Of a stretch of 64,000 nucleotides of DNA, positions 1-64,000 are shown one piece after another. This DNA is from a phage. Where the stretch lies: NCBI GenBank assembly GCA_024673055.1, contig GCA_024673055.1_4537.1, one strand, 5' to 3'. How positions within the stretch are numbered: the stretch's first letter is position 1; each line of letters starts with the position of its first letter. The notes beneath the pieces are model-generated. The model saw nothing but the letters and a program-made list of their open reading frames with translations, was not told the origin of the DNA and made no database searches. The translations under genes and the position numbers were made by a program.

Positions 1-82
1 ATTATTTCCTTGTTAATGGGAAGGAGTATGCTGTAGCAAAGACCTTGGTTGATAAGGGTAAAACGTGGAAAGTGGAGGCACT

Positions 83-289
83 ATGATCCCTGTAGCTGGG
101 TGGGTGGTATTGGCAACACTTAATGGGAATGTTACTGTGGAGACTAAAACCATCTTCAAAGCACCAGAAGATTGCTATAACTCCTTGGTAACTTGGCCTC
201 GTGATGAGGATGATAAGGCAGAGTATCAGTGTTTTTACATTGAGGGTAAGCCTGTAGAATTTGAGGTTAAAGTGAAGGAGGAAAAATGA
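83..289 (+). CDS. hypothetical protein
   Basis: Track ORF 65..289; GGAGG at 74-78 favours ATG 83; stop overlaps next start (ATGA). Confidence 0.4.
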   Translation: MIPVAGWVVLATLNGNVTVETKTIFKAPEDCYNSLVTWPRDEDDKAEYQCFYIEGKPVEFEVKVKEEK

Positions 290-756
290 GAATTAAAGTA
301 ACTAAAGCTTACGATGATAACCCGAAGTTTATCTCTTTGAATAAGAGTTATGGTGTCGAAAACGGCGATGAGTTCGAGGTTATCGATCTTTTTGAGGATC
401 ACGGGTATATTGTCAAAGCCCCAATCACAGAGCAGGCTATTATCATCTTACGCACAGAGGCTGTTGAGGTAGGTTCTGATGAACCTCAATATGACAGCCC
501 ATACATGACAGAGTGGATTGTGGCTGTAGATGTTGGAGGCAGGGTTTCTGTATTGAAAGCTCCTAATCTCCATCCTAGTTTTACAGAGAACGGTTTGACA
601 GCTTTGGATTATGGGTTGCCAGAAGATGTTGAGAATACACCGCCAGGTATGTACCGTTGGATTTGCTCTTTCCATGAAGAGAAGGATTGGGAATCAGGAC
701 TTGTTGATGATTGGCATTTTGAAGTGGAAAGTTCTTTTTTGATCATGCCAGCTTAA
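286..756 (+). CDS. hypothetical protein
   Basis: 156-aa ORF, GGAGGA SD upstream, translationally coupled to neighbours. Confidence 0.55.
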   Translation: MRIKVTKAYDDNPKFISLNKSYGVENGDEFEVIDLFEDHGYIVKAPITEQAIIILRTEAVEVGSDEPQYDSPYMTEWIVAVDVGGRVSVLKAPNLHPSFTENGLTALDYGLPEDVENTPPGMYRWICSFHEEKDWESGLVDDWHFEVESSFLIMPA

Positions 757-766
757 AGGAGGCTAT

Positions 767-1111
767 ATGAAAGTTTGGATAGATGATATGCGGAACCCAG
801 CCGACTATGGACAGGAAGATGCAATTTGGTTTAAAACGTCACAAGAAGCTATGGCCTTTCTCAATGATCCTGCTAAACTGTATCGAAGAGTAACCGAGTG
901 GTCTTTTGACAATGATTTAGGTATGGAGTCAGACCAAGATGGGTATGATGTTTTCCTGCACCTGGAAGAACTTCTGGCGTTTGGTAAACCTTGCTTTGGT
1001 TCACCTACCATTTTCGTGCATACTTCTAATCCCGCCGCTGGGGATAAATTCATGCTTGCAAAAGAATCCATGCTGCGTTATGGTATTAAAATGATTCGTG
1101 TGCACTACTAA
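767..1111 (+). CDS. hypothetical protein
   Basis: 114-aa ORF with AAGGAGG SD 7 nt upstream of ATG. Confidence 0.55.
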   Translation: MKVWIDDMRNPADYGQEDAIWFKTSQEAMAFLNDPAKLYRRVTEWSFDNDLGMESDQDGYDVFLHLEELLAFGKPCFGSPTIFVHTSNPAAGDKFMLAKESMLRYGIKMIRVHY

Positions 1112-1120
1112 GGAGAAAAC

Positions 1121-1264
1121 ATGCATCATTCGGTTTGGTCGGAACAAGAAGAGGACGAAGGTTACTTTATCTACCGAGAAGAAGAGGATTGGCCCGACAC
1201 AAGTAATGATCTTTTACTTCCAGACACTAGTTTTTTCGAGGATAACTTAAGAGAGGAGGATTAG
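1121..1264 (+). CDS. small acidic hypothetical protein (47 aa)
   Basis: ATG 1121 preceded by AAGGAGAAAAC; fills gap between annotated ORFs; below 60-aa track cutoff. Confidence 0.3.
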   Translation: MHHSVWSEQEEDEGYFIYREEEDWPDTSNDLLLPDTSFFEDNLREED

Positions 1265-1270
1265 GAAACA

Positions 1271-1627
1271 ATGAGTGGTATTGAAAACAACATTTGTTAC
1301 CAACCTCTTACCTGGATTGGTGAGGGTCATTATGCGCAACGTGTTATCGTCTGTGCTGCGAATAAGTATATTTTGAATAATGGTGAAGAGTTAATTATTC
1401 CTTGTGTTCGACATGCAAATCCTGTACTATATGCACAGTTAAGCGTGTTGAAAGAAGCAGGTGTAATCAACAAAACTTTGTGCACACCAGATAATCAAGG
1501 CTTTATCGATCAGTATTACAATTGGTGGAGTCGTGCGGATGCTTACATCATCGCGGAAAATGCTGACCAGATCGACCATGAGCGTAATGGTCACGACCAT
1601 GAATTATTTAGCGAGGGATTATACTAA
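1271..1627 (+). CDS. hypothetical protein
   Basis: 118-aa ORF, GAGGAGGA SD, stop overlaps next start. Confidence 0.55.
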   Translation: MSGIENNICYQPLTWIGEGHYAQRVIVCAANKYILNNGEELIIPCVRHANPVLYAQLSVLKEAGVINKTLCTPDNQGFIDQYYNWWSRADAYIIAENADQIDHERNGHDHELFSEGLY

Positions 1628-2178
1628 TGTTTATTACAAGCGATTTGCATTTTATGCATAAACGTATTCGAGAGTTTGCTCCTGAATATCGTCCGTGGGA
1701 AGATATGGACCACATGACAGAAGCCTTGATCGAAGCATGGAACAAATGTGCTACTACTCCTGGTGTTAAGATGTGGCATTTGGGCGACTTCTGTTTCGGA
1801 ACTGAAGAAGATACCCGTAAAATTGCTTCCCGTCTCCAAGGAGATATCACCTACTGTGTTGGGAACCATGACTACAGCAAACACCGAGAAGTGCTTGCAG
1901 AGTATGGAGAAGTGGTGTATTATGACGAAGTGAAATATCAGAAGCTGTTCTTCGTCTTAAGCCATTACCCTATGGCCTCCTGGAATAAACAAGGTCGTGG
2001 ATCAATCATGCTACACGGGCATTCCCACGGATCTTTCCCTGATGAAGCTTATGGTAAAATGTTAGATGTGGGTTGGGATGCACACGGAAAAATCTTGCAT
2101 TTTGATGAGATAATTTCTATGATGAGTAAACGAGATATCGTGACTGTAGACCATCACAAAATAATCAAAGGAGAATAA
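1627..2178 (+). CDS. calcineurin-like metallophosphoesterase (candidate 2',3'/3'-phosphatase of RNA repair cassette)
   Basis: Motifs SDLHFMH (DxH), LGDFCFG, VGNHDY (GNHD), LHGHSHG (GHxH) typical of metallophosphoesterases; immediately upstream of RNA ligase. Confidence 0.7.
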   Translation: MFITSDLHFMHKRIREFAPEYRPWEDMDHMTEALIEAWNKCATTPGVKMWHLGDFCFGTEEDTRKIASRLQGDITYCVGNHDYSKHREVLAEYGEVVYYDEVKYQKLFFVLSHYPMASWNKQGRGSIMLHGHSHGSFPDEAYGKMLDVGWDAHGKILHFDEIISMMSKRDIVTVDHHKIIKGE

Positions 2179-2179
2179 T

Positions 2180-3112
2180 GTGGCTAAATTTAATTGCGAC
2201 GATTTGGTTGAAAAAGGTTTAGTTCATAAGAAAACATATAAAGAAGGAGAGTATTCTGGTCTATCTGTTCTTAAGTATAAGAACAAAGTTTTCTGGGATA
2301 ACTTATGGAGCATTGATTCTCGTCTTCTAGAATGTCGCGGAATCGTTGTTGATGCTGATGACAATGTTGTTATTTGGCCTTTCACTAAGATTTTTAATCG
2401 TTTTGAGAATGGCACAGATCTACCAGCGGATGAACTTGTAGATGTGGTTCGTAAAGTAAATGGTTTTATGGCCTCTGTAGGTGTATATAAAGGTCAACTT
2501 ATTGTATCGACAACAGGAAGCCTTGAATCAGATTTTGCAAGTATTGCAAAGAATCATATTGTTTCAGAGTGTGATGACATAGAACATTTCATCAAATGGA
2601 CAGAGAGTGCAAAAGCAACTTTCCTTTTTGAAATCTGTGATCCTTCTGATCCGCATATTGTCGAAGAAGAACCAGGTGCATACTTAATTGGTGCCAGAAT
2701 TCAAAATCCTGATGGGACAAGTTTTATGTTACCTGAAGGTGCTCTTGATGGAATTGCTTCTGTCACCAAATTTAAGCGTCCTGAAGTTCATCCAATGGTT
2801 AAGTTTTCAGATGTTGTTGAAATGTCTAAACATTGTAAACACGAAGGGTTTGTAGTTCGTGAAACAAACTATCCGTTCAACTTACTTTTAAAAATTAAAT
2901 CACCACACTATCTTACTAAGAAGTTTCTTATGCGCGGTGGAGATAAAAAGTGGGATCTGATTTGGGATAATCCAAAAAATGCCAAACAAATGGTTGACGA
3001 AGAATATTACGCTTTGTTAGAATGGATTCGAAATAATTTTACGAAGATTCAATGGGCTGCTTTAAATCAGCAAGAGCGACGTGAAAAAATCGAAAACTTT
3101 TTTGGAGGATAA
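2180..3112 (+). CDS. rnlA: RNA ligase 1 (T4 gp63/Rnl1 family)
   Basis: GTG start after AAGGAG; LECRGIVVD and KVNGFMASV (nucleotidyltransferase motif I lysine) and STTGSLESDFASIAKNHI align with recalled T4 Rnl1 LECRGIMFE / KEDGSLVST / KSKGSIKSEQALMANGIL. Confidence 0.7.
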   Translation: MAKFNCDDLVEKGLVHKKTYKEGEYSGLSVLKYKNKVFWDNLWSIDSRLLECRGIVVDADDNVVIWPFTKIFNRFENGTDLPADELVDVVRKVNGFMASVGVYKGQLIVSTTGSLESDFASIAKNHIVSECDDIEHFIKWTESAKATFLFEICDPSDPHIVEEEPGAYLIGARIQNPDGTSFMLPEGALDGIASVTKFKRPEVHPMVKFSDVVEMSKHCKHEGFVVRETNYPFNLLLKIKSPHYLTKKFLMRGGDKKWDLIWDNPKNAKQMVDEEYYALLEWIRNNFTKIQWAALNQQERREKIENFFGG

Positions 3113-3517
3113 ATGAAACAACTTATCATTTTACGTGGTGTTTCAGGTGCTGGTAAATCTACAGTAGCAGAAATTATTTCTGAAGGTTATTGGCCTATCT
3201 GTGAGGCAGATCAATATCATTACACAGAGAGTGGTGTTTACGATTGGAAGCCAGAAAATGTAGGTAAAGCACACGCATGGTGTCAGGGTATTGTTCGTGA
3301 TGCTATGGCATCTAATCTTAACAAGATTATTGTTTCTAATACTTCAACCACAGAGAAAGAACTTAAACCTTATCTAGCTCTTGCTGAAGAGTTTGGTTAT
3401 CAAGTTATCTCTTTAGTTGTTGAAAATAGGCACGGTAATGATTCAATTCACGAGGTTCCACAATATATCCGTGATCAGCAAGAGAAACGTCTTCGTGGTT
3501 CACTTAAACTTCAATAA
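3113..3517 (+). CDS. P-loop polynucleotide-kinase-like protein
   Basis: Walker A GVSGAGKST at N-terminus; 134 aa; resembles kinase domain of T4 Pnk; adjacent to Rnl1. Confidence 0.55.
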   Translation: MKQLIILRGVSGAGKSTVAEIISEGYWPICEADQYHYTESGVYDWKPENVGKAHAWCQGIVRDAMASNLNKIIVSNTSTTEKELKPYLALAEEFGYQVISLVVENRHGNDSIHEVPQYIRDQQEKRLRGSLKLQ

Positions 3518-3526
3518 GGAGAAATA

Positions 3527-3853
3527 ATGCAGATTTATACAGATGATCGTAAATATGAGACAATTTTAGATGAAGATACTGGACGAATTACCGTTCTCCG
3601 TCACGGTGAAGAGTGGCGTGATGAAACGGGAGACAATTATATCTTGTCTCTGATTCATCTTATTGAACAAATGCGTGATGATTACGCTGAACTGCATTAT
3701 GAAAATGAGGCTAATAAAGTAAAATTTGAAAATGAATTAGAAGAGAAAGAATCCGAAATGGTATATCTAAAAGAAGAGATCTCCCGTTTGGAGGAAGAGA
3801 TTGATGCTCTTCAAGAAGAGATTTACGAACTCAACAACGAACTTAACGCTTAA
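3527..3853 (+). CDS. hypothetical coiled-coil acidic protein
   Basis: 108-aa ORF, AAGGAG SD; C-terminal heptad-like EEEI repeats. Confidence 0.5.
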   Translation: MQIYTDDRKYETILDEDTGRITVLRHGEEWRDETGDNYILSLIHLIEQMRDDYAELHYENEANKVKFENELEEKESEMVYLKEEISRLEEEIDALQEEIYELNNELNA

Positions 3854-3862
3854 GGAGGGATT

Positions 3863-4054
3863 ATGAAAAAAGATATCGTTGTTGTTGGTTGGCTGACTTG
3901 CCCTTGTGGTAGTAATGACATAACTGTAAACACAGAGGGTGATAAAAATTATTTATTCTACGGGGATAAAATCACTTGCAATACCTGCGGACGTGTTGGT
4001 ATTATAGAAACCGATGATTGTTGTGCTTTTGAATCTTGGGATGAAGAAGAATGA
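3863..4054 (+). CDS. small zinc-ribbon protein
   Basis: CPCG...CNTCG paired Cys motifs; AAGGAGG SD. Confidence 0.45.
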   Translation: MKKDIVVVGWLTCPCGSNDITVNTEGDKNYLFYGDKITCNTCGRVGIIETDDCCAFESWDEEE

Positions 4055-4272
4055 GTACTGCATTTTATGTTCGTAGCGGAGACGAGGATTTTTTAGCTAC
4101 TTTTGATGACGGTGATCTTGAAGATATGTATGAAGATATGCTTGACTATGCCAAAGGGCAAGGTTTCACAAGCATTGATTACATGTTGGCAACATCTACA
4201 ACGTTACTCGACGCAGATTTGGATGAAGTGTGTAACAGATTGAAAATTTCAGTTTTTAAATGGGAGGACTAA
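4051..4272 (+). CDS. hypothetical acidic protein
   Basis: 73-aa ORF overlapping stop/start with neighbours. Confidence 0.4.
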   Translation: MSTAFYVRSGDEDFLATFDDGDLEDMYEDMLDYAKGQGFTSIDYMLATSTTLLDADLDEVCNRLKISVFKWED

Positions 4273-5387
4273 TGCAACAAACAAATCAAACGCTGTATGG
4301 TAAAGATTCAAAAGGAAAACTTAAACAGTGGACAGTGTATACAGATGGTGCAGTTGTTACTGTAGCTCATGGAAGAGTAGGTGGAAAAATCACAGAAAAA
4401 TCTTATACAGCAGAAGCAAAAAACATTGGTCGCTCCAATGAAACAACACCGGAAGAACAAGCTGAACTTGAAGCTTTTGCCAAATGGACAAAACAGTTAA
4501 AGAATGGTTATTATAAAACAAAAGAAGAAGCTGAAAACCATGTTCCTTCCACACCAATGAAATGCCAGGATTATAAAGATTATCCTGAAAGGGTTGTGTT
4601 CCCTGGTTATGCACAATACAAACTGAACGGGTTACGTTCTATGATTAACATGAAAGGAGAGTGTTTATCAAAAGCTGGGGAAGTGTATAACCTGCCACCT
4701 CATTGGAAAGGTATTCCAAACTTTATTAGTGAAGTTGTTGGTCATCCTCTTGATGGTGAAGTGTTTGCTGGGTTAGGTGTCCTTAGTCTGCAACAAATTA
4801 ACAGCGCCTGGAAGAAGCATAATGCAAATACACCTTTGCTGAATTATTACGTATACGATATTCCAGTTCCAGATCTACCGTTTGAAAAACGTGTTGATGT
4901 TCTTGCTGCTCTTAAGGCAGTAGTTGAAGATTATGGTCTTAATGAGCTTATTTGTGTAGTTCATACAGAGTATATTGAAAACCAAGAACAGTTTGATGCT
5001 TTCTATGAAAAAGCTTTACTTGAGAAAGCTGAAGGTGTAGTATATCGTAATGCTCACGGAGTTTACGAATTTGATAAACGTTCTTATGACGTTATTAAAC
5101 GTAAGCCTCGCCATACCCTTGAAGTTAAAGTAACAAATTCAAAAAGTGATAAAAATGGCGATGGAGTGTTGACAGGTGAGATGGAAAATGGTAAAGTAGT
5201 CGAATTCTTAATGCGTAAAGATGCTCATGAGACTATCAATTATCGTAAAGCAGAGAATGCTTCTACCTTGATTAATCAGTTTGTTGAAATAGAGTATGAA
5301 GAATTTTCAGATGAAGGTATTCCAACAAAACCTGTTGGTGTTCGTATTCGAGAAATGATCCCAGGCACTTGGGAACCAGCAGAATAA
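4272..5387 (+). CDS. ATP-dependent ligase-family nucleotidyltransferase (probable DNA ligase)
   Basis: Start ATG 4272 after GGGAGGA; motif I variant KLNGLR (KxDG-type), LDGEV, EGVVYR, DVIKRK spaced as in covalent nucleotidyltransferases. Confidence 0.5.
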   Translation: MQQTNQTLYGKDSKGKLKQWTVYTDGAVVTVAHGRVGGKITEKSYTAEAKNIGRSNETTPEEQAELEAFAKWTKQLKNGYYKTKEEAENHVPSTPMKCQDYKDYPERVVFPGYAQYKLNGLRSMINMKGECLSKAGEVYNLPPHWKGIPNFISEVVGHPLDGEVFAGLGVLSLQQINSAWKKHNANTPLLNYYVYDIPVPDLPFEKRVDVLAALKAVVEDYGLNELICVVHTEYIENQEQFDAFYEKALLEKAEGVVYRNAHGVYEFDKRSYDVIKRKPRHTLEVKVTNSKSDKNGDGVLTGEMENGKVVEFLMRKDAHETINYRKAENASTLINQFVEIEYEEFSDEGIPTKPVGVRIREMIPGTWEPAE

Positions 5388-5396
5388 GGAGGAAAA

Positions 5397-5591
5397 ATGT
5401 TCTTAGCCATTTTAATCGTTTTCAGTGTGCTTTCTTTTTATTGTATGAATGCTTCGGAAAGCTTTCCTAAGAATTCAAAGAAAAGAACCGTATGTATTGC
5501 GATTGATTCATGTATGTCTGGAGTTGGGTATGCGGTAGTTTCTTGTTTCTTAGCTTATCATTGTGCAAAATACCTGGAGGCATTTTTATGA
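5397..5591 (+). CDS. small hydrophobic protein
   Basis: 64-aa ORF with N-terminal hydrophobic segment; SD AGGAGG. Confidence 0.35.
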   Translation: MFLAILIVFSVLSFYCMNASESFPKNSKKRTVCIAIDSCMSGVGYAVVSCFLAYHCAKYLEAFL

Positions 5592-5770
5592 TAATTTTAG
5601 CAACAATTCTTATGATGTTGATAGCCATTGCTATTGTAATTCTGGCATCTTTTCCGGCGGATAAATGGTATTTCAATATTCCACGTATGCTTGTTTTCGG
5701 TTTCGCAGGAATTTACATGGGTGAGACTGTAGTAAATATTAGCAACTTTCTAGAAAGCTATTTTAAATAA
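5588..5770 (+). CDS. small membrane protein
   Basis: GGAGG SD then ATG 5588; two predicted TM helices (IILATILMMLIAIAIVILA, MLVFGFAGIYM). Confidence 0.4.
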   Translation: MIILATILMMLIAIAIVILASFPADKWYFNIPRMLVFGFAGIYMGETVVNISNFLESYFK

Positions 5771-5779
5771 GGAGTTATA

Positions 5780-6505
5780 ATGATCGAGAATTTTTTTAAA
5801 GATATTAAATTCGATACTGAATTTTTCAAAAATGCAGCAAAGCACGTAATTGATTGGAATGCCAAAGCACGAGGTGGTGAACAACCTGAATTCACTCAAG
5901 AGTTATTTATGTCCCAAATCGGGTTCGTTCGTGAAGAGCTTAAAGAGTATGAAACAGCCGCGAAAGTAAACGATCATGTAGAACTCTTGGATGCAGCAGC
6001 GGATATTTTTGTAGTATCTAGTTATCTTACTTACATGTTCTTTGGTGAAGAACATACGCTGAATTTCTTGGACTATGCTGTAGGCGATGTTTTTACTCCA
6101 ACTGTGTATACCGATTTCGATGCTTTGGAACAAACATTTACAGAGCCAGTTCAAATGGCGCTAATGGCTGCTGGTATTATGCGTATGTCTCGTGACACTC
6201 TGATCCGTTCAAAATATCCAGAAAAGAAAGTTATTAAAGAGGTATTGAAAAGTAATGATTCCAAGTATCCAACTAAACAACAGTTGCTGAAAACTTGGAA
6301 AACTTCAGATATCGATTCAGCCATTGCACAAGAATGCGCTGCAATTGAAGAACGAAATGCCAATCGTCCAGAAGGGGCATACACTGGTGTTCATGCCGTT
6401 TATAATGAAAAACAGAAAGTGTATGTGTTCTTTGATGATAAAGGTAAGATCATGAAGTGGTCAGGTTTCATTAAACCTAATATCGCAGGTATTATTAACA
6501 AGTAA
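5780..6505 (+). CDS. hypothetical protein (possible all-alpha MazG-like NTP pyrophosphohydrolase fold)
   Basis: 241-aa ORF; segment REELKEYETAAKVNDHVELLDAAADIFVV resembles MazG/HisE EExxE...D motif; weak. Confidence 0.45.
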   Translation: MIENFFKDIKFDTEFFKNAAKHVIDWNAKARGGEQPEFTQELFMSQIGFVREELKEYETAAKVNDHVELLDAAADIFVVSSYLTYMFFGEEHTLNFLDYAVGDVFTPTVYTDFDALEQTFTEPVQMALMAAGIMRMSRDTLIRSKYPEKKVIKEVLKSNDSKYPTKQQLLKTWKTSDIDSAIAQECAAIEERNANRPEGAYTGVHAVYNEKQKVYVFFDDKGKIMKWSGFIKPNIAGIINK

Positions 6506-6561
6506 TGTTGTAAGCAGCCCTTTACGGGCGGTAATGTGAGATGTATTAAATAGGAGGAAAC

Positions 6562-7440
6562 ATGTTTGTAAAATCTTTTAAATCTGCTCTGCCTATGGTT
6601 GTTGGTGACGATGCTTCTGTAGCATCCCTTAACAGCATTACAGATATTCCTCTGGAATTTGTAACAGCAGAAGGCTCCCAGTCACACACTATCGGTCTTG
6701 TTCGTTTCGAAGATGACTCTAAATTTGTAAAAGAGTTTTCAGATCTTGAACTGCTTAATGTAGGTCAATCTGTGAAGAAGGTAGATAAAAAGAAAGTTAA
6801 ACGTATTCTGAATGAACGTCTAGAAGAAATGCGTCAGGACATGGAGAGCGAAGGTAAAGAGTTTTATGTCGATAAAGAAGTAGTCAAAGCAATGAAGGAA
6901 GATATTGAATTTGCACTATTGCCTGAAACAGAACCTGAAGATTTCTTTAACTATGTTGTCTTGGATAAAACTACGAATCTTCTTTATGTTCTTAATGGAA
7001 GTAAAAAGGTCGCAGAAGAGATTACTTCTTTCCTCCGTTCCGTTCTGGGGACTTTCCCTTCGGTAGGTTTTAGTGTGCACGAAGAAGCTATTGTAAAAGG
7101 TTTTGGTGAATTGCTGGAGAATCATGAAGCAGATCGTATTACTCTCGGAAATTATATCAAAATGGAGGATAGCGAGGGCGTTGTTGTTTGGAGTAAAGAA
7201 TCCCTATACGAGTCTAAAGCTGTCGAACTAAAAGAGGATGGTAAAGATGTGGTTGCAATCGGTCTTGAATATGACGGTGTTGTAGATTTTGTAGTGGATA
7301 AAGAGTTTAAACTTTCTAAACTACGTTTTCCGAAATATTTTGCAGACGAAGAAGGTAGTATTGAAGCTTCAGTCCTTCTGTGCTTCAATGAGATTCGAGG
7401 TCTGATGGAAGATTTAACCAAAGCAACAATCCTTAAATAA
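6562..7440 (+). CDS. hypothetical acidic protein
   Basis: 292-aa ORF with AGGAGGA SD; no confident family assignment. Confidence 0.5.
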   Translation: MFVKSFKSALPMVVGDDASVASLNSITDIPLEFVTAEGSQSHTIGLVRFEDDSKFVKEFSDLELLNVGQSVKKVDKKKVKRILNERLEEMRQDMESEGKEFYVDKEVVKAMKEDIEFALLPETEPEDFFNYVVLDKTTNLLYVLNGSKKVAEEITSFLRSVLGTFPSVGFSVHEEAIVKGFGELLENHEADRITLGNYIKMEDSEGVVVWSKESLYESKAVELKEDGKDVVAIGLEYDGVVDFVVDKEFKLSKLRFPKYFADEEGSIEASVLLCFNEIRGLMEDLTKATILK

Positions 7441-7444
7441 GTTC

Positions 7445-7473
7445 TTGACTTGCGGGATTAGTTATGATATTAT
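7445..7473 (+). promoter_or_regulatory. sigma70-like early promoter (TTGACT-17-TATTAT)
   Basis: -35 TTGACT 7445-7450, 17-nt spacer, -10 TATTAT 7468-7473. Confidence 0.5.
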
Positions 7474-7502
7474 GCCTACCTACTTAATGAGGTAGGCTTT
7501 TT
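7474..7502 (+). terminator. stem-loop with U-tract overlapping promoter
   Basis: GCCTACC...GGTAGGC stem followed by TTTTT, directly after the -10 element. Confidence 0.45.
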
Positions 7503-7512
7503 AGGAGGCGTT

Positions 7513-7722
7513 ATGAAAAAGATTCTGACAGTCGTTCTTTTAGCTTTTAGTTTCACAGTAGCAGCAGGTCAAATTACTTTAATCTTGTCTGATTCTGAAG
7601 TTAATGGCAACACAAAATATTGCTACTATTCTAACGCTAACCAAGATGAAGTTATAGCAATCCCGAAAAGTCGTCAATGTCCGTATACTAAAACATTCTC
7701 AACAGAGGATGACGATGAATAA
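7513..7722 (+). CDS. small secreted protein (signal peptide)
   Basis: MKKILTVVLLAFSFTVAAG N-terminal signal-like sequence; AGGAGG SD. Confidence 0.5.
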   Translation: MKKILTVVLLAFSFTVAAGQITLILSDSEVNGNTKYCYYSNANQDEVIAIPKSRQCPYTKTFSTEDDDE

Positions 7723-8163
7723 TTAGGGGGAAATATTAGCGGTTATATTTTAATTAAACCTGAAGATCTTCATTTATATGTCAACGAAGAAACAATAGCT
7801 GCAATTGATTATGATCAGATCGCTTTCCAAGCAGCGTCTGCATTAGAGAAAAGAACAATCATTGCGAAGCACATCCCTTCAGGTGCTCAAAAGGAATTTA
7901 AAAATAAGACAGAGTTTTGGGGTAAAAGTAAGACTAAAATTGGAGGTTGGCTAGGAGATACAAATGCAGAAAGAGCCTCCAAAAACAAACGTCCCTTCAC
8001 AAAGGAAGAGTTCGAAATTATTGATAAGCAATACCCGCCAGAAGATATCGGACACACCTTCCAAGCAGCTAAAACAAAAGTCTTAGGTATTCTAAAACAT
8101 CTACGTTTAGAAAAATATTGCGGAGTTATTGGCGTAGGAAAAACTTTCAGACACGCCTTCAAA

Positions 8164-8853
8164 ATGCCTGTAGAATATAAGTCTGAACGATTAGATATCA
8201 AACCACTTCAGCTTTCAGAAACCAAAGATTATCTTGTGGAGTTCCACAATGGTGATGTTGTTACTGTAATAGAGGCTGACGATGAGTTAGAGAAGTATGG
8301 TTTCCAAGGTTATAAAGATTATAAAAGGACGGGTAAATTTTCTTATATCGTAGTGTCTATAGATAAAGATAGTTTACATACTCCTAGTATCCTTTTTAAT
8401 TTCTACAAAGAGGATGGAGTATTTAAAAATCCAGATATAATTCTTATTGACGAGTCTATTGGCGACATATGGATCGTAGATAAAGGTAAAAAGAAAGAAG
8501 TTAAAGGTTGGGGAAGTTATTGGTTAGCCTATCAGATGCTAATGGGAGATAAAACAGATAGTATCCGACCTTATCAAGATTTTGATATTAAGTTCGGAGA
8601 TATTACTTGTTTTAATCTTCTTTCAGCTTGTAAAACTCAAGCAGAACTTTTCCAAACAGTTAAAGATACTTACTACTCGTGGTTCCCAGATGGTGTTAAT
8701 TTTACTTCTTGGGATGGAGAAGAAGTCCATATGACAACAGATGAATGGATAGAAACAATTTTCCAGTTGGTATACATGAAACGCTGGGATAATGACGATA
8801 CAACATTTGAGAGTATGCTTCAGTCATACATCTCACAACAGGAGGCAGAGTGA
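8164..8853 (+). CDS. hypothetical protein; 5' end uncertain (open frame continues upstream to 7723 without ATG/GTG/TTG)
   Basis: Track ORF; ATG 8164 lacks SD; same frame stays open for 147 codons upstream. Confidence 0.45.
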   Translation: MPVEYKSERLDIKPLQLSETKDYLVEFHNGDVVTVIEADDELEKYGFQGYKDYKRTGKFSYIVVSIDKDSLHTPSILFNFYKEDGVFKNPDIILIDESIGDIWIVDKGKKKEVKGWGSYWLAYQMLMGDKTDSIRPYQDFDIKFGDITCFNLLSACKTQAELFQTVKDTYYSWFPDGVNFTSWDGEEVHMTTDEWIETIFQLVYMKRWDNDDTTFESMLQSYISQQEAE

Positions 8854-9809
8854 GCAGATTAACAGAAGAGCAGAAAGCAGATATCCTTAGTATGAGTGCA
8901 GAGGGTATGTCTTCTCGCAATATTGCAGCAATTGTTTTAGGTAGTCCAACAAGAAAAAGCACAGTAAATGATTTCCTTGCACGTTTCGGTGCAAGTAAAC
9001 AAGAGCCAGTTAAAAAGAAACAACCAGTTATTAAAATTATTGATGTTGAAACTGCACCAGAGATTGCATATACTTTCCGTCGATTCAAAGCCTTCATTTC
9101 TCCAGACCAGGTAATTCGTAGGGGTTATTTGTTATCTTACTCTTCTGCTGATTTGTATACAGGTGAAGTAGAAGGTAAGAACTTATCTTCTTATCCTCTT
9201 TTCGATATCGATCATACAGATGATTGGGAACTTTGCCAAGATCTTTGGAATCTTCTGAATGAAGCTGATGTTGTTGTGGCTCATAATGGATACAAGTTTG
9301 ACCGTGCATACATTAACCAACGCTTCGCATATCATGATATGGCTCCACCTTCTAACTATGTAGTTGTTGATACCTTGAAGGCAGCTAAGAAACAGTTTGC
9401 ACTTCCTTCCAATTCTCTTAAAGAAATGGGAGCGTATTTTGAAACAGAAAGTGAAAAACTGGATAACGAGGGGTTCCCTTTATGGAAAGCATGTTGTGAA
9501 GGTGATCGTGATGCTTTTGAACGTATGCAGATTTACAATGATGGTGATGTTGTTTCACTTCGTGATTTGTATATGAAAATCCTTCCGTGGATTCCACAGC
9601 ATCCTAACTTATCCGCTTATTACCCAGATGAGAAAGTCCGTTGTTCTCGTTGCGGCAGTGATCATGTTCACGTTGTTACTGGTAAGCAATACCACACTGC
9701 GGTAAGTTCTTTCGATATCATTCGTTGTGAATCTTGTGGAGGTTTGTCACGTAGTAGAGCAAACACCAGATCCAAAGATAAACGAGCAGCAACTATTATT
9801 GGAATCTAA
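8850..9809 (+). CDS. DnaQ/DEDD-family 3'-5' exonuclease with N-terminal HTH and C-terminal zinc ribbon
   Basis: Exo motifs IIDVETAP (DxE), VVVAHNGYKFDRAYIN, YNDGDVV; CSRCG...CESCGG Cys pairs. Confidence 0.6.
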   Translation: MSRLTEEQKADILSMSAEGMSSRNIAAIVLGSPTRKSTVNDFLARFGASKQEPVKKKQPVIKIIDVETAPEIAYTFRRFKAFISPDQVIRRGYLLSYSSADLYTGEVEGKNLSSYPLFDIDHTDDWELCQDLWNLLNEADVVVAHNGYKFDRAYINQRFAYHDMAPPSNYVVVDTLKAAKKQFALPSNSLKEMGAYFETESEKLDNEGFPLWKACCEGDRDAFERMQIYNDGDVVSLRDLYMKILPWIPQHPNLSAYYPDEKVRCSRCGSDHVHVVTGKQYHTAVSSFDIIRCESCGGLSRSRANTRSKDKRAATIIGI

Positions 9810-9815
9810 TAATCA

Positions 9816-9838
9816 GGGAGCTTATTGCTCCCTTTTTT
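9816..9838 (+). terminator. intrinsic terminator
   Basis: GGGAGC-TTAT-GCTCCC hairpin followed by TTTTTT. Confidence 0.6.
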
Positions 9839-9839
9839 A

Positions 9840-9868
9840 TTGACAAAAATTTGATATTAGTGTATACT
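9840..9868 (+). promoter_or_regulatory. sigma70-like promoter (TTGACA-17-TATACT)
   Basis: -35 TTGACA 9840-9845, spacer 17, -10 TATACT 9863-9868. Confidence 0.55.
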
Positions 9869-9895
9869 CTGCTAACCACAATAAAAGGAGGAAAT

Positions 9896-10123
9896 ATGAG
9901 CATTACATTAACAGGTAACGAAATTTTCGAACTGTTTGAAATGTTAGGTTTAAACTATACCATCGAGAAAGACCCAGATTTACTTGACGTTGAAATAACA
10001 ATTCAAGAAGATACAGCAATCTACAATGATGATGGTGATGTTATCTATCAAGGTAGGGTAGCTTATTATACAGATTACCCAGAAGAAGGCGCAGTAGGAA
10101 TTCAGGAGGAAAATTATGTCTAA
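9896..10123 (+). CDS. hypothetical protein
   Basis: ATG 9896 after AAGGAGGA; downstream of promoter. Confidence 0.5.
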   Translation: MSITLTGNEIFELFEMLGLNYTIEKDPDLLDVEITIQEDTAIYNDDGDVIYQGRVAYYTDYPEEGAVGIQEENYV

Positions 10124-10517
10124 TGCTTTTGATAATCAGGTTGACGGTGATCACTACACAAAAATGGCAATGCAACCTATTGAACTAGCTTATTTGGTTG
10201 GTGGCACACCTTGTTTTTGCAAATTGGCAAAATACGCAACACGTATTAAAGGTGAACGTCAGATTAACCTAGATAAAGCTATTCATTGTATTGAACTAGA
10301 AAGAACCCTTATGCAAAATAACACGTATATGGTTCGTGAAAATTATCCATCTATGACAAATGCAGCTAAACATGATCAAGCTATGCTTCTTATTGATTTC
10401 TTCACAAAAGATCCTTTAGTACGAGTAGCACTGAAACACATGTATAACTCTTCTTATGTAGATGCAGTTGAAGCTATTAAACAACTTAAGGAACGTATTA
10501 GTGGCGAGCAATACTAA
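10116..10517 (+). CDS. hypothetical protein
   Basis: 133-aa ORF, GGAGGA SD. Confidence 0.5.
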   Translation: MSNAFDNQVDGDHYTKMAMQPIELAYLVGGTPCFCKLAKYATRIKGERQINLDKAIHCIELERTLMQNNTYMVRENYPSMTNAAKHDQAMLLIDFFTKDPLVRVALKHMYNSSYVDAVEAIKQLKERISGEQY

Positions 10518-10605
10518 ACAATATGGAGCAGGAGAAGTTTATAAAATATTCAACCGAAAAGGTGATAAACTTTTACTAACTTTGACTATTCCAGAAACAA
10601 TGTGC

Positions 10606-10635
10606 AAGGCGGGGTTAGACCGCCTTTTGTTTTTT
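10606..10635 (+). terminator. intrinsic terminator
   Basis: AAGGCGG-GGTTAGA-CCGCCTT hairpin followed by TTTTGTTTTTT. Confidence 0.55.
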
Positions 10636-10705
10636 AAACACAATATCCCACCAGGGGAATATACAGCTAAAAAGGTGAGCAATATTGGCAGGTGAACCAA
10701 AAATA

Positions 10706-11260
10706 ATGTGGGGTGAAGGAACACCCTGGAAAACACAAGCTGAATTTTATACTTATCTTAGGGGATGTTTTAGAAAAGCATGGATGAGACACCCTAATAA
10801 AATTAAGGTTATCAATGCAAGGCGTTTTAAAGTTGATCGAGTAGATAAAGACGGCAATGTGATGATAGACAAGAAAACTGGAAAACCAAAACAAGTTTGG
10901 AATTGTGAGTGCGAAATATGTGGACATAGAGGAGGAATGAAAGACTTCCAAGTGGATCATATTCACGCAGCAAAACAACTTCAATGTTTTGATGATATTC
11001 CTCTTTTTGTTTTCCGTTTAATCTATGTGAAAGAAGAAGATTTGCGAATGGTTTGTAAATTGTGCAACTCTATTCTTGCTTATGCAGACAAGCAAGGCAT
11101 ATCTTTTGAAGAAGCAAAAGCTGAAAAAGAAGCGATAGCTTTGTGTAGAGCTAAGAAAGATAAAGCGTGGCTGAAGAAGCGTAAAATAGAACCTGAAAGC
11201 ACAGTAGCAAAACGCCGTAAACAAATAGTCAAAATCCTATTGCAGGAAATTGAAAGTTAG
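10706..11260 (+). CDS. HNH-family endonuclease
   Basis: CECEICGH...FQVDHIHAAKQ...CKLCNS His-Me finger/HNH-like Cys/His pattern. Confidence 0.5.
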   Translation: MWGEGTPWKTQAEFYTYLRGCFRKAWMRHPNKIKVINARRFKVDRVDKDGNVMIDKKTGKPKQVWNCECEICGHRGGMKDFQVDHIHAAKQLQCFDDIPLFVFRLIYVKEEDLRMVCKLCNSILAYADKQGISFEEAKAEKEAIALCRAKKDKAWLKKRKIEPESTVAKRRKQIVKILLQEIES

Positions 11261-11296
11261 TATAAGATAACTATACTGAAAGAGAGAGGAGGTTTT

Positions 11297-11905
11297 ATGC
11301 AGATAGTATGTGATTGGGATTTAGTTGTGGCTCCATTAGATGTTGCTTGGTTAGAATGGTTGAATAAGATTAGTGGACTTGGTGTTAAGATAGATACATT
11401 CACAAAAAATGCAGACTATGATCTTACCAACTACTTTCCTGGTTTCAGGGAGGAGTTCAATATAGATCCTTACGGATTTCTGGATAATCCTCATCTCTAT
11501 GATACAATGGGTTTTGTTTCAGGTATGCCAGATTTCTTAAAGTATGTTTCAAGGAAAGGTAGCAATCTTTTGATCGCAAGTGTGACAAAAGGTGGTCACT
11601 TAAGTTCTAAACATAAGCATGTTTTAAGAACGTTAGATACGATTGATTTTAGCAAAGGATCTGGTAACGGCTTTTTTGCTACGAAAGAAAAATACTTATT
11701 GCCTTGTGATATAGCAATAGATGACAGGGCTGATAACCTACTATATTTTCCAGATGAAGTGGTTAAAATATATTTTAATACGCCTTATAAAGATAACCAT
11801 CTAGAAGAACTAAAGAAAAAACCAAATGTTGTGATCACAGGTTTAGAAGATCAGTGGCTAACATGTTTGGATGTTTTTAACACTTTGAACAATTTTAAAA
11901 ACTAA
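11297..11905 (+). CDS. hypothetical protein (possible HAD-like nucleotidase)
   Basis: 202-aa ORF; N-terminal IVCDWDLV (DxD-like) and distal IDDRADN are weakly HAD-like. Confidence 0.4.
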   Translation: MQIVCDWDLVVAPLDVAWLEWLNKISGLGVKIDTFTKNADYDLTNYFPGFREEFNIDPYGFLDNPHLYDTMGFVSGMPDFLKYVSRKGSNLLIASVTKGGHLSSKHKHVLRTLDTIDFSKGSGNGFFATKEKYLLPCDIAIDDRADNLLYFPDEVVKIYFNTPYKDNHLEELKKKPNVVITGLEDQWLTCLDVFNTLNNFKN

Positions 11906-11914
11906 GGAGAAAAA

Positions 11915-12913
11915 ATGACAAAACAGATTTCGGCTAGTATTATTGCGCATTCCATCACTGAAGACGGAAAAGAGATTGTAACTTTTGAACTAGAATATCC
12001 ACGTATTATTCATTCAGAATTGATGACTCACCGCCTGTTCAGTCGTAATGCTGCTTCTAGCCGTGCTATACCTGTTAAAACACTGATTGAAATGGTGCGA
12101 AATCAACCTGCTCGTCCTTATCGTTTTGGGGCTAACCAACCTGGTATGCAGGATAAAGGTGTTGATCACGATGCTCTTATTGATGCAGGTTATACTGCTC
12201 AAGAGTGGTGGGATCTTGCCGCGCTTAGTGCAGCACGTTTTGCAGAAGAATTCTCTTTGGCAGGGTACCACAAACAAGTTGCAAACCGTCTTCTGGAACC
12301 TTTCCAACGAATTAAAACAGTTCTGACAGCAACAGAATATGAAAATTTCTGGTGGCTGCGTGATGACAAAGAAGCCGATCCTACTATCGAAGCTTTGGCT
12401 AAAGAGATGCACAAAGAGTATGAAGGATCTACACCAGAAGTGCTGAAACCAGGGCAATGGCACACACCTTATGTAGACCATTTCTATGATACTATTGGCA
12501 CAGAAGGTGACGATCATTTTGTTTTTGGTGGATACTACGTTCAAGATGAATCTGGAGAAGTTGTTGTGCTTACTTTGGAAGAAGCCAAAGCTATTTCAGC
12601 TTCGTGTTGTGCACAGGTTAGCTATCGTCGTTTGAATGCAACTAAAGATAAAGCTTTAGATATCTATGGTCGTTTGCTGACTGGGCGCAAGGTTCATGCT
12701 TCTCCGTTTGAACATCAAGCCACTCCAATGCAAGAAACATACGAACAATATGGAGAGAACTGTTTTGAAGATTTGTTTATCAATGCTCCTTGGGATTTTA
12801 ACTCTTGGGAGCCAGGCATTACCCATGTAGATCGTAATGGTAAGTTTTGGTCTGGCAATTTCAAAGGCTGGATTCAACATCGTCAACTTTTAACAAATCA
12901 TACTAAATGGTGA
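11915..12913 (+). CDS. thyX: ThyX-like flavin-dependent thymidylate synthase (divergent motif)
   Basis: THRLFSRNAASSR matches the ThyX RHRxxSxxxxSxR signature except R->T; occupies td position upstream of nrdA. Confidence 0.5.
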   Translation: MTKQISASIIAHSITEDGKEIVTFELEYPRIIHSELMTHRLFSRNAASSRAIPVKTLIEMVRNQPARPYRFGANQPGMQDKGVDHDALIDAGYTAQEWWDLAALSAARFAEEFSLAGYHKQVANRLLEPFQRIKTVLTATEYENFWWLRDDKEADPTIEALAKEMHKEYEGSTPEVLKPGQWHTPYVDHFYDTIGTEGDDHFVFGGYYVQDESGEVVVLTLEEAKAISASCCAQVSYRRLNATKDKALDIYGRLLTGRKVHASPFEHQATPMQETYEQYGENCFEDLFINAPWDFNSWEPGITHVDRNGKFWSGNFKGWIQHRQLLTNHTKW

Positions 12914-12929
12914 TCTGTTTAAATAGTTA

Positions 12930-12957
12930 TTGACTTTAGTATTAGTTTTAGTATAAT
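12930..12957 (+). promoter_or_regulatory. sigma70-like promoter (TTGACT-16-TATAAT)
   Basis: -35 TTGACT 12930-12935; -10 TATAAT 12952-12957. Confidence 0.55.
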
Positions 12958-12970
12958 ATAGCACAATACT

Positions 12971-12990
12971 GGGAGGAGGTGAGTCCTCCC
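12971..12990 (+). promoter_or_regulatory. leader stem-loop after promoter
   Basis: GGGAGGA-ggtgag-TCCTCCC perfect 7-bp stem immediately downstream of promoter. Confidence 0.45.
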
Positions 12991-13011
12991 ATTCAAAATG
13001 AAGGAGAAAAT

Positions 13012-13422
13012 ATGTCATTAGTAAATACTACAACTTGGGCTACCGTAAGCATGTCTACTGTAATGTCTACCCCTATCTGGAAACTAGAATCAAATAAACA
13101 CAATGGTAATATCCCACACGAGAAACAAAATGCTGTTATTAGAGCGTCGCTTGTAATGCTGGGTATGGCTGAAGATTCACACTATTCTGTTGAGCGTAAT
13201 GTGAATATCCGAAGCAATAACGATAAGCGAGTAGTGTTTGCAAATACAACGCTTTTCACTTTCCCTGTTTCACCTAATTGTGGTTTTAAACGAATCTACC
13301 AAGAAAATGATATTTTTCATTTTGGTGATGAAGAATTTACAGGTTGGGGTGCGTCACATATTAAGATGGATGATTTCGGTAACTCTTATGATCCTGCGAA
13401 AGCAGATGATACTAATCAATGA
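13012..13422 (+). CDS. hypothetical protein
   Basis: ATG 13012 after AAGGAG; track ORF 12979..13422 trimmed to SD-supported start. Confidence 0.5.
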   Translation: MSLVNTTTWATVSMSTVMSTPIWKLESNKHNGNIPHEKQNAVIRASLVMLGMAEDSHYSVERNVNIRSNNDKRVVFANTTLFTFPVSPNCGFKRIYQENDIFHFGDEEFTGWGASHIKMDDFGNSYDPAKADDTNQ

Positions 13423-13430
13423 GAGGGACA

Positions 13431-13673
13431 ATGACTGATAATAAATATGAAGGCTGTGAAATCGAAGTCTATTTTGATGAAACTGTTGGTTGTAATGTAA
13501 CTGTAATTCTAGACACTTCAAAACGTTTATCTCCTAAAAGACAAGAAGCAGACCGTCGAGCAAAAGCAAAAGGGTTTGATGACATAACTCATTTTGAAGG
13601 TTTTCTATATGCTAATGGACTTTTTAATGAAATGAAGTTCGGTTATGATGTAGATGTTTTGAATATGCATTAA
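13431..13673 (+). CDS. hypothetical protein
   Basis: ATG 13431 after GAGAGGGACA. Confidence 0.45.
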   Translation: MTDNKYEGCEIEVYFDETVGCNVTVILDTSKRLSPKRQEADRRAKAKGFDDITHFEGFLYANGLFNEMKFGYDVDVLNMH

Positions 13674-13689
13674 TAATAGGGAGGAGAAG

Positions 13690-15933
13690 TTGATTCGTTT
13701 TGTAACTAAATCTAACGGTAAGACAGAGGAGTTTAATCCAGAAAAACTTCGCAAGTGGTCTGAATTTGCAGCAGGTAAACTAAACTGGTCTGAAATTGAA
13801 TTAGAAGCTGTGAAGCGGTGTTATGACGGTGTGTCTACACGTGATCTGCATAAAGCAATGATTGCAGCGTGTATTGACAAGAAAACACAAGCTTACAGTG
13901 ATATGGCAGGAAGACTTCTTCTGGGTATGATTTACAAACAGGCTCATGGGGGATACCACAGTATCCCTTCACTGAATACCTTTTATCATGATATGGTAGA
14001 ACGTGGACATTGGGCTAAAATGGATTATACTGATGAAGAGATCAAAGAAATCGGTAAGATTGTAAAGCATAATAAAAATCTAACTTATGGTTATTCTGTT
14101 TTACGTCAGATGGTAGATAAATATCTTATTCGAGATGCAGTAAACGATGTTGTGCATGAGTCCCCACAGTTTCTTTTCATTGGTATCGCAATGAAGGTTA
14201 TGGAGATCCAACCAAAAGAACGCCGTATAGAAGATATTAAAAAACTTTATACTTATGTTAGCGATCTTAAGATTAATCTGCCATCGCCGTATCTGACAAC
14301 TCTACGAACTCCAATCAAAGGAAGTGCGTCTTGTTGTTTATTCCGTGCAGACGATACGGCAGAGTCTTTAGCCATTGCTAACTACTTAGCTCATGAGTAT
14401 ACGTTGAATAACGCAGGTATTGGTGTTAATCTTCAAACTCGTGCCACAGGTCAAGGTGTTAAGAATAATCGTATTATTCATGGTGGTCTTCTTCCGTATC
14501 TGAAATGGATGGAAGATAGTGTTGGAGCTTCGAAGCAAGCAAGCCGTGGAGGTAGTGCTACAGTTACCTTTACCATACTTGAACCAGATTTCGACGATCT
14601 GATTCGACTGAAGAATCCAACAACACCTATAGATAAACGAGTAGACAAACTGGATTATTCTATTGTTGTTAACCGTTCATTCTTGCGTCGAGCAGCAAAA
14701 AACGAAGATTGGATGTTAGTTAGTTGTGATGATGCTCCTGAACTTTATGAAGCTTTGTATAAAAGTGAAGAAGAGTTTGATGCAGTTTATGGCAAAGTAA
14801 GCCGTCGTCGCATTAAGAAAAAATTTGTTAAGGCTCGTGATCTTCTGACAGAGATTATTGTTCAACGTGCAGAAACAGGACGTATTTACATGTTCTTTGC
14901 TGACAACGTTAACAACCATACACCTTTCCTGGATACGGTGTATCAATCAAACCTGTGTCAAGAGATTTTCTTACCGACTAAAGCTTTCCACAATATGCCG
15001 GATCTCTTTACTGGTGAGAATACTGAAGATCAAGAATTGGCTTTATGTTTCTTATCTTCTATTGTTGCTGGTCGTGTATTACCTGAAGAATATGAAGATG
15101 TTGCATACTACACTGTATTGACAATTGACAACGTTATTGAAACAATGGATTATCCATTTAAACATAACGAAATAACTGCTAAAGCACGTAGATCTATTGG
15201 TGTAGGCATTACAAACTTAGCGCATTACTTGGCAAGTAATTTTGTAAATTATTCAGATGCTTATGCTAAAAAATTAATGCATGAACTTGCAGAACGTCAT
15301 TACTTTTGGTTGGCAAAAGCCTCTCTGCGTCTGGCTAAGGAAAAAGGTAATGCGGAGTGGATCGATAAGACCAAATGGCCTCAAGGTTGGCTACCAATTG
15401 ACACTTATGCTAAAACAGTAGATAGTATCGGTAATTTTGATCTTAAAATGGACTGGGAAGGCTTACGTGCTGAAATCATTGAACAAGGTGGTATCCGTAA
15501 CAGTGTCTTGGCTGCTATTGCACCCAATGAGTCCAGCAGTTTGGTAAGCAATACTACTAACTCTCTGTATCCTGTTCGTGATACCATTATGTATAAACAA
15601 AGTCAGAAAGGCAGTGTATTATTTATTGTTCCAGACTATGAAAAACTGAAAATGTTCTACCAATCTGCCTGGGATACTCCGGCTAAAGATCTTGCAGAAA
15701 TGTATGGTATCTTTACCAAGTTTACGGACCAAGGAATTTCTTGTGATTCTTGGTTAGATTATTCTAAATTGGTAGGGGGACGTTTATCAGTTAAAGAAGA
15801 GATGAAATTTATTTTGAACTTTGCTAGACTGGGTGGTAAGTCATTGTATTACCTTAATAGTAGAACAAAATCAGCAGACTCTTTAGCACAAGAAGATTCT
15901 GAAGACGAAGGATGTAGTGCCTGTAAAATGTAG
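13690..15933 (+). CDS. nrdA: ribonucleoside-diphosphate reductase large subunit (class Ia)
   Basis: 747 aa; N-terminal ATP-cone-like region; C-terminal CSAC tail; TTG start after GGGAGGAG. Confidence 0.9.
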   Translation: MIRFVTKSNGKTEEFNPEKLRKWSEFAAGKLNWSEIELEAVKRCYDGVSTRDLHKAMIAACIDKKTQAYSDMAGRLLLGMIYKQAHGGYHSIPSLNTFYHDMVERGHWAKMDYTDEEIKEIGKIVKHNKNLTYGYSVLRQMVDKYLIRDAVNDVVHESPQFLFIGIAMKVMEIQPKERRIEDIKKLYTYVSDLKINLPSPYLTTLRTPIKGSASCCLFRADDTAESLAIANYLAHEYTLNNAGIGVNLQTRATGQGVKNNRIIHGGLLPYLKWMEDSVGASKQASRGGSATVTFTILEPDFDDLIRLKNPTTPIDKRVDKLDYSIVVNRSFLRRAAKNEDWMLVSCDDAPELYEALYKSEEEFDAVYGKVSRRRIKKKFVKARDLLTEIIVQRAETGRIYMFFADNVNNHTPFLDTVYQSNLCQEIFLPTKAFHNMPDLFTGENTEDQELALCFLSSIVAGRVLPEEYEDVAYYTVLTIDNVIETMDYPFKHNEITAKARRSIGVGITNLAHYLASNFVNYSDAYAKKLMHELAERHYFWLAKASLRLAKEKGNAEWIDKTKWPQGWLPIDTYAKTVDSIGNFDLKMDWEGLRAEIIEQGGIRNSVLAAIAPNESSSLVSNTTNSLYPVRDTIMYKQSQKGSVLFIVPDYEKLKMFYQSAWDTPAKDLAEMYGIFTKFTDQGISCDSWLDYSKLVGGRLSVKEEMKFILNFARLGGKSLYYLNSRTKSADSLAQEDSEDEGCSACKM

Positions 15934-15944
15934 TAGGAGAACAG

Positions 15945-16601
15945 ATGAAGAAGGGTAAACGTAAAGTTACCGTTCTCACAGAGAGGGGAGAAATCCCCTT
16001 GATTGTGGATGTTGAACGTAGATTGTGGGAAGGTGGTGTTATCAATGGGAAAAGGGTTAATACATTCATAGACCCTTCCTATGCAGCTTGGAAAGGCATG
16101 TTTAATCGTGCATATCGTATGGAAAACATTAGACCAGGTTATAAAGATGTTACTGTGTGTGATGCTTGGTTCACCTTTTCAAACTTTGATAACTGGTATC
16201 AAGAACACAATGTGGAAGGCTTTGTTTTAGATAAAGATCTTGTTCTTGAAGGAAATACTGTTTATTGTCCTGAATATTGTAGGTTTGTTCCTCCTTATAT
16301 AAATACACTCTTAAATTATGCTAAGAGGTATGAAAGAAAATACTTACTAGGAGCACATGTTAGGAAAGATGGTAAGATTTATGCCAAAGCTTCTGGGAGT
16401 AAAGGAAAGCATTTAGGCTACTTCGCTACAGAGGAAGAGGCACACTTCGCTTGGCTAAAAGATAAAGCTAAGTCAATCAGGGAAACAGCGGATCGTTACA
16501 AAGAGGAAGAACATTTTTATCCAGAGGTGTACAACACTCTTGTAAACAAGGCGGATTTCTATTGGCACCTGGCGGAAACAAAAACAGTATTTCGAGGCTA
16601 A
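15945..16601 (+). CDS. HNH/AP2-type homing endonuclease inserted between nrdA and nrdB
   Basis: Position identical to T4 mobE; AP2-like GYFATEEEAHFAW segment; LDKDL...GN...PEYCRFV HNH-like core. Confidence 0.5.
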   Translation: MKKGKRKVTVLTERGEIPLIVDVERRLWEGGVINGKRVNTFIDPSYAAWKGMFNRAYRMENIRPGYKDVTVCDAWFTFSNFDNWYQEHNVEGFVLDKDLVLEGNTVYCPEYCRFVPPYINTLLNYAKRYERKYLLGAHVRKDGKIYAKASGSKGKHLGYFATEEEAHFAWLKDKAKSIRETADRYKEEEHFYPEVYNTLVNKADFYWHLAETKTVFRG

Positions 16602-16605
16602 ATAT

Positions 16606-16629
16606 AAAGGGGCTTCGGCCCCCTTTTAT
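16606..16629 (+). terminator. intrinsic terminator (UUCG tetraloop)
   Basis: GGGGC-TTCG-GCCCC followed by TTTTATT. Confidence 0.65.
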
Positions 16630-16644
16630 TGAGGAGAATTTTAA

Positions 16645-17730
16645 ATGGCAGCAATTAATTTACACAATGAAGTTTACAAAACAGGAAAATATCCAGTATT
16701 TTTGGGGGAGCAATTAGGGATCTTTGATTCTGTTAACGTAACTTATCCAGAAATGCACAAACTCTACAAACTTCAAAAAGCACAAGATTGGGATGAAAAC
16801 GAAGTTAATCTGGATCAGACACGTAAAGATTTCGTAGCTTGTTCTAAAAACAACTATGATGTTATGATTAAAAACTTATCGTTCCAATGGGAAAATGATT
16901 CTCTTGCAAAATCAATCATCACTTTGTTCTCTCCATTCTTGAGTAACAATGAAGCCTGTGCTATGATGATGAAGCAGAGTGAAATGGAAGTTCTCCATGC
17001 GTTAACGTATTCTGAAATAATCCGTCAATGTACTCCAGATCCAATTGAAGTCATCAATCAGATTATGATTAATGATAAAATTTTCAATCGTATGGGTATC
17101 ATTGCTGATATCATGGGTCAGTTGGAAGAAGCTGGTCATAAGTATGCTCTAGGATTGATTGAAGCTAACGATGAACTTCGATTACTGATTCTTAAAGGGA
17201 TGGTAGCCCTGATTGGATTAGAAGGTATTCAGTTTATATCTTCCTTCTCTGCTACTTTTGCTATGGCAGAACAACAACTGTTTGTTGGGGCTTGTAAACT
17301 GATCCAGAAAATTATGCTAGATGAAATCTTGCATGTTAAGATGGATTATGCTGTAATTGATGCATTGATGCATGACCCAATTTGGCGTAAAATTTACGAA
17401 GATAATATTGAAGAGTTGACTTTGATCCTCGACACTGTTGTTGAACAAGAGGAACAGTGGTGTGACTACCTGTTTAGTGAAGGTCGTTTTATTGTAGGTC
17501 TTAACGCCGAATTGTCTAAACAGTGGGTTTATTTCAATGCTGCTCCTATTTATCGTCGATTGAAAATGAAAGCCAAGTTTAAAGCACCTAAACATAGTCC
17601 TTTAGCTTGGATGGAAAAATGGTTGAATCCTGATTTGATTCAGTCAGCAGCCCAAGAGATTCAGTTAACTAATTACAAATTGAATTCAGCTAACAAAGAT
17701 CTCTCTGATGATGAGGAGCTTGACTTCTAA
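16645..17730 (+). CDS. nrdB: ribonucleoside-diphosphate reductase small subunit
   Basis: 361 aa; acidic C-terminal tail (LSDDEELDF); immediately downstream of nrdA/homing endonuclease. Confidence 0.85.
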   Translation: MAAINLHNEVYKTGKYPVFLGEQLGIFDSVNVTYPEMHKLYKLQKAQDWDENEVNLDQTRKDFVACSKNNYDVMIKNLSFQWENDSLAKSIITLFSPFLSNNEACAMMMKQSEMEVLHALTYSEIIRQCTPDPIEVINQIMINDKIFNRMGIIADIMGQLEEAGHKYALGLIEANDELRLLILKGMVALIGLEGIQFISSFSATFAMAEQQLFVGACKLIQKIMLDEILHVKMDYAVIDALMHDPIWRKIYEDNIEELTLILDTVVEQEEQWCDYLFSEGRFIVGLNAELSKQWVYFNAAPIYRRLKMKAKFKAPKHSPLAWMEKWLNPDLIQSAAQEIQLTNYKLNSANKDLSDDEELDF

Positions 17731-17939
17731 TGATTTTGAGATGTGTTGGTATAATCGACACATTCAAAGACGTTTTTGACAAAGAGGCTTCTTATGAAGC
17801 CTCCGAAATGAAGAATGGTTTTTGTGATGTATTCGGTAAACGCCTGAAGAAAAACGGCGATCCTTGGCTAGGAGTTATGTCTTGTGGTCATATTATTGTA
17901 AATGGTGTTGCCAAGTTTGAAATAATTAAGGAGGAATAA
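17730..17939 (+). CDS. hypothetical protein
   Basis: 69-aa ORF coupled to nrdB stop. Confidence 0.4.
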   Translation: MILRCVGIIDTFKDVFDKEASYEASEMKNGFCDVFGKRLKKNGDPWLGVMSCGHIIVNGVAKFEIIKEE

Positions 17940-18091
17940 TGGCTGAAAAACTTATTTTTTGTCCTGTGTGTGGTGGGACTGGACAGATGGAAGTGGAAAT
18001 TATGGTAACATTTCCTTGCCTGAATTGTCATGGTGAAGGACGAGTAGTAGTCTTTGAAAAAGAAGGGTTGGAGGTAGAAGATGGAGAGTGA
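17939..18091 (+). CDS. small zinc-ribbon protein (50 aa)
   Basis: AAGGAGGA SD; CPVCGG...CLNCHG; below track cutoff. Confidence 0.35.
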   Translation: MAEKLIFCPVCGGTGQMEVEIMVTFPCLNCHGEGRVVVFEKEGLEVEDGE

Positions 18092-18245
18092 AAAAGAGTA
18101 TGTCCGAATTCCACGAGAATTAACAGATCACATTGCAGAAGCAATAGCTTTCGAAGCTAGATGTTGTGGAGGCATTGCTTACGATATTTATGAAGCAATT
18201 ATTAAAGCTGCTCAAGAAGAGGAGGAGATGAAAAATGGGTATTGA
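18081..18245 (+). CDS. small hypothetical protein (54 aa)
   Basis: GGAGG SD then ATG 18081; fills otherwise empty coding gap. Confidence 0.3.
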   Translation: MESEKEYVRIPRELTDHIAEAIAFEARCCGGIAYDIYEAIIKAAQEEEEMKNGY

Positions 18246-18561
18246 TATCGAATGGCGTATGTTACAGGGTGCACCTTTTAATAAGTGGGAAGAGGTTGTA
18301 GGAGAAGATCCTAGAATTGAAGAAGAATTTGATGGAGATTTTAACTGGTTCTTACAAGAAGGTCTTGACTTAAGTCGCATCTCTCCTTTCTACGATGCTG
18401 ATGAGTCTTATTGCATATATGGTATTTATTTAGAAGGCGGAGAAGGAAGCGTAGCTGTAGATCTTGAGCAAGTAAATGAGAATGCAAAAGAAGCCTATGC
18501 AGAGCTACTTGAAAAATATAACATTAAAACGGAAACTATTATTTCTCAACATGTCTGGTAA
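18235..18561 (+). CDS. hypothetical acidic protein
   Basis: 108-aa ORF, GAGGAGGAG SD. Confidence 0.5.
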   Translation: MGIDIEWRMLQGAPFNKWEEVVGEDPRIEEEFDGDFNWFLQEGLDLSRISPFYDADESYCIYGIYLEGGEGSVAVDLEQVNENAKEAYAELLEKYNIKTETIISQHVW

Positions 18562-18570
18562 GGAGAGAAA

Positions 18571-19137
18571 ATGAAAGTAGAAAAAACAAAAATTGAAGGT
18601 GCGGTAATTATCAAACCAGACGTTTATAAAGATGATCGTGGTTTCTTTTTAGAAACATACAATGAACAAAAATACGAAGATATCATTGGTAAACAAACTT
18701 TCGTTCAAGATAATATGTCTAAATCAAACTTCGGTGTTTTGCGAGGAATGCACTTTCAAACAAATAACCCGCAAGGTAAGCTTGTTCGTTGTGTAAGTGG
18801 AGAAGTATTGGATTTCGCTGTAGATTTACGTAAAGATAGTCCAACTTACGGTGCTTGGGACGGTGTTGTTCTTCGTGCACGACACCATACGCAGTTTTGG
18901 CTTCCCCCTGGTTTGGCACATGGTTTTATAGTTTTGAGTATGGACGCTATCTTTGAATACAAATGCACAACTCCATACGACCCTTCTAGCGAACAAAGTT
19001 TACGTTGGGATGATCCTGACATAGGGATCGATTGGGGCTTCGATATGATTTTTGACGAAGGTTTTAAACCTATCTTATCAACAAAAGATGCAATGGCTAA
19101 ATCTTTTCAACAGTTGCGTAGTGAGGGTGTATGCTAA
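18571..19137 (+). CDS. rmlC: dTDP-4-dehydrorhamnose 3,5-epimerase
   Basis: Cupin-fold RmlC signature DDRGFFLET and GMHFQ; 188 aa. Confidence 0.8.
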   Translation: MKVEKTKIEGAVIIKPDVYKDDRGFFLETYNEQKYEDIIGKQTFVQDNMSKSNFGVLRGMHFQTNNPQGKLVRCVSGEVLDFAVDLRKDSPTYGAWDGVVLRARHHTQFWLPPGLAHGFIVLSMDAIFEYKCTTPYDPSSEQSLRWDDPDIGIDWGFDMIFDEGFKPILSTKDAMAKSFQQLRSEGVC

Positions 19138-19973
19138 CATATCTGGTATTGGGTGGTAATGGACAACTGGGACAAGCTTTACGTAAAGTGGTTCCTTCTA
19201 ATGTATCTTTAATTTATCCTAAAGAACGTGTAGATATTACAAATTTTGAAGCTGTGCGAAACGCTATTGTTGAAGATTATGTAGACGGTGTTATTAACTG
19301 CGCTGCTTATACGGCTGTAGATAAAGCAGAACATGATTTTGCTACTGCTTTGGCTGTTAATGCGTATGGACCTGCAAATATTGCGGCAGTGTGCAGCAAA
19401 CTTAAAATTGATTTTGTGCATATTTCTACAGACTATATTTTTAATTACTCTCACCCTATTTTTGAAGATACTACACCTAACCCAATAAACAATTATGGGT
19501 ATACGAAAGAACTTGGTGAAAAAATGGTGCGAGGAGTTAACCCAAATGCATATATTATTCGAACAGCCTCGGTATATAGCGAATTTGGAAATAACTTTCT
19601 AAAAACGATGTTGTCTCGCTATAATGATGGACAACGTGATTTTATTATTGTTGCTGATCAGTTCTCTTGTCCAACATATGCTCCAGATTTAGCAGAAGCT
19701 ATTTTTGAAGTATTAAAGACAGGTTGGTCAAGGTCTGTTAAGACTTACCATTTTGCAGGAAGCCATTTTATTTCTTGGGCGGAGTTTGCGGAAAAGATCT
19801 TGACACAGATGCCAGAACCTGTTAAGATATCGGCGGTATCAGCTTCAACCTATAATGCTCCAGCAGCACGTCCGGTGAAGTCACAACTAGTAACCAGTCA
19901 CTACCTTACAAAATCAGATTTAAATAAAGGTATTGAACAGTCTTTAGCAGTATTACTTAATAAGGAGAGGTAA
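19131..19973 (+). CDS. rmlD: dTDP-4-dehydrorhamnose reductase
   Basis: N-terminal GGNGQLG Rossmann motif; YTAVDKAE and STDYIF motifs characteristic of RmlD. Confidence 0.75.
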   Translation: MLTYLVLGGNGQLGQALRKVVPSNVSLIYPKERVDITNFEAVRNAIVEDYVDGVINCAAYTAVDKAEHDFATALAVNAYGPANIAAVCSKLKIDFVHISTDYIFNYSHPIFEDTTPNPINNYGYTKELGEKMVRGVNPNAYIIRTASVYSEFGNNFLKTMLSRYNDGQRDFIIVADQFSCPTYAPDLAEAIFEVLKTGWSRSVKTYHFAGSHFISWAEFAEKILTQMPEPVKISAVSASTYNAPAARPVKSQLVTSHYLTKSDLNKGIEQSLAVLLNKER

Positions 19974-20233
19974 TGGAATTTGTAATTTTTGGTAAACCTA
20001 ACTGTCAATTTTGCGAAATGTCAAAACAACTATTAACCATGCGCAATAAACAGTTTGAATATTTAAGTCTTGATCAAGACTATGATTTAGAATCAATGAC
20101 TAAAACAGTTGTTGATCTTACCGGAGTTCCTCCACGCACATTTCCACAAATTCTATCTGAAGTGAACGGGGAGGTAACATACGTAGGCGGTTTTACCGAA
20201 CTGCGTGATCTCATGGCTCAAATTGCGGAGTAA
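19973..20233 (+). CDS. nrdC: glutaredoxin-like protein (T4 NrdC-type)
   Basis: 86 aa; CQFC redox motif near N-terminus; size and layout as T4 NrdC. Confidence 0.7.
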   Translation: MEFVIFGKPNCQFCEMSKQLLTMRNKQFEYLSLDQDYDLESMTKTVVDLTGVPPRTFPQILSEVNGEVTYVGGFTELRDLMAQIAE

Positions 20234-20238
20234 CAATT

Positions 20239-20388
20239 ATGAAAAGTAAACAGAAACGTAAGATCTTTTCTCGTGCTTTGGCAAATGAGCTGAAGTCCAA
20301 CATAAAGAAAACGAAACCAAAACGTGAGACTTCTCCAGAACATCTGTTGTTTAACGAGTTGGATCACGGAGTAGGAGACGATGAATAG
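20239..20388 (+). CDS. small basic hypothetical protein (49 aa)
   Basis: ATG 20239 after GGAG; fills gap before lysozyme. Confidence 0.3.
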   Translation: MKSKQKRKIFSRALANELKSNIKKTKPKRETSPEHLLFNELDHGVGDDE

Positions 20389-20395
20389 GAAGTAA

Positions 20396-20896
20396 ATGGC
20401 TAAAGTAGTAGATGAGTTTGATATGCTACGAGTCGATGAAGGACTGAAGCTTACTGTTTACCAAGATCATCTTGGTTATTGGACAGTTGGCATAGGACAC
20501 CTTCTGACTAAAATAAAAGATAAAGCAAAGGCTATTCAAATCTTAGATAATCTTCTTGGTCGTAAGACTAATGGAGTTATCACAGAAAAAGAAGCCCGTC
20601 AAATCTTTGCTGACGATGTTGCAAAAGTGAAGAGAGACATAAAAAACAGTACTATCTTATCACCAATCTATGATAAGGTTAGTGATACTCGTAAATTGGG
20701 AATAATCAACATGGTTTTCCAGTTGGGGTTAAAAGGTGCTGAAGGGTTTCAAAATAGCTTGACTTTAATCAGCAATGCATATTATACTCAAGCAGGTAAA
20801 AACATGCGTAAAAGCCGATGGTATAGCCAGACGCCAAACCGTGCTGAACGAGTAATTAAAGTTCTGACTTCTGGAACTTTAGATGCTTACAACTAA
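20396..20896 (+). CDS. e: T4-type lysozyme (endolysin)
   Basis: MLRVDEGLKLTVYQD...GYWTVGIGHLLTK...NMVFQLG...KSRWYSQTPNRAERVI closely parallels T4 lysozyme including the catalytic Glu/Asp/Thr region. Confidence 0.9.
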   Translation: MAKVVDEFDMLRVDEGLKLTVYQDHLGYWTVGIGHLLTKIKDKAKAIQILDNLLGRKTNGVITEKEARQIFADDVAKVKRDIKNSTILSPIYDKVSDTRKLGIINMVFQLGLKGAEGFQNSLTLISNAYYTQAGKNMRKSRWYSQTPNRAERVIKVLTSGTLDAYN

Positions 20897-20898
20897 TA

Positions 20899-20920
20899 AA
20901 GGGGCTTCGGCCCCTTCTAA
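20899..20920 (+). terminator. stem-loop (UUCG tetraloop), weak U-tract
   Basis: GGGGC-TTCG-GCCCC followed by TTCTAAAA. Confidence 0.45.
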
Positions 20921-20933
20921 AAGGAGTGCTACT

Positions 20934-21692
20934 ATGGGAAATAAAACCGCAGCTAAAACACAACGGCAGAAACTGGCTAATTCAGCAAAGATTGAAAGCC
21001 GTTATGCAGCAAAAGCGGTAGGTAATGACGATTACCGTTTAGATGAATTTATGCCTGAAGGGGACCAAAATAAGATTGTTCAAAGCATGATTTGGAATGA
21101 TCTGACTGTTGTAAATGCTCCGGCAGGGACTGGTAAAACCTCTGTTGCTTTATGGAAAGCTTTGCAGATGCTTCGTTCAGGAGACTTCCGTAAACTACTT
21201 TTTATCAAGAACCCTACTGAAGTCGGAGATGATCAGATTGGTTTCTTGTCGGGGGATAAAACAGATAAACTAGCAGCACACTATGAATCTACAAAACGTA
21301 TTTTCCAGCAATTCATGACAGCCAACAAATTGGAAAACGATATTGGATCAGGTAAGATCGAATTGAATATTCCTAACTATTTGTTAGGGGCTACCCTGGA
21401 TAATACAATCGTCATTATTGACGAAGCACAACTTATGTCAACAGAAACACTTAAACTTCTTATTGAACGTGCAGGTATTAATACGCATGTTATTGTATTA
21501 GGCGATGTTCGCCAGACATATGCAATTAAAAAACGTAGCAATGGTCTGCATCAAATTTTGGAACTTTTATATCCAGAAAATGAAGAAGGTGTTCGTGAGC
21601 CAATTGTAGATTTTATTGGATACGTTGAACTGACAACGGACGATAATAAACGTGGACGTTTGTCTAAACTGATTACTGAAGTGTTTATTTAA
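20934..21692 (+). CDS. phoH: PhoH-like ATPase
   Basis: Walker A APAGTGKTS, Walker B IIDEAQ; start ATG 20934 after AAGGAG (track start 20883 overlaps lysozyme and terminator). Confidence 0.75.
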   Translation: MGNKTAAKTQRQKLANSAKIESRYAAKAVGNDDYRLDEFMPEGDQNKIVQSMIWNDLTVVNAPAGTGKTSVALWKALQMLRSGDFRKLLFIKNPTEVGDDQIGFLSGDKTDKLAAHYESTKRIFQQFMTANKLENDIGSGKIELNIPNYLLGATLDNTIVIIDEAQLMSTETLKLLIERAGINTHVIVLGDVRQTYAIKKRSNGLHQILELLYPENEEGVREPIVDFIGYVELTTDDNKRGRLSKLITEVFI

Positions 21693-21727
21693 TAACATGG
21701 CAGGGAAGCCATTTATAAGGAGGATTG

Positions 21728-22228
21728 ATGGGTGTAGCAACAATAGCTATCGGAAGAAGCGGTATAGATGAGTGCTATCAAACGGGACTCGTAAAACCTA
21801 ACGAATTTCGTCAAATTTGTGTAAACCATATTGAAAAAGAGATTGCTCTTACTTTAGAGAATATGACCCTCCGAGATAAACTGGAAATGTTTAAATGTTG
21901 GTGTCTAGGAGAAGATTGGCTTTTAAACCATTTTCAAGAACTTTCTGATAGTAAAGAAAGCTTGTTTGATTGTATAATAGGAATAGCTGGCTCCGATCCT
22001 AGCCTTCTGCACATAACAGAAGAAGAGGCGAAGTTACTGTTCTTAAGTAATTTGTTTAATAAGAAAGCACTGCTTGTTCGTGATTGCAGTGATCTTCTTA
22101 ATAACCCGCTCGCAACGTCTGATCAAATTTTTGTTGACAAAGAGACACTACGTGCGATAGAATACATCTGCAAATATGTGAATGGCGGGAAAGCGGTTCT
22201 TAAAACATTAACAGAGGAGGAAGAATAG
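21728..22228 (+). CDS. hypothetical protein
   Basis: AAGGAGGA SD then ATG 21728. Confidence 0.5.
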   Translation: MGVATIAIGRSGIDECYQTGLVKPNEFRQICVNHIEKEIALTLENMTLRDKLEMFKCWCLGEDWLLNHFQELSDSKESLFDCIIGIAGSDPSLLHITEEEAKLLFLSNLFNKKALLVRDCSDLLNNPLATSDQIFVDKETLRAIEYICKYVNGGKAVLKTLTEEEE

Positions 22229-22920
22229 TGACGACAATTATTGCAACCAAAAATAAGATTTTGAGTGACGGTAAGGTAACTTTTGGTGGACGTGTAGATT
22301 CTATTAATTTCAAAAAGGTCCGAAAAATTGGAGATTACCTTGTAGGTGGTGCTGGTCGTCTGACCTCCGTGCTTTCTTTCTTTCAATGGTTTGAACAAAA
22401 TCTACAGTGCGAAGCAGCACGTGATGCTGTCCCTGGTTTGATGATTCACTCTGATCCAGATAAAGAAGATGAAGAGTTTATTGCACTTGTTGTTCATCCA
22501 GACGGACGTATTTTCCTGCACGAAGGTAACAACCCAACACGTGCATATCCGATTGATGAAGAATATTATGCAGTAGGGAGTGGGTCAGATTTTGCTTTAG
22601 CTGCTCTTGATGCAGGGGCAACACCAGAACAGGCTATGGAAGTAGCTAAAAAGCGAGATGCTTTTTCTGGTGGTGAAACATTTATTGAAGAACAAGACGA
22701 GATTATTGAATTAACAGATGATGATTTAGAAAACTTCTCCAAAGAAGAATTGATCAATCTTTTGAAATTCGGTAATCCCTACGGTGAAGAAGAACCTCGT
22801 AACGTGGCAGGTAACGAGGCGGATACTGAAGAAAAATCTGTTGCAGAAAACAACTTGACTTCTAAATCTGAAAATATTAATCTCGTAAATGTGGCGGATT
22901 TCGAAGGAACCGCTATTTAA
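22228..22920 (+). CDS. HslV/proteasome-beta-like Ntn peptidase with acidic C-terminal extension
   Basis: N-terminal M-TTIIATK (Thr1 nucleophile after Met removal), GGAGRL, YYAVGSGSDFALAALDAG matches HslV GSGG/active-site region. Confidence 0.55.
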   Translation: MTTIIATKNKILSDGKVTFGGRVDSINFKKVRKIGDYLVGGAGRLTSVLSFFQWFEQNLQCEAARDAVPGLMIHSDPDKEDEEFIALVVHPDGRIFLHEGNNPTRAYPIDEEYYAVGSGSDFALAALDAGATPEQAMEVAKKRDAFSGGETFIEEQDEIIELTDDDLENFSKEELINLLKFGNPYGEEEPRNVAGNEADTEEKSVAENNLTSKSENINLVNVADFEGTAI

Positions 22921-22925
22921 CAAAC

Positions 22926-22945
22926 TGCCCCTTCGGGGGCATTTC
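22926..22945 (+). terminator. intrinsic terminator
   Basis: GCCCC-TTCG-GGGGC followed by ATTTCTT. Confidence 0.5.
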
Positions 22946-22965
22946 TTAAACATAGGAGATTAATA

Positions 22966-23400
22966 ATGTTACAAGTTCCTGCTAAGTTTGTTGAAGGCGC
23001 TATCCACTCTTACCGTCAAACATGTAAGAGGGCAAGAAACTGTTTAGATGGTCTGGTGGCAAAAACCTATACTGTTGAAAAGAAGAAACGTTGGTTTGGC
23101 AAAGATGTTTATGAAGTTAATATTTTTGGTGAACATAAACTAAACCATGACACTCCTGAAAACATGTTAGAAATATTTCTAAGAGATGACAAAATATCTC
23201 CTATGGATTACCAACTTTTAAAATTTTATGATTCTTCTTTGGCTATTGATAAGTTTGTTGAAGATATTCTGTCTAGAAAAACAGATAAAAACACTTATCC
23301 TCTAGAAGCTGATCAAATAGGATTATTAAACGAGATTTCATCCTTTAAAGAGTTGGATAATATTACAAAAGAGGAGATTTTAGATGGCATTAGATTATGA
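22966..23400 (+). CDS. hypothetical protein
   Basis: 144-aa ORF, AGGAGA SD. Confidence 0.5.
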   Translation: MLQVPAKFVEGAIHSYRQTCKRARNCLDGLVAKTYTVEKKKRWFGKDVYEVNIFGEHKLNHDTPENMLEIFLRDDKISPMDYQLLKFYDSSLAIDKFVEDILSRKTDKNTYPLEADQIGLLNEISSFKELDNITKEEILDGIRL

Positions 23401-23893
23401 TCGCCCAACGAGCGATTATTATCCGACACCGCAAAAAGCAATCAATAGTTTGTTTAGTGTTATAGATTTCAAAAATCTAAAGGAAGAAGGTTGGGTTTTT
23501 GCAGAACCTTGCAGAGGTGAAGCTGAAGCGATTTATCGCCATTTTCCTGAAGGTTCAGAATATTGCGAACTTGAAGAAGGTAAAGATTATTTTAGTCATG
23601 AATGGGAAAATCGTCCCGACATTATAATCACAAATCCTCCATTTAAGTTAGCAATGGAGTTCTTGGAAAAGAGCTTAAAAGAGGCGGATGTTTGTATTTA
23701 TCTTCTTCGGTTGGGTTTCTTGGAGTCAAAGAAACGACGAGAGTTCCATCAAAAGAATCCACCAACAAACCTTATAGTCCTTTCAGAACGGCCTTCGTTT
23801 GTTGCAGGTGGAACAGATAAGACAGCATACGCTTGGTATGTATACGACCCAAAGAATCGTTTGGGCCTCTCTCAACCATTTTATTTTGTTTAA
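23384..23893 (+). CDS. small amino-methyltransferase-like protein (phage Dam-like, NPPF motif)
   Basis: IIITNPPF (motif IV of N6A/N4C MTases) and FAEPCRGEAEA (SAM-binding-like); 169 aa. Confidence 0.5.
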   Translation: MALDYDRPTSDYYPTPQKAINSLFSVIDFKNLKEEGWVFAEPCRGEAEAIYRHFPEGSEYCELEEGKDYFSHEWENRPDIIITNPPFKLAMEFLEKSLKEADVCIYLLRLGFLESKKRREFHQKNPPTNLIVLSERPSFVAGGTDKTAYAWYVYDPKNRLGLSQPFYFV

Positions 23894-23905
23894 GGAGTGT
23901 GAACT

Positions 23906-24142
23906 ATGGGTAAACTAATTATGACAGTGGCTATTGATTTTGATGAAGTAGATGAAAGCCTCAACCTTTCACTTTCTACTGACGTAGATGGCGAAATGGA
24001 TAATATTGAAGCAGCTACTGCTCTTTTCTTCAAAAAAGCCATTGAAGTTTATGCCGAACATGCTGCAAATCAGGCAGTAGATTACGGTGGTATCGTGCGA
24101 GCTTTAGTTCACTCTACCGAGGGCAATGACTGGGAAGATTAA
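23906..24142 (+). CDS. hypothetical protein
   Basis: 78-aa ORF. Confidence 0.4.
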   Translation: MGKLIMTVAIDFDEVDESLNLSLSTDVDGEMDNIEAATALFFKKAIEVYAEHAANQAVDYGGIVRALVHSTEGNDWED

Positions 24143-24345
24143 TGGCTTACAATTATTACTGCATTTATGCACATGAAAAGAAAAAAGGTGACACTGGGAC
24201 TAACGTTTATGCAGAGTCCGAATCTCATGCAAAAGAGATTGGTGCTATCCTTTTATCACGCTGGACTGGAAATAATTACAGTGCAGAAGATATGTTTGCA
24301 GAAGTGGATTCTAGTATCCAAGAAGACAACATAACAACTACGTGA
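24142..24345 (+). CDS. hypothetical protein
   Basis: 67-aa ORF coupled to upstream stop. Confidence 0.4.
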   Translation: MAYNYYCIYAHEKKKGDTGTNVYAESESHAKEIGAILLSRWTGNNYSAEDMFAEVDSSIQEDNITTT

Positions 24346-24390
24346 TATACTTATACTCCCTTTTCGGAGGGAGTATTTTAAGGAGGGATT

Positions 24391-24585
24391 ATGCAGAGCG
24401 GAGAAGAACTTTTAGAGAAACAATTCTCAACGCGTCAACAAGCTTTAAGTTATATGGTTTTTCTAAGCAATCTTGATGTGAATGAGATACTTTTACGGCG
24501 CGAAGGTAATTTCTGGAGCGTTAAATATCATGCAACAAGGTCTGTAATCTACCTGGAAGAGGCGGAATTCTCTTTGGTAGAATGA
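24391..24585 (+). CDS. hypothetical protein
   Basis: AAGGAGGGA SD; preceded by stem-loop CTCCC-TTTTCG-GAGGGAG. Confidence 0.4.
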   Translation: MQSGEELLEKQFSTRQQALSYMVFLSNLDVNEILLRREGNFWSVKYHATRSVIYLEEAEFSLVE

Positions 24586-24599
24586 TCCGAGGAGTAGTT

Positions 24600-25172
24600 A
24601 TGCGTTCAACTTTCACTGGCAAAATAAATGCTGGTTTGATTTTTACAGCAGTAAGCATTCTTAGCAAAAAGTTTAAAGTTGTTAACTTACCTGTGTGTGT
24701 CGATTTCGATCATGTTTTTGATCCTTCGAACCCCACTCGTTGCATAGTAAGGAGCAATGTTGAAAACCCAACAGAAAATCTTTTTTATGTAACAAAACCA
24801 TCTCAAAGCATACTTAACCAGGTTGAGGCGAAATTGATACCTAACGGTAAATATTACTCCTTTTTACCTTGTAAGTCGGTTGAAGTAGAGAATAGCAGTA
24901 CTTTCGCTAACAACTTGTCTGTATTCGTTTTCTTTGTTTCACAGGAAGACGAAACAGATGAAATGGTAGCAACAGTGAGATCACTTTATGACTCTTTAGG
25001 GGTTGTTTATAGTCAACAAGTGTGCGAAAATAATAAAGCCTGTGTAGATTTCATTATCAACGGTATTTGTGTTTGTAGAGTAGAATCTTTTTGGCTGCAC
25101 GATACATATGTGACTGTAGCAGAGGTTATATCTGAACCAAGATTTAGTCATGCGGTTTCGTTAATAATTTGA
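24600..25172 (+). CDS. hypothetical protein
   Basis: GAGGAG SD then ATG 24600 (track start 24582 lacks SD). Confidence 0.5.
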   Translation: MRSTFTGKINAGLIFTAVSILSKKFKVVNLPVCVDFDHVFDPSNPTRCIVRSNVENPTENLFYVTKPSQSILNQVEAKLIPNGKYYSFLPCKSVEVENSSTFANNLSVFVFFVSQEDETDEMVATVRSLYDSLGVVYSQQVCENNKACVDFIINGICVCRVESFWLHDTYVTVAEVISEPRFSHAVSLII

Positions 25173-25182
25173 GGAGGAAGGA

Positions 25183-25512
25183 ATGGAAATTACTACAGAA
25201 CAAGCCCTTATCGACGAGGGTCGTAAAATCTTAGAAAAGTATTTAGGGGAGATTCATAAAACCCCTGGCTATTTGGGTTGGAGAATTGTTGAAGCTGTAG
25301 ATTTCCTTCCTCGTAACAGTAAAAACGTCGAAATGCGATCTCTTTTCTTATTAGTAAAGGTGGATGGGGATACACCTTTTAAAGATGCCGCAGAACATAT
25401 TGAAAAAGTTGAAGAGAAAGCTTATGCAGAATTTGCCGATCTTGTTTTAGAACAAGAGATTGAAGGAAAGGTGAATATTTTTATTTTCTTAGATTTTGAG
25501 GAGGATAAGTGA
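25183..25512 (+). CDS. hypothetical protein
   Basis: 109-aa ORF, GAGGAGGAAGG SD. Confidence 0.5.
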   Translation: MEITTEQALIDEGRKILEKYLGEIHKTPGYLGWRIVEAVDFLPRNSKNVEMRSLFLLVKVDGDTPFKDAAEHIEKVEEKAYAEFADLVLEQEIEGKVNIFIFLDFEEDK

Positions 25513-26252
25513 TCATACACAGAGAAATTACTGTTGAAAGCGATCAAGATCTTTTTATAATTGGAGATCTACACGGTTGTTATAATTTGTATGAAAAAGG
25601 AAAGGCAAAGTTAGGTATCCGAGATACAGATGTGGTTGTATCTCTAGGAGATCTTACTGACCGTGGAAAGCAAAACTTTCGTTGTGTTTTAGAATTTACT
25701 CGTAAACACAATCGCTACGCTATTCGTGGAAATCATGAAGACATGATGATTAAAGGTATGCTGGAAGGAGATCGTAGCTACTACGAGTGTTGGTATCAAA
25801 ATGGAGGATATACGGTCTTTGAAGAATGTGGTGAAGAAGGAGCTACAGCCTTAGCAATGATGACAGAAGATTTACCTGTTGTTCTCATTGTTAACTACAG
25901 AGGCATGAAACTTGCGTTTATTCATGGTGGGTATCCATCTTCTTTGGAATATCTCCCTGTAACAGATATTCCAGAATACATTTCGAAGATGACAAAAACA
26001 CAGGAAAACCGTTTTGCTGAAGCACTTATGTGGGACAGAGATATGGTAGACTGTGCTAAAGAGGGAATGAAACTTCCTGTTGTGATGGGTGTGGATTATG
26101 TGTTTCATGGACACTCTTATGTAAAAACACCTATTATCAATGCGAATCGTGTTTATATGGATACTGGATCTGTGTTCAATAATAACTTAACATTTGCTTA
26201 TTTCGATATGGACGGTGGTCTTCAATTTTATTCAACTCTTGAGGAGGATTAA
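25509..26252 (+). CDS. Ser/Thr protein phosphatase (lambda PPase-like metallophosphatase)
   Basis: GDLHG, GDLTDRG, RGNHE motifs in canonical order; GTG start after GAGGAGGA. Confidence 0.75.
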   Translation: MIIHREITVESDQDLFIIGDLHGCYNLYEKGKAKLGIRDTDVVVSLGDLTDRGKQNFRCVLEFTRKHNRYAIRGNHEDMMIKGMLEGDRSYYECWYQNGGYTVFEECGEEGATALAMMTEDLPVVLIVNYRGMKLAFIHGGYPSSLEYLPVTDIPEYISKMTKTQENRFAEALMWDRDMVDCAKEGMKLPVVMGVDYVFHGHSYVKTPIINANRVYMDTGSVFNNNLTFAYFDMDGGLQFYSTLEED

Positions 26253-26560
26253 TGTATAAGATTACAATTATTCAAAGTGTAGGTAATATCCGTAAAGAAG
26301 TTATCTTAGAAACAGAAGATGTTAATCTTGTTCGTGAGATTGTTCTTAAGGAAGATAACCTGCAAGCTGTAGAATCAGATGCACCGAATCTTATGGTGGA
26401 TCAAGAATATTCTGAACTTCGTCGTATTTTTGAAGAGATTCAGAAGAAAGAAACACAACCGACCATAAAACCTTTTGGTCCTTATGATCCGAGCAATCCT
26501 AGCAGTCCTTGGATCATGAGAAATACGGAACCGTATACACCTTTTGAAATTACTTGTTGA
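26252..26560 (+). CDS. hypothetical protein
   Basis: 102-aa ORF. Confidence 0.45.
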   Translation: MYKITIIQSVGNIRKEVILETEDVNLVREIVLKEDNLQAVESDAPNLMVDQEYSELRRIFEEIQKKETQPTIKPFGPYDPSNPSSPWIMRNTEPYTPFEITC

Positions 26561-26567
26561 GGTGATT

Positions 26568-27149
26568 ATGGCAGAACTGTTCTATACGGGAGTTGGAAGT
26601 AGAGACATATCCGAAGAAGAGTGGGCTTTGATGGTAGGCATAGGGAAATGGCTTTCAAACCTTGGGTTTAAATTAAGGTCTGGGAAGGCAGAGGGTAGTG
26701 ATTCTGCTTTTGAAACAGGTGTCCAAGAGTCTGAAAATCCTACTAACAAGGAGATTTATGTTCCTTGGGAAAATTTCAAAGGTAATCAGATTCCAGGGGA
26801 TGTTATTGTTCTTGCAAAACCAGATACAATGAACTATGCTATCTCTGTGCAATGGATCAAAGATGTTCACCCAGCCTATGAAAAGCTTAAGCAGGGTGCT
26901 AGAAAATTGCACCAACGTAATGTGCATCAAGTGTTAGGTAGAGATTTGGAAAATCCTGCTCCATCATGTTTCTTGTTGGCTTGTGCTAATACTGATAAAC
27001 ATGGAGATGCAAAAGGTGGAACAGCTACGGCTTGGAAGATAGCTAAAGCCAATAATGTTCCTTGTTTAAACATTCGTGGGAAAACAAAACAAGAGATTTA
27101 CGATTTTCTACGACCTTTGGTAATGAGGGCAATAACAAGTGATTCCTAA
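26568..27149 (+). CDS. SLOG/DprA-like Rossmann-fold protein
   Basis: GVGSRD and RSGKAEGSDSAFETG resemble DprA/SLOG SGxAxGxD nucleotide-binding motif; weak. Confidence 0.35.
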   Translation: MAELFYTGVGSRDISEEEWALMVGIGKWLSNLGFKLRSGKAEGSDSAFETGVQESENPTNKEIYVPWENFKGNQIPGDVIVLAKPDTMNYAISVQWIKDVHPAYEKLKQGARKLHQRNVHQVLGRDLENPAPSCFLLACANTDKHGDAKGGTATAWKIAKANNVPCLNIRGKTKQEIYDFLRPLVMRAITSDS

Positions 27150-27651
27150 ACGTAAACGTGGTGAACAAAGAACAAACTTGGCAGAAATCTTAGATTACAA
27201 CATGGTTAATGATGTGACAAAAGAAATTCTGCCTGTTGTAGAAGATATTCTTCAAAGAGGGTTACGATTCTGCTCGGATCGGGTGCATTTCATGTGGACA
27301 CATAAAAGTGACTCCGCTTTGAATTTCTATCCTTTGGATTATACTCTGAACAATACAGAGATGAAAGATATCAACAAATACTTAATGGGATATAAAGATA
27401 TAACCGAAACTGTTCTTGGAGAATTGGCAGAAATCTTGGCTAACGATATTCTTAGAAATATTAATAAGGCTCTTGACAGAAGCCCAGCAGGAGTAGTAGT
27501 ATCTTTTGCTGTGCCAGATATGGTTAAATATGAGTCTACAATACCTAATAAAGCTTATGCCTTTCTTCGGAGAGACGTTCGTGGAAATGTGTTGGAGATG
27601 GAGTCAAACTACAAGATTGAGGAGGTTTTATGGCAGAGTTCGGATCAGTAA
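27139..27651 (+). CDS. hypothetical protein
   Basis: 170-aa ORF; start uncertain (GTG 27139 or ATG 27199). Confidence 0.4.
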   Translation: MIPKRKRGEQRTNLAEILDYNMVNDVTKEILPVVEDILQRGLRFCSDRVHFMWTHKSDSALNFYPLDYTLNNTEMKDINKYLMGYKDITETVLGELAEILANDILRNINKALDRSPAGVVVSFAVPDMVKYESTIPNKAYAFLRRDVRGNVLEMESNYKIEEVLWQSSDQ

Positions 27652-27920
27652 CAAGTTTTGAAAGTAACTTCGTTACCGCTTGGGAAGCTTGGGATGAAAT
27701 GGGTGTTGGGGAACTTTATTTTTACAATGTAACACTACGTCCAGAGTATGCTTACCTGGTACCAGAAGGAACAGTTCAAATTGGCATGTATCTGTCTTCT
27801 CAAGATGGTGTTGTTCAATTTGAGTTTTATTCAAACACAACGGACAACGAATTTACATATCGTGCATTTCATGTCAACATGTCTTTAGGAGAGGAGAAAT
27901 TTTATGACGACCAAGTTTAA
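27630..27920 (+). CDS. hypothetical protein
   Basis: 96-aa ORF, GAGGAGG SD. Confidence 0.45.
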   Translation: MAEFGSVTSFESNFVTAWEAWDEMGVGELYFYNVTLRPEYAYLVPEGTVQIGMYLSSQDGVVQFEFYSNTTDNEFTYRAFHVNMSLGEEKFYDDQV

Positions 27921-28101
27921 AACAGTAGAAGAAGCCGTAAAAGCAGCTTATGAGGCTTTAGCGGAAGCAGAGCAGTTAGCAGATGAGACTGGTAAAGGTT
28001 TCCGTTTCTCCCCTGAATATGGGATGGGTGGCTATTATGATCCAGAAGATGAAAATGAGAATACTGGAACAAATTGGCATCCATCTTCTTTAAGTTGTTA
28101 A
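27904..28101 (+). CDS. hypothetical protein
   Basis: 65-aa ORF, GGAGAGGAG SD. Confidence 0.4.
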   Translation: MTTKFKTVEEAVKAAYEALAEAEQLADETGKGFRFSPEYGMGGYYDPEDENENTGTNWHPSSLSC

Positions 28102-28112
28102 TAGGAGGTAAA

Positions 28113-28388
28113 GTGGGAATCGAAGATATCAAAGGTTATAAGGCGCATACTGACGATAAGATTGGCAAGGTTAACGCTATTAAAGATGCAGAAGAGCGTT
28201 TAGGTTTAATCTTCAAAGCTTTAGAGGAAGAGTATTGTGAAGCATATCATGGGTCTTTTGACGGCACAGAAAAAGAATTAGATCTTGCATACGAACGTAT
28301 TGATCAAATCCGTTGTGCTATTAAACATTTAAAAGAAGCTAGTATGTGGGCTTGTCGTTCAGTTTTCCAACCAGAGGAGAAATACTAA
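28113..28388 (+). CDS. hypothetical protein
   Basis: AGGAGG then GTG 28113. Confidence 0.4.
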   Translation: MGIEDIKGYKAHTDDKIGKVNAIKDAEERLGLIFKALEEEYCEAYHGSFDGTEKELDLAYERIDQIRCAIKHLKEASMWACRSVFQPEEKY

Positions 28389-28606
28389 TGAGTGATCGTA
28401 ATGTTGAAGAATTAACTGAAAAAGCCCAAGCTATTATGGCTTTAGTGGACGAACTTACAAAAGAAGCTGAAGATGCTGGTTTTGGTCTTAGTTTAGAAAA
28501 TGACGCAATCTGTTTTGAAGATTGGCAATCCTCTTCTTGTTATGGTGAAGGTGATGATGGTTTCGTCGTTAATTCTCAAGGCGTTTGGCACAGTAGTAGC
28601 TGTTAA
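28388..28606 (+). CDS. hypothetical protein
   Basis: GAGGAGAAATACTA then ATG 28388. Confidence 0.4.
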   Translation: MSDRNVEELTEKAQAIMALVDELTKEAEDAGFGLSLENDAICFEDWQSSSCYGEGDDGFVVNSQGVWHSSSC

Positions 28607-28615
28607 GGAGAGATT

Positions 28616-28888
28616 GTGGAGTCTGAAGGCGAACTGCTGATAAAAAAGAAAGTTAAAGAGATGGAACAAGCACAAAGAAAGTTTCGTAAGGAGATTGAAG
28701 AACTTTGTGAACAGTTTCAGGAACAAGCTTGGATAGGTGACTACGGTAACGGAGAAACTTATTACCCTACAGGAACGCCAGCCGCAGATCACTATATTGA
28801 TTTCATTTGTGAAGATTATGGTGTAGAGTTGGATGAAAATGGTTTAACCACAAGAGGTGTTTGGATCTCTTCTTCCTTAATGTGTTAG
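28616..28888 (+). CDS. hypothetical protein
   Basis: GGAGAGATT then GTG 28616. Confidence 0.4.
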   Translation: MESEGELLIKKKVKEMEQAQRKFRKEIEELCEQFQEQAWIGDYGNGETYYPTGTPAADHYIDFICEDYGVELDENGLTTRGVWISSSLMC

Positions 28889-28897
28889 TAAATAATA

Positions 28898-28919
28898 ACC
28901 CGCTTCGGCGGGTTTTTTA
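28898..28919 (+). terminator. intrinsic terminator (UUCG tetraloop)
   Basis: ACCCGC-TTCG-GCGGGT followed by TTTTTT. Confidence 0.65.
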
Positions 28920-28922
28920 TTG

Positions 28923-28951
28923 ACAGGAATCTGGAAGCTTGATAAACTTAA
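28923..28951 (+). promoter_or_regulatory. sigma70-like promoter (TTGACA-17-TAAACT)
   Basis: -35 TTGACA 28923-28928 immediately after terminator; -10 TAAACT. Confidence 0.45.
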
Positions 28952-28978
28952 CCTATCAACCAATAGAGGAGAAATATT

Positions 28979-29920
28979 ATGGTGTTAATTGGTAGCCGTG
29001 CATTGCAAATTCATGCTATGGACATGGGAAAAGACTTGTATCGCCCTTGTGTAGATTTAGATTACCTGTGTACAGAACAAGAGTGGGAAGAATTATTAAA
29101 AATGTTCTCTCAAGAGGAGTTTGTTGAACTTGTAGAACGTAAAGGAAACAAAGGCCATGTCAAAATGATAGCTGGTGCACATTTGGAATACGATATTGCT
29201 TCTCAAGGAGATAGCACAGAAGCTTTGATTAGTTATTGTGAAGATTCTGATGATGTTCGTCGAACTTACGCTGGACATGTTGTTGCTCCTTTAGATGTGC
29301 TCTACCTTCTTAAAATGAGTCATCGTTTTAAAAAGGATAGTCCTCACTTCTTTAAAACTATGAAAGATATTCATTTCATGCGGTCACTGGGCGCAAAGAT
29401 CCCAGAAAATCTTAAGAGTATTTATGAGTTGCGTGAGAAAGAAACATACACTTACTCTCATCCGAACTTAAACGTAAAAAGTAAAGACTTCTTTAAAGGT
29501 GATGAGGTTCCGTATGTTTATGATCATGATTCTATCCATGAAGCAATCTCGGTAATGGATGCTCCAGCATATAAATCTTATATGAAAGATGGAAGTGAAG
29601 TTATGACCAGCAAAGAAAAGTTTTTTGCTCAACCAAAACATGTGCGCCTGTTAGGTGTTTATGAAGAAGCGTGTGTTTTGGCTTTGGAACGTTCACAAAT
29701 CCCTTTCGGTGAAGAGATCGGAGGTCCAACCCCTAAGCAAAGTTTTATAATGGCTTTATCTAAAGTCTGCACATCCATCACTAGTGGTTGGTTTAGGGAA
29801 TATGCTTGGGAAAACTTTTATGTTGTTACTAAGCTATATGAAAACATGGGCGAAAACGATTATGTTGAACGTTTTAAAGCTAATCAACATGTAGTTAAGC
29901 CTTTTGAAGGAGGTTATTAA
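28979..29920 (+). CDS. hypothetical protein (possible minimal nucleotidyltransferase fold)
   Basis: 313-aa ORF; N-terminal LIGSRAL...DLD loosely resembles pol-beta-type NTase GS...DxD; weak. Confidence 0.45.
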   Translation: MVLIGSRALQIHAMDMGKDLYRPCVDLDYLCTEQEWEELLKMFSQEEFVELVERKGNKGHVKMIAGAHLEYDIASQGDSTEALISYCEDSDDVRRTYAGHVVAPLDVLYLLKMSHRFKKDSPHFFKTMKDIHFMRSLGAKIPENLKSIYELREKETYTYSHPNLNVKSKDFFKGDEVPYVYDHDSIHEAISVMDAPAYKSYMKDGSEVMTSKEKFFAQPKHVRLLGVYEEACVLALERSQIPFGEEIGGPTPKQSFIMALSKVCTSITSGWFREYAWENFYVVTKLYENMGENDYVERFKANQHVVKPFEGGY

Positions 29921-29921
29921 T

Positions 29922-30317
29922 ATGTGTGGATATCTTTCAGAAAGTTATTTCAAAGTGACCCATGAGGATTTAGAAAAAGCACGATTGAAACTGACAGCTA
30001 TTATTGAATACTCTAATACTGTTGATCACAGATTAAAGACTACTAAAGTATCTGTTCCTTGTTGGTTAGGTTTACGGCATAAAACAATGTCTCAGCATGA
30101 CCATGTTGTTCGAGAGATGCATGGTTGGTGTTGGTTTCACGATGTGGCTCTGCATTTTGGTTATATTACAGAAGAAGAGCATAGATTCTGTGAACTAACA
30201 TATCGTATTCCAACCCTTCACGATTTAGATTTGTGGAAGAAAGCAAACGAGATTTTTCTTACAGAAAGTGATTGGCGTAAAGTTATGGCTTGTCTTGAAT
30301 GGAGGGGTAATGAGTAA
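29922..30317 (+). CDS. hypothetical protein
   Basis: AAGGAGG then ATG 29922. Confidence 0.45.
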   Translation: MCGYLSESYFKVTHEDLEKARLKLTAIIEYSNTVDHRLKTTKVSVPCWLGLRHKTMSQHDHVVREMHGWCWFHDVALHFGYITEEEHRFCELTYRIPTLHDLDLWKKANEIFLTESDWRKVMACLEWRGNE

Positions 30318-30993
30318 AACAGTTTTGTCTATGTTTGACGGATCTGGGATCATGGTGTTACGTTATGCCGAAGCAGGTCACAAGTGTTTTTGTGTAAACG
30401 CTGATGAAGGGGATCACGGTAAATACGAGGTTAGGATGGAGCACCCAAACATAACCTATGTGAATGCCTGGATAGATTCTACATTCAACCCTGAAGATCA
30501 TGGGATACCTAAACCCGATATTATTTTTGGATTTCCACCCTGCACTATGTTAGCAGGTAGTGGTAGCAAACACGAACGTAGCACAGAGGAATTAGATGAA
30601 GCTTTAGCTAATATTCGTGTAGTGGAAGCTTTGGGTAACAAATATAATGTTCCTTGGATGATTGAGAACCCAGTAGGTAAACTTTCAACCTTATGGCGTA
30701 AACCCGATTTTTACTTTGATCCTTATGAGTATGGTGGGTATTTGTTTGAAGAGGAAGGAAGCTTTCATCCTAAAATGCCTACCCGTGATGGGTATACAAA
30801 GAAAACTTGTATTTGGCACGGCAATGGTTTTGTTCAACCAGTGAAGAAACCAGTAGATCATATAGGCTGCTTCTGGGGTTGGAAAAGCTTAGGTGGAGCT
30901 AGTGCAAAAACAAAACAACTTAGATCACTAACCGCACGTGGTTTTGCTCGTGCAGTGTTTTTGTCTAACAATCTTCTAGATAAGGAGAAATAA
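30310..30993 (+). CDS. cytosine-C5 methyltransferase-like protein (minimal, PCT variant)
   Basis: Start ATG 30310 after GGAGG; FDGSG (motif I-like), FGFPPCTMLAG (motif IV PC(Q)-like), IENPVGKL (motif VI ENV-like); no obvious target-recognition domain. Confidence 0.45.
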   Translation: MSKTVLSMFDGSGIMVLRYAEAGHKCFCVNADEGDHGKYEVRMEHPNITYVNAWIDSTFNPEDHGIPKPDIIFGFPPCTMLAGSGSKHERSTEELDEALANIRVVEALGNKYNVPWMIENPVGKLSTLWRKPDFYFDPYEYGGYLFEEEGSFHPKMPTRDGYTKKTCIWHGNGFVQPVKKPVDHIGCFWGWKSLGGASAKTKQLRSLTARGFARAVFLSNNLLDKEK

Positions 30994-31646
30994 TGTCAAA
31001 TTCAAAACCAGTGGTTGCTTATCAAGTAGATCGTAATGATGGTGAAGGAAGTGTTGTTATTTTCAGTACACACGGTCTTGAGGCTCGTCGAAAAGGTGCA
31101 TATCGTTTAGAATGTGAGTTTGAAGACTGCACAAGCCACCGTGTCAAACAATTCGATCAATATGCTGATAAAGGCTTCGTCCCTATCAAAGCGTTACTGG
31201 AAGATGGTTGGTGGGTATATTCTGCTTTTGATTACTCAAAACTGGAGGAGTCAGCTTCGTGCGCCTCCGAGATCGAATATGATGATTACTATGACACTCT
31301 ATACCTTCCAGAATGGCTTGTCTTTTCTCCTGATGAGAGAAGTGTCTGGAAAACGTGGGAAGAAATGGAGAGACATGCGTATAGCATCAATGAAGCTTTA
31401 GATCGTAAAGCTTGGTTTATTGAGGCAGTAAAGGCGGCATACCCCCAATTCTCATTCTGTGATTTCACTGGTGGCCCAGGATACATTACACATACAGCCT
31501 CTTTTGAGTTTCCTGGTTCACGTTATAAGGGTAATGTTTATTGGGACTGGGATGAAAATAAACAACCTTCGGCTCAAGACTTCCGTTGCTATGTTTGTCA
31601 AGGTGATCAAGAAGCCCTTGACAAATACCTTGAAAGTCTGGTATAG
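30993..31646 (+). CDS. hypothetical protein
   Basis: 217-aa ORF, AAGGAGAAATA SD. Confidence 0.5.
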   Translation: MSNSKPVVAYQVDRNDGEGSVVIFSTHGLEARRKGAYRLECEFEDCTSHRVKQFDQYADKGFVPIKALLEDGWWVYSAFDYSKLEESASCASEIEYDDYYDTLYLPEWLVFSPDERSVWKTWEEMERHAYSINEALDRKAWFIEAVKAAYPQFSFCDFTGGPGYITHTASFEFPGSRYKGNVYWDWDENKQPSAQDFRCYVCQGDQEALDKYLESLV

Positions 31647-31654
31647 TGCCGATA

Positions 31655-31690
31655 TCTGAACAAAGCCTCCTGTTTCAGGGGGCTTTTCTT
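31655..31690 (+). terminator. probable intrinsic terminator
   Basis: GCCTCC-tgtttca-GGGGGC stem-loop followed by TTTTCTTTT. Confidence 0.45.
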
Positions 31691-31704
31691 TTATAGGAGG
31701 GAAT

Positions 31705-32190
31705 ATGTTTCAAGTAAATGTCAATGTGCATAATAGTTACTCTGATTGTGAAACGTGTGGCTATAATTCATCTAATGTTATTCGTATTAGTGGCGATTTA
31801 GGAGAAGCTTCTTTTGGAGAAGAAGCAAGTTGCTTTAGTGGTATGGATGCAGAATGGAATGATATTGCACATTGGTTAGTGAGCAAACTAAAAGAAAAAG
31901 AGAAACCATTTCCTACTCTGCTTGATCGTTCTCTTGTGGAAGATGCAGGTAAAGCATATGCAGACTATGCGTATGCAGACGGGAAATATTTGGAAGATGA
32001 TAAGGCTAACCATTTGCTTTATGTTTACTATGAAGCTGAATCTGCCTACGATAATTATTACAGCATGTCTAACATCCTACGTCTGTTTGCAGAGTTTGAT
32101 ATTTATTTCGAAGTAGAATTTTCAGAAGATGATACTTACGAGTACAATTCTTATGATCCATTTGAGGAGGAAGAATGCCAAGACGAGTGA
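31705..32190 (+). CDS. hypothetical acidic protein
   Basis: 161-aa ORF, AGGAGGGAATATG. Confidence 0.5.
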   Translation: MFQVNVNVHNSYSDCETCGYNSSNVIRISGDLGEASFGEEASCFSGMDAEWNDIAHWLVSKLKEKEKPFPTLLDRSLVEDAGKAYADYAYADGKYLEDDKANHLLYVYYEAESAYDNYYSMSNILRLFAEFDIYFEVEFSEDDTYEYNSYDPFEEEECQDE

Positions 32191-32990
32191 TTTTTGTAAG
32201 TGGTGCAGGTTTAAGTGCAGACAGTGGGATTCGAACATTTAGAACAGACACAGATAGTGGTCGTGCTTTATGGGAAGAATATGATTTAGAAGAGGTCTGC
32301 GATATTGGAGCTTTCCAAGCAGGTTATCGTGTTAGAACATCTCCAGATCTTCCAGTGGTCGGTGGTGTAGACGAGAACGGTATGGATTTGTATGCCAAAA
32401 CACACGAATTTTATAACAAAAGACGTGTTGAGCTTAAAGATGTACAACCTAATGCTGCACATATTCAAATAGCAAAGTGGTTTAAGGAATATCCTAACCA
32501 AATAGTAAACTTGACAACAAACGTTGATGATCTACTAGAGCGAGCAGGTGTAGACAGAGATTCTGTTATTCACGTACACGGATATCTTCCTGAAGTAGTT
32601 TACCGTATGCATCCTGGAGATTACAAAACACTGGTAGATATTGGTTACAATAGTATAAACATAGATGATTATAACTGGGTGAAGCCTAATGTTGTATTTT
32701 TTGGTGAGGCTGCACCTTTGTATGCAGATATGGCTCACTTGTTCGATACTTTGACCATGCAAGATTTGGTTGTAGTAGTAGGATGTTCAAACCAAGTTAT
32801 CAATTTTAATTGGGAATTATTTCCTGCACTTAGTATGGGTACAAAAATGGTTGTAGTTAACCCTGGAGTTAATTACGAAGAAACACTTCTCTATGAAGAT
32901 CGTGGAGTTTTTGTTTACCGAGAAAAAGCTGCAACAGCCTTCAGCAATGAAGGTTTCATTAAAATGGTCGAAGACCACTTAAACAAATAA
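32175..32990 (+). CDS. SIR2-family (sirtuin-like) NAD-binding protein lacking zinc module
   Basis: FVSGAGLSADSGIRTFR matches sirtuin GAGxSxxSGIPxFR; NVDDLLERAG and HVHG motifs present; no CxxC zinc ribbon. Confidence 0.65.
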   Translation: MPRRVIFVSGAGLSADSGIRTFRTDTDSGRALWEEYDLEEVCDIGAFQAGYRVRTSPDLPVVGGVDENGMDLYAKTHEFYNKRRVELKDVQPNAAHIQIAKWFKEYPNQIVNLTTNVDDLLERAGVDRDSVIHVHGYLPEVVYRMHPGDYKTLVDIGYNSINIDDYNWVKPNVVFFGEAAPLYADMAHLFDTLTMQDLVVVVGCSNQVINFNWELFPALSMGTKMVVVNPGVNYEETLLYEDRGVFVYREKAATAFSNEGFIKMVEDHLNK

Positions 32991-32998
32991 ACCACTCA

Positions 32999-33024
32999 AG
33001 GGGGCTTCGGCCCCTTTCTTATTA
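32999..33024 (+). terminator. intrinsic terminator (UUCG tetraloop)
   Basis: GGGGC-TTCG-GCCCC followed by TTTCTTATT. Confidence 0.6.
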
Positions 33025-33034
33025 GGAGAATAAA

Positions 33035-33307
33035 ATGACTGAAGAAATCCGTGATTACTACCTTGCACATTACGTTTACTACTTTGCCAATGCTACACAA
33101 AAAGGGGAAGGTAATCTTTACTTGGCAACAGGACATGGAACAGGCGTTAGGAAATCAAATATTGATAATGCCTTGGCTCAAGTGGCTGCGGGGCTAGAAG
33201 ATAAACTTCAAACACCTGTAGTTGTAGTGATGCAAAATATAAGTTACCTAGCAAGTTGTACTGAAACCGAATTTAACGCGTCTGAGACGCAATCTAACGA
33301 AGAATAA
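33035..33307 (+). CDS. hypothetical protein
   Basis: 90-aa ORF, AGGAGAATAAA SD; last + strand gene before strand switch. Confidence 0.45.
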   Translation: MTEEIRDYYLAHYVYYFANATQKGEGNLYLATGHGTGVRKSNIDNALAQVAAGLEDKLQTPVVVVMQNISYLASCTETEFNASETQSNEE

Positions 33308-33310
33308 AAC

Positions 33311-33337
33311 AAAGGCACCCAAGTGGGTGCCTTTTCT
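33311..33337. terminator. bidirectional terminator at convergence point
   Basis: GGCACCC-AAGT-GGGTGCC hairpin flanked by T-tracts on both strands between converging gene blocks. Confidence 0.6.
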
Positions 33338-33376
33338 ATTTTAGAGCGTCTCTGTTCGATTTAGGTGGGTTCTAGC

Positions 33377-33607
33377 TTACTTGTGTAGTGCTCTCTCGTA
33401 TAACTCAATGATCAATTCATCCTCTACTGTAATACGCGCCATTTGATCCGTCTTAAGTATTGTTGGTTGGTAGTGGTGCATTTCACTATTGATACTACAA
33501 TCCCATTCGTCATAACCTAAATACTCTCCTACATGGACCTTAACCATAAAGGGAAACGGGTTATCTACCAAAAATGCCATACAACCTTCTTCGATTTTAT
33601 TTAACAC
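33377..33607 (-). CDS. hypothetical protein
   Basis: Track ORF; start ambiguous. Confidence 0.35.
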   Translation of the reverse strand: MLNKIEEGCMAFLVDNPFPFMVKVHVGEYLGYDEWDCSINSEMHHYQPTILKTDQMARITVEDELIIELYERALHK

Positions 33608-33698
33608 ACGACCTCCTATTGCTACAGATATGAAAAAACCCGCCGAAGCGGGTTCTATTGCTACGATAGGATCACTATCCTATAGTATTGTTTCTGTG

Positions 33699-33980
33699 TC
33701 AAGCCTTAGCGTAGAAAAACTTCTCATATTCAGATTTTGTTACGATTGTGGGGCAATCTTTTGTTCCATCCTCGATAACAGGGGCTTCTACCATTCTGGT
33801 GTTGAATAAGCAATAAGTTCCACGCATGTAAATACCCAGTTTTGTTTCTACGATGTGCTCTTTACTTACACTTGAAAACTTAATCTCACCATCGGAGTCT
33901 CTTATAGCAATAAGCGCATGTTCAGGCCAATCTTTTCCTTTTGCTCCTAAAGCATTATACAATTCTTGAACGAGTTCCAT
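33699..33980 (-). CDS. hypothetical protein
   Basis: 93-aa track ORF in same-strand array. Confidence 0.45.
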   Translation of the reverse strand: MELVQELYNALGAKGKDWPEHALIAIRDSDGEIKFSSVSKEHIVETKLGIYMRGTYCLFNTRMVEAPVIEDGTKDCPTIVTKSEYEKFFYAKA

Positions 33981-33992
33981 ATGACCTCCTTA

Positions 33993-34166
33993 TTAAATAA
34001 CAAATTTTTCTTCTTCTGGCTTATCGTAATCTGGAGAATAAACATGTGCGGGATTAAAACCTTTAAAATTTCCGCGACCTTTACGTGGACAGTTGAATGT
34101 GCGAGCTTGATGATCCCCAAAAGATTTCCCACAATGCATACATTTAAAATCAGTGCGTTTAGTCAT
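33993..34166 (-). CDS. small zinc-ribbon protein
   Basis: AAGGAGA SD then ATG 34166; CMHCG...CPRKG Cys pairs. Confidence 0.4.
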   Translation of the reverse strand: MTKRTDFKCMHCGKSFGDHQARTFNCPRKGRGNFKGFNPAHVYSPDYDKPEEEKFVI

Positions 34167-34218
34167 GCCATATCTCCTTTTAAAAGGCTGCACCTATTGA
34201 AGATGCAGCTTTGATAGA

Positions 34219-34320
34219 TTATTTAGATGAGTCTAAAATGTCTTTTACTTTTGCCGTGATAACGTCTTGATATTTGTTAATAAGATAGCCTACAACTACA
34301 CCTACGATAAATGAAACCAT
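34219..34320 (-). CDS. small membrane protein (33 aa)
   Basis: AAGGAGAAATA then ATG; single hydrophobic helix; below track cutoff. Confidence 0.3.
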   Translation of the reverse strand: MVSFIVGVVVGYLINKYQDVITAKVKDILDSSK

Positions 34321-34329
34321 TATTTCTCC

Positions 34330-34938
34330 TTATTTAAGTGGTGAGAGAACAATCTCTCGGTTTTTTAAGAACCAAAGCACGTCATCTTGATCATAGTCTG
34401 ATCCCTCTGTAGTAGAATTTTTGATAGAATCAAAAAACCAACGAGGTATACCAAAACAACTTCCAGATGACTGCATGTCTTTCTGCGACATTTTAAATGT
34501 GATTGGAAAATCACAATTATCAATCTCTCGGATATCTGCTGAAGATAAGATTGTAACTTCGACCAGTTCGTCGTTAGATGTAGTATCGTTGTCTTCCTGA
34601 ATAATGTCAAATGCTTTTTGCACATCTTTTGCATCTAATGTTAAACCTGTGGCTTTCTGAAAAGCCGAAACAAAAATTAGAGCTTCTTCAGAGCAAGGGG
34701 CTTCCAGCAAATGAGCCATAATAGGTGACAAGCAAATGTTAAGATCTTTGTCATACCAACGAACAATCCACACAGGCGTTGCTCCGTTTTGTTTGTCACG
34801 AGCCAAAATTGTAACGTGCTGACCTTCTTCTGGTATATGATACAAACCAGAAAAACCAGGACCCGTAGTAGATTTTTTGACACGCGCTACGTGTCCAACT
34901 TCTAAAGGATCTTTACCATCCCAAATCTTCTCTTCCAT
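34330..34938 (-). CDS. hypothetical protein
   Basis: 202-aa ORF with AGGAGG SD. Confidence 0.55.
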   Translation of the reverse strand: MEEKIWDGKDPLEVGHVARVKKSTTGPGFSGLYHIPEEGQHVTILARDKQNGATPVWIVRWYDKDLNICLSPIMAHLLEAPCSEEALIFVSAFQKATGLTLDAKDVQKAFDIIQEDNDTTSNDELVEVTILSSADIREIDNCDFPITFKMSQKDMQSSGSCFGIPRWFFDSIKNSTTEGSDYDQDDVLWFLKNREIVLSPLK

Positions 34939-34946
34939 ATAACCTC

Positions 34947-35210
34947 CTAAATAACATCTTTGAAATAGTGAATCACTTCAATATTATGGTACAAAGTGCT
35001 TCGCTCTTTTGTGTACTCTGTTTTAGTAACAAACACTTTTGCAATACCGTACTTATGCGCTGGTAGGCTTGGATTGGTTTGCATAATTTCTTTCACTACA
35101 CTTATAGTTTCGTGCTCGGATTCCCAATAAGTGAAGTAACCCTCACTATCAACGATTAAAGACTCGTTTTCAAGATCTACAAAACAGAAAAATATTGACG
35201 GATGGCTCAT
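34947..35210 (-). CDS. hypothetical protein
   Basis: 87-aa track ORF. Confidence 0.45.
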   Translation of the reverse strand: MSHPSIFFCFVDLENESLIVDSEGYFTYWESEHETISVVKEIMQTNPSLPAHKYGIAKVFVTKTEYTKERSTLYHNIEVIHYFKDVI

Positions 35211-35374
35211 TCTTTTTCTTCAACCTTCCTCAAAGCTTTTTGATCGAATATAGCGTGTTGCAACTCCCCGTTTTCATCAAACCAAGTTACTTTACAAGAT
35301 TCACCATAACTTTCTATTACTGTCATTTGTTTGTTTGCACCTTTAAGACAAACAACATCACCTACTTGCATCAT
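35207..35374 (-). CDS. small hypothetical protein (55 aa)
   Basis: AAGGAAC then ATG 35374; fills gap between ORFs. Confidence 0.3.
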   Translation of the reverse strand: MMQVGDVVCLKGANKQMTVIESYGESCKVTWFDENGELQHAIFDQKALRKVEEKE

Positions 35375-35820
35375 GATTGAGTTCCTTTTTGTTTTTCAAT
35401 AGCTGCACGAATTTCTGCTAAAGGCTCTGCTACCAGATCTTCAACTTCTTGGATTTGTTCATTCATTACGTCACGAACCATTTGAATCCGCTCTTCAAGG
35501 GAAACAGCAAGTTCATCTGCATAAGCCATATTAAGAACGTGGTAGAAATTTTCTTGTGCACTTAAAGCACCAGATAACAAATAATCCTGATCTTCCTCTG
35601 GTAAAAGCATGTGTTGCTCATATTCAGCAAAAGTGTTTTTGTTAATCTCAAGTAAAGCACCCATCATAACATCATACTGATAATCTTTATGACCAGGGTT
35701 GTTTAAAATAACATCTTCAAAGATATTAAGAAGAATCTTAGTAACAAAAGCATTGTTTTCGGCACCTTCCATCTGACGGATTACCGTGATTACTTCTTTT
35801 TCTTTAGCGTTTTGGCTCAT
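35371..35820 (-). CDS. hypothetical protein
   Basis: 149-aa track ORF. Confidence 0.5.
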   Translation of the reverse strand: MSQNAKEKEVITVIRQMEGAENNAFVTKILLNIFEDVILNNPGHKDYQYDVMMGALLEINKNTFAEYEQHMLLPEEDQDYLLSGALSAQENFYHVLNMAYADELAVSLEERIQMVRDVMNEQIQEVEDLVAEPLAEIRAAIEKQKGTQS

Positions 35821-36010
35821 AGTGTTTCTCCTCTGATTCTATTTGGATATAACCTGTGGTTTTGCACGGGTTACACTCGTAAATTTGACCTACGTCCGCC
35901 ATAACATATCCTGCACCACCACAATAGGGGCAAGGCATAGGAGGACAAGGTATGGACGTAGTGATTGTTACGACATTATCAATTTCCAACATTTTCGCCA
36001 TTACTACCAT
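35804..36010 (-). CDS. small zinc-ribbon protein
   Basis: CPPMPCPYCGG...CNPCKTTG. Confidence 0.45.
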   Translation of the reverse strand: MVVMAKMLEIDNVVTITTSIPCPPMPCPYCGGAGYVMADVGQIYECNPCKTTGYIQIESEEKHYEPKR

Positions 36011-36252
36011 TCCGCTATTAACGTCAAACCAAGTGCATCGTTAAAACGCTCAACATTTGAGTATAGGTATGGAGGGGTTATTTGCTCTAAAATTTGTGCT
36101 GCTTCCACTTGGTGTTCTATGTTTTGAGAAGTTCGGGCATAAACTAAGACACCCATTTTATTCAAAATAAAAACAGAATCAGACCCATCCAGCTTATCAA
36201 CGGCTGCATACATTTTAGTCATATTTTCTCCTGGATTACCATTCAGCAACAA
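36004..36252 (-). CDS. hypothetical protein
   Basis: 82-aa track ORF; C-terminal ...LIAEW shared with next ORF. Confidence 0.4.
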   Translation of the reverse strand: MLLNGNPGENMTKMYAAVDKLDGSDSVFILNKMGVLVYARTSQNIEHQVEAAQILEQITPPYLYSNVERFNDALGLTLIAEW

Positions 36253-36451
36253 GATTAGGATTCATAGCAAAAGCTTTGAAAGTTGTTATGTCATGACTAA
36301 CATTAAAACTAACACCTTTTACTTTCTCTAATATTTGAACTTTCGTCTCTCCGTCCCACGGTAGGATGATAACACCATCTTCTGTGATCAACCACCAATG
36401 GTTCTCTCCATCTCGTGAATCTTTTGCTTTGTATAGAAAATTGGAACTCAT
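36236..36451 (-). CDS. hypothetical protein
   Basis: 71-aa track ORF; C-terminal ...LVAEW. Confidence 0.4.
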   Translation of the reverse strand: MSSNFLYKAKDSRDGENHWWLITEDGVIILPWDGETKVQILEKVKGVSFNVSHDITTFKAFAMNPNLVAEW

Positions 36452-36811
36452 TCTTCCTCCTGTTCGGTATTATTCACCTGTGAGACACAATGTAACACAA
36501 GCTTTGTGAGTTTGTCAAGGATCTAATTACATTCTATAGAAGAAGAGGGTTAATAACTATAGGAATAGTCTGACTATACGTGCAATACTAGTTAAGAGTT
36601 AGATTGATAGGTAAGACTTATCTTAAACGGATAATTGATAGGTGAGTCAGCATTGACTTTTTCAAAAAAATATGGTACCCTAAACATATGTTTACGAGCG
36701 ATAGCGAGTAGTAGATTTCTATATAATAATGTTTCATGTTACTCACGATAGTGAGGTATGAAACGTAAGTGAAGGTAGATAAACTATGATCATCTATCTA
36801 CCATCTATTAA

Positions 36812-37021
36812 TCAATATAGATCTAATGTTAGACTAACAGTTATCCAACAAACAATAGCAGTCCATATAACAAGTAATGATCTACAAACTACATCCCATT
36901 CAAATACATTGTATGTTAACCATTCTCCCATCACAACAGAAGAACCCAACCAACATCCAACAACAACTATAATCCAATAAAAGAATCCTACAGTAGAGTA
37001 TACAGCAAAAGCTTTTAACAT
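36812..37021 (-). CDS. small membrane protein
   Basis: GGAGGA SD; two hydrophobic helices. Confidence 0.35.
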   Translation of the reverse strand: MLKAFAVYSTVGFFYWIIVVVGCWLGSSVVMGEWLTYNVFEWDVVCRSLLVIWTAIVCWITVSLTLDLY

Positions 37022-37434
37022 CTTTCCTCCAGAAGTTGTTCAACAGTTTGACGAGTATGATTGTCCCAGTAAACCTTAGTGAAGTCAAGAGTTCCTTGTT
37101 CGTTTCTCTTAGTTTCGAAGAAGTATCCGCCTTCTCTTTCTACTCTGTCTCTAATGTGCTCTATGAGGTGCTTTTTACAAGATGCTGATAAACAATAGTC
37201 ATATTCCCCACGAAGCAATGCTATAGCTGCAAGTCTGTTATCACCAACTTGAGATATTGTCCAAGAAAGCATACTACCTTTTATACCTAAAGGTGTTTGT
37301 CGAATGGAATATCCACCATGCCGACTGATAGAAATTATGGCAAGTGGTTCTCCTGTTAGAGATCTTCCTAATGCACCTTCTGTTGGACTTCCTTCAACAA
37401 TACGTTTGAAAAAAGCTTTGATCTTACCTAACAT
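37015..37434 (-). CDS. hypothetical protein
   Basis: 139-aa track ORF. Confidence 0.5.
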   Translation of the reverse strand: MLGKIKAFFKRIVEGSPTEGALGRSLTGEPLAIISISRHGGYSIRQTPLGIKGSMLSWTISQVGDNRLAAIALLRGEYDYCLSASCKKHLIEHIRDRVEREGGYFFETKRNEQGTLDFTKVYWDNHTRQTVEQLLEERC

Positions 37435-37453
37435 AAGTCCCCCTTAAAACTTA

Positions 37454-37585
37454 CTTGTTTAAAGTATCTCTTACTTGTTCTGCTTGACGTTTAGTAATAA
37501 AAGTCCCAACCGAAACGTTAAATTCATTGACTACAGAGAACGATCCATCACGATTCTCACGAATATTAAACAATTTCTTACTCAT
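37454..37585 (-). CDS. small hypothetical protein (43 aa)
   Basis: GAAGGAGG SD then ATG 37585. Confidence 0.3.
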
Positions 37586-37781
37586 TTCTACCTCCTTCGA
37601 TGCTTTGTGCCGTACCATCCCAAGCCATTAGAATATTTGCCAATAGTTCACGAGGCTCTTTAAACCAAACTTCCATTTCATCAAGAATCTCGTCCGTGTC
37701 GTAAGTATAACCTGGAACACCAAGTTCGCATTTCTTAAGATAGCTTTCTAACCAGCGGTGATAATTCTTAACCCCATTCAT
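37578..37781 (-). CDS. hypothetical protein
   Basis: 67-aa track ORF. Confidence 0.4.
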   Translation of the reverse strand: MNGVKNYHRWLESYLKKCELGVPGYTYDTDEILDEMEVWFKEPRELLANILMAWDGTAQSIEGGRNE

Positions 37782-38154
37782 ACTGTGCTACCTTTTCTTT
37801 TACCCAATCTACACGATCTTTATCATAATGTTGAGTGCCAAGGAAAAGACCATTGTGGAAACTTTCCTCACCGAAAGGATAAATCGGATCTAAACCATCT
37901 TCTTCAAATAACATTTTTAGTCTCTGTGATGTAGATTTCTTAGTTTCTGAGTTGTAGTTTGTGGTTATAAGCCAATCTTCCAAACAACGACACAAACCTT
38001 GACGAGAATCCCAAGGAAAAACACAATCTCCAACAGGAGCTTTTTCCGCCCATTCTAACCAACCTTTAAAAAAGTTATACAATATGTAGTCTTCAGTGTA
38101 ATACATTAGCGCCTCCTTTACATATACAATAACACCCCGCAGAACGGGGTGCAA
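37768..38154 (-). CDS. paralog family A (GLC...YPF...WVK family)
   Basis: Shares GLCRCL, IYPFG, RVDWVKEKV motifs with six other ORFs. Confidence 0.5.
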   Translation of the reverse strand: MHPVLRGVIVYVKEALMYYTEDYILYNFFKGWLEWAEKAPVGDCVFPWDSRQGLCRCLEDWLITTNYNSETKKSTSQRLKMLFEEDGLDPIYPFGEESFHNGLFLGTQHYDKDRVDWVKEKVAQYEWG

Positions 38155-38157
38155 CTG

Positions 38158-38769
38158 TTATTTAATCTGTTTAAAAATTTCGTTTGGAACGGTACCGTTT
38201 AAAATACCTTCTACGATCTCTTGTGCAGACGTGTAAGAGAGTCCAAAAGAAGCTACGCCTAAAATTGCCTCCTTTAAAGGATCTGGCAGGGGTTCAAAAT
38301 TACCTGCAACAAAGCCACCTGCACAAGCAGCACCTTCATCATCCCAGAAAACAACTGCTACGTCGTTACCATGCGAAGTTGTGCGATGTGCAATAACTTC
38401 AACTTCTGTTCCTTCTTTAGGAACAGAATAAGAACTGTCCCAAGAATATCTTTCCAAATCAGGAACAAAGATAACCTTTTCACCTACTGGCGGCAGTTCA
38501 CAACGATAATACCAAGAATTTTTTTCGTTCATTGTTTTATTTTCCTCCGCGTCTTCAAAAGTAACGATCCAATCGTAGCCGTAAGAAAACGGATATTTTA
38601 GATCTAAAGAATAAGTTTGACCTAGATCGTCCTCAACAAGAACCATCCTGTCAAAGTTTGCGATGTTAGGATTATGTTTAATGATAGGGTATGTTTCCCC
38701 TACAGTAAATTGCCCCAAATGGTAAAGTTCATCTCTCCAAGTAATTTGGATATGAGTGCATTGAATCAT
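38158..38769 (-). CDS. hypothetical protein
   Basis: 203-aa track ORF. Confidence 0.55.
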   Translation of the reverse strand: MIQCTHIQITWRDELYHLGQFTVGETYPIIKHNPNIANFDRMVLVEDDLGQTYSLDLKYPFSYGYDWIVTFEDAEENKTMNEKNSWYYRCELPPVGEKVIFVPDLERYSWDSSYSVPKEGTEVEVIAHRTTSHGNDVAVVFWDDEGAACAGGFVAGNFEPLPDPLKEAILGVASFGLSYTSAQEIVEGILNGTVPNEIFKQIK

Positions 38770-38773
38770 AAAA

Positions 38774-39046
38774 TCACCCCCAAGAAATATTTATATATCT
38801 TACAATGTTTGCACTGTCTAAAGCCATGTTTGCACCACACCCACGCTCGCGCCAGTAACTAACAATACCTTCACAGATACTCTCTTGTATCTTCTTATCA
38901 CTTGGCATTTCTAGTATAAGACTTGGGTTGTGGATGTTTATGTTATAATATCCTTCCTCTGCGGCTTGAGCTACCAATTTACTTACTTTTTCAAAGTACG
39001 GGGAATTAGTGGCATCTGCCATTGTTTTTAAGGTTTGTCTATCCAT
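38774..39046 (-). CDS. hypothetical protein
   Basis: 90-aa track ORF. Confidence 0.45.
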   Translation of the reverse strand: MDRQTLKTMADATNSPYFEKVSKLVAQAAEEGYYNINIHNPSLILEMPSDKKIQESICEGIVSYWRERGCGANMALDSANIVRYINISWG

Positions 39047-39444
39047 TATTCTGCCTCATCGTAGAAGAAATCCAACTCTTGTTCCAGTTGTTTAACTTGA
39101 TCCTTAACCCACTGTACACGTTTTTCATTAAACATGCAACGTTTTTCCTTACACTCTTGCTCAAAAGATTTTGCTGTGTTAAATGGGAAAGTTGTATCTA
39201 AACCAGCGTTTTCAAAACTGGCTAATTGCATACCATAAACAGAATATGCTAAAGAATGCTCTGCCCGAAATTCATCACTTATATACATACGCAGACCTCG
39301 GCATAAGCCAACATCAGCGTAACCACTTTCTCTTGGAAAGAGACGGAGGTGTTCTAACCAATTATTATAGAAATCTAAAAGAATCCTTTTACACTTCAAA
39401 TCGATTGTCATAAAAAGTTTCTCCTTCATCAAACAAGTTGGCAA
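39046..39444 (-). CDS. paralog family B (GLC...PF...WVK family)
   Basis: VGLCRGL, TFPFN, RVQWVKDQV motifs; start uncertain. Confidence 0.45.
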   Translation of the reverse strand: MPTCLMKEKLFMTIDLKCKRILLDFYNNWLEHLRLFPRESGYADVGLCRGLRMYISDEFRAEHSLAYSVYGMQLASFENAGLDTTFPFNTAKSFEQECKEKRCMFNEKRVQWVKDQVKQLEQELDFFYDEAE

Positions 39445-39811
39445 GATTGTTCACGGCAATCTGGGTGGAAAGAAGACAACTGTTTGCAGACACATAAGCA
39501 CGAGCTATTTTGTAAACATAGGCTTTCGTATTACAATTGTCTAGGATCGGAAGACTTTCGTCGATAGCATCTATAACACTAAACATCACATCTAAAACTT
39601 TAATGGTGAGTGTTGTATTTGTATCTTCGTAACCTTTTTCAATCAGACCTGAATAGAAAGTATAGTCCTCAACAGTTCGTCGTTTAAATTGGCGCATAAA
39701 ATCGGAACCATCTGTAGCAGAATTGAACAAATTTTCAAAAAATACGTCCCATCCGGCAAAAAGTGCTGACAGCATGATTAAGTGATCTACAGATTCATTT
39801 TCTTGTTTCAT
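39389..39811 (-). CDS. hypothetical protein
   Basis: 140-aa track ORF. Confidence 0.45.
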   Translation of the reverse strand: MKQENESVDHLIMLSALFAGWDVFFENLFNSATDGSDFMRQFKRRTVEDYTFYSGLIEKGYEDTNTTLTIKVLDVMFSVIDAIDESLPILDNCNTKAYVYKIARAYVSANSCLLSTQIAVNNLANLFDEGETFYDNRFEV

Positions 39812-39819
39812 ATCCTCTC

Positions 39820-40497
39820 CTATTTAATGTTCAGTCTGGCACACAAACGAGAAACAGTTTTAGCATCCCATTTACCACCACGTGCTGTTGCTATTTTCTT
39901 ACTATTGAATTTTTCAGCAATAGTTTTGTAAGGTGTATTTAAATCTCTAAGGATCTCCAAACGTTCACGGAATGTCTCTGCAAAAGCGTCTGCTTTAACA
40001 GAGTTGTATTCCATTTTTCCTTTTCTACGTGCAGCGGCAGTTTTAGGATTAGCACTGCCTAATAAAACACCTTTGCTTTTTGCTACAGCAAGACCCTTTT
40101 TAATACGATCAGCAATACCTCTAACTTCTTGTTCAGCCAGAACAGACAGAAGCTGTATAACCATTTTATCTGCGTCTGGCATGATGGCTATCTTAACATC
40201 GATCATTTCTAGAAGAGTTGCTACGGAGGCGTTGTTACGACCCAAGCGGTCAACTTTAGCTACCAATAAAGTTGCTCCGGTAGCTTTACACATTTCAACC
40301 GCTTTAACCAGTTCCTTACGTTGCTTCCAATCGCCCTTACCCGAATAGTATTCAGAAAATTGACCAATAACTTCCGCATCAGGCACAGAGTCTAAGAAGT
40401 AACGGATATCGTTCTCCTGGCTCTGCATACCATACTGGGCTTCACCTTTCTTCTGTTTAGACAAACGGCTGTAAACAACAAACTTTTTCATGATCAA
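39820..40497 (-). CDS. serine recombinase (resolvase/invertase family)
   Basis: VYSRLSKQ (catalytic Ser region), LLVAKVDRLGRN, LLSVLAEQEVRGIADRIKKGLAVAKSKG align with Hin/Gin/resolvase core; C-terminal HTH-like tail. Confidence 0.7.
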   Translation of the reverse strand: MIMKKFVVYSRLSKQKKGEAQYGMQSQENDIRYFLDSVPDAEVIGQFSEYYSGKGDWKQRKELVKAVEMCKATGATLLVAKVDRLGRNNASVATLLEMIDVKIAIMPDADKMVIQLLSVLAEQEVRGIADRIKKGLAVAKSKGVLLGSANPKTAAARRKGKMEYNSVKADAFAETFRERLEILRDLNTPYKTIAEKFNSKKIATARGGKWDAKTVSRLCARLNIK

Positions 40498-40501
40498 CTC
40501 C

Positions 40502-40729
40502 TCAATCGTTATCAGGATTCCATTTTACAAACTTGAAGCAGTTATTGTCAAGGAATTTATTGGCATCTTTTTCCTGTTTCCAAACGGTGCATTGTTCTTT
40601 AAGGGCTATCTGCTCATTCTGCACGTCTGATACCGCATTAGCAAAGAGGATCAGAAATCCCAAAAAGACCAACATCAATAACAGATTAAAGAAAGTTTGA
40701 AAACTCATGCATCCTCCCATTTGATCCAC
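40502..40729 (-). CDS. small membrane protein (paralog of 46911..47147)
   Basis: TM helix; WKQEKDANKFLDNNC matches LKHERNAEKFLDLEC in the paralog. Confidence 0.4.
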   Translation of the reverse strand: MDQMGGCMSFQTFFNLLLMLVFLGFLILFANAVSDVQNEQIALKEQCTVWKQEKDANKFLDNNCFKFVKWNPDND

Positions 40730-40956
40730 AGAATCATTTCTTCAACGTAAACCTCTTTACCTTTGTTATTGATGAAAGTGTATTCTATGAACTCCGCTGT
40801 ATACTTTTTGTTGTATTGCTCCGCTGCTGGGATCGGACACTTTGTCATACGTGTCTCAACCCATTGACGATGAATCGTTGCCTTGTTTTTGGGGTCAAAC
40901 GGGTGTAAATAGTGCGGTTCTCCCTCTTGACTATGCCCCATTTTATTCTTCTTCGC
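40705..40956 (-). CDS. hypothetical protein
   Basis: Track ORF trimmed to ATG with GGAGGAGG SD (40956). Confidence 0.4.
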   Translation of the reverse strand, partial: AKKNKMGHSQEGEPHYLHPFDPKNKATIHRQWVETRMTKCPIPAAEQYNKKYTAEFIEYTFINNKGKEVYVEEMILWIKWEDA

Positions 40957-41287
40957 CATGCTGCACCTCCTCCAGACGGTCATACACCCAAGCAAGACGA
41001 TCGAAGTTTTTGTGTTGGGTGCCGGACTTCTTCTCAATCCAATAACAAGGAATCCAACCTGACAGATCCCACTCGCCATCGAACGGATAGTTCCATTCTA
41101 AACCTTCCGCTTCAAACTGCTCTACCATTTCATCAGAGAGGGAAAGATACAAATCTTGGTCTTCCCCGCAATACACTTCCACTGCATGACACAAACCGCA
41201 AGCTTTGATGTTTTCGGGTGGATTTTGACTCATAGCTTGATCCAACCACCACTCATAGAATTCCAACAACATGATACTTGATTTCAT
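40943..41287 (-). CDS. paralog family C (GLC...YPF family)
   Basis: LLEFYEWWL, CGLCHAV, NYPFDG motifs. Confidence 0.5.
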   Translation of the reverse strand: MKSSIMLLEFYEWWLDQAMSQNPPENIKACGLCHAVEVYCGEDQDLYLSLSDEMVEQFEAEGLEWNYPFDGEWDLSGWIPCYWIEKKSGTQHKNFDRLAWVYDRLEEVQHGEEE

Positions 41288-41655
41288 TTGTCTTCCCCTT
41301 TCTCCATAAGCGGCGAAGCCGCGATCATCGACTTATAGACAACTTCGGCTGTTCGGGTTAGCCCCGTCCAGTCCTTCGCTGCCTCCAACATTTCTGAGGT
41401 AGGCTCTTTCGGGACCAAGACATACCCTTCTGGGATACACATTCCACTCTCTTTCTTTTCAGCTTCTTCCGACATAACTTGCCACACTCCGTAGCTGCAA
41501 TTCTCGAACAAACAATAGAGTTCAGATCCTTCATCATCCACGACAATGAAACAGTTCTCATCTGCTACTTTGGCGTTGTAAATCCGACCTATGGTCAAAT
41601 AGTCTCGGACATTAATAAACTTAGAGGCAAGAAACTTCACACGAATGTTTTTCAT
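41284..41655 (-). CDS. hypothetical protein
   Basis: 123-aa track ORF. Confidence 0.5.
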   Translation of the reverse strand: MKNIRVKFLASKFINVRDYLTIGRIYNAKVADENCFIVVDDEGSELYCLFENCSYGVWQVMSEEAEKKESGMCIPEGYVLVPKEPTSEMLEAAKDWTGLTRTAEVVYKSMIAASPLMEKGEDK

Positions 41656-41891
41656 TTCTTAAACTCCGAAAAGCAACCCAAAGAGATGACCCCGCCATTA
41701 TAGACGATAGCAAACTGGCACCCTGTTTTTGTGTCTGTGATGATGTAATCTAAAGCCCCAGTCATGCCAGTTTGAACAAAGCGATCCTTGGTTACAACTT
41801 TTGAGTCCGAGAAGCCGTTAACTTTCGGCACAGTGTCTGCCATAACAGCAGGAGTCACCAGAAACAATGCAATCAGTAATGCCTTTTTCAT
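41652..41891 (-). CDS. small secreted protein (signal peptide)
   Basis: MKKALLIALFLVTPAVMA signal-like N-terminus. Confidence 0.5.
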   Translation of the reverse strand: MKKALLIALFLVTPAVMADTVPKVNGFSDSKVVTKDRFVQTGMTGALDYIITDTKTGCQFAIVYNGGVISLGCFSEFKK

Positions 41892-41902
41892 AAATCCTCC
41901 AG

Positions 41903-42217
41903 TTAGCCTTGAAATGAATTGCGACGACCAATACGGGCACAGCGATCACCTTCATAAGAGGTGAAATCCAAACTCACTCGGAAGCCAGGGTGGGTATCAG
42001 AGATCCCCACATTCTTCACCCACATCTCGAAACTGCCGATATGTAAGGTCATAATGTTTACATACCATTCCAGCGTCACTTCTGTGCCGTCTACACCTGT
42101 GATGTAAAACTCACGAGCGAAATGGGTGTCGTGCTTCTCTTTCTGACGCTCATACTTAGCGATTGCACCTTTCTCAACAGCCGCTTTCAGGATCACTTCT
42201 AATTCTTCTATTTGCAT
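41903..42217 (-). CDS. hypothetical protein
   Basis: 104-aa track ORF. Confidence 0.5.
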   Translation of the reverse strand: MQIEELEVILKAAVEKGAIAKYERQKEKHDTHFAREFYITGVDGTEVTLEWYVNIMTLHIGSFEMWVKNVGISDTHPGFRVSLDFTSYEGDRCARIGRRNSFQG

Positions 42218-42272
42218 GTTCTCTCTCCTCTTGTTGTTGATGCAATCACTATAATATGTCTGACACTCTCTG

Positions 42273-42488
42273 TCAAATGTTTTCTGCTTCCAGTACTACT
42301 CTCTGGATCTGCACATCGTCAATGTTTGCAAGACAAGTCCCTAAGATAAGCCCTGCTCGGAAAGGGGCTTGGAATTTGGAGGAAGCCCCCACTCGAATAG
42401 AATACTCCACACCGCACATAACATAATCTACACGGTACATATTCAAGCCCATGAACATGAGTTCTTCTTCCGACTCTTCGATTTGCAT
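42273..42488 (-). CDS. hypothetical protein
   Basis: 71-aa track ORF (preferred over overlapping 42319..42510). Confidence 0.4.
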   Translation of the reverse strand: MQIEESEEELMFMGLNMYRVDYVMCGVEYSIRVGASSKFQAPFRAGLILGTCLANIDDVQIQRVVLEAENI

Positions 42489-42500
42489 TTTTATCTCCTC

Positions 42501-43055
42501 TTAGTTCCAACTAACGATGATGTGTTTGATAACCCCAAAAACGCTATATTCCGCTGTTGTCAACGTTACATCTAAACCTTTTGCACGCAACATTGTGGCT
42601 ACTACATTCACCCCTTCTTTCTGTTTATCCATCTCTTCGTAAGAAGAAGGGCTGTTACACAAACCAAAACTCGAAGGTTCAAAATATTTTTGGAATTTCC
42701 CCTGTTCTGCATAATCTTCAATCTCCGGCAGAATACAGTCTACCATTTCAGTAAAATGGGAATTTGCTTGCAGTGCTTTACTACGTAGTTTATCACGTAA
42801 ACTTCCCACAAACCCTTCCTGATCTTCTGTTTGCTCTTCTTCACAGAAAGGATGAAGTTCAGCCCAGTCCCAAACGTCTCCCTCTAAAGCAAACGTTGTG
42901 TTGTAGTTGAAGAAGGTGCAACGTGGAAGTTCCCCGTTGAAAGAGTCCTTCAGCAAAATGTATTTCTTACCATTTGCGTGGAAGAGTTCCCCTTTGATAA
43001 CCTTGCCTTTCTCGATATCGCTGTTGGTGGAACGGGTGCAGATAAACTGTTTCAT
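42501..43055 (-). CDS. hypothetical protein
   Basis: 184-aa track ORF. Confidence 0.55.
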   Translation of the reverse strand: MKQFICTRSTNSDIEKGKVIKGELFHANGKKYILLKDSFNGELPRCTFFNYNTTFALEGDVWDWAELHPFCEEEQTEDQEGFVGSLRDKLRSKALQANSHFTEMVDCILPEIEDYAEQGKFQKYFEPSSFGLCNSPSSYEEMDKQKEGVNVVATMLRAKGLDVTLTTAEYSVFGVIKHIIVSWN

Positions 43056-43109
43056 GATTTTCTCCTCTCTGTTTCGATGAGATGATTATGACAAAGACAG
43101 ATCCCTCTG

Positions 43110-43436
43110 TCAACCAATTATTTCTTCTGCTACACGTTCTTTTACCCAGTTCACGCGATCCACATTCAAATGACAACGGCTTCTTTCTGCTTCTAAGGTG
43201 TACTTTCCAAAATTACTGTTGAAAGGCAGCACCATAACCAAACCTTTGTGGTAGAACTGCTCATGCATTTCATCCAGTACAGGTTCGTATCGTTCGCTTT
43301 CTCCCATATCGTAAAAATCATAGAGGTTCGTGCACAAACCTGTGCAACGGGTGAACGGTTCGCCTTCAGGAGCACCAGCTTCCAACCATGCCAAATACGT
43401 GCGGTAAAATGTTAATAGTTCTTCGCTCATTTCCAC
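43110..43436 (-). CDS. paralog family D
   Basis: LTFYRTYLAWLEAGAP, TGLCTNL, VLPFN, RVNWVKERV. Confidence 0.5.
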   Translation of the reverse strand: MEMSEELLTFYRTYLAWLEAGAPEGEPFTRCTGLCTNLYDFYDMGESERYEPVLDEMHEQFYHKGLVMVLPFNSNFGKYTLEAERSRCHLNVDRVNWVKERVAEEIIG

Positions 43437-43639
43437 TCTCCTTCATGATAGTAAACCTCAAAAGAATAGTAAGTGAACATGCTCATTGTAACACCTGCCA
43501 TTTCTGGATCAAAGGGAGTGTTGTTATACATGTCAACCACTGCCTGACCCGCTGCTTTGGCATGTGCTGCCGAATCACAGGCACAAACATCTTTCTCCCA
43601 CGGAAACTTGCCATCGTACTTAAGACGGACAATCCACAT
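43427..43639 (-). CDS. hypothetical protein
   Basis: 70-aa track ORF. Confidence 0.45.
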   Translation of the reverse strand: MWIVRLKYDGKFPWEKDVCACDSAAHAKAAGQAVVDMYNNTPFDPEMAGVTMSMFTYYSFEVYYHEGEWK

Positions 43640-43641
43640 GC

Positions 43642-43869
43642 TTATTCCTCCATCTCAAACCATTCAGGGAACACTTTACGGAAGACACGGGTTGTTTCCA
43701 AAAGGAATTCCAATTCTTTTTCCAGATCTGCGTTCCAATCGTGCACTTTAACATTGATTGCCAATGCACTTGCACGGCGACTTAATTCTTGACAGATTGG
43801 ATCACGCAGAACTATTGAGTCGTAAAACTGACAAACGGCCTCAAGTTCATACCAGTTATAATCCGACAT
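43642..43869 (-). CDS. hypothetical protein
   Basis: 75-aa track ORF. Confidence 0.45.
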   Translation of the reverse strand: MSDYNWYELEAVCQFYDSIVLRDPICQELSRRASALAINVKVHDWNADLEKELEFLLETTRVFRKVFPEWFEMEE

Positions 43870-44195
43870 TATTCATCCTCCTCTGCAATACGATCTCTTA
43901 CCCAATTAATCCTGTCCACGTTCAGGTGACATACCTCTGCATCTGATTCTAAGACATATGCATCGTAGTTCTCATTGAAAGGGAGTTCTTGACTCAACCC
44001 TTTGTAGTAAAACTGTGAGTGCATTTCGTCTGACAAGGTTGTTATAAGGAGATTGTAGCCATCTGCGTGCACATAATCGAACAAGTTGGCACACAAACCG
44101 CAATCTCGCCGAAAAGGTTTACCATCAGGAGCACCAACATCAATCCATGCTAGATAAATTTTATAAAACTCCATCAACCCTGCGCTTGTTTTCAT
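43869..44195 (-). CDS. paralog family E
   Basis: MEFYKIYLAWIDVGAP, CGLCANL, LPFN, RINWVRDRI. Confidence 0.5.
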   Translation of the reverse strand: MKTSAGLMEFYKIYLAWIDVGAPDGKPFRRDCGLCANLFDYVHADGYNLLITTLSDEMHSQFYYKGLSQELPFNENYDAYVLESDAEVCHLNVDRINWVRDRIAEEDE

Positions 44196-44433
44196 TTAGC
44201 CACCTCGTTAGTTTTTCTTGCTCTTTGTTTGCGCGTTCTAAGCTTCTAAACTTTAAACAAAGGGAACGAGAATCCCTACCCATGCACAAGCTTTCATCTA
44301 AGCTGTGCTCCCCAACCAACCAAAGAGAATATGTTTGAACATCTAACCCATAGTTTCTGTCTTTCCATAATCTCACCCCAAGAACATCAAAAGGCGCTTC
44401 CGCGACTAAAGAAAGAAACCGATCTTTATTCAT
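44161..44433 (-). CDS. hypothetical protein
   Basis: 90-aa track ORF. Confidence 0.4.
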   Translation of the reverse strand: MNKDRFLSLVAEAPFDVLGVRLWKDRNYGLDVQTYSLWLVGEHSLDESLCMGRDSRSLCLKFRSLERANKEQEKLTRWLNENKRRVDGVL

Positions 44434-44495
44434 ATTACACCACCTTTCTCACGTTGATAATGTATGTATACCATACATAAAATAAATGTCAAGGC

Positions 44496-44696
44496 TTATC
44501 GACACAGATAGTTGTAACGATCTGCTTTATCCTCTGCTTCAGCAAAGTCAGCAATCAAGGAAGTTTTGAGTTCTTCCAACTCTTTCACCCAAGAGTCGTA
44601 ATCGTTCTGTGTTTCTCCAATAGTTTGGAGAAAACAATCGTCGTAGCCAATAGACATGGCTAACTCGATAATACGTTCCAGTTTTTCTTCCATCAC
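44496..44696 (-). CDS. hypothetical protein
   Basis: 66-aa track ORF. Confidence 0.4.
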   Translation of the reverse strand: MMEEKLERIIELAMSIGYDDCFLQTIGETQNDYDSWVKELEELKTSLIADFAEAEDKADRYNYLCR

Positions 44697-45055
44697 TTCT
44701 CTCCTTCTACAGACTTCTGTTTAACATAGAAGTAAGCACCACGAGCAAGATACAAATCATGTTCAATATCGCTCACAGGAAAACCATCTGGATTTTTAAA
44801 ACCATCTTCTACAGCCAAAATGAGAGATCGTAAACTGATAGCTAACAACTCCATTTGATCTTGTAGTTTTCTATTTTCTGCGTAAAGGTTTTTGCATTTT
44901 TGTTCTGCATTTTTCCATTGTTCTAATGCATGATCATAGCGGTGCATAAGAATAGCTTTTTCTTGTTCACGCTTAAAAGTTTCTTCACAAATGAAATCCG
45001 TGCCTAAACCAGTTTCTTCATCTTTGACAAATACTTCAACAAAATCTTTAGACAT
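44693..45055 (-). CDS. hypothetical protein
   Basis: Track ORF trimmed to ATG 45055 with AGGAGA SD. Confidence 0.45.
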   Translation of the reverse strand: MSKDFVEVFVKDEETGLGTDFICEETFKREQEKAILMHRYDHALEQWKNAEQKCKNLYAENRKLQDQMELLAISLRSLILAVEDGFKNPDGFPVSDIEHDLYLARGAYFYVKQKSVEGEK

Positions 45056-45056
45056 A

Positions 45057-45320
45057 TTATCTCCTATTTGCTTTTGGATACTCCCAACCCTCTGGGAGAT
45101 CTTCTTTACACATCCACTCAAAAGGCCAGCGACAATAACTGTGCCACTTCCCATCGAGATACAAGCAATCTTCATCTACTGGTCCACAAGGGTTGATAAC
45201 TACAACACACCCTTTCGCTCGCCAATATTGAACTATTTCAGGGTAAAAACAAGAAACGTCGGTCCACTCCCAAATACGCTCATCATTCAAACGATATGCT
45301 GCTGGCAATGTTTCTTCCAT
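45057..45320 (-). CDS. hypothetical protein
   Basis: 87-aa track ORF. Confidence 0.45.
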   Translation of the reverse strand: MEETLPAAYRLNDERIWEWTDVSCFYPEIVQYWRAKGCVVVINPCGPVDEDCLYLDGKWHSYCRWPFEWMCKEDLPEGWEYPKANRR

Positions 45321-45324
45321 ATTA

Positions 45325-45771
45325 TTAAACCTCTGTCAAAGAGAACCGCCAATCCTTACTACTACCTACACCAAGGAAGATATAGTCTCCGGTACTAACG
45401 GAATATCTCCAAGCGGGAATCCAATCAGGAATCTCTGGCTTATGGCTGTAGCCATAACGCTCGCCACTCGAATCTGTTGCAATATAATTAACAAATTCAG
45501 GAACCTCTAAAATTTCACCTTGATACTCTACACGCTTGAAGCCATCTTCCACTTCTTTCTCACCTTCTACCAGACAAGCAAGAAGTTTGATGTGAGGGCA
45601 AGTGAAATCTTGTCCTGGATAACGTGAACGGATATCAGTTAACAATGCGATCACAGCATCCGATAACTCTTTATAATCCTCATATCTTACAAATGTGCCT
45701 TCTGTCGGATCATCAGGACATAAACGCCAAACATCGTTGCAGTTTACAGCATAATGTCGCATTTTAGTCAT
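45325..45771 (-). CDS. hypothetical protein
   Basis: 148-aa track ORF. Confidence 0.5.
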   Translation of the reverse strand: MTKMRHYAVNCNDVWRLCPDDPTEGTFVRYEDYKELSDAVIALLTDIRSRYPGQDFTCPHIKLLACLVEGEKEVEDGFKRVEYQGEILEVPEFVNYIATDSSGERYGYSHKPEIPDWIPAWRYSVSTGDYIFLGVGSSKDWRFSLTEV

Positions 45772-45781
45772 AAATACCCCC

Positions 45782-46180
45782 TTATCGTTGCGTACAATCA
45801 GCTTCTAGAGTAAGAACATTCGTTATTGTTTTATCATTTTTTAGAAATGCAAACCAAGCCAAAGTGTCTCGATACTCTGTGCGCATCATTACTACTTCAG
45901 TAGTGCCAATAAACTGTTGTGAACCGTACATAGCACTACCATCTTTACTTTTTTCTCCTGTGTATTGCAGAATGCCACTCATCAAAGCACCACCTGAATT
46001 TTTAAGGATAAAGGAGTTATCTTTATTAATGACAACAGAAGCCATTTTCTTAGGACCAGAAATCACTTCACCTTTCAGATTTTTAACAACCACATCTGAC
46101 ACACACTCATAAACTTGAGACGCATTTGCTGTTCCAAGTGATGCAATGAGTAACAATAAACCTACAATGATCTTTTTCAT
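45782..46180 (-). CDS. secreted protein (signal peptide)
   Basis: MKKIIVGLLLLIASLGTANA signal peptide. Confidence 0.5.
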   Translation of the reverse strand: MKKIIVGLLLLIASLGTANASQVYECVSDVVVKNLKGEVISGPKKMASVVINKDNSFILKNSGGALMSGILQYTGEKSKDGSAMYGSQQFIGTTEVVMMRTEYRDTLAWFAFLKNDKTITNVLTLEADCTQR

Positions 46181-46275
46181 ATAAACTCTCCTCTTTATTT
46201 ACCCGACGCGCCCCTGTTGGGCGGAAAGGGTTGTACGCAAAATTTTTAGCTCCAATCGTCGGGTGTCCCGACTCC

Positions 46276-46482
46276 TTACGCTTTTAATGTTTTAACAGAA
46301 TGACAAGCTTTGCAAACCATAACCGGAACAAGTTCATCTCCATTATCCGCATAAATCACTGTTTTCTTCATTCTGCCACCACATGAACAATACTCCGTAT
46401 GATCCACTGGAATATTAAATATTCCGTAATCACTTTCATACTGTTTCTTACATATGGACACTGCTTTTGTAAAACAAGACAT
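46276..46482 (-). CDS. small zinc-ribbon protein
   Basis: CKKQ...CSCGG...CKAC. Confidence 0.45.
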   Translation of the reverse strand: MSCFTKAVSICKKQYESDYGIFNIPVDHTEYCSCGGRMKKTVIYADNGDELVPVMVCKACHSVKTLKA

Positions 46483-46484
46483 AC

Positions 46485-46706
46485 CTACTCCGAAAGAACA
46501 TTCACTTCATCAGAGAAAAATACGTAATCACAACCTTCCCAAACATCTTCTTCAAACCACTCCCATCCCTCAACTTTGGACATTTCTTCTATCGTAACAA
46601 AGAATGTTGTCATATCATCGCTAACAAGATGTGCTTCAACAACAAAAGGAATCTGAACATTCTCAAAACCAACATAACCCAATACATCGCAAACTCTAAT
46701 TTTCAT
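46485..46706 (-). CDS. DYVFF-family small protein (paralog of 49962..50192)
   Basis: Shares W-rich acidic C-terminus ...EGCDYVFFSDE with ...EGEDYVFFPHE. Confidence 0.45.
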   Translation of the reverse strand: MKIRVCDVLGYVGFENVQIPFVVEAHLVSDDMTTFFVTIEEMSKVEGWEWFEEDVWEGCDYVFFSDEVNVLSE

Positions 46707-46707
46707 A

Positions 46708-46908
46708 TTATGCTCCTTTGTAGATTATGTTGGTGCGTTCACACTCTGCCACCAGCAAGCGATTAGCGATGTTGTCCATAGGAACATCAATCTCTACGCT
46801 CCAGGCATTGATATACACTTCTTCAATCTTTGCTCCAAGCGTTTGTGCGATCAGGGCAACAGCCCCAGCATATTCAAGTTTAATCTCTATTACCATTTTG
46901 CACCTCAA
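46708..46908 (-). CDS. hypothetical protein
   Basis: 66-aa track ORF. Confidence 0.4.
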   Translation of the reverse strand: MRCKMVIEIKLEYAGAVALIAQTLGAKIEEVYINAWSVEIDVPMDNIANRLLVAECERTNIIYKGA

Positions 46909-46910
46909 GG

Positions 46911-47147
46911 TTATTTATCTTGCTTGTATCTTACAAGGCGATCACACTCTAGGTCAAGAAATTTCTCCGCATTTCGTTCATGTTTGAGCACAATACATTG
47001 TTCTTTCCAGTCTGTAGCTCTTTGCTGCGCTGCTCCTGGGTCAAAATCCCAAAGCCATGCCGCGAAAAGAACAACCATAACAATTATCAAGAAACTAAAC
47101 ACTATTGGCATTGCACATCCTCCTGTGTAGCATGATCTTTTACCCAT
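46911..47147 (-). CDS. small membrane protein (paralog of 40502..40729)
   Basis: TM helix plus conserved KEQC...AEKFLDLEC segment. Confidence 0.4.
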   Translation of the reverse strand: MGKRSCYTGGCAMPIVFSFLIIVMVVLFAAWLWDFDPGAAQQRATDWKEQCIVLKHERNAEKFLDLECDRLVRYKQDK

Positions 47148-47416
47148 TTTATACGGGCAGCATTCAAATGTAATAGCCCGTTTCTTTGTGCAAAATCATA
47201 TTTAAACCAGTCTCCGTCATCAAACGGGTATTCTTCAGACAACCCTGCTTCTCGAAATTGCATTTGCATTTCATAATTTAGATCATCGTAACCACCAGTC
47301 CAAAGGTAGAGGCAACTACATAATCCTTTATCGTGCCAGAAAGGATTATTATCTGGAGCACCAGCTAATAGCCAGTTATGATATGCCTGATAAAATTCTT
47401 TAAGTTCTTCTGACAT
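47102..47416 (-). CDS. paralog family F
   Basis: LKEFYQAYHNWLLAGAP, KGLCSCL, EYPFD, RIKWVKDH. Confidence 0.5.
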   Translation of the reverse strand: MSEELKEFYQAYHNWLLAGAPDNNPFWHDKGLCSCLYLWTGGYDDLNYEMQMQFREAGLSEEYPFDDGDWFKYDFAQRNGLLHLNAARIKWVKDHATQEDVQCQ

Positions 47417-47614
47417 TTAACCTCCTGTATACAGTGTTGAAAGATACACAGCAAAAGCATTCTCGGCTGTTTTCACCTCCTCTTCAAGATCTTCACGCTC
47501 TGCTGGCGTTAATGCATTCCGCACAGCAGCGTCTGCTTCTCGGATTTTTCTTACTAAACGTGAAACATCTTTCAATTGTTGAAAAGTAGCCATAATCTTT
47601 CTCCTTTTAGTCAA
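47417..47614 (-). CDS. hypothetical protein
   Basis: 65-aa track ORF. Confidence 0.4.
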   Translation of the reverse strand: MTKRRKIMATFQQLKDVSRLVRKIREADAAVRNALTPAEREDLEEEVKTAENAFAVYLSTLYTGG

Positions 47615-47858
47615 ACCAGTTGTATTCAGAAGGGTAACGAGCGTAGTTTGGCTTGTACCCCAGCCTTTTCATCTTGACAGACATACGAGTGAAGCCAAAG
47701 GTTGTTTTGCCCTTAGACATAAACTTCTTCCCACTCTTCATTGGCTTCTTAGGGTCTTTGATCGTCTGGTGTAACGCTCGCGCAAGCCATAAAGTGTATG
47801 CGCTCGGCACTTGATTAACTTTCATCTTGTTACCTTTCATCATTTCACCTCGGACCAA
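47607..47858 (-). CDS. hypothetical basic protein
   Basis: 83-aa track ORF; lysine-rich. Confidence 0.4.
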   Translation of the reverse strand: MVRGEMMKGNKMKVNQVPSAYTLWLARALHQTIKDPKKPMKSGKKFMSKGKTTFGFTRMSVKMKRLGYKPNYARYPSEYNWFD

Positions 47859-48139
47859 TCAATAGTGATCCACTCGTATGCCCCGTTCAGATCCATTTCT
47901 TTATAAACAATAAGCCCACGCTCACGAAGAATTGCTACTGCTTCATCCATCCATTTCACCTGATTGTAGATTTCCCCTGGGTGAGTAGGAGAATTATCCA
48001 AACCAAAATCGGATGGCGTGAAATTCCTTGAAGAGTTTCCCGCTCGTGCTTCAGCAAAACAAGTCTCGATCACTTCTTCAACAGGGAAGTTGAAGGAAGC
48101 TTCTTTTGCAATACGGCGTAACTGTTCGGTCAGATTCAT
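47840..48139 (-). CDS. hypothetical protein
   Basis: 99-aa track ORF. Confidence 0.45.
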   Translation of the reverse strand: MNLTEQLRRIAKEASFNFPVEEVIETCFAEARAGNSSRNFTPSDFGLDNSPTHPGEIYNQVKWMDEAVAILRERGLIVYKEMDLNGAYEWITIDWSEVK

Positions 48140-48166
48140 CTTATTCTCCTTTCGTTGTGCGAAACA

Positions 48167-48604
48167 TTATAACAGATCTAATGCTTTCAACTCTTCTTTC
48201 AATGATTCAGGCAGGTCACATTCAATGTCAATCAGAGATAACAAGTGACCAACAATGCCTTCCAGATGTTGATACTCACTATAACTTATAAATTCAGAAT
48301 TGTAAACAGAAACATCCTTAGTTTCTTTCACAACTTCCCCCGCAGACACGCACATAAAAAAGTTACGCTCTCCGCGAGCTAACAATATCTCCCAACTTCT
48401 GAACGGATACTGTCCAGCTTCAATAATATCCCCGCTGTCCAATAAAGTCAATGAGCAAACAGACCCTGATTCACTAACATCTTCGACGCGGAAACAAGAC
48501 CCTTCAATCAAAGCTGCCATTTTGAAATTTTCATCCGAGATCACAGAGAAAGCTTCACAGGCAGCTTTACTTTTGAAACAGTAAACAGCATTAACTTTAA
48601 ACAT
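48167..48604 (-). CDS. hypothetical protein
   Basis: 145-aa track ORF. Confidence 0.5.
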   Translation of the reverse strand: MFKVNAVYCFKSKAACEAFSVISDENFKMAALIEGSCFRVEDVSESGSVCSLTLLDSGDIIEAGQYPFRSWEILLARGERNFFMCVSAGEVVKETKDVSVYNSEFISYSEYQHLEGIVGHLLSLIDIECDLPESLKEELKALDLL

Positions 48605-48616
48605 AACATTCCCCTT

Positions 48617-49153
48617 TTAAACAAAAGATACTCCGATGGTAGCAACAACCAAACGTTTATAAACTTCAACCTCTTCTGTAGGATTAGCCATTTTATGCTC
48701 TGCTGCTTCTTTCAAAGCTTCTTCATAACTTTCAAATCCAGAAATACAGGTGTCATCAGTCATTACAACATACCACTCTTCTTTTGTTGTATCAACAGGT
48801 TCTTCTTGGGGTTTTCCACGACCACCACGAATACCACCGTCAACAAAATAATCTATATGAGCAGAATTGATTATGTAACGATCCCCATCACTAGCAGTGA
48901 TAATACCGTCTCTCCCTATCACAACAATTGACAAGATATTACCATTTGCATCAGTGCTCAACACCTCGAAAAAATTCTCTCCGATGATAGCCGCAATACT
49001 GTTATCAAAGGTAGAATATAGTCGCATATAATCCTCATCCTGGAAACGGTAGACATGACCTTCTTTAAACATTGTATGCTCCTTCTTGTTCAAGAGTGAA
49101 AGGAATGATTTCACCATAGCTGTATCGCATAGCATCAACTTCTGCTTCTGCAC
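48617..49153 (-). CDS. hypothetical protein
   Basis: 178-aa track ORF. Confidence 0.5.
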   Translation of the reverse strand: MQKQKLMLCDTAMVKSFLSLLNKKEHTMFKEGHVYRFQDEDYMRLYSTFDNSIAAIIGENFFEVLSTDANGNILSIVVIGRDGIITASDGDRYIINSAHIDYFVDGGIRGGRGKPQEEPVDTTKEEWYVVMTDDTCISGFESYEEALKEAAEHKMANPTEEVEVYKRLVVATIGVSFV

Positions 49154-49259
49154 GTTGTGCTAGTTCTAATGTTGCACAGATCTTGTAAGGGACAGTGCTG
49201 CATTGGCTCCAGCCTGGGGTATTCTTTGTTACTAAATATACAGTAGTTCCTTTATTCAT
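49065..49259 (-). CDS. hypothetical protein
   Basis: 64-aa track ORF; overlaps upstream gene by 89 nt, uncertain. Confidence 0.3.
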   Translation of the reverse strand: MNKGTTVYLVTKNTPGWSQCSTVPYKICATLELAQRAEAEVDAMRYSYGEIIPFTLEQEGAYNV

Positions 49260-49713
49260 AACTTTCTCCTCCTAGTTCATCATACCATTTCAAAGCGTCT
49301 TTTGGAAGCATACCAAAATCTTCTTTCAGTTCTTTTTCAATCTCTTCTTGCATTTCCATCAGCGTTTTCAGTTGACGGACTTTTTTGTGCATAGCCACAT
49401 TCCTTTCATTAAGGTTTGTCACTACATTATTTGCACGACTCGGTGGGAATGACAAAGGTTTCACGGGAAGATAATCTTCAATATTATCTAATGCATTACG
49501 AAAATTATGATCCAAGAAACGCACATCTACACGATTGTAATCGGCAGCTACAACAGTGAACACTTTAAACGGCACATTGGATAAAGTATGTTGCACACAG
49601 ACAGTACCCATATTGCCTTCAATTTTACTATTAACTTCCAGCAAACCTGTATGAGCACTAACATAATCGTGAACACATTGCACATAAGCTGCCAGTATAG
49701 TGAATTGTCTCAT
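49252..49713 (-). CDS. hypothetical protein
   Basis: 153-aa track ORF. Confidence 0.5.
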   Translation of the reverse strand: MRQFTILAAYVQCVHDYVSAHTGLLEVNSKIEGNMGTVCVQHTLSNVPFKVFTVVAADYNRVDVRFLDHNFRNALDNIEDYLPVKPLSFPPSRANNVVTNLNERNVAMHKKVRQLKTLMEMQEEIEKELKEDFGMLPKDALKWYDELGGESYE

Positions 49714-49958
49714 TTTCTACCTCCCCATAATGCTAACATTTTATTGAAAATGGAAACGCGTCGTGCGCGAGATGCCATATCATAATTCATTCTTTCCGTC
49801 TCTGCAAGAAATTGATCTACTGTAATCAACGCTTCCGTCTTCTCTTTCAGAGTTTGCACATTCATCCATTCACATTCAGAGTACCAGTTATCGAAATACA
49901 AACTATCAAGAAGATCCATTGCTGCTTCATTCTGTTGTGGTGTGATCATTGCACACAA
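49710..49958 (-). CDS. hypothetical protein
   Basis: 82-aa track ORF. Confidence 0.45.
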   Translation of the reverse strand: MCAMITPQQNEAAMDLLDSLYFDNWYSECEWMNVQTLKEKTEALITVDQFLAETERMNYDMASRARRVSIFNKMLALWGGRK

Positions 49959-49961
49959 CCT

Positions 49962-50192
49962 TTAATAGACAATTTCATATTCGTGAGGAAAGAAAACATA
50001 ATCTTCCCCTTCTCGTGCATCTATCTCGTCCCAAAACCATTCCTGCACTTCCATCATCTTCGAGAATCGCACATGAGCAAGCCCACTGTATTCCACTGTA
50101 GCTTCCAACACAAGTGGAAATTTTGCATGTGCCAATCCTTTATAACCACCATCATTCTCAATACGAATTTTCATGCGTTTCATGTTATGCAT
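49962..50192 (-). CDS. DYVFF-family small protein
   Basis: Paralog of 46485..46706. Confidence 0.45.
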   Translation of the reverse strand: MHNMKRMKIRIENDGGYKGLAHAKFPLVLEATVEYSGLAHVRFSKMMEVQEWFWDEIDAREGEDYVFFPHEYEIVY

Positions 50193-50394
50193 CCTTCAGA
50201 CCCTTAATGAAGTAACGACTAACCGGATTCCCTCGGAAGTATTCGTTAATGAAATCGATAACACACGTTTCACTGCCTGTCACAACGGACGGCTTACAGT
50301 TTTGGAATTCTACAGCTACACGGCTGGCTTTAGCCAGTGCTTGCACACGTGTAGGATCAGTCAAGAACATTGTGACAGTTTTCAAATTCTTCAT
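50185..50394 (-). CDS. hypothetical protein
   Basis: 69-aa track ORF. Confidence 0.4.
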   Translation of the reverse strand: MKNLKTVTMFLTDPTRVQALAKASRVAVEFQNCKPSVVTGSETCVIDFINEYFRGNPVSRYFIKGLKDA

Positions 50395-50443
50395 TTCATC
50401 TCCTCATTGGCTATCTGTTATGTCATCCATTATACAAACATCT

Positions 50444-50818
50444 TTATTCAATGCAAGCATTATTTGCATCTTCAATTCTGTCTTTCACCCACTGAAGACG
50501 TAACGTGTTGGTATGACACGCCAAGTTTATACACTCTGAAAGGTAATCCATGCAATCTGCATTGAACGGAAGATTGTAGTCCAACCCTGCACATGTAAAT
50601 TGTTTCCTCATTTCATATTTCAAACGGTCCAACAAACTATCCCGCCATCTTCTATCTTCTTCTCTAGTTGTCTCACCAACAAAATCATCTACATAATCTA
50701 CCAGACAACCGCATAAGCCACTCGTTGTGCGATTCATTGCAGGATAGTTGGCAATCCATGCTTTATAGAAGCGAAGTAATGTTGCACTACTCAACGGAAC
50801 ATTTTTACTCTCTTGCAT
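50444..50818 (-). CDS. paralog family G (first gene of the minus-strand block)
   Basis: LLRFYKAWI, SGLCGCL, NLPFN, RLQWVKDRI. Confidence 0.5.
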   Translation of the reverse strand: MQESKNVPLSSATLLRFYKAWIANYPAMNRTTSGLCGCLVDYVDDFVGETTREEDRRWRDSLLDRLKYEMRKQFTCAGLDYNLPFNADCMDYLSECINLACHTNTLRLQWVKDRIEDANNACIE

Positions 50819-51157
50819 GATAATCTCCTCTCATCGTTAGCCATCTTTCATGGCAATCATCAATCACCAACATCATACGATCAATCTTAAGGAATTACAA
50901 TCGAATTATCATAGGGGATTCCTATCAATTATCCTATATATACCGATTATTTTTGACACCCCACTCTTGTATAAAAAGTAACCCAAAATATCTACGGGGA
51001 GAGATTATTTCGACACACCCTGTTTCATGGCAATCATGGCAAGAATATCTAATAGAATCAATATGATATGGCAAAAATCATGGCGCATACGTAAGAAGTG
51101 CTTAACGCGAATTTTCGGGCCGTCAGGTCCACGCAGCGACAATTCCCAAATATCATG

Positions 51158-51181
51158 CGAATGAGAATAATTATCATTCGT
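51158..51181. repeat. palindromic operator-like box (Fur-box-like)
   Basis: GCGAATGAGAATAATTATCATTCG near-perfect inverted repeat. Confidence 0.45.
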
Positions 51182-51336
51182 ATTCAATGACTTATGCAAG
51201 GCTCATGCCAACATAGCGACAAGGTGGGCCACTTGATTATAAATCACACAAACACTTATTTATCAATGGTTTGGCAACTTCATCATATGACGGAACAATG
51301 TCAACTAATCCCGCCCATGACAGACGGACTATTATT

Positions 51337-51358
51337 TATATGAGAATGATTATTATTT
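51337..51358. repeat. palindromic operator-like box
   Basis: ATATGAGAATGATTATTATTTA, same core as 63829 repeats. Confidence 0.4.
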
Positions 51359-52247
51359 AAACGTTTATTAACATAAAAACCAGAATAAATCAAGAATTTT
51401 CTGATTTTATTTACGTTTAAGAGAACGTGCTCAACATCCTACCGGATCGCCGTTGGCAATCCTCGGGTATTTACGCCCCCATAATTATTGCCATGCTAAT
51501 TATTTCCTTATGTAATTACCACAATGATTATTGTTATTGCGCTAATGTTATGATCTTGGTAATTACATATAATGCTAATAATAAGCCAGCGCAATAAGTG
51601 TAAGCGTCATTACGCTTGCAATTATTGCAAGCTACGCAGTAACAAGAAATAACCATCACCGATGGTTATGATTGTTGGGGTGTAGTTGGCTTATTATTAG
51701 CTCGCTATGTGTCCGGCATAGCGTGCTAATGATAATCCTGGGAATGATTCGTTTTGTAATGATTTCATTCAGTCACTATTATGGCAATAGTTATTATTTT
51801 AATGGTTTCGTTTGTTATTGTTCGTTAGTTGGTTGTTTTGTCGTGTTATCGTTATCTTGCTTAGTATTCATCATGGTTTGATTGTTTGTCGTTATCAATC
51901 ATCTTGCTATTATTCCTTTGATTATGATTAGTTTGCTTATTGTTTTAGGTTGTTGGTTAGTTAGTTGTTGCGAACTATTATCAACATTATAGTTATGCAC
52001 TTATATTGCATAGATAAACATGGATAGATGATAATGGTTATCATTGCACTAGAAAGGAGGTAAAAGGGTGTTTTTGATGGTTTGTTGTTGGTTGTTGATC
52101 GATTTTAACCGCTATAAATGGCTCTCTAACAGCCTGTTACCCTGGGAGGTATGGTTATTCGTTTAATGGTTGATTAGCTCGATACCGCGATTTATTCAAT
52201 TTTGTTCTGTGTCGGTTTTTCATAGGCGAAAGCTATCAACATTGTTC

Positions 52248-52277
52248 GGGCAAAAAGAAAGGGCGCTTGGTGCGCCC
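52248..52277 (-). terminator. intrinsic terminator ending the small-gene array
   Basis: GGGCGC-ACCAA-GCGCCC hairpin (read on - strand) followed by TTTCTTTTT; same hairpin recurs at 52826 and 58301. Confidence 0.55.
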
Positions 52278-52293
52278 CTTGTTTTGTTGTCGC

Positions 52294-52713
52294 TTATAAC
52301 GCTTCATAGATTGAGTAGATCCGGTTTGCAAGGTCATTACGAAAGCGGAATTTTTCATCACGTTTGATCATCAGATCCTTAAAACCGCATTCTTTCAGTG
52401 CTTCATTAACTTTATGGCGGCAAACGTTCATATTATCCTGCGCGTCACCAATAAACTTATTACTGTGATGCATTGCTTTGATCTCTTCCTCCAATACCAG
52501 GGCAACTACACGGATCGGATCAAGCTGATATGCGGTAACATCCATGCGGCATTGTAAACGGCTTTTAACATCGTTTACCGGATACACTGCAACCTCTTCC
52601 CCGTCAACGTTCACGATAACCAATTTACCATCGATTTCGAAGCCTTTGGCGGCGCTACCGTGACAAAAAGCGTTATCGAAGGAGTAAGCTGGATTATTTG
52701 ATTTAATGTTCAT
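52294..52713 (-). CDS. hypothetical protein
   Basis: 139-aa track ORF. Confidence 0.5.
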   Translation of the reverse strand: MNIKSNNPAYSFDNAFCHGSAAKGFEIDGKLVIVNVDGEEVAVYPVNDVKSRLQCRMDVTAYQLDPIRVVALVLEEEIKAMHHSNKFIGDAQDNMNVCRHKVNEALKECGFKDLMIKRDEKFRFRNDLANRIYSIYEAL

Positions 52714-52825
52714 GGTGTTGTCCTTTGTTTCGTTTCGTTGTTTGCTGCCAGTGAGTTAAATATAATATAACGCCGATCCCCTGTCAATAGGGGATAGCGC
52801 ATTATTTACATTTCTTTACGTTAAA

Positions 52826-52842
52826 GGGCGCTTGGTGCGCCC
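52826..52842 (-). terminator. stem-loop (copy of GGGCGCTTGGTGCGCCC)
   Basis: Identical 17-bp hairpin downstream of 52853..53221. Confidence 0.4.
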
Positions 52843-52852
52843 TTGTATAATC

Positions 52853-53221
52853 TTACTTTGTGCTGTTGTAAACGTTATCGCGTTCAACCATCACGGCAAG
52901 GCGGATCAGTTGATCAGTTGTATCGCGTAAATTGTCGGGCCATGTTTTACTGTTCCAGCTATCCAGGTTTGACTGTATATAGGTTTCAATGGCTTGATCC
53001 ATATTATCAAACAAGTTTTCCTCCAGGCTCTCGGCTGTTTCACACTGGAAAGCATTAGCGACACTATTAATCAATAAGCAAGCCAGTAAATCAGCATTAC
53101 GCCAATTTTTACGGATAGTTTCATCTGTCAGATAACCAACGAGATTAACCTTTGCGCCAGTGGTTGACGTTGCGATCACTTCTTGTGCTTTTTCAAGTGC
53201 TTTAATTGCTGATTTGCTCAT
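52853..53221 (-). CDS. hypothetical protein
   Basis: 122-aa track ORF. Confidence 0.5.
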   Translation of the reverse strand: MSKSAIKALEKAQEVIATSTTGAKVNLVGYLTDETIRKNWRNADLLACLLINSVANAFQCETAESLEENLFDNMDQAIETYIQSNLDSWNSKTWPDNLRDTTDQLIRLAVMVERDNVYNSTK

Positions 53222-53299
53222 CTTCTTTTCCTCTTTGTGGGCTTGCTGTATTGCTCGCCCTACGCAATAACTATAAGTTAACAGGAGAAATAAAGCAAG

Positions 53300-53533
53300 C
53301 TATTTTTTATAAAATTTTTCTGCTGTGATATTCTTCCCAGTAGGCTTAACCACTTGCAAGATCTTATCATGTGCCGAACGTCCAAAAGAGTAAGATCCGT
53401 ACACGGTAAACCAATAATCCCCGTTCGGTTGAACGGTTACGGCGGCGTACGGTGTACCTCTTTCATTATCCCCGATAAAGTGAGAAACATTACCGTTAAC
53501 ATTTGGTTTAGTGCTTTTAATTTGTTCGATCAT
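53300..53533 (-). CDS. hypothetical protein
   Basis: 77-aa track ORF. Confidence 0.45.
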   Translation of the reverse strand: MIEQIKSTKPNVNGNVSHFIGDNERGTPYAAVTVQPNGDYWFTVYGSYSFGRSAHDKILQVVKPTGKNITAEKFYKK

Positions 53534-53551
53534 GATATAACTCCTAAATCA

Positions 53552-53610
53552 GGCGGGAAACATTCCCGCCCTACGTGATAAATGATAATGTAAGCGTGAT
53601 CCGGTGTCAA
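53552..53610 (-). promoter_or_regulatory. promoter + stem-loop cassette (PeSL-like)
   Basis: On - strand: TTGACA (53605-53610) ... -10 ... hairpin GGCGGGAA-tgt-TTCCCGCC (53552-53570) in leader. Confidence 0.5.
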
Positions 53611-53785
53611 TAGGTAGGATTGTAAAGATTTGATAGTTTATCTCTTTGATGTTTTGTTGTTTGATAGATGTTAGCTATCAATATATAGCGGGGTCGTCCG
53701 GTGATTATCTTCCCCTGCTCCCAGGTGCCGCCCGTTCAATAAGTATAACAAAAAACAGGACAAAAACAAGCCCTGTTTATTTATC

Positions 53786-53920
53786 TTAAAACCAGTTGCC
53801 AACCGTTTCCAATAGGTCACTGACTACCAGGACAACATTAATCAGCACATGTTCAACCATGAAAGGGATAAGCGCCAGCGTTGCTACTACGATCCCCATT
53901 GTGATGATTACCTTTCTCAT
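53786..53920 (-). CDS. small membrane protein (44 aa)
   Basis: ATG 53920; hydrophobic helix; below track cutoff. Confidence 0.3.
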   Translation of the reverse strand: MRKVIITMGIVVATLALIPFMVEHVLINVVLVVSDLLETVGNWF

Positions 53921-53922
53921 GG

Positions 53923-54207
53923 TTAGCGGCTTACGTAAGCTTTACCGTTTACGGTCATCGGTATGGCCTCAAGGTCTGGATCTTCCTTAAGGTCGCGTGC
54001 AAGCTCACCGCAGCGGATACCCTCGAATCCGTAGTACTCTGTTGTGCCGTCCTGGAAAGTTTTAGCGGCAAGGCATAGGCGATAATTAACGCCGATCCGG
54101 TTCACTGCGTTAATATCGGTTAACGTGATGGATTCTGGCAACTCTTTCGCCATTACAGGCGCGTTAATACCAACAACCAGGGCAACTACTGCGATCATCT
54201 TTTTCAT
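53923..54207 (-). CDS. secreted protein (signal peptide)
   Basis: MKKMIAVVALVVGINAPVMA signal peptide. Confidence 0.5.
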   Translation of the reverse strand: MKKMIAVVALVVGINAPVMAKELPESITLTDINAVNRIGVNYRLCLAAKTFQDGTTEYYGFEGIRCGELARDLKEDPDLEAIPMTVNGKAYVSR

Positions 54208-54262
54208 GCTTTCTAGCCTCTTCCTATTGCGTTTAATGGGGCGTTACCGCCGCGCTTATGGT

Positions 54263-54499
54263 TTATTGATTGATGTTATAATGAAAATTATTTTCTTCAA
54301 TAGCTTTTAAAATAAAAGCCGTGATCGCTTTCGTGTCTACTTGTTCGAACGTATCGGAATAGCACCAATAATGATCATCCCCTACTTTCGGCGGGTAAAC
54401 CTGGACAAGGAGATCGCCACCTGGTTGATCTATAAGCTCAACATGCAAGCCGGATGATTCAGCGGTTTTAACGGCGGTTAATACTGTTGCAATACTCAT
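54263..54499 (-). CDS. hypothetical protein
   Basis: 78-aa track ORF. Confidence 0.45.
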   Translation of the reverse strand: MSIATVLTAVKTAESSGLHVELIDQPGGDLLVQVYPPKVGDDHYWCYSDTFEQVDTKAITAFILKAIEENNFHYNINQ

Positions 54500-54543
54500 A
54501 ATCTTTTCCTTTCTGATGTGGGGCGTTGCCGCCCCTTTGTTGA

Positions 54544-54843
54544 TTAGATCGCTGTTTCCAGTAGTTCGGCTAACGTCTTACCGCCTGATAGTTGGTCTAA
54601 CGTTTGCTCTTCTGGCAAGAAATTAGCTGATATTAATCCGACTTGATTTCCTTTGTGCCAATTAGCTTGACGGATGATTCCATCCTTTAAAGATTTTACC
54701 GCCATTGTGCAACCGTCGCCAAATGATTCATTTTTATGATCCATCACTTCATAAGCGCCCAGCTTGCTACTGTTAGGCACCATTAACGCGAATACATCAC
54801 CAACAACCAGTTTTTCTACGGTAATAATAGCGATAGTTTCCAT
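54544..54843 (-). CDS. hypothetical protein
   Basis: 99-aa track ORF. Confidence 0.45.
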   Translation of the reverse strand: METIAIITVEKLVVGDVFALMVPNSSKLGAYEVMDHKNESFGDGCTMAVKSLKDGIIRQANWHKGNQVGLISANFLPEEQTLDQLSGGKTLAELLETAI

Positions 54844-54921
54844 TTTACTTTCCTCATTATCGGCGGCACCATTGCCGCCCTACGCATTAAATATAAGTTA
54901 TCTAAGAGATTAGATCAAGGA

Positions 54922-55113
54922 TTATTTTGTAAAGATTACAGCTTCATCAAAATTTTCAACATAGTAAGCAAGCTCTTCATTTGCTGCAACCATTCCTAAA
55001 AGTTGGCTATAAGATAAACCTTTGATCCCTTCCTCGTTGTTTAATGCTTCGATGATTTCATCAACGGGCGCAAAAAACATGTTATTCGATTCCAGATAGG
55101 TGATAGTTTTCAT
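54922..55113 (-). CDS. hypothetical protein
   Basis: 63-aa track ORF. Confidence 0.4.
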   Translation of the reverse strand: MKTITYLESNNMFFAPVDEIIEALNNEEGIKGLSYSQLLGMVAANEELAYYVENFDEAVIFTK

Positions 55114-55134
55114 AATGTTTACCTTTTACAGTGA

Positions 55135-55190
55135 GCGGCACCATTGCCGCCCTACGTGGTAAATATTAGCACACTGGCGATCTGTGTCAA
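55135..55190 (-). promoter_or_regulatory. promoter + stem-loop cassette (PeSL-like)
   Basis: - strand TTGACA (55185-55190), -10 near 55162-55167, hairpin GCGGCA-ATGG-TGCCGC (55135-55150). Confidence 0.55.
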
Positions 55191-55196
55191 TACTTT

Positions 55197-55583
55197 TTAT
55201 TCAATATAAATCAAATTATCTTCACCAATGTAAGCCGACACGTCCGGCATGAATTTAGCGGCATTTGTTAGGCGGTTCGCCGTGTTAGTGGTGTATATTT
55301 CAGGTCGATCCCAAAAGCCTACGCCGTGACTGTTACGGGTAAAATGTAAATCATTTCCGATCTGGTTGGCTGTTGCGCCGTCGCTCATTGCCTCAGAGAT
55401 AGCGGCAAGATTAGCATTAATAAAGGCTGTTACATCCTGGGCGATCCGTTTGTCCGCGCTAGGAGAAAAATCATAATCGTCTAAGTTATCAATAAAATTA
55501 CCTTCATGATCCCTTGCTGATTCAGCAAAAATAAAGGCTTCTTTATAGCCGTTGATGACTTCGTTAATGATTTCTGTTTTCAT
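55197..55583 (-). CDS. hypothetical protein
   Basis: 128-aa track ORF. Confidence 0.5.
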   Translation of the reverse strand: MKTEIINEVINGYKEAFIFAESARDHEGNFIDNLDDYDFSPSADKRIAQDVTAFINANLAAISEAMSDGATANQIGNDLHFTRNSHGVGFWDRPEIYTTNTANRLTNAAKFMPDVSAYIGEDNLIYIE

Positions 55584-55804
55584 GCTGTACGCTCGACAAT
55601 AATAATGGTTTGCGGGATCTCGTTTTCTGCAACTATCAAGGCTTTTTTCTGCGTAATAGATATTTTAACACGTTGTAAACTAGCGGTAAAGTCTTTCATT
55701 TCATTGTGTGCGGACTTCGTGCAATGCCAGATCTCAGGCTTACCAATTTGTAAGCCGCGTAAAAATTCCGTTTTTCCTATTTTGTTCGTGATCATTTGTT
55801 TCAC
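55580..55804 (-). CDS. hypothetical protein
   Basis: 74-aa track ORF. Confidence 0.45.
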   Translation of the reverse strand: MKQMITNKIGKTEFLRGLQIGKPEIWHCTKSAHNEMKDFTASLQRVKISITQKKALIVAENEIPQTIIIVERTA

Positions 55805-55805
55805 C

Positions 55806-55910
55806 TTAACCGATACCGTGGGAAGATAGGATCATGTTAGCCATAGTTGCAACCACTCCAACCGATAACGCCAGGCCCACTATTACAACCGTGAAAATTT
55901 TCTCTAACAT
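55806..55910 (-). CDS. small membrane protein (34 aa)
   Basis: ATG 55910; hydrophobic; below cutoff. Confidence 0.3.
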   Translation of the reverse strand: MLEKIFTVVIVGLALSVGVVATMANMILSSHGIG

Positions 55911-55928
55911 GATTCTACCCTCATTAAT

Positions 55929-55990
55929 GGGCGTTGCCTTATTGCCCCGCCCTACGAAATACATTCTACCCGATTTATAATTGTTGTCAA
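55929..55990 (-). promoter_or_regulatory. promoter + stem-loop cassette (degenerate)
   Basis: TTGACA at 55985-55990 (- strand); imperfect GC-rich hairpin. Confidence 0.4.
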
Positions 55991-55991
55991 A

Positions 55992-56261
55992 TTATTTTTT
56001 CAAGCTTGACCACTCAAAACACGGGGCGATCTCGTTAAAACTTGCACCCTGTAAAGCACATAATTTTTTAGCAATAGCCGCCGTAACCTGGCGTTGTACG
56101 CGCGGATCTGCTACTGATTGGAGAAAGTAGGCGGCTTTATATGTGATCATGCTTTCGCCTGTTTCCTTGTTAACATGATGCACTATTTTAGCCTTATCAT
56201 CTTTTACCAGGATGTAACCGGATTCGATGGCCTTGATTGCAACGTCCAATGATATTTTCAT
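55992..56261 (-). CDS. hypothetical protein
   Basis: 89-aa track ORF. Confidence 0.45.
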   Translation of the reverse strand: MKISLDVAIKAIESGYILVKDDKAKIVHHVNKETGESMITYKAAYFLQSVADPRVQRQVTAAIAKKLCALQGASFNEIAPCFEWSSLKK

Positions 56262-56308
56262 GATTTACCTCTTTATTGACGGCGGGGAATACTCCCCCGC
56301 CTCATTAA

Positions 56309-56479
56309 TTATTCTTCATCGTCGCTGTTATAGTATTCAATGCCATTTTCATCGGTTACGGTGATGTTAACGCCACCGATAGCAACACGATCACGGGCAA
56401 ACGTCATAGCTTCATTTAAATCTTCAGACCAAAAAATATTGTGACCTTTGCGCGATACATAAAACATAGTCGGGATCAT
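56309..56479 (-). CDS. hypothetical protein (56 aa)
   Basis: Track ORF 56309..56563 trimmed: N-terminal 28 codons are translation of the conserved cassette hairpin (YHIGRRNGP). Confidence 0.4.
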   Translation of the reverse strand: MIPTMFYVSRKGHNIFWSEDLNEAMTFARDRVAIGGVNITVTDENGIEYYNSDDEE

Positions 56480-56498
56480 GATTTGTTTCTCTTCTGTT

Positions 56499-56563
56499 GT
56501 GAGCGGTGGACCATTCCGCCGCCCTATGTGGTAAACTTTACTACGTTGTTTGCGTGCTGTCAA
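56499..56563 (-). promoter_or_regulatory. promoter + stem-loop cassette
   Basis: TTGACA 56558-56563 (- strand); hairpin GGCGGTGGACCATTCCGCCGCC. Confidence 0.5.
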
Positions 56564-56564
56564 A

Positions 56565-56849
56565 TTATTTTTTAATGTTTTGCCCTACAAAATTAATCAT
56601 TTCCTTAAGCTGTCTCTCTGTCATGATCGTACCTGGTAACTCTTCTTTAATTTCTTCCGGTAAATAGATATTACCGCGCCAGGTTAACAAACAACCGTTT
56701 TGATCTTCGCAGATAGAATAAGAAAACATCCACTCGCAATCATTTTCAAGCTCCCAAAAACACAAAAAGTCTTCTTTCCCTAAGTTTTCAACGGTTAAAC
56801 ATAATCCGCGACGTGCTGCATAATTAGTTAGGCTTTTTGTAATTTTCAT
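56565..56849 (-). CDS. hypothetical protein
   Basis: 94-aa track ORF. Confidence 0.45.
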   Translation of the reverse strand: MKITKSLTNYAARRGLCLTVENLGKEDFLCFWELENDCEWMFSYSICEDQNGCLLTWRGNIYLPEEIKEELPGTIMTERQLKEMINFVGQNIKK

Positions 56850-56870
56850 GATTTTTCTCTCTTCTTGTGA

Positions 56871-56926
56871 GCGGCACCATTGCCGCCCTACAAGATATAT
56901 ATTATCAGACTAGGCGGACTTGTCAA
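56871..56926 (-). promoter_or_regulatory. promoter + stem-loop cassette
   Basis: Hairpin GCGGCA-CCAT-TGCCGC 56871-56886; TTGACA 56921-56926 (- strand). Confidence 0.55.
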
Positions 56927-56927
56927 A

Positions 56928-57038
56928 CTATTTTTTCTTTTTCTTTGCTTCCAACCGTCTAAAGTTACGGCTTGACTTATTGCGCAAGGCGCTTAGATCG
57001 TCGTACCCTTTCCATGCTTGCATATCTTTCGGATTCAT
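56928..57038 (-). CDS. small basic protein (36 aa)
   Basis: AAGGGGATAAC then ATG 57038; lysine-rich C-terminus. Confidence 0.3.
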   Translation of the reverse strand: MNPKDMQAWKGYDDLSALRNKSSRNFRRLEAKKKKK

Positions 57039-57047
57039 GTTATCCCC

Positions 57048-57209
57048 TTACTTGTTAGCCGGATCATATACCAGGACCGCGCCGCTTGCTTTCACGCTTT
57101 CCGCTTCATAGTTGCGCAGATCGTTTTCTGTAAGATTGAGCGCGATCACTTCCTCGATCTCAACGCCAGCGGCAAGGGCGATCTCTTTGATAATATCTGT
57201 TGTTTTCAT
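57048..57209 (-). CDS. small hypothetical protein (53 aa)
   Basis: ATG 57209; no internal stops. Confidence 0.3.
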   Translation of the reverse strand: MKTTDIIKEIALAAGVEIEEVIALNLTENDLRNYEAESVKASGAVLVYDPANK

Positions 57210-57219
57210 GGTGTGCACC

Positions 57220-57339
57220 TTATAAGATGATTAATAAGATAGTGACAACGAAAGCGATTATACTGATGGCAAATGTCATCTTTTTACCTTCGGATACTGC
57301 CGGATTCTCTACCGTGTATTCTACTGTGTACTTGCTCAT
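57220..57339 (-). CDS. small membrane protein (39 aa)
   Basis: GAGGATTACACG then ATG 57339; C-terminal TM helix. Confidence 0.3.
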   Translation of the reverse strand: MSKYTVEYTVENPAVSEGKKMTFAISIIAFVVTILLIIL

Positions 57340-57362
57340 CGTGTAATCCTCTCGTTTGCTTT

Positions 57363-57420
57363 GGGAACTATTCCCGCCGCCCTATGAATTAAATATACAC
57401 TATCTCAAAATGATTGCAAG
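57363..57420 (-). promoter_or_regulatory. promoter + stem-loop cassette (TTGCAA -35 variant)
   Basis: Hairpin GGGAACTATTCCC; TTGCAA at 57415-57420 (- strand). Confidence 0.4.
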
Positions 57421-57436
57421 CCTTTTTCTAAATTAT

Positions 57437-57721
57437 TTATGCAGTAAACAAACCATCATTTACAACGGCGGCGATGATCTCCCGTGCCATTGATTCAGGG
57501 AAAGGGGCGCTATAATCCTGGCTTGTCTCATCGGTATCGGTGATCCAATGATAAGCTAACGAGTAAAAGCCTTTACTAACTGTTTTCAGTGAGATGATGA
57601 TCACTCGGTCAAGCTTATTGGTGAATGTTGCCGTTAATGTGTTACCCTCCTGCGTCATGTTGGACAAGTAAGCTGGATCATTAATCAGGGAAAACATTAG
57701 CACGGTGTTAGCTTTACTCAT
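57437..57721 (-). CDS. hypothetical protein
   Basis: Track ORF trimmed to second ATG (57721) downstream of cassette hairpin. Confidence 0.45.
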   Translation of the reverse strand: MSKANTVLMFSLINDPAYLSNMTQEGNTLTATFTNKLDRVIIISLKTVSKGFYSLAYHWITDTDETSQDYSAPFPESMAREIIAAVVNDGLFTA

Positions 57722-57741
57722 GATTGCATCCTCAAAGGGGC

Positions 57742-57795
57742 GCGGCACCATTGCCGCCCTACACGATAACTATAACACAATGTAAAACAGGATCA
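57742..57795 (-). promoter_or_regulatory. promoter + stem-loop cassette (TTGATC -35 variant)
   Basis: Hairpin GCGGCA-CCAT-TGCCGC 57742-57757. Confidence 0.4.
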
Positions 57796-57999
57796 ACCTT
57801 TATTTTTCCACGGTGTTAGTTTGTTAATCATTGGTGATAAATAGCGTTTACCAACGTAAAACAGCACGCCAACTGATGCAACGGCGGCGACCTCATGCAT
57901 AGCCGACGGGAAACGGGTATCATAATAAGATCCAATAATAGCAATAGCGGCAACGGCTGCAACGTCGATAATGATTTTCTCTTGTTTTGCGGTGATCAT
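57793..57999 (-). CDS. small membrane protein
   Basis: 68 aa; two hydrophobic helices. Confidence 0.45.
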   Translation of the reverse strand: MITAKQEKIIIDVAAVAAIAIIGSYYDTRFPSAMHEVAAVASVGVLFYVGKRYLSPMINKLTPWKNKG

Positions 58000-58021
58000 A
58001 ATATTTACCTTTTTGTATGGT

Positions 58022-58078
58022 GGGGAACTATTCCCCGCCTGATGTAATACAGTTTAACAGGTCCGGTTATGGTGTCAA
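58022..58078 (-). promoter_or_regulatory. promoter + stem-loop cassette
   Basis: Hairpin GGGGAACTATTCCCC; TTGACA 58073-58078 (- strand). Confidence 0.5.
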
Positions 58079-58084
58079 CCACTT

Positions 58085-58270
58085 TTAAAGATATTTTATG
58101 CTAATGACGTTTTCAGGTTTTACCTTGTTATGATGTGCATCAACATAGATTAAACCATCGTCAGAAAAGCCCAGGATCACGCCCTGCGCGATAAAACCGT
58201 ACTCGTCACGGTAACGCACGGCTATTTTTAATGTTGCGTTGTAGGCTGTTTTAAGCTCGTTTAAAGTCAT
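58085..58270 (-). CDS. hypothetical protein
   Basis: 61-aa track ORF. Confidence 0.4.
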   Translation of the reverse strand: MTLNELKTAYNATLKIAVRYRDEYGFIAQGVILGFSDDGLIYVDAHHNKVKPENVISIKYL

Positions 58271-58300
58271 TTTTGTTTATCCTCTACATGTAAAAAGAAA

Positions 58301-58317
58301 GGGCGCTTGATGCGCCC
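58301..58317 (-). terminator. stem-loop (third copy of GGGCGCTTGATGCGCCC) with U-tract
   Basis: Hairpin followed on - strand by TTTCTTTTT. Confidence 0.45.
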
Positions 58318-58325
58318 TTGTTATG

Positions 58326-58472
58326 TTAATCCTCTAAATCCATCCAATTATATTTGTCACTCTTCCCGCGCTTTGTTTTATTGCGCTTGTCGCCTTTGCG
58401 GATCACTTCCTCGTTCCAGGCCTTGCGGATCTTGGAAGATTGGATTTTTTCTGCGCGATTAGATGTATTCAT
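58326..58472 (-). CDS. small basic protein (48 aa)
   Basis: ATG 58472 downstream of cassette; lysine/arginine-rich. Confidence 0.3.
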   Translation of the reverse strand: MNTSNRAEKIQSSKIRKAWNEEVIRKGDKRNKTKRGKSDKYNWMDLED

Positions 58473-58492
58473 TTTGTTTCCTCTTTATATGA

Positions 58493-58545
58493 GCGGCACC
58501 ATTGCCGCTATATTATTAATTTAAACTTTTTTGTAAAATTGTCAA
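58493..58545 (-). promoter_or_regulatory. promoter + stem-loop cassette
   Basis: Hairpin GCGGCA-CCAT-TGCCGC 58493-58508; TTGACA 58540-58545. Confidence 0.5.
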
Positions 58546-58551
58546 GGTTTA

Positions 58552-58905
58552 TCATTCATAAGAGCAAGCAAGGATCACGCCTGCAATATAAAGCCAATAA
58601 TTTTCCCTTTCTCGTTGGATTTTATCATCGCTGCTATTCTCTTTAATGTATCCCCAGGATGTTAACAAGCGATCAATTTCCCAATATTCGAAAGCGATAT
58701 TAATATCTGATGGCAAACCTTGTAACCATGATGCAAGTGCTTTAACAATACTATAATTAAAACGTGATTGGTTATCAGGGTACCAGTACTCGGAATTAAA
58801 ACGGCGCATCAATTCCGCGATCTTCTCTTTTTCGGTTGTAATACCGTAATCATTAAAATCGATAGCGGCAAGGATGTACTCTTTAATTGCATTTTGTGCT
58901 TTCAT
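58552..58905 (-). CDS. hypothetical protein
   Basis: 117-aa track ORF. Confidence 0.5.
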   Translation of the reverse strand: MKAQNAIKEYILAAIDFNDYGITTEKEKIAELMRRFNSEYWYPDNQSRFNYSIVKALASWLQGLPSDINIAFEYWEIDRLLTSWGYIKENSSDDKIQRERENYWLYIAGVILACSYE

Positions 58906-58923
58906 GGTTTTTCTCTCTTTTTA

Positions 58924-58980
58924 GCGGGAACTATTCCCGCCCTACGTGTAACAGTTTACTGAAAATTAAATCCGTGTCAA
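58924..58980 (-). promoter_or_regulatory. promoter + stem-loop cassette
   Basis: Hairpin GCGGGAA-CTA-TTCCCGC; TTGACA 58975-58980. Confidence 0.5.
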
Positions 58981-58983
58981 GCT

Positions 58984-59205
58984 TTATTTTGTTACTACCA
59001 TTTGGTACCCTGTCTCAATGTTAGTAAACACTGTTATCCCGTCCTGGCGTTCACTCATTAACATACAAGGCGCTAACATCCTTTCTACTGCCTTGCACTC
59101 GTTGTAAACGGCGGTTATATCTCCTGCGGCCTTGTCTTCTGTGGTGAATGTATCGTTTACGTAAACTTGACCAGCAACAACGGTGACAATAGCGAAAGTG
59201 ATCAT
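58984..59205 (-). CDS. hypothetical protein
   Basis: 73-aa track ORF; shares first 5 codons (MITFA) and upstream 20 nt with next gene. Confidence 0.45.
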   Translation of the reverse strand: MITFAIVTVVAGQVYVNDTFTTEDKAAGDITAVYNECKAVERMLAPCMLMSERQDGITVFTNIETGYQMVVTK

Positions 59206-59279
59206 GGTGTTTCCTTGTCAGTAGTGGTTTCTCTTCTCTATAGCGCCCATTATAAGGCGCTATAACGAAAAGTCAACGA

Positions 59280-59447
59280 TTATTTTTTAAGGCTTAAAGT
59301 GCCTAGCTTATCAGCGTGACGCAGACCAGGGAAGATCCATTTTCCTGATTCATCTTTTACAGGTGCTTTAAACGTAGCGCCCAGGTTGGCGGCGTTAACT
59401 TTACGGGCAACGTTGCGAGCGGCTTCACGGGTAGCGAAAGTGATCAT
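59280..59447 (-). CDS. small hypothetical protein (55 aa)
   Basis: ATG 59447; N-terminus MITFA duplicated from 58984..59205. Confidence 0.35.
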   Translation of the reverse strand: MITFATREAARNVARKVNAANLGATFKAPVKDESGKWIFPGLRHADKLGTLSLKK

Positions 59448-59472
59448 GGTGTTTTCCTCTTCTCTTTGTTAG

Positions 59473-59558
59473 GCGGTGGACCATTCCGCCGCCTTGATGT
59501 AATACAGTTTACTTTATTTTATTAAGATTGCAAGCGGTTTTATGAAATAATTGTCAAA
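59473..59558 (-). promoter_or_regulatory. promoter + stem-loop cassette
   Basis: Hairpin GGCGGTGGACCATTCCGCCGCC; TTGACA 59553-59558. Confidence 0.5.
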
Positions 59559-59755
59559 GTAAAATCATAAGACTGATTTAATTTATATTGTACTTTATTG
59601 CCGTAGTAGTCACCTTTACGTAAAGATCCGCGAATACCTATCACATCCTTTACATCTTTAAGATTTTTTACGCCTGTAATGTCTTTATTGAAATACTCGT
59701 CATCTGAAAATAAAACTTGACTTGCATTTTTTAACAGTGTGCGGATATTGGCCAT
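59540..59755 (-). CDS. hypothetical protein
   Basis: 71-aa track ORF. Confidence 0.4.
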   Translation of the reverse strand: MANIRTLLKNASQVLFSDDEYFNKDITGVKNLKDVKDVIGIRGSLRKGDYYGNKVQYKLNQSYDFTLTIIS

Positions 59756-59780
59756 CGTAATAATCTCTCTTCTGTTGTGA

Positions 59781-59836
59781 GCGGCACCATTGCCGCCCTA
59801 CGTAATACAGTTTACTCTTTTTCTTTCCGGTGTCAA
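59781..59836 (-). promoter_or_regulatory. promoter + stem-loop cassette
   Basis: Hairpin GCGGCA-CCAT-TGCCGC 59781-59796; TTGACA 59831-59836. Confidence 0.55.
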
Positions 59837-59845
59837 CAATCTTTT

Positions 59846-60073
59846 TCAGATTAATTCGTCCAGGCATAACAGGCGATCAACGTTGAGATCGGTTAGGCTG
59901 ATGGTTGGCACCTGGTAGGATTCGATGTACTCAACGCTTGCATATTCCCCAAAATTAGCAACAGCCCACTTATTCAAGATCTCACATACATCATTAATCT
60001 TTTTGTTTGTTACAACGGCAATGACCTGGGAAGTGCCAACGGTGCCAGATACGCGAACAATATTGATAGCCAT
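59846..60073 (-). CDS. hypothetical protein
   Basis: 75-aa track ORF. Confidence 0.45.
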   Translation of the reverse strand: MAINIVRVSGTVGTSQVIAVVTNKKINDVCEILNKWAVANFGEYASVEYIESYQVPTISLTDLNVDRLLCLDELI

Positions 60074-60085
60074 AATCTTTAATCT

Positions 60086-60154
60086 CTCTGTTTTGGCGGG
60101 AAACCACTTCCCGCCCTATGTGATACATCTTACACTAATTTTAAACGTTGTCAA
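60086..60154 (-). promoter_or_regulatory. promoter + stem-loop cassette
   Basis: Hairpin GGCGGGAA-ACCAC-TTCCCGCC 60086-60106; TTGACA 60149-60154. Confidence 0.55.
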
Positions 60155-60163
60155 CTGTTTTTA

Positions 60164-60403
60164 TTACATTCCAACCATCGCGGCACGGATCGCAGTAGTG
60201 CTATATTTGAAACCGTCTGGCGTTTTATCTTGTCCAGTTTGTTCCAGAAAAAGCATCATATCCCGCGCCGCATCATTACGATTAGCATTAGCGTTAATAA
60301 AATCTTGGGCCAACCGGTATAACGATTCATCGTTATTAATCCAAAGGCTTACATTCCAATGATTTTTGTTTTTGTGACCGTTGTACATTTTAGATTTAGC
60401 CAT
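60164..60403 (-). CDS. hypothetical protein
   Basis: 79-aa track ORF. Confidence 0.45.
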   Translation of the reverse strand: MAKSKMYNGHKNKNHWNVSLWINNDESLYRLAQDFINANANRNDAARDMMLFLEQTGQDKTPDGFKYSTTAIRAAMVGM

Positions 60404-60427
60404 GATTTTTCTCTCTTTTTCAGTGAG

Positions 60428-60486
60428 GCGGGAAGTGTTCCCGCTCTCTATGTAATATAGTTTACTCTTTCTATTCGTGCTGTCAA
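60428..60486 (-). promoter_or_regulatory. promoter + stem-loop cassette
   Basis: Hairpin GCGGGAAGTGTTCCCGC; TTGACA 60481-60486. Confidence 0.5.
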
Positions 60487-60492
60487 TGCTTT

Positions 60493-60876
60493 TTATAAAT
60501 CTTTTTTACGTTTTACATCGCTCGCATGACTGTATACAGTGATCCCATTGTCACGGCAAAAACGGGAAAGGTAGGCATAATTTGAAAACTCTTTACCTTC
60601 CAGGTTGATAACCTTGCTAAACTCTTCTAGGGCAACGGTATCAAAATGATCACCATAGCCATATTGAAACGGAACGTTAACCACCTCGATCAGTTTACCG
60701 CCGATCTCAACGTCAACCATTAAAGAAAAATATGTGTTACCGTAGGACCGTTGAAACCAGCGACGGGCGCTAATATGCACCGCCTCAATGCTGGATAATT
60801 CAATTTTAGCCGTGTTAGCCATGGTAGCATAAGCGGAAACATTAATATTAATAGCCATGATGATAACCTTTTTCAT
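60493..60876 (-). CDS. hypothetical protein
   Basis: 127-aa track ORF. Confidence 0.5.
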   Translation of the reverse strand: MKKVIIMAININVSAYATMANTAKIELSSIEAVHISARRWFQRSYGNTYFSLMVDVEIGGKLIEVVNVPFQYGYGDHFDTVALEEFSKVINLEGKEFSNYAYLSRFCRDNGITVYSHASDVKRKKDL

Positions 60877-60880
60877 TGTT

Positions 60881-60940
60881 GGCGGGAAACCACTTCCCGC
60901 CTTATGTGGTAAACTATACCAGAAGTTTAAACAGTGTCAA
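60881..60940 (-). promoter_or_regulatory. promoter + stem-loop cassette
   Basis: Hairpin GGCGGGAAACCACTTCCCGCC; TTGACA 60935-60940. Confidence 0.5.
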
Positions 60941-60946
60941 CCGTTT

Positions 60947-61309
60947 TTATTCGTAAATTTTACCGCTTTCGGCCCATACCATAACGCGGCGCATACTATC
61001 CCAAGTGTTTTGATCCAAGTTTAAGCCGTGCAACTCTTCGGTACTTCCCAGACCAGGTACCGCCTTGTTGTAAGTTGCATATAAGCGCCCTTGATACTCA
61101 TACGCCAGGGTGAGATCCGTTTGAATCATCTTTTTAAGCATAGCATTAAGCATCATATTAGCGGCATGTTGATCACGTTTTAGCGGTAACATATCAATAA
61201 GGGCGCGATAAGCTGAAACATGAATATCAACCGTTTCACGTGGTAAATTTTTCATATCATCGCGGAAAGATACCAGATTAAACATGATAGTATTGATTTG
61301 CTTGCTCAT
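60947..61309 (-). CDS. hypothetical protein
   Basis: 120-aa track ORF. Confidence 0.5.
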   Translation of the reverse strand: MSKQINTIMFNLVSFRDDMKNLPRETVDIHVSAYRALIDMLPLKRDQHAANMMLNAMLKKMIQTDLTLAYEYQGRLYATYNKAVPGLGSTEELHGLNLDQNTWDSMRRVMVWAESGKIYE

Positions 61310-61330
61310 TGTGTTACCCTTTTTTGTTTT

Positions 61331-61391
61331 GGCGGTGGACCATTCCGCCGCCCTATGTGATACATCTTATCAGATTAAAAAACGTTGTCAA
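61331..61391 (-). promoter_or_regulatory. promoter + stem-loop cassette
   Basis: Hairpin GGCGGTGGACCATTCCGCCGCC; TTGACA 61386-61391. Confidence 0.5.
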
Positions 61392-61400
61392 GAATATTTT

Positions 61401-61496
61401 TTAGAAAATAATAGCCGCTACTACAACCCAAAATGGAACGGCGAAAATGATAGCGTTAATCGTTCCAACCGTCAAGCTATTTTCTTTATTAATCAT
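61401..61496 (-). CDS. small membrane protein (31 aa)
   Basis: ATG 61496; hydrophobic C-terminal half. Confidence 0.3.
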   Translation of the reverse strand: MINKENSLTVGTINAIIFAVPFWVVVAAIIF

Positions 61497-61525
61497 TGCA
61501 AACCTCTTGCATAATTTCACTATGA

Positions 61526-61582
61526 GCGGCACCATTGCCGCCCTACGTGGTAAATATTATGCCAGTGGCGGCGATATGTCAA
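61526..61582 (-). promoter_or_regulatory. promoter + stem-loop cassette
   Basis: Hairpin GCGGCA-CCAT-TGCCGC 61526-61541; TTGACA 61577-61582. Confidence 0.55.
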
Positions 61583-62145
61583 AGACTATTTTCAAAGTTT
61601 TCTAGCGCGATCCTTTTTTCTTCCTCTGTCGGCTGATAATCAGGAAAAGCATCAACACACAACAACGGCGGGATCTCTTCGTACTCTTCCTCTTCCGTTG
61701 TCTCCTCGTCTTCCTCCTGGGCTATGGCTGCAATTTTGGCTAATTTTCTTTCAGCTTGAATCAATTTACCATCAAGTACGTTTTTTGCCATGTTGTAAGC
61801 GGTCCAGGTGATGCGCTTACTTTCCAGGGCTTGATCGAGCGCCGCTATCTTGCTGGGGTATTCATCCAGGACACGAAAAGCCGGATCAATTTTGTACAAA
61901 GGATTATCTTTCGCGCCGTCGCTCGCATCTTCCGCACTGGATAAATCAGCGTTACCATTTGCCAGCCAACCAGGGCGCACATAACGCGCTTTTACGTTGC
62001 CGTTACTACGTGCTAATCTGTTACCTATTTGCTCACCGCTATATCCCGTGGATTCATCGATAAGATGATCGGGAATGATGCGCGGATCATCTGCTTCATG
62101 TTTTACCCAAGACTGGATCACATATTCGCGGCCCATATTAACCAC
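61579..62145 (-). CDS. hypothetical protein with acidic C-terminal region
   Basis: 188-aa track ORF. Confidence 0.5.
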   Translation of the reverse strand: MVNMGREYVIQSWVKHEADDPRIIPDHLIDESTGYSGEQIGNRLARSNGNVKARYVRPGWLANGNADLSSAEDASDGAKDNPLYKIDPAFRVLDEYPSKIAALDQALESKRITWTAYNMAKNVLDGKLIQAERKLAKIAAIAQEEDEETTEEEEYEEIPPLLCVDAFPDYQPTEEEKRIALENFENSL

Positions 62146-62395
62146 CTTTTTTCAACAATTGGCATACTTTAAAAAGACTTGCTGAATCCTTGCAAGGGTA
62201 GAAAGATGTACGATAATCACGTACGCCAACCTTGCGGATCTCGATGTTTTCGCATGTTGTTTGATCAAAGATATTTATTTCATCCCGCCCCCTTATATAA
62301 ACATAGTGGGGATGTATTAACGCATATTTTGCTAATCTGTAAAAAGCGTTATCTTTGAACGCGATCACGTGACCTTTTAATTTGATGTAAAACAT
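62138..62395 (-). CDS. hypothetical protein
   Basis: 85-aa track ORF. Confidence 0.45.
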   Translation of the reverse strand: MFYIKLKGHVIAFKDNAFYRLAKYALIHPHYVYIRGRDEINIFDQTTCENIEIRKVGVRDYRTSFYPCKDSASLFKVCQLLKKGG

Positions 62396-62413
62396 TCTAC
62401 CACCTTACAAATA

Positions 62414-62468
62414 GCGGGAACTATTCCCGCTTTATGTAACATATTAACAAATTAGTCGTTAATGTCAA
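62414..62468 (-). promoter_or_regulatory. promoter + stem-loop cassette
   Basis: Hairpin GCGGGAA-CTA-TTCCCGC; TTGACA 62463-62468. Confidence 0.5.
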
Positions 62469-62471
62469 ACC

Positions 62472-62744
62472 TTAAAGCAAAAACGCTACATCTTGCGCTT
62501 TTAGTGTAGTGTCGATCATTTTCGGGCTTTTATAATCCACAAAGCGCGCGGTTTTTTCAATAGCAAAACCGAGATAATCTTGCTTGTTGAAATTACATTC
62601 TTTCTTAAATGTTTCCCGTGCAATGGCAATCGCTGCGTCCAGGGATAAACGCCCGTCAATATTGATATTAGCGAAAGATCCGCCACCGCTCATAGGTTTA
62701 CCAGTTGTGCCAGCTACGATCATTGTTGCGCTATATGATGCCAT
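62472..62744 (-). CDS. hypothetical protein
   Basis: Track ORF 62472..62801 trimmed: first 19 codons (MYHIGRRNGP...) are the translated cassette hairpin. Confidence 0.45.
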   Translation of the reverse strand: MASYSATMIVAGTTGKPMSGGGSFANINIDGRLSLDAAIAIARETFKKECNFNKQDYLGFAIEKTARFVDYKSPKMIDTTLKAQDVAFLL

Positions 62745-62766
62745 GATGATAATCTCTCTGTTGTGA

Positions 62767-62827
62767 GCGGCTGGACCATTCCGCCGCCCTATGTGATACA
62801 TCTTATCAGGTTGTTGTTTGTTGTCAA
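62767..62827 (-). promoter_or_regulatory. promoter + stem-loop cassette
   Basis: Hairpin GGCTGGACCATTCCGCCGCC; TTGACA 62822-62827. Confidence 0.5.
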
Positions 62828-62833
62828 TACTTT

Positions 62834-63031
62834 TTATTCTATCCCTGCAATTTGATTAACGCGCTTGCATTTTGTAGCGTGCTGGTCTTCTGTAATGACT
62901 CCCATTTCTAACAAGGAATCAATAAAAGATAAAACCGTTTCATGATCATCCTGGGGATGACTGAACTCAGTAAAACCATTTACCACGACGCTGATTTGTC
63001 CTGCTTTCGCTACTATGTGCAATGTTGCCAT
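62834..63031 (-). CDS. hypothetical protein
   Basis: 65-aa track ORF; first (most upstream) gene of the array. Confidence 0.4.
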   Translation of the reverse strand: MATLHIVAKAGQISVVVNGFTEFSHPQDDHETVLSFIDSLLEMGVITEDQHATKCKRVNQIAGIE

Positions 63032-63304
63032 GATTTTAACTCCAGGTGATGAATGATGTTTTTTGTTGGTGGACGGTGGATTATGGAGATCCTCACCTTT
63101 GCCCGTCCTGCATTGCGCCCGCCTGTTGTTTATTGTCGTTGTGCCGCGCCCCCCTCGACAAGATGAATACTACGCTACCAGGTGAGGAACGTCAACCACT
63201 TTTTCAATCTTTTTTATTTTCTTTTTGCTTGCTATGTATAAAGGAAAAGGCTATCATCTTTCTACCGCGCCAACCAGGGCGCACAACAAAGAAAGGGCGA
63301 CACC

Positions 63305-63571
63305 ATGACAAATACTACATTACACCTTATGCACTCATTGGGCTGGCAAGGCGGCACGGTGCACCAGGTCGCAAGCGCAACGGGCTTAAAGGTTGAAACC
63401 GTTCTCAACCTGGGCGATCATAAGGTGGAAGAAATAGAAAACTTTGATCCGTTCGCTGATGGTTATTTATGGGCTTGCAGTGGCGGCGGGGAAAGCAAGA
63501 TCCCACCAGGGGCGCGGGGCGATATGCATTTTTGGTTAGGTGTCCTATCCTGGCAAGAAAACAAAAAATAA
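63305..63571 (+). CDS. hypothetical protein (GC-rich ORF)
   Basis: 88-aa ORF; upstream AAAGGGCG weak SD; noticeably more GC-rich than the early module. Confidence 0.35.
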   Translation: MTNTTLHLMHSLGWQGGTVHQVASATGLKVETVLNLGDHKVEEIENFDPFADGYLWACSGGGESKIPPGARGDMHFWLGVLSWQENKK

Positions 63572-63575
63572 TCTT

Positions 63576-63605
63576 GACAAGCCCAGGGATCGGGCTTATA
63601 CTGTT
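63576..63605 (+). promoter_or_regulatory. sigma70-like promoter (TTGACA-17-TATACT)
   Basis: -35 TTGACA 63576-63581; -10 TATACT 63599-63604. Confidence 0.45.
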
Positions 63606-63828
63606 TTACATACAGAAGAGGAAGCGCCACCCCACGGCGTAAAGGCGGGGCTAACATACCAGGGCGCTGGTTGGAAGGTTGATCGCCGGTAGGCTGGGCG
63701 CTATATATTTGTAAAGAAATGTAAAGATAAAATAATCGCTTGCTTTCCTGGCTGGATCTGTTATTCTTATTACATGGCGAGGGGACACGGGAGCGCGAGA
63801 CAAACACCGCCCCTGCGCGTCATTCTCT

Positions 63829-63937
63829 AAATGAGAATGATTATCATTTACCTTATCAAATAAGAATCAATCTCATTTATAAACCTAAATGCGAATCATT
63901 ATCATTTGCATTTCCACATGAGAACTCTTCTCATTCT
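63829..63937. repeat. four tandem palindromic 22-bp boxes at 29-bp periodicity (iteron/operator-like, Fur-box-like)
   Basis: AAATGAGAATGATTATCATTTA (63829), AAATAAGAATCAATCTCATTTA (63858), AAATGCGAATCATTATCATTTG (63887), ACATGAGAACTCTTCTCATTCT (63916). Confidence 0.55.
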
Positions 63938-64000
63938 CACCTGCATAAAAATTTTTGTAAACTTTAAATTTTGGTTTTGTACTTTCATTTTTGTAAAAGC

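Follow-up and report, generated by a model that had tools for sequence, protein, structure and literature searches.

Comeau and Krisch are said to have described hyperplastic (plastic) regions in T4-type phages, in which gene modules are shuffled. The block of small accessory genes analysed here, which lies in a 64,000-nucleotide stretch of phage DNA (the window), belongs to Stephanstirmvirinae, but it resembles those regions: it consists of numerous small ORFs of unknown function, most of them presumably early, with paralogous small genes among them, and close relatives have gained or lost single genes or cassettes in it against a background of collinear core genomes. Self-blastn and a repeat search found no repeated promoter or stem-loop cassettes at the junctions of the block; in contrast to the T4-type regions, the junctions here are microhomologies of ribosome-binding sites and ATGA, together with homologous sequence of a seven-member gene family (Fam7). 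Multigene families also expand and contract in large DNA viruses, as in the "genomic accordions" of poxviruses and the MGFs of ASFV. Shared with these is a diversified multi-copy family near the genome end whose copy number is altered by unequal tandem recombination, whereas the Fam7 copies in the block, at 25-51% identity, are of old date, are passed on stably as distinct orthologue groups and show no sign of recent amplification. A third comparison concerns the small membrane or periplasmic envelope proteins that phages use for superinfection exclusion, such as T4 Imm and Sp, T5 Llp, and Cor. The proteins that we call TM are likewise very small, with a hydrophobic N-terminal segment, a C-terminal part predicted to be periplasmic and an early or accessory location, but they have no detected sequence similarity to anything annotated and lack a lipobox.

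To judge from the identity of the region to ESCO13, Mt1B1_P17 and further Phapecoctavirus genomes (95-97%), the source phage is a Phapecoctavirus (phAPEC8/ESCO13-like) coliphage, which infects E. coli. The block would be an early, host-interaction region, early expression being read from genome position only, because the homologous block of phi92 (gp001-036) starts directly after the left terminal repeat. It contains at least four to five old paralogous families dispersed between unrelated small genes, and start and stop codons overlap as a rule all through it. The features are collected in the table; the coordinates listed first were those of maximal ORFs, and the likely starts, set from ribosome-binding sites and database annotation, are 40708 (MSFQ...) for TM_a, 47111 (MPIVF...) for TM_b and 50183 for DY_b.

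Table. Features of the accessory block and their positions in the window
Feature	Position	Strand	Remarks
Terminal block of small accessory genes	37.7-50.8 kb	-	Phapecoctavirus
Paralogous families of the block			Fam7 (seven), TM (two), DY (two), P99 (two), one tandem N-terminal-domain pair
Fam7 a	37768..38154	-	
Fam7 b	39046..39444	-	groups with N-terminal domain of phi92 gp010, bootstrap 84
TM_a, 68 aa, paralogue of TM_b	40502..40708 (maximal ORF to 40729)	-	phrog_15662, E 7.4e-11; z = 14
1.9-kb replacement cassette: TM_a, 84-aa gene, Fam7 c, four more small genes	40562..42474		
84-aa gene cassette between Fam7 c and TM_a	40705..40959	-	phrog_2008
Fam7 c	40943..41287	-	upstream of TM_a, 84-aa gene between; ESCO13 orthologue abuts TM_a
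184-aa protein, C-terminal ~100 aa P99-like	42501..43055	-	phrog_37387 and phrog_15686
Fam7 d	43110..43436	-	
Fam7 e	43869..44195	-	modelled sequence; 51% identical to Fam7 d
DY_a, 73 aa, acidic (pI 4.05), small, beta-rich, EGCDYVFF motif	46485..46706	-	
TM_b, 66 aa, predicted small exported or membrane-anchored protein	46911..47111 (maximal ORF to 47147)	-	phrog_15662, E 1.5e-42
Fam7 f	47102..47416	-	directly upstream of TM_b, 10-nt overlap
P99, 99 aa	47840..48139	-	paralogue of C-terminal half of 42501-43055
DY_b, paralogue of DY_a	49962..50183 (maximal ORF to 50192; likely start ATG at 50183)	-	
Fam7 g	50444..50818	-	two genes upstream of DY_b; chimera

Homology within both small-gene pairs, as proposed in the preliminary description, was confirmed. 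TM_a and TM_b are 32-34% identical (34% over 70 aa, E 7.5e-10 in blastp within the block), and their Smith-Waterman score of 86 compares with 23 +/- 4.5 in shuffles (z = 14; none of 5000 shuffles scored as high), the C-terminal soluble part alone still giving z = 12.5. DY_a and DY_b are 37% identical over 71 aa (blastp E 2e-11; z = 17, a score reached in 0 of 5000 shuffles), and both carry EG-x-DYVFF, the DYVFF motif on which the pairing had been proposed. Each pair falls into a single PHROG, with significant matches over the full profile: phrog_15662 for both TM copies, and phrog_15322 for both DY copies (E 2.5e-44 and 2.1e-41). Such short and compositionally biased proteins might in principle resemble one another by chance, through their hydrophobic or acidic residues, or might be ORFs that are not genes. 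This reading is refuted, and we regard it as next to impossible, by z-scores of 12.5-17 against composition-preserving shuffles, by PHROG matches with E down to 1e-44, and by the ribosome-binding sites of the paired genes and their annotated orthologues, which are conserved in dozens of phages. Two further sets of paralogues had been overlooked: P99 matches the C-terminal half of 42501-43055 (blastp E 2e-8), and the tandem genes 48167-48604 and 48617-49075 have N-terminal PHROG matches in common.

The seven-member family also stood up, with pairwise E-values of 1e-5 to 1e-40 among all seven members; each matches phrog_2510 (E between 7e-22 and 5e-31 in the four members that were scanned), and a search of the window found no copies beyond these seven. 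The conserved motifs are GLC, PF and R-x-x-WV, and 96 sequences all share L34, C35, P72, F73, R95, W98 and V99. Fam7 is confidently predicted to be a five-helix bundle of ~105 aa (AF2 model of Fam7 e, pLDDT 95.6, five helices), for which no relatives were found in Pfam, in PDB or by fold. The family is widespread in phages of Proteobacteria (about 2000 clusters at 50% identity), commonly in several copies per genome, and proteins with two or three tandem-fused Fam7 domains occur elsewhere, including Burkholderia phage BcepSaruman. By HMM score, the window proteins are clear members of phrog_2510 (Fam7), phrog_15662 (TM), phrog_15322 (DY) and phrog_15686/37387 (P99); PHROGs label all of these "unknown function", Pfam, NCBIfam and PDB gave no match for these families, and PHROG membership thus provides a name to which no function or structure is attached.

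The age of the copies is the point on which the earlier interpretation, segmental duplication within the early region, has to be revised. A recent in-place duplication in this lineage, of a Fam7-TM unit and of a DY-containing unit, would agree with the Fam7-then-TM order at two loci (f-TM_b in the window, and c-TM_a directly adjacent in ESCO13) and with the gene string of the block, F.D / FT.D / F.T. Paralogy and the recurring order hold, but the collinear DNA similarity and the sister relationship of the copies that such an event implies were not found. In the self-comparison of the block, both pairs are significantly similar at the protein level, at only 32-37% identity, and essentially not at all at the nucleotide level: self-blastn of 36-52 kb yielded only one match, a 44-nt patch between two Fam7 members, the TM pair has one 54-nt patch of 72% identity, and a repeat search returned only patches of 40-54 nt with 61-77% identity, within conserved codons. 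Between the paralogues stand genes that are unrelated to one another. Closer relatives are found in other genera, as TM_b is nearer to phi92 gp007 (44% identity) than to TM_a (32%), and DY_b is 53% identical to its positional orthologue in Justusliebigvirus against 37% to DY_a; Klebsiella phage phi1_175008 carries both DY subtypes. In a tree whose deep branches are poorly supported, each Fam7 of the window falls together, at bootstrap 100, with a positional orthologue in ESCO13 or phiWec188; Fam7 c and f do not form a sister pair, and their relationships fail to mirror those of the TM genes. Even the adjacency may be fortuitous, since Fam7 accounts for 7 of 40 genes and a permutation test placed both TM genes within two genes of a Fam7 by chance in ~10% of cases (P ~0.1). 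We therefore consider recent segmental duplication very improbable. The TM and DY duplications are, by all these comparisons, true but very old paralogy. Because each copy belongs to a separate orthologue group kept across phages, some of them in other genera, several of the paralogue splits are evidently older than the divergence of the Stephanstirmvirinae genera.

Present-day change in gene content and copy number evidently goes by gene or by cassette, not by long segmental copies, and three cases illustrate this. Fam7 g is a chimeric gene, made up of two tandem paralogues which in ESCO13 and phAPEC8 are still separate: its 5' region and first ~13 codons match the upstream copy of ESCO13 exactly, the remainder matches the downstream copy, and the crossover is located in TTCCGTTGAG(T/C)AGT, a pattern demonstrating unequal homologous recombination between tandem Fam7 paralogues. 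The 84-aa gene, whose nucleotide sequence is about 74% identical to that of a Justusliebigvirus gene, is absent from ESCO13, where the junction reads GGAGGAGGCATGA; it is clearly seen from this comparison to be a single-gene cassette inserted or lost at a ribosome-binding-site/ATGA junction. The third case is the segment 40562-42474, which cannot be aligned to phAPEC8, where 836 bp of other genes stand in its place; 6 phage records contain all of it and ESCO13 a part, and its GC content is 44.4% against 37.6% in the left flank. The GC difference and the patchy distribution argue for exchange between phages rather than local copying, and kilobase cassettes such as this TM_a/Fam7 c cassette are evidently swapped between related phages.

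The same cassette suggests another view, in which no duplication took place in this lineage, the second Fam7/TM set came in on a foreign cassette whose donor was a more distant phage, and the "paralogues" are xenologues. Besides its GC content, this would be in line with the absence of the cassette from phAPEC8 and most relatives, with the rarity of TM_a, found in 10 phage records whereas TM_b is in more than 60 (62 at >90% identity), and with the Justusliebigvirus relative of the 84-aa gene. However, all known TM and DY genes come from Stephanstirmvirinae-like phages, so that the ultimate origin is still duplication inside the phage group, and the tandem Fam7 pairs (ESCO13 15216/14858, 50% identity; d/e, 51%) together with the chimeric g show that local duplication and deletion operate. 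We think this view unlikely, though worth keeping in mind. A combination of old paralogous families, turnover by gene and cassette, an old Fam7-then-TM order, and conjectured functions in envelope and host binding is, taken as a whole, the explanation that we consider likely.

What the order itself means is a separate matter. According to the preliminary description, both TM genes lie immediately downstream of a family member; this is true of TM_b, which overlaps Fam7 f, and not of TM_a, from which Fam7 c is separated by 40705-40959. The start of TM_a overlaps the stop of that 84-aa gene (ATGA). Fam7 followed by TM is nevertheless the order in the window (f-TM_b), at the TM_a locus of ESCO13 (4-nt ATGA overlap) and in phi92 (gp006-gp007), and P99, Fam7 and TM are consecutive in phi92 (gp005 being the P99 orthologue directly before gp006), L008, L009 and AMO3598. 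The order probably reflects an old P99-Fam7-TM arrangement as in phi92, at least at the conserved 47-kb locus, although an ancestral module of this kind rests on two or three lineages and is contradicted by TM paralogues with no Fam7 neighbour, namely phi92 gp022 and the copy in Klebsiella phage phi1_175008. One could go further and propose that Fam7 and TM, possibly joined by P99, make up a functional module, with the adjacency kept by selection and the two versions serving as specificity variants; examples would be a cytoplasmic partner with an exported peptide, or a regulator, adaptor and effector. Such a module would fit the coding overlap and the placement of the TM ribosome-binding site in the 3' end of Fam7 (for TM_b, AGGAGGA 6 nt 5' of the ATG at 47111), seen at three loci in two genera, the consecutive genes of the phi92-like phages, and the retention of at least one TM version by the sampled phages (b only in phAPEC8, a only in phiWec188, both in the window and ESCO13). 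The overlap is not specific to Fam7 and TM, however, because start-stop overlaps are normal in the block; moreover, a TM neighbour is lacking at five of the seven Fam7 genes, Fam7 c and TM_a can be parted by the insertion of an unrelated gene, phiWec188 lost TM_b yet retains Fam7 f, and the gene trees and similarity patterns of Fam7 and TM disagree. A functional module thus seems to us distinctly unlikely. More doubtful again is the notion of a previously unrecognised three-gene early Stephanstirmvirinae module (P99-Fam7-TM) comprising a five-helix cytoplasmic protein and an exported disulfide-hairpin peptide, acting for instance in superinfection exclusion or counter-defence, with specificity variants of which each phage would need at least one.

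As for the individual proteins, TM_b consists of a hydrophobic N-terminal segment followed by ~40 aa with the invariant motif KEQC-x16-C, and the two Cys are invariant in five TM sequences from two genera. The N-flank of the hydrophobic segment is neutral or positive and the C-flank negative, and the TM paralogue gp022 of phi92 is annotated with a signal peptide. The TM proteins would accordingly be placed N-in/C-out on export, their ~40 aa in the periplasm forming a hairpin closed by a disulfide, both topology and disulfide being predicted. A search of the five sequences for a lipobox found no Cys at or just after the hydrophobic segment, the conserved Cys lying 15-35 residues beyond, and identity as an Llp/Cor-type lipoprotein was therefore rejected. 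We tentatively speculate that the hairpin may have its site of action in the cell envelope, where it might, for instance, exclude superinfecting phages or block a host factor of the envelope. The DY gene is labelled lambda Ea8.5 in Shigella phage SF1-1; its profile found nothing in PDB at E <=10, and its predicted model is SH3-like and beta-rich. Fam7 and DY have pI values of 4.0-5.3 and might, at low confidence, be acidic cytoplasmic binders of host proteins, diversified in an arms race.

Because the pairs are old and did not arise by recent segmental duplication, they are nothing unusual for the genome of a large lytic phage, and the main value of this work is one of tidying: what looked like "duplicated modules" are paralogous families of old date and not active segmental duplication. 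Two routes of change in this accessory block were documented at the base-pair level: unequal recombination between tandem paralogues, and insertion of a single gene at a ribosome-binding-site junction. The more useful by-product is Fam7, which, as it often occurs in several copies per genome, can reasonably be included in screens for early phage proteins that act on the host.

All-against-all blastp of the minus-strand genes, repeated with phmmer, recovered the seven-member family proposed in the preliminary description (Fam7, members a to g), and all seven proteins belong to phrog_2510. The small membrane-protein genes at 40502-40729 (TM_a) and 46911-47147 (TM_b) also proved to be paralogous (blastp, 34% identity, E 7.5e-10), as did the genes sharing the DYVFF motif at 46485-46706 (DY_a) and 49962-50192 (DY_b; 37% identity, E 2e-11). 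Against composition-preserving shuffles the DY pair scored z = 17 and the TM pair z = 14, the latter still reaching z = 12.5 when only its non-hydrophobic C-terminal part was compared. Each set falls into one PHROG catalogued as of unknown function: TM into phrog_15662, DY into phrog_15322 and Fam7 into phrog_2510. A fourth pair, previously missed, links the 99-aa protein P99 (47840-48139), at 28% identity (E 2e-8), with the C-terminal half of 42501-43055, and the tandem neighbours 48167-48604 and 48617-49075 have N-terminal PHROG matches in common (phrog_3710/622/5347/5804). These neighbours also match the T4 goF-like phrog_13003 faintly (E 0.0045), and in phi92-like phages a homologue stands first in the same order of genes (L008, 1350-1802). 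No further copies of these families were found in the rest of the 64-kb window. The coordinates first given for the pairs delimit maximal ORFs. Judged by ribosome-binding sites and public annotation, TM_a starts at 40708, TM_b at 47111 and DY_b probably at 50183, and the 'GGC' common to the long-ORF N-termini is the Shine-Dalgarno GGAGGA translated in frame.

Fam7 members and cassette-associated features of the block (window positions)
Feature	Coordinates	Strand	Content or location	Evidence or remark
Fam7 a	37768-38154	minus		blastp/phmmer
Fam7 b	39046-39444	minus		blastp/phmmer
Fam7 c	40943-41287	minus		blastp/phmmer
Fam7 d	43110-43436	minus		blastp/phmmer
Fam7 e	43869-44195	minus		blastp/phmmer
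Fam7 f	47102-47416	minus		blastp/phmmer
Fam7 g	50444-50818	minus		blastp/phmmer
Swap cassette	40562-42474 (1.9 kb)		seven small genes: TM_a, 84-aa gene, Fam7 c and four more	replaced relative to phAPEC8
Serine recombinase/resolvase-family gene	39820-40497		within the accessory block, directly downstream of TM_a	weak NCBIfam matches only (YneB-like, E 5e-8)

Phapecoctavirus comprises E. coli myophages of about 150 kb within the Stephanstirmvirinae, and 40000-50500 matches genomes of this genus (ESCO13, Mt1B1_P17 and phAPEC8 relatives) at 95-97% identity over 75-89% of its length. Surprisingly for coliphage-like DNA of 93-97% identity, several of the near-identical genomes are recorded under other hosts, as phages of Acinetobacter, Pseudomonas, Campylobacter or Klebsiella (e.g. 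ABPW7, PsgM04F, A145). Every gene from about 33 to 52.7 kb lies on the minus strand, and nearly all genes of the block are labelled 'hypothetical protein' in public records. Because the homologous genes of phi92, from a sister genus, start directly after the left terminal repeat (gp001-gp036), we infer that the 37.7-50.8-kb minus-strand block is an early accessory block. A tRNA scan of the 64-kb window found none. Few convincing ORFs occur at about 50.85-52.25 kb, and beyond them an exact 20-nt GC-rich, terminator-like hairpin repeat (AAAGGGCGCTTGGTGCGCCC, 52258-52277 and 52823-52842) flanks the gene 52294-52713. The 148-aa protein encoded at 45325-45771 is homologous in its N-terminal half to the 74-aa phi92 gp008-type protein (phrog_23083), which suggests domain fusion or fission between genera.

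The paralogous pairs had been read as a segmental duplication within the early region, and this reading failed at the DNA level: in a self-comparison, the 16-kb block had no self-similarity except for one 44-nt match of Fam7 d to Fam7 e, against none in codon-shuffled controls, and a looser repeat search returned only 40-54-nt patches of 61-77% identity, all on the most conserved codons. The gene order in the direction of transcription is F.D........FT.D.......F..F.....F.T..F..F (F = Fam7, T = TM, D = DY), and phmmer and direct comparison found no similarity among the genes between the paralogues. A larger collinear unit, Fam7-[TM]-X-DY, was considered and rejected, the X genes (50185-50394, 46708-46908 and the 84-aa gene at 40705-40959) being mutually dissimilar. 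The statement that each TM gene lies immediately downstream of a Fam7 member is correct for TM_b, which shares 10 nt with the end of Fam7 f and has its ribosome-binding site inside that gene, and incorrect for TM_a, where the 84-aa gene intervenes after Fam7 c. Since Fam7 accounts for 7 of the 40 genes, both TM genes fall at most two genes downstream of a Fam7 member in about 10% of trials with shuffled gene order. Duplication of a two-gene unit was likewise not borne out, as Fam7 c and f are not sisters in the neighbour-joining tree and the Fam7 and TM histories are incongruent. In that tree, the window's Fam7 proteins each join the positional orthologue from ESCO13 or phiWec188 (bootstrap 100), and d and e form the only close sister pair (bootstrap 99).

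Comparison with relatives points the same way. P99, Fam7 and TM are consecutive (gp005, gp006 and gp007) in phi92 and three other phi92-like genomes, and these genes share the wider order of the window from 50.8 to 46.5 kb (Fam7, x, DY ... P99 ... Fam7, TM), so that, judged by gene order, the 47-kb locus and DY_b are conserved, syntenic copies. The P99 orthologue gp005, directly before the Fam7-TM pair, is annotated 'predicted transcription regulator' in phi92. TM_b is 44% identical to phi92 gp007 versus 32% to TM_a, and DY_b shares 53% identity with the Justusliebigvirus DY protein versus 37% with DY_a; phi92 gp006, compared with Fam7 c-g, scores lowest against f. Klebsiella phage phi1_175008 carries both DY subtypes in the order DY(a-type)-Fam7-DY(b-type) with 4-nt overlaps (L010, 781-1960), the DY domain forming the N-terminal part of longer proteins of 122 and 152 aa. 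A second, divergent TM paralogue of phi92-like phages (phi92 gp022, L006 7387-7611; L011 9051-9275) has no adjacent Fam7, and neither has the TM gene of phi1_175008. Searches for homologous proteins of Fam7 and DY returned close relatives only, and a related-locus search with the TM alignment returned only three loci. By these identities, the synteny and the Fam7 tree, the paralogy is old, predating the genus splits, with Fam7 and TM histories that are not congruent.

The block also carries marks of later change. In place of the single gene g, ESCO13 and phAPEC8 have a tandem pair of Fam7 genes (compare L001, 14858-15560), giving seven copies in the window versus eight in relatives. Fam7 g is a chimera, in which the upstream region and the first ~13 codons correspond to the upstream copy and the remainder to the downstream copy, with the crossover near codon 10 within the shared 15-nt TTCCGTTGAG(T/C)AGT; such a pattern is what unequal homologous recombination between tandem paralogues leaves behind. 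Elsewhere, e.g. in Burkholderia phage BcepSaruman, two or three Fam7 domains are fused in one protein. The 84-aa gene (phrog_2008) sits as a precise 250-bp insert in the SD/ATGA junction that joins Fam7 c to TM_a, with GGAGGAGGTGCAGCATG and GGGAGGATGCATGA on its two sides; it is absent in ESCO13, where the Fam7 c orthologue meets TM_a via an ATGA overlap (GGAGGAGGCATGA), and has a relative of about 74% nucleotide identity in Justusliebigvirus genomes. At the position of the swap cassette, phAPEC8 has 836 bp of different genes. The cassette has a GC content of 44.4% versus 37.6% in the left flank. Only six phage records (phiWec179/181/186/188/190 and PsgM04F) have all of it, and ESCO13 has a part. 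TM_a occurs in 10 phage records versus 62 with TM_b at >90% identity, and phiWec188 has TM_a and lacks TM_b, although Fam7 f, DY_a and the 66-aa gene all have orthologues there. The left cassette boundary lies at a strong match to a sigma-70-like promoter (40551-40522), a short way upstream of the serine recombinase gene. A link of this recombinase to an invertible or site-specific cassette was considered and set aside, as only weak imperfect inverted repeats and no convincing invertible segment were found nearby.

In the TM proteins, the N-terminal hydrophobic segment has a negative C-flank and an N-flank that is neutral or positive, and is followed by ~40 residues with the invariant motif KE[QK]C-x16-C; phi92 gp022 carries a SignalP annotation, and a lipobox is absent from the TM proteins. 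They are predicted to be N-in/C-out, with a periplasm-facing, disulfide-closed helical hairpin. DY is a small acidic beta protein (pI 4.0-4.7), whose model (pLDDT 82) has only a generic SH3-like resemblance; the label Ea8.5 in one public record found no supporting match for DY in a PDB sequence search. For all families, Pfam, NCBIfam and PDB sequence searches gave nothing above threshold (matches to Brr6_like_C_C, YaeQ and YneA lay far under their cut-offs), and a BFVD search matched uncharacterised phage proteins only.

The block most likely consists of families of small early or accessory proteins that are old and have diversified. The copies would have arisen long ago through local, mostly tandem, duplication, and the block would later have been rearranged by unequal recombination, by insertion of single-gene cassettes at ribosome-binding-site junctions and by exchange of cassettes among co-infecting relatives. 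An ancestral P99-Fam7-TM arrangement may survive in the recurring Fam7-TM order. We tentatively predict a host-interaction role for TM at the envelope, in exclusion or the blocking of an envelope factor, and, with similarly low confidence, that Fam7 and DY are cytoplasmic binders of variable host targets, which, if so, could be the reason for their multiplicity and divergence. The literature searched contained no description of these families, nor of the paralogy within the block. For large lytic phages, early regions with paralogous families of small genes and with cassette-wise plasticity are well known; the finding is ordinary, with some neat mechanistic details and one large uncharacterised family, Fam7, that deserves notice.

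Follow-up and report, generated by a model that had tools for sequence, protein, structure and literature searches.

The window, meaning the whole 64-kb stretch of DNA analyzed here, belongs to a Phapecoctavirus, a phAPEC8-like phage of ∼150 kb. Its positions 50819–52247 (the gap) are flanked by the minus-strand genes 50444–50818 and 52294–52713, and the intrinsic terminator of the upstream gene array lies just beyond its right edge, which bears out the earlier note's placement of the gap between two minus-strand gene blocks with a terminator. The gap is also truly non-coding, as that note had claimed: the largest open reading frame (ORF) inside it spans 69 aa, none of the ORFs of ≥35 aa mapped on a nine-genome alignment is common to Phapecoctavirus and Justusliebigvirus, and careful annotations of relatives make no gene call in it. 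A plus-strand ORF at 52068 with a strong Shine-Dalgarno sequence was rejected, as it is missing from phiWec190 and phi92. The flanking gene products match only PHROGs families of unknown function and no Pfam family. No tRNA, tmRNA, or Chi site was found within the region, and the Rfam 15 covariance models gave no match at gathering thresholds anywhere in the window; when hits up to E = 10 were admitted, eukaryotic snoRNA and miRNA noise was all that appeared, with the pRNA family also unmatched. Promoter-like matches in the region do not exceed chance overall (16 versus 10.6 ± 3.3 expected in the window; 12 versus 11.2 in muut). The ATTATT, TTGTT, and GTTA repeats pointed out previously are real, being over-represented two- to fourfold relative to a first-order Markov model. 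The features of the gap are collected in Table 1.

Table 1. Features in and beside the gap (window coordinates; a slash marks the repeat boundary within a motif).
Feature	Positions	Strand	Sequence, match, or basis
Sub-terminal leader between terminal repeat and first gene	50819–51103	−	
Predicted sigma-70 promoter for gene 50818–50444	50900 to 50872	−	TTGTAA-N17-TATGAT
Conserved block of leader	50920–50960		Nine-genome alignment
Two-copy sequence	50945–50962 and 51003–51020		GATTATTTnGACACaCCC
Repeats	51025–51042		TCATGGCAA
Left boundary motif, presumed cleavage/nicking site	51098–51106	+	GTGCTT/AAC
Direct terminal repeat (DTR), 328 bp	51104–51431	none	End copies of relatives; phi92 annotation
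Palindromic box 1	51162–51176		TGAGAATAATTATCA; 14/15 match to Fur-box 7-1-7 consensus
IHF core consensus, repeat center	51261–51273	+	WATCAANNNNTTR (TATCAATGGTTTG); sequence match
Palindromic box 2	51341–51355		TGAGAATGATTATTA; 13/15 match to Fur consensus
Conserved inverted repeat near right boundary	51387–51407		AAATCAAGAATTTTCTGATTT; kept in 9/9 aligned genomes
Right boundary motif, same orientation as left	51427–51435	+	GTGCT/CAAC
Hypervariable spacer	51432–51573		Many strain-to-strain indels
Element A, conserved 150-nt folded element	51574–51723	+	
G+T-rich, C-poor tract (A/C-rich, G-poor on − strand)	51746–52130	+	
Palindromic box 3	52029–52043		TGATAATGGTTATCA; 14/15 match to Fur consensus
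Element B, most conserved block, adjoins terminator	52131–52247		Core 52169–52238, TTGATTAGCTCGATACCGCGATTTATTCA...AAGCTATCA
Intrinsic terminator of upstream minus-strand gene array	52258–52280	−	

The direct terminal repeat and its internal sites

Within the gap, 328 bp correspond to the physical ends of related genomes. In Mt1B1_P17, record positions 1–328 and 150875–151202 are 100% identical and both map to the repeat of the window, and at least 14 records begin or end exactly on these 328 bp, many of them with a second copy at the opposite end; among these records are Schickermooser, BI-EHEC, WPEC1/2/4/6, three SA_NWU phages, and Ro121lw. The repeat in the window is 96–98% identical to the both-end repeats of finished Phapecoctavirus records, and the 343-bp DTR-L (1–343) and DTR-R (148270–148612) annotated in phi92 (NC_023693) align to 51103–51431. 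Terminal repeats have been published for vB_EcoM_Schickermooser (328 bp; PMC6563267), for BME3 (342 bp, by PhageTerm), and for LL12 (459 bp, in a non-coding region), and are stated generally for the subfamily Stephanstirmvirinae in the literature. Since the sequence matches the end copies, the record ends, and the phi92 annotation, the gap is therefore probably (at a probability of roughly 0.8) a collapsed concatemer junction in which two physical ends meet, in a phage that packages unit-length genomes with short direct terminal repeats. The repeat is single-copy in the window because assembly collapses the two end copies, and many records break at this point because the terminal repeat sits there. 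The termini of the window phage itself would be those of its 96–98% identical relatives. Leftward of the repeat, from 51103 down to 50819, lies a conserved predicted sigma-70 promoter for the first inward-facing gene, while 51432–52247 on the right forms the untranslated sub-terminal region of the other genome end. Among the functions suggested in the earlier note, a packaging or regulatory hub is thus the one that gains support, through the 328-bp DTR, its conserved boundary motifs, and a conserved box-IHF-box layout, although the genome terminus itself had not been recognized there.

The repeat is bounded by a motif, GTGCT/YAAC, that is kept at the repeat boundary in most lineages. GTGCTYAAC occurs at three sites in 64 kb, two of which are the repeat boundaries, and the motif is the putative site of cleavage. 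At the center of the repeat, the IHF core is the sole match in the region, against nine in 64 kb. Of the 13 lineages having both features, 12 show a distance of 163–167 bp between the core and the left boundary (144 bp in Tr1), and across lineages the ATCAA and TTR positions of the core are invariant and only the NNNN positions vary. Placed between two palindromic boxes in nearly all lineages, this consensus is a candidate IHF-binding site.

The boxes, reported previously at 51158 and 51337, do exist (boxes 1 and 2) and are conserved across genera. They match the Fur consensus at 13–15 of 15 positions and persist in phages of Escherichia, Klebsiella, and Citrobacter despite divergence elsewhere in the repeat. 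In most lineages, box 1 is found ∼60 bp inward of the left boundary, and the phi92-type homologue of box 2, TGATAATGATTATCA, is a perfect 15/15 match. Box 3 is found ∼430–630 nt past the start of Element A in 13 of 17 sequences scanned, and also in Av-05. A search with the Fur-box pattern returned seven matches in 64 kb versus 0.82 expected, five of them within two non-coding regions; further matches in the window lie at 63832 (14/15) and 63890 (13/15), and Fur-type boxes are also seen close to Element B and at an early promoter region. The consensus match and this recurrence make host Fur, or a phage regulator, a likelier binder than the terminase. The two metagenomic lineages that have diverged furthest retain the IHF core, but their boxes score under 13/15 matches, and the boxes are therefore possibly dispensable; their likeness to the Fur consensus could also be coincidental, as they are AT-rich palindromes. 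Our literature search found no report of Fur boxes at the termini of virulent phages, and true binding of Fur to these boxes would mean that a virulent phage exploits the iron regulator of its host both at an early promoter and at the ends of its genome.

The predicted promoter on the left flank sits 50 nt upstream of the first gene. Its hexamers are kept in eight of nine sequences from two genera, its spacer is variable, and it probably functions as a promoter. The “PHIRE promoters” of phAPEC8, considered as a phage promoter class, proved to be 5′ leader hairpins following TTGACA-N17-TAATAT promoters, and none is present in the region.

Element A, the G+T-rich tract, and Element B

Beyond the right boundary, the spacer differs among strains by 67–151 gap columns at 42–69% identity, and is followed by Element A, which starts 142 nt from the repeat boundary in the window and 140–340 bp from it across lineages. 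Element A has a closing helix that pairs 51574–51588 with 51687–51701, is extended by AGCUACGC/GUGUAGUU, and encloses two hairpins, with a 3′ hairpin at 51703–51723 after the helix. In an alignment of 12 sequences from five lineages, 99.6% of cells are paired, whereas slid controls reach 23–53%; compensatory double changes occur in 13 of 53 pairs, none of 500 shuffles attains this level, and covariation is seen in every helix that varies. Unpaired loop and junction sequences are invariant. There are ∼50 G·U cells versus at most one A·C cell, and three pairs are G·U in every sequence; these invariant G·U pairs and the near absence of A·C imply that only the plus strand can form the fold. The minimum free energy is −76.8 kcal/mol (z = −10) on the plus strand and −60.9 kcal/mol (z = −7.3) on the minus strand. 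A covariance model of Element A scores 140–176 bits in Escherichia, Citrobacter, and Klebsiella phages and metagenome contigs. An analogous long-stem element in the Vequintavirinae relative Av-05 scores only 18.6 bits, and homology to it is not claimed. The covariation is already at the level normally demanded of a new family, and Element A is a strong candidate for a new element acting either as structured RNA or as single-stranded DNA.

That Element A, possibly together with the C-poor tract that follows it, encodes a structured non-coding RNA, transcribed on the plus strand inward from the repeat, is an even proposition. Such a transcript would be a candidate regulatory or protein-binding RNA, the downstream C-depletion would shield it, untranslated as it is, from Rho, and the reading is compatible with a genome terminus at this site. 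The 13 compensatory pairs and near-complete pairing, the wobble pairs typical of RNA, the plus-strand fold that is 16 kcal/mol more stable than its minus-strand counterpart, and the invariant loops and junctions all argue for it, as does a TATAAT or TACAAT hexamer directly 5′ of Element A in Phapecoctavirus. However, that −10 hexamer would place the transcription start within the closing helix, a search across lineages found no conserved sigma-70 promoter upstream of Element A, phi92-type phages have no plus-strand terminator, Element A matches no Rfam family, and a literature search turned up neither expression data nor a transcriptome of these phages.

A role as single-stranded DNA is possible but doubtful. 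Element A could act as a T7-style snap-back hairpin aiding duplication of the repeat, or as an initiation signal in single-stranded form, carried on the lagging-strand template of inward-moving forks. In T7, a palindrome implicated in concatemer processing lies just inside the right-end repeat, and Element A is likewise placed 140–340 bp inside the repeat boundary, with its plus strand presumably serving as lagging-strand template when a fork enters from that end. That a transcription unit over Element A is not definable favors the DNA role as well, as does the T7 gp4-like primase-helicase encoded by these phages (rV5 paper). Yet a three-way junction with invariant loops and G·T positions exceeds the needs of a snap-back hairpin, and G·T mismatches in DNA are tolerated less than G·U in RNA.

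No other 400-nt stretch in the 64 kb is as extreme in G+T content (0.667, z = 4.3) as the tract downstream of Element A, which is composed of 46% T, 20.5% G, 23% A, and 10.6% C. The plus strand had been described as G+T-rich throughout the gap, which holds only for its right third (∼51600–52250); at 50819–51431 the G+T fraction is 0.44–0.46, so that this part is slightly A+C-rich. Likewise, a minus-strand transcript predicted to be nearly G-free would contain about 10% G, and is better called G-poor. In Justusliebigvirus the homologous tract contains 3–8% C with A about equal to T, and its primary sequence is 44–61% identical between the window and phi92-type phages, with C-depletion common to both; the conserved property of the tract is plus-strand C-depletion and not T-richness. 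The 96–98% identity of the tract to phiWec is uninformative because the whole right side, flanking genes included, is 92–94% identical (mosaic similarity), and an extra constraint on the tract drawn from that comparison was rejected. Minus-strand RNA from the tract would have a rut-type composition (20.5% C and 10.6% G here; ∼18% C and 3–8% G in phi92-type phages), and strong sigma-70 early promoters are annotated upstream on the same strand in phAPEC8. The G-poor minus strand is most likely a Rho loading zone, although the C-depletion fits a plus-strand RNA that evades Rho equally well.

Element B is 85% identical to phi92-type phages and 83% identical to Avunavirus Av-05, of another subfamily. 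Neither a clear fold with covariation nor a sigma-70 promoter was found in it, and it was rejected as a folded element for want of convincing pairing or covariation. A plus-strand small RNA ending at a bidirectional terminator was also rejected, because phi92-type phages have no plus-strand U-tail; the plus-strand U-tail of the terminator is confined to Phapecoctavirus.

Two further proposals of the earlier note, a long A/C-rich decoy RNA and a replication origin, are weighed against these data. An A/C-rich, G-poor minus-strand RNA starting in Element B and ending at the hairpin 51669–51649, which might sponge an RNA-binding protein such as Hfq, is very improbable. Element B is highly conserved and immediately follows the terminator on the minus strand, the hairpin at 51669–51649 (−) is terminator-like with a U-rich tail, and AAC-type repeats are enriched, but Element B has no sigma-70 promoter, T·G positions of the hairpin in phi92-type phages become A·C mismatches on the minus strand, and the AAC repeats keep no consistent A-R-N register. 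The decoy is further unsupported in that the one part with evidence of a selected fold, Element A, folds on the plus strand and the tract sequence is not conserved between genera. That the region is or contains an origin is also improbable, if somewhat less so. Initiation might proceed from an R-loop of the G>C plus-strand transcript over the AT-rich tract (as in ColE1 or T4 oriF/oriG), and the AT content of the tract (67–73% here, ∼80% in phi92-type phages), its positive plus-strand GC skew, the folded element upstream on the same strand, and the plausibility of terminal regions for recombination-dependent initiation are in its favor. Set against these, the region contains no DnaA box (TTWTNCACA), no iterons, and no tandem arrays beyond two trivial tandem repeats (7 and 9 nt), a U-rich RNA would form weak RNA-DNA hybrids, and promoter evidence is absent. 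The cumulative skew over 64 kb, which had been put forward as a way of locating an origin, follows gene orientation and turns near 33 kb, not here, and the origin proposal finds no positive support.

Proposed mechanism and comparison with known systems

Under the reading of the gap as a collapsed concatemer junction, replicated concatemers would carry the repeat as a single copy per junction, and a packaging nuclease would recognize GTGCT/YAAC in the same orientation at both boundaries and make staggered cuts, after which strand-displacement synthesis would duplicate the repeat, as proposed for T7. The central IHF-type bend and the two flanking palindromic boxes may organize the repeat into a folded nucleoprotein complex, much as IHF does in lambda cosB between the repeats that bind terminase, with the boxes more likely bound by host Fur or a phage regulator than by terminase. 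On the minus strand, the G-poor, C>G sequence just past the intrinsic terminator would let Rho halt transcripts running on from the strongly transcribed early gene array before they reached Element A and the repeat. Element A itself would fold as a single plus strand, either as structured RNA or as single-stranded DNA for end processing or priming.

Taken jointly, these features allow a wider reading, offered tentatively, in which Element A represents an undescribed class of structured nucleic acid, most likely plus-strand RNA, encoded alongside the terminal repeat throughout a subfamily of large enterobacterial myoviruses and serving in end processing, packaging, or host takeover, and the repeat is a packaging site organized by an IHF bend and Fur-type boxes. 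If true, packaging or early transcription would be tied to the iron status of the host. The terminal repeat is already known, while its internal anatomy and Element A appear to be undescribed: the papers and GenBank annotations of relatives examined give just where the repeat lies and how long it is, and mention neither its boundary motif, central IHF-type site, and palindromic boxes nor the folded element. Phages of the Phapecoctavirus and phi92 types have been isolated widely and serve in cocktails for phage therapy. Most of their genome records are circularly permuted and leave this region without annotation or crowd it with spurious small ORFs; once the terminal repeat is recognized, the true ends and orientation of the genome are fixed. 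Handles for engineering, for example of a minimal packaging signal for transduction or synthetic genomes, are also offered by the putative cut-site motif, the central IHF site, the Fur-type boxes, and the first-gene promoter.

Several known systems share parts of this arrangement. The pRNA of phi29 resembles Element A in shape only, being ∼150 nt long, with a long 5′/3′ helix and a three-way junction, and encoded adjacent to one end of the genome, but phi29 replicates by protein priming and has no terminal repeat, and nothing connects Element A with a packaging motor. The Fur boxes of Enterobacteriaceae (the 19-bp GATAATGATAATCATTATC, or in 7-1-7 form TGATAATnATTATCA) provide the consensus matched here; known Fur boxes overlap iron-regulated promoters, whereas two of those described here lie inside the packaging repeat of a virulent phage. 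In lambda cosB, the IHF site I1 is located between the terminase small-subunit binding repeats R3 and R2, and the central IHF consensus between repeated boxes near the presumed cleavage sites is alike at the sequence level. Unlike in cosB, however, the boxes are Fur-consensus palindromes that are also present at the early promoter region and near Element B, suggesting a regulator rather than terminase, and the ends are duplicated 328-bp direct repeats instead of 12-nt cohesive ends.

In the T7 concatemer junction, a 160-bp repeat is flanked by non-coding DNA that contains early promoters, pac signals, the phiOR promoter, and a hairpin region. The two junctions are alike in having a short, non-permuted repeat within ∼1.3–1.8 kb of non-coding DNA, an inward host-type promoter on one side of the repeat, and on the other side, just in from the repeat, an element that forms structure, here Element A with a possible role in processing. 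They differ in that there is no sequence similarity, the phage here is a 150-kb myovirus using host RNA polymerase promoters, and Element A, a three-way junction with covariation, is more than a simple palindrome; no equivalent of phiOR was found, with Element B conserved and correctly placed but carrying no recognizable promoter. The terminal repeats of Stephanstirmvirinae, as in phi92 and Schickermooser, are the same element as that of the window, present at both genome ends and aligned with it at its boundaries.

Coding content and the genome ends

The gap at 50819-52247 lies between two minus-strand genes, and its largest ORF is 69 aa. No ORF of at least 35 aa is common to Phapecoctavirus and Justusliebigvirus when the ORFs of nine genomes are placed on a joint alignment, which bears out the claim of an earlier note on this DNA that the gap holds no credible ORF, and tRNA and Rfam searches returned no matches. 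Over 1.7 kb around the gap, ~65 Phapecoctavirus genomes (including phAPEC8, ECO340P1, P3322, and Mt1B1_P17) are 96-98% identical, and Justusliebigvirus (phi92-type) genomes match patchily at ~70-80% identity; both genera comprise ~150 kb myoviruses of the subfamily Stephanstirmvirinae. Records named for other hosts also match these coliphages here, at 82-99% identity: Campylobacter phages B15, A150, and C3, Pseudomonas phage PsgM04F, and Acinetobacter phage vB_AbaM_ABPW7. They appear either to bear wrong host labels or to stem from mixed samples.

Numerous GenBank records recovered by similarity searches begin or break off within the gap. In the Mt1B1_P17 record, the first and last 328 bp are 100% identical and both map to 51104-51431, and a query with these 328 bp found no fewer than 14 records, submitted by various laboratories, that start or end precisely on them, several with a second copy at the opposite record end. 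Terminal repeats have been reported for Schickermooser (328 bp; Korf et al., PMC6563267), for BME3 (342 bp, by PhageTerm; PMC12210895), and for the V5-like phage LL12 (459 bp, "in a noncoding region"; PMC6658697), while a 2025 paper describes direct terminal repeats at the ends of Stephanstirmvirinae genomes (PMC12695924) and the rV5 genome map includes a box marked "non-coding" (PMC3606486). The RefSeq annotation of phi92 places DTR-L at 1-343 and DTR-R at 148270-148612, boundaries that fall on window positions 51103 and 51431 in the nine-genome alignment. Because the record ends of relatives and the published or annotated repeats coincide with 51104-51431, the gap is, on this comparative evidence, a concatemer junction whose terminal repeat has collapsed to a single copy. 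One virion end would run from 51431 down to 50819 and then into the first gene, and the other from the terminator at 52280 to 51432 and into the repeat.

Of the three interpretations offered by the earlier note, one, a packaging or regulatory hub, was right: the terminal repeat lies in this region. A replication origin gained no positive support: DnaA boxes, iterons, and a Chi site are absent from the region, and cumulative skew tracks gene orientation, with its turning point at ~33 kb. A terminal repeat at this place is already known for relatives; in the papers and annotations searched, neither the boundary motif nor the IHF/Fur-type layout is described, and the same holds for the promoter conserved ahead of the first gene and for Element A with its covariation.

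To the left of the repeat, the hexamers TTGTAA-N17-TATGAT are kept in eight of nine genomes around a variable spacer, good comparative evidence for a predicted promoter of the first gene. Relatives carry two adjacent VOG7392-family paralogues (369 and 345 nt) by the terminal region and the window one 375-nt gene, which explains length differences among the similarity hits; comparison of window 50317-50818 with Mt1B1_P17 1051-1890 and phAPEC8 5745-6447 suggests that a VOG7392 gene may have been gained or lost through recombination between paralogues.

Features of the gap and its surroundings (window positions unless stated)
Feature	Position	Strand	Remark
Flanking (first) gene	50444-50818	-	
Sigma-70 promoter, predicted	50900 to 50872	-	left of repeat
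Terminal repeat	51104-51431		boundary motifs GTGCTT/AAC (left) and GTGCT/CAAC (right), same orientation; slash, boundary
Box 1	51162-51176		in repeat
Box 2	51341-51355		in repeat
Indel-rich spacer	51432-51573		between repeat and Element A
Element A	51574-51723		folded block
Skewed tract	51746-52130		
Box 3	52029-52043		
Element B	52131-52247		conserved block
Intrinsic terminator	52258-52280	-	at gap edge, after 52294-52713
Flanking gene	52294-52713	-	
"PHIRE" hairpins	phAPEC8 10248-10267, 11663-11682, 12513-12532, 12894-12913		window array ~53000-63800
Fur-consensus box	63832-63846		TGAGAATGATTATCA; second non-coding region, 63808-64000
Fur-consensus box	63890-63904		TGCGAATCATTATCA; same region

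Element A and its neighbours

Element A, 150 nt long, remains 76-78% conserved even against phi92-type phages and contains inverted repeats with compensatory changes. Folding of 12 sequences from five lineages with RNAalifold gave a structure of 53 pairs, in which 99.6% of cells are paired and 13 pairs show double (compensatory) changes; none of 500 column shuffles reached the observed pairing, and sliding the partners by 1-3 columns left only 23-53%. Three pairs are G·U in all sequences, and since G·U cells total ~50 against at most one A·C, the fold is possible on the + strand only (folding energy -76.8 kcal/mol, z = -10; minus strand -60.9, z = -7.3). A covariance model scored 140-176 bits both in phages of Escherichia, Citrobacter, and Klebsiella and in eight metagenome contigs, matches that contribute further compensatory variants. 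The counterpart in Av-05 (Vequintavirinae) is no more than a weak analogue.

No promoter upstream of Element A is conserved across the lineages compared, and a + strand terminator is absent in phi92-type phages. Element A, for which no transcription unit could be delimited, would therefore be either a structured + strand RNA or a single-stranded DNA structure. We prefer the RNA, with a probability of about one half, and regard a DNA structure, in the form of a processing hairpin of the T7 kind or as a signal for priming, as rather unlikely.

The motif (A/G)TGCTAAT(N)AT occurs four to five times around Element A (51494, 51540, 51572, 51724, and inverted at 51692-51701) and recurs similarly upstream of it in other lineages; in Tr1 and phi1_175008, an upstream copy might base-pair with the closing helix at its 3' arm. 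These copies hint at alternative pairing or repeated protein sites. Right behind Element A, Justusliebigvirus genomes carry 2-4 tandem ~16-nt units (TGTATGAAATGATTAC-like) in strain-variable number (4090-4151 in muut; same place in genomes L007, L014, and L015), and the window a single degenerate copy at ~51760-51780.

The strand asymmetry that the earlier note extended over 1.4 kb is real but local, since 50819-51431 has a G+T content of 0.44-0.46. The + strand of the skewed tract is 46% T, 20.5% G, 23% A, and 10.6% C, and the 400-nt window from 51701 is the G+T maximum of all 64 kb (0.667, z = 4.3). The short repeats that the earlier note listed (ATTATT, TTGTT, GTTA) are 2-4 times as frequent as a first-order Markov model predicts. 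In the same note, "nearly G-free" overstated the opposite strand, which has ~10% G. The sequence of the tract is not conserved between genera (44-61% identity), and its near-identity to the phiWec lineage carries no information, since the entire arm with its genes matches that lineage at 92-94%. What the two genera share is a + strand depleted of C, which in phi92-type phages makes up 3-8%. Read along the minus strand, the tract lies directly past the terminator of an array with strong TTGACA-N17-TAATAT promoters, and as minus-strand RNA it is untranslated, richer in C than G, and G-poor, the composition of a Rho loading site. Judged by composition, such a site might keep read-through away from Element A and the repeat; the mirror-image alternative, a + strand RNA low in C that evades Rho, is an equally good fit.

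Element B is the best-conserved block (85% to phi92-type phages, 83% to Av-05), and neither a fold nor a promoter is evident in it. In the Avunavirus Av-05, a ~1.9-kb non-coding region (722-2638) contains Element B, Fur-type boxes (e.g., TGAGAATGGTTATCA near 2349), and a long-range stem at 1970-2190; its A/C-rich tract, at ~1180-1420, is on the opposite strand and other side relative to the window. Within the minus-strand array, a near-identical GC-rich terminator hairpin (GGGCGC..GCGCCC) occurs at least three times (52252-52288, 52823-52846, and 58292-58327). The "PHIRE promoters" of phAPEC8 are a conserved hairpin, GTAGGGCGGCAATGGTGCCGC, immediately after ordinary TTGACA-N17-TAATAT promoters, and have the look of stem-loops in the 5' leaders of early transcripts, not of phage-specific promoters.

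Layout of the terminal repeat

A nine-genome alignment (Phapecoctavirus, the phiWec lineage, and Justusliebigvirus) and a motif scan of 17 sequences, among them phages of Citrobacter and Klebsiella as well as metagenome contigs, together show a layout fixed across lineages. The motif GTGCTYAAC has three sites in 64 kb, two of which are the repeat boundaries. The first palindromic box lies ~60 bp inward of the left boundary and is followed, at the centre of the repeat, by a predicted IHF core matching the consensus (WATCAANNNNTTR), in which ATCAA and TTR are invariant and the four N positions variable; its distance to the left boundary is 163-167 bp in 12 of the 13 lineages in which the left motif was also found. 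The second box follows ~80-90 bp past the core, and the right boundary ~86 bp past that box.

Both boxes, which the earlier note had placed at ~51158 and ~51337, are present. Of the 15 positions of the 7-1-7 Fur-box consensus TGATAATnATTATCA, the boxes match 13-15, with full agreement in phi92-type phages. When up to two mismatches are allowed, the window contains seven copies of the pattern where 0.82 would be expected. Five of the seven fall in two non-coding regions, at 51162, 51341, and 52029 here and at 63832 and 63890 in the promoter region of the early array's first gene. Given this recurrence at a promoter region, we read the boxes as putative binding sites of a regulator, whether a phage protein or the host's Fur, and not of terminase; the predicted succession of box, IHF core, and box in the repeat is nevertheless the geometry that lambda cosB uses. 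The second region lies upstream of the minus-strand gene 63463-63807 (a phAPEC8_00257 homologue) at the head of the early small-gene array; its phAPEC8 counterpart is a ~490-bp gap following a terminator.

Follow-up and report, generated by a model that had tools for sequence, protein, structure and literature searches.

How does a phage come to carry nearly the same promoter and stem-loop in front of one small gene after another, and what does the stem-loop do there? The window, which is the whole stretch of 64,000 nucleotides analysed here, belongs to Phapecoctavirus (Stephanstirmvirinae) and represents a phAPEC8-like coliphage, not a T4-type phage. On its minus strand, 52.3-63.0 kb, lie 34 ORFs of 31-185 aa (median 76 aa), with spacers of 70-97 nt between genes parted by a cassette. 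Pfam matches in the array are limited to 60403..60164 (DUF7249) and 58472..58326 (Phage_1_1, T7 gene 1.1), and every PHROG match of its ORFs is to 'unknown function'; as judged from such searches, the cargo genes appear to be ORFans, nearly all without known function. The gene of cassette 5 has a product of 121 aa according to the annotation of phage P3322. The block is richer in GC than its surroundings, as had been suspected, though by only about 3 points (41.4% vs 37.9% at 1-33 kb and 39.4% at 33-52 kb), and since coding (41.3%) and intergenic (42.0%) GC within it are alike, this excess is real, modest and not due to the hairpins.

The promoter-hairpin repeat is real and far from chance. 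When small deviations are allowed, the minus strand of the block holds 23 sigma70-type promoters, and 9-11 nt past the -10 of 21 of these a box (CAYRTAGGGCGG) opens a GC hairpin of 7-9 bp, which an A/G-rich leader of about 20 nt separates from an ATG (Table 1). These 21 leader hairpins have folding energies of -8 to -17 kcal/mol, their core stems starting at that distance and the fold beginning a few nt earlier where flanking bases contribute pairs; in the remaining two units the hairpin spans the -10 (59239-59264) or the -35 (52776-52795). There are 11 exact matches to TTGACA-N28-34-TAGGGCGG, every one on the minus strand within 53,566-62,827 (shuffle expectation 0.00), while TAGGGCGG by itself occurs 14 times (0.53 expected), always on the minus strand within the block. 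A covariance model trained on a single class of hairpin gives 17 matches in the window, all on the minus strand of the block between 53,236 and 62,795. The promoter scan returns 56 sites vs 30.4 expected, and the array strand carries 20 of its 23 top sites (scores of 10 or more out of 12). Conservation is punctate. Between units, pairwise identity is high at the -35 (0.84), the -10 (0.70) and the box (0.69) and random in the spacer (0.29-0.35), which implies that selection or conversion at functional positions, and not recent duplication, keeps the units alike. In the GenBank record of phAPEC8 both halves are already labelled "putative promoters". The preliminary description, with its roughly 20 minus-strand cassettes of promoter and stem-loop driving small ORFs, was thus right in outline and needs amending in detail: a promoter serves one to four ORFs instead of one to three, two of the 23 leaders lack the hairpin claimed for all, the GC stem is 7-9 bp long and includes the GGGCGG of the box instead of following it with 6-8 bp, and the ATGG loop is one of several (GTGGT, TAG, TGT, CAC).

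Table 1. Elements of the small-ORF array; promoters are given as -35, spacer (nt) and -10.
Feature	Position	Strand	Promoter	Downstream elements	ATG	Remarks
Small-ORF array	52294..63031	-				about 23 transcription units; from ORF translations
Cassette 1	62765..62827	-	TTGACA-16-TAAGAT	box CACATAGGGCGG, hairpin GGGCGGCGGAATGGTCCAGCCGCTC	62744	
Cassette 2	62413..62468	-	TTGACA-16-TAATAT	degenerate box CATAAAGCGG, hairpin AGCGGGAATAGTTCCCGCT	62395	2 ORFs
Cassette 3	61524..61582	-	TTGACA-17-TAATAT	CACGTAGGGCGG, hairpin GGGCGGCAATGGTGCCGCTC	61496	
Cassette 4	61331..61391	-	TTGACA-16-TAAGAT	CACATAGGGCGG, hairpin GGCGGCGGAATGGTCCACCGCC	61309	
Cassette 5	60881..60940	-	TTGACA-16-TATAGT	CACATAAGGCGG, hairpin GGCGGGAAGTGGTTTCCCGCC	60858 (probable)	
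Cassette 6	60425..60486	-	TTGACA-16-TAAACT	hairpin GAGAGCGGGAACACTTCCCGCCTC	60403	
Cassette 7	60095..60154	-	TTGACA-16-TAAGAT	CACATAGGGCGG, hairpin GGCGGGAAGTGGTTTCCCGCC	60073	
Cassette 8	59777..59836	-	TTGACA-16-TAAACT	TACGTAGGGCGG, hairpin GGGCGGCAATGGTGCCGCTC	59755	
Cassette 9	59471..59533	-	TTGCAA-16-TAAACT	hairpin AGGCGGCGGAATGGTCCACCGCCT	59447	
Cassette 10	59239..59276	-	TTGACT-16-TATAAT	9-bp stem TATAGCGCC/GGCGCTATA, -10 inside loop	59205	different subclass; sequence read and promoter scan
Cassette 11	58923..58980	-	TTGACA-16-TAAACT	CACGTAGGGCGG, hairpin GGCGGGAATAGTTCCCGCT	58905	
Cassette 12	58492..58545	-	TTGACA-16-TAAATT	hairpin AGCGGCAATGGTGCCGCT	58472	T7 gene 1.1 homologue
Cassette 13	58019..58078	-	TTGACA-16-TAAACT	hairpin GGCGGGGAATAGTTCCCCACC	57999	
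Cassette 14	57739..57796	-	TTGATC-16-TATAGT	GTGTAGGGCGG, hairpin GGGCGGCAATGGTGCCGCGCC	57721	
Cassette 15	57358..57419	-	TTGCAA-16-TATATT	TTCATAGGGCGG, weaker hairpin	57339	3 ORFs
Cassette 16	56865..56926	-	TTGACA-16-TAATAT	TTGTAGGGCGG, hairpin GGGCGGCAATGGTGCCGCTC	56849	
Cassette 17	56501..56563	-	TTGACA-17-TAAAGT	CACATAGGGCGG, hairpin GGGCGGCGGAATGGTCCACCGCTC	56479	
Cassette 18	55929..55990	-	TTGACA-16-TAGAAT	TTCGTAGGGCGG, hairpin GGGCGGGGCAATAAGGCAACGCCC	55910	3 ORFs
Cassette 19	55131..55190	-	TTGACA-16-TAATAT	CACGTAGGGCGG, hairpin GGGCGGCAATGGTGCCGCTC	55113	
Cassette 20	54862..54918	-	TTGATC-17-TATATT	TGCGTAGGGCGG, hairpin GGCGGCAATGGTGCCGCC	54843	4 ORFs as far as terminator at 53778
Cassette 21	53551..53610	-	TTGACA-17-TATCAT	CACGTAGGGCGG, hairpin GGGCGGGAATGTTTCCCGCCT	53533	
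Cassette 22	53237..53298	-	TTGCTT-17-TATAGT	TGCGTAGGGCGA, hairpin GGGCGAGCAATACAGCAAGCCC	53221	
Cassette 23	52759..52795	-	TTGACA-17-TATATT	stem ATCCCCT/AGGGGAT, -35 inside loop; no leader hairpin	52713	different subclass; sequence read and promoter scan
Promoter-less hairpin	56281..56301	-		GGCGGGGGAGTATTCCCCGCC	56261	about 20 nt 5' of ATG
Promoter-less hairpin	54520..54535	-		GGGGCGGCAACGCCCC	54499	partner of 54240-54257 in deletion in phage anhysbys
Promoter-less hairpin	54240..54257	-		GCGGCGGTAACGCCCC	54207	partner of 54520-54535
Canonical intrinsic terminator	58299..58319	-		AAGGGCGCATCAAGCGCCCTT, then T-run		
Canonical intrinsic terminator	53753..53778	-		then T-run		insertion hot spot in 4 relatives
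Terminator-hairpin copy	52824..52844	-		AAGGGCGCACCAAGCGCCCTT, no T-run		recombination partner 52258-52280
Canonical intrinsic terminator	52258..52280	-				closes array

Several lines of evidence bear on whether the hairpin is a structure formed in RNA. All 12 of 12 folded leaders give the same 5' hairpin (z -2.1 to -4.2) with SD and AUG unpaired, and pairing in the model alignment reaches 94.2% of cells vs 89.1% in shuffles, a value that none of 500 shuffles attains: the comparison is with the 94.2%. The stems vary with compensating changes: CG and GC are swapped in 9 distinct sequences, GU, GC and AU alternate at one pair, and the upper stem occurs in 26 distinct variants (CA/TG, GAA/TTC, GGAA/TTCC, GGAAA/TTTCC and others), which make 47 outer-in pairs vs 16.6 expected; the core stem shows little covariation, as four of its eight modelled pairs never vary. 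Of 76 distinct leaders, 55 fold better as sense than as antisense strand, and across the 12 phages compared the core starts 9-11 nt past the -10 in most units.

Comparison with relatives suggests how the array is put together. In a complete relative of 151.7 kb the homologous 9.4 kb, which adjoins the genome terminus, contains every cassette but one isolated copy. Indels between the window and nine relatives mostly comprise whole modules, "one gene plus one cassette". Thus the gene at 55113..54922 is missing together with cassette 19 from P3322 and four other relatives, which have instead a chimeric cassette, its 5' half from unit 19 and its 3' half from unit 20, the crossover lying in the 22-nt GTAGGGCGGCAATGGTGCCGC; the gene at 53533..53300 and cassette 21 are missing from anhysbys and two others, with the crossover in CGTAGGGCG. 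These two junctions are clean chimeras with the crossover in box or hairpin. Further junctions fall between SD and ATG, in the stretch of A-rich tract and -35, or between repeated copies of terminator and promoter-less hairpins (overlaps of 25 and 14 nt), and indel hot spots are reused in independent events. Intergenic DNA, 22% of the sequence, takes 18 of 26 indel boundaries, counted over relatives that are not independent samples. Selection for viable phages partly predicts intergenic breakpoints. The comparison supports modular shuffling of the PeSL kind, as had been proposed: repeated cassettes, terminators and promoter-less hairpins serve as homology patches for the exchange, gain and loss of "gene plus cassette" modules among related phages, which leaves neighbouring genes unbroken. 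We regard this part of the reading, cassettes and their shuffling, as well founded and probable.

The explanation that we favour overall, with a probability of roughly 70%, combines a cassette-built early region, repeat-mediated shuffling and a 5'-terminal mRNA hairpin. The block would be the hyperplastic immediate-early region of Phapecoctavirus, assembled from self-contained expression cassettes, each running from an A-rich tract that includes the upstream stop codon through a near-consensus sigma70 promoter, probably transcribed by the host RNA polymerase in unmodified form, and the conserved start region CAYRTAGGGCGG to a 7-9 bp GC hairpin at transcript positions of roughly +4 to +25, an unpaired A/G-rich leader with the SD and one to four ORFan genes. 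From its fixed distance to the -10, its place inside the unit's own mRNA and the absence of a U-tract from all 21 leader hairpins (the three true terminators in the block have one), we infer that the main job of the hairpin is that of a 5'-terminal RNA structure. Most likely it would shield these short early mRNAs from the 5'-end-dependent decay in which RppH and RNase E act, a base-paired 5' end being known from review literature to slow RNase E; we put this stabiliser role forward tentatively. The literature searched holds no transcript data for this phage group and the start sites are predicted, so the three to five unpaired 5' nucleotides are likewise a prediction. Such a number is about the most that 5'-hairpin protection tolerates. 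Against a stabiliser also stand the stems of the units at 59276 and 52787, which span the -10 or -35 and cannot form in their own RNA, and the three promoter-less hairpins; for both, a role at the DNA level or in read-through is the better fit.

The hairpin may in addition be a common handle for one regulator, and the shared post-transcriptional control envisaged in the preliminary description is a plausible candidate role and the one that we prefer. A rival reading makes box and hairpin the recognition site of a single phage- or host-encoded factor. The factor might be an RNA-binding repressor or nuclease by which all immediate-early messages are shut off jointly, an RNA of the antitermination type with RNA polymerase as its target, or a roadblock bound to DNA at +4 to +25. 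Sequence conservation of lower stem and box does exceed what structure alone explains, CAYRTAGGGCGG and the A-A/T-T stem top being conserved beyond pairing needs; the box recurs in phi92-type phages despite their different cargo genes and, within a 27-nt identical stretch of -10 plus box, in the pre-early region of T5-like phages, and one element on twenty leaders resembles a regulon. However, an Rfam search finds no family at E<=1, no candidate factor has been identified, the gap of 8-12 nt between the GGCGG and CCGCC halves is too variable for a rigid dimeric DNA operator, and the rV5-type phage FV3 keeps the architecture and hairpin position with other box and stem sequences, which favours a structural role. 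We consider this single-factor reading unlikely.

Slightly less likely again is the classical function of PeSLs, in which the hairpin attenuates or terminates transcription arriving from the upstream cassette, so that modules are insulated and downstream genes are spared over-expression from the summed 20 promoters. PeSL stem-loops have been described and assayed as terminators or attenuators, their position relative to the promoter varying (PMC2839356, PMC4122927), and those of RB49 and phi1 are described as effective in reporter assays. The hairpins here are intergenic and follow each stop codon, and for the two -10/-35 stems and three promoter-less hairpins the only possible targets are read-through RNA and DNA. 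Yet the tail of the leader hairpins is A/G-rich (CACAACAGAAGAG) where a terminator has its T-run, canonical terminators are present where termination occurs (58319, 53778, 52280), a hairpin equally within the unit's own transcript could stop that too, and a terminator has no need of a fixed distance from the -10. The leader hairpin is probably not the terminator of the upstream unit.

That one cassette simply multiplied, the hairpin being a passenger without selected function past the promoter, would explain the identical strings of box plus hairpin in several units; it is very improbable in view of spacers at background identity beside conserved -35, -10 and box, compensating changes between stems, -10/discriminator and hairpin types combined mosaically among units, and an architecture that persists in another subfamily with different stem sequences. 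Scarcely credible is a phage-specific promoter, such as the "putative promoter determined with PHIRE" that the depositor of phAPEC8 placed on ATAGGGCGGCAATGGTGCCG: hairpin-type promoters exist for the N4 virion RNA polymerase, but a near-perfect sigma70 promoter always precedes the 20-mer by 8-10 nt and an ATG follows it after about 20 nt, the complete relative is without an annotated RNA polymerase gene, and PHIRE outputs any over-represented 20-mer.

The closest known counterparts of the favoured cassettes are the PeSLs of the T4-type pairs RB49/phi1, PST/T4 and nt-1/KVP40 (Arbiol et al. 2010, PMC2839356; Comeau et al. 2014, PMC4122927). The likeness that had been claimed extends to the anatomy (AT-rich tract with upstream stop codon, sigma70-consensus early promoter, GC-rich stem-loop, SD, ATG), to the ORFans of hyperplastic regions (HPRs) that they precede, and to indel junctions of close relatives within the cassette, at the loop, between SD and -10 or in the AT-rich part. 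It does not extend to a terminator-like stem, since the U-tract is missing and a terminator role doubtful, nor to variable position: in place of five positional subclasses a single architecture dominates, its stem at a fixed place beyond the probable start site, and a conserved box is present. A density of about 22 units per genome, thought striking at first, is not unusual next to the 51-52 PeSLs of RB49 and phi1; their concentration in one terminal 10.7-kb block, instead of several HPRs, is. As the phage is not T4-type, the cassettes are analogues and not homologues of PeSLs.

The leader resembles the 5' UTRs of E. coli ompA and papA, whose 5'-terminal stem-loops stabilise mRNA (Emory, Bouvet and Belasco 1992, cited in PMC3997798), in having a stable hairpin a few nt from the predicted 5' end and an unpaired ribosome-binding site; it differs in recurring, with conserved sequence, on about 20 phage mRNAs, in having a 5' end that is predicted, and in its three to five unpaired nucleotides, which may exceed the limit for full protection. 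Lambdoid morons (promoter-gene-terminator units) are likewise autonomous accessory-gene units inserted between genes, though without a flanking conserved repeat thought to move them, whereas here the repeat is the junction. Integron gene cassettes with their attC hairpins share the small promiscuous ORFs, the imperfect palindromes between them and gain or loss by cassette; here each cassette has its own promoter, there is no integrase, and the junctions fit general homologous or microhomology recombination instead of site-specific exchange. PeSL-like gene cassettes occur in a phage lineage (Stephanstirmvirinae and Vequintavirinae) unrelated to the T4-type phages, with genes gained and lost at the repeats.

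The array appears, from its sequence, to be a cassette system of the Stephanstirmvirinae and Vequintavirinae that resembles the promoter-early stem-loop (PeSL) cassettes of T4-type phages (Arbiol et al. 2010, PMC2839356; Comeau et al. 2014, PMC4122927) and carries a fixed, predicted transcribed leader hairpin. The repeated promoter and hairpin units of the preliminary description are confirmed: the pattern TTGACA-N28-34-TAGGGCGG occurs 11 times, always on the minus strand within the array, against an expectation of 0.00, and TAGGGCGG alone, the box that follows the -10, occurs 14 times against 0.53 expected. With mismatches tolerated there are 23 sigma70-type promoters, and nearly every gene between 63,031 and 52,294 on the minus strand has a unit upstream. 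Like PeSLs, the units have a sigma70 consensus early promoter, 17 of them combining an intact TTGACA with TAnnnT across a 16-17 nt spacer. The -10 is followed in 21 of the 23 promoters by a discriminator-like GTATCAC, TTACCAC or GTATTAC and then by RTAGGGCGG. The G-run of this motif opens a 7-9 bp hairpin, and in most units its core begins 9-11 nt downstream of the -10. The flanks of the unit are also those of PeSLs: 5' of the -35 lies an A-tract, where five positions between -10 and -5 hold 1.1-1.5 bits and where the gene before it has its stop codon (at most 14 nt upstream), and a Shine-Dalgarno (SD) sequence and start codon follow at the 3' side. The distance from hairpin to ATG is 15-27 nt in most units and 8 nt in cassette 14 (57739..57796, minus strand), and the unpaired leader in between is A/G-rich and SD-like, typically CACAACAGAAGAGAGA.

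A stable GC-rich stem-loop in or next to the promoter is a further PeSL feature, found here with energies of -8 to -17 kcal/mol and compensatory variants. All 12 of 12 predicted leaders fold into the same 5' hairpin (z -2.1 to -4.2), leaving the SD and the AUG unpaired. Because MAFFT aligned the units by the loop or the 5' arm and did not follow the structure, a covariance model was built from one gap-free hairpin class. This check of the intergenic units, suggested in the preliminary description, gave 17 matches in the window, all of them in the array and on the coding strand, and in a complete relative genome the matches are confined to the homologous block. In the model alignment 94.2% of cells pair, compared with 89.1% after shuffling, and none of 500 shuffles reaches the observed value; nine distinct sequences have G-C in place of C-G at one stem pair, another pair alternates between G-U, G-C and A-U, and four GCGG/CCGC pairs are invariant. 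The upper stem was analysed separately because its variation hides in insert columns of the model alignment: the 26 distinct inner segments among 12 phages, which include CA..TG, GAA..TTC, GGAA..TTCC, GAAA..TTTC, GGAAA..TTTCC and CGGA..TCCA, form 47 outer-in pairs, where shuffling leads one to expect 16.6. Of 76 distinct leaders, 55 fold better on the sense than on the antisense strand, which mildly supports RNA on the coding strand, the P value of this comparison not being independent because the leaders are related. A search of Rfam over 51-64 kb gave no match at E<=1.

Conservation among the units is uneven. Mean pairwise identity across 21 units is 0.84 at the -35, 0.70 at the -10, where positions T1, A2 and T6 are invariant, and 0.69 in the box; in the 16-17 nt spacer it is 0.29-0.35, which is background, and the -10/discriminator types and hairpin types are combined mosaically across units. 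Punctate identity and mosaic types thus point to functional positions held by selection or by short-patch conversion, whereas a spacer at background level together with mosaic types is not what recently duplicated whole units would show. A host-derived repeat, whether REP-like or from a prophage, can be dismissed, as 5,426 E. coli genomes contain no match. The box, judged by eye, has no convincing consensus match to a sigma70-dependent pause element or a MotA-box-like activator site.

When the array was compared with nine relatives, as the preliminary description had also proposed for the cassette-flanked gene content, about 15 distinct indel or replacement events were found in 10.7 kb, mostly modules of one gene plus one cassette. 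Chimeric cassettes stand at indel junctions, another PeSL characteristic: those at 54897/55135 and 53273/53568 are clean chimeras, and junction overlaps measure 14-38 nt. The gene at 55113..54922 is absent from five phages, in which a single cassette combines the 5' half of unit 19 (55131..55190) with the 3' half of unit 20 (54862..54918, both minus strand), the crossover lying within the shared GTAGGGCGGCAATGGTGCCGC; the gene at 53533..53300 is absent from three phages, and there the crossover falls in CGTAGGGCG. Independent events have used the same boundary more than once at 53568, 54893-54897 and 56255, and 18 of 26 boundaries fall within the intergenic 22% of the block, a bias to which selection for viable phages contributes. 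The chimeric cassettes and overlaps are direct signatures of recombination between repeats. The neighbouring ORFs at 59205 and 59447 of the window (minus strand) have identical first 15 nt (ATGATCACTTTCGCT), and an additional gene separates them in five relatives, so that exchange homology can reach the first codons.

Junctions, variant promoters, isolated hairpins and terminators of the array, in window coordinates
Feature	Position	Strand	Remarks
Junction, SD-ATG segment	60851-60888		Extra gene in five relatives
Junction, SD-ATG segment	59212-59225		Extra gene in five relatives
Junction, stop/A-rich/-35 segment	61409-61428		
Junction between two adjacent genes	57047/57049		Extra cassette and 279-bp gene in three relatives
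Junction between two terminator hairpin copies	52282/52823		25-nt overlap
Junction between two promoter-less hairpins	54251/54520		14-nt overlap
Variant promoter, stem over -10, -10 in loop	59239-59264	minus	Sequence and promoter scan
Variant promoter, stem over -35	52776-52795	minus	Sequence and promoter scan
Promoter-less hairpins (n=3)	56281-56301, 54520-54535, 54240-54257	minus	
Canonical terminators (n=3) inside the block	58319, 53778, 52280	minus	T-run after stem

The array region is 95-98% identical over the corresponding 10.7 kb to Phapecoctavirus genomes, among them vB_EcoM-P3322, Mt1B1_P17 and tuntematon, and the phage is therefore not T4-type; Phapecoctavirus comprises the phAPEC8-like E. 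coli myoviruses of roughly 150 kb in the subfamily Stephanstirmvirinae. The units neither reside in a T4-type (Tevenvirinae-like) genome nor show homology to the PeSLs of RB49 and phi1, their sequence matching only phages of the Stephanstirmvirinae and Vequintavirinae and, in part, T5-like phages. The 328-bp direct terminal repeat of Mt1B1_P17 (record 1-328 = 150875-151202) corresponds by homology to about 51,050-51,377 of the window, within a stretch of about 1.6 kb without annotated genes, which means that the window spans the physical genome end and that the array stops about 0.9 kb from it. By this placement the array would be the first coding DNA at the left genome end, with transcription running towards the terminus; the analogous array of phi92 likewise abuts the terminal repeat. 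Directly upstream of the array, at 63827-63950 of the window, divergent units flank four copies of a palindrome of about 21 bp, AAATGAGAATnATTCTCATTT, that recur with a 29-nt period. The palindrome is similar to a Fur box, with 3 mismatches in its best alignment to GATAATGATAATCATTATC (63833-63851). Related phages retain the cluster, and their records label it simply 'repeat_region'; possible roles are those of an operator or iteron cluster and of an iron-responsive site.

The cargo comprises 34 ORFs, 31-185 aa long, with one to four behind each promoter, and, as with PeSLs, the cassettes lie in a hyperplastic region upstream of ORFans. Pfam matches were obtained for 2 of 29 array ORFs, both to families of unknown function, and every PHROG match is to 'unknown function', so that searching Pfam and PHROGs with the array ORFs gave no clue to what the cargo does. 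The two Pfam matches are those of a 48-aa ORF at 58326-58472 (minus strand) to Phage_1_1, T7 early gene 1.1 (E 5e-13), and of a 79-aa ORF at 60164-60403 (minus strand) to DUF7249; both show sharing of early genes with unrelated phages. The higher GC content of the block reported in the preliminary description is small (41.4%, against 37.9% in 1-33 kb and 39.4% in 33-52 kb) but real, since the excess is equal in coding and intergenic DNA.

In the complete genome of P3322 (151,674 bp), promoter and hairpin units of the array type lie between 49.7 and 59.1 kb, and elsewhere the early regions are compact operons that lack cassettes. A single isolated cassette far from the array, at 81360 on the plus strand (TTGACA-16-TAAGAT, GTATCACATGAAGCGGGGAATAGTTCCCCGC), precedes a gene for an alx/TerC-like membrane protein, and the pair looks like a moron inserted together with its cassette. 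The same box and hairpins stand before partly different genes in the Justusliebigvirus phages phi92 and alia. The rV5-type Vequintavirus FV3, of another subfamily, has an equivalent small-gene array at 3960-11620 of the examined locus, with TTGACA, 16-17 nt, TAnnnT and a hairpin 9-10 nt further on; its stems are mostly of other sequence (GGGGCAAACGTCTTGCCCC, GGCGGGAAAACTTCCCGCC) and without the TAGGGCGG box, which two units carry. Stem position is thus more conserved than stem sequence. Scanning viral contigs for TTGACA-N28-34-TAGGGCGG gave only single chance matches among the matches listed. About 100 records of T5-like phages contain a 27-nt sequence, AATATTTATCACGTAGGGCGGCAATG, nearly identical to the cassette -10 and box (blastn E-value only 4e-3, and without a covariance-model match), in the pre-early region within the left terminal repeat (for example, cott162 locus 5290-5330), followed by a different GGCGG...CCGCC hairpin; we regard this resemblance as a possible lead.

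The repeat itself was noticed already in 2012 but taken for a promoter. In the GenBank record of phAPEC8 the sigma70 part is a "putative host dependent promoter determined with MEME" and the 20-mer ATAGGGCGGCAATGGTGCCG a "putative promoter determined with PHIRE"; in phAPEC8-type records this 'PHIRE promoter' most likely marks a transcribed leader hairpin, which, if confirmed, would correct the database annotation. In the literature searched on phAPEC8, phi92 and rV5-type phages we found no analysis of the cassettes, the hairpin or a role in gene shuffling; the phAPEC8 and PVP-SE1 genome papers may hold an earlier description.

What the hairpin does can be approached from its position. With a start assumed 6-8 nt after the -10, it would occupy about +4 to +25 of its own mRNA, leaving 3-5 nt unpaired. 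In E. coli, a stable hairpin near the 5' end combined with a free ribosome-binding site slows 5'-end-dependent decay, an accessible 5' monophosphate being cleaved by RNase E much faster than a base-paired end, and the classic 5' stem-loop stabilisers are those of ompA and papA (PMC3997798). Because no T-run follows the hairpin, the stem is fixed after the -10 and the arrangement is one known to slow decay, we favour the view that the hairpin acts as a 5'-terminal stabiliser or as a common leader of short immediate-early messages. However, protection is expected with about 0-4 unpaired nt at the true 5' end, and 3-5 nt, counted here from the predicted start, is borderline. The conservation of the box sequence hints instead at a specific binder, and the stems over the -10 or -35, together with the promoter-less hairpins, better suit a role in read-through or at the DNA level. 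Canonical Rho-independent termination by the leader hairpins is rejected on their sequence, as 0 of 21 are followed by a T-run and terminators on the array strand were flagged only at the three positions in the table.

The T4 protein Srd stimulates RNase E. An Srd-like protein has been reported for rV5 (rV5 genome paper), and we speculate that Srd-stimulated RNase E might provide a rationale for shielding phage early mRNAs. A wider proposal, to which we would give only about one chance in four, is that box and hairpin form a dedicated cis RNA module of immediate-early messages, common to at least two myovirus subfamilies, the Stephanstirmvirinae and Vequintavirinae, and partly to the pre-early region of T5-like siphoviruses. 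Such a module would mark early mRNAs as 'self', for example by shielding them from phage-stimulated RNase E decay, or would act as a one-factor silencing switch, while also supplying homology for plug-and-play gene exchange.

If confirmed, these observations carry the concept behind PeSLs, that a regulatory cassette can serve as a recombination linker as well, beyond the T4-type phages into a coliphage group that is unrelated to them and popular in therapy, and they suggest a general convergent solution that keeps a fast-evolving 'ORFanage' expressible. With the leader hairpin in a fixed place on about 20 mRNAs, the array is a clean natural experiment on 5'-terminal structure in phage early messages, and the cassettes offer compact, portable strong-promoter and leader parts as well as predictable safe insertion sites for phage engineering.

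The analogy with PeSLs originally drawn for the array stands for architecture and evolutionary behaviour, and falls for T4-family membership and, by sequence, for the terminator part (0 of 21 T-runs). Crossovers in PeSLs have been placed in the loop, in the interval from SD to -10 and in the AT-rich part (Arbiol et al. 2010, PMC2839356), and the array cassettes likewise recombine with one another at several positions in the unit. The stem-loop of PeSLs is described as terminating or attenuating transcription that arrives from upstream, and as variable in position relative to the promoter (PMC2839356, PMC4122927), whereas the stem in the array stands at a fixed 9-11 nt after the -10; its predicted 5'-proximal hairpin and free ribosome-binding site are like those of ompA and papA.
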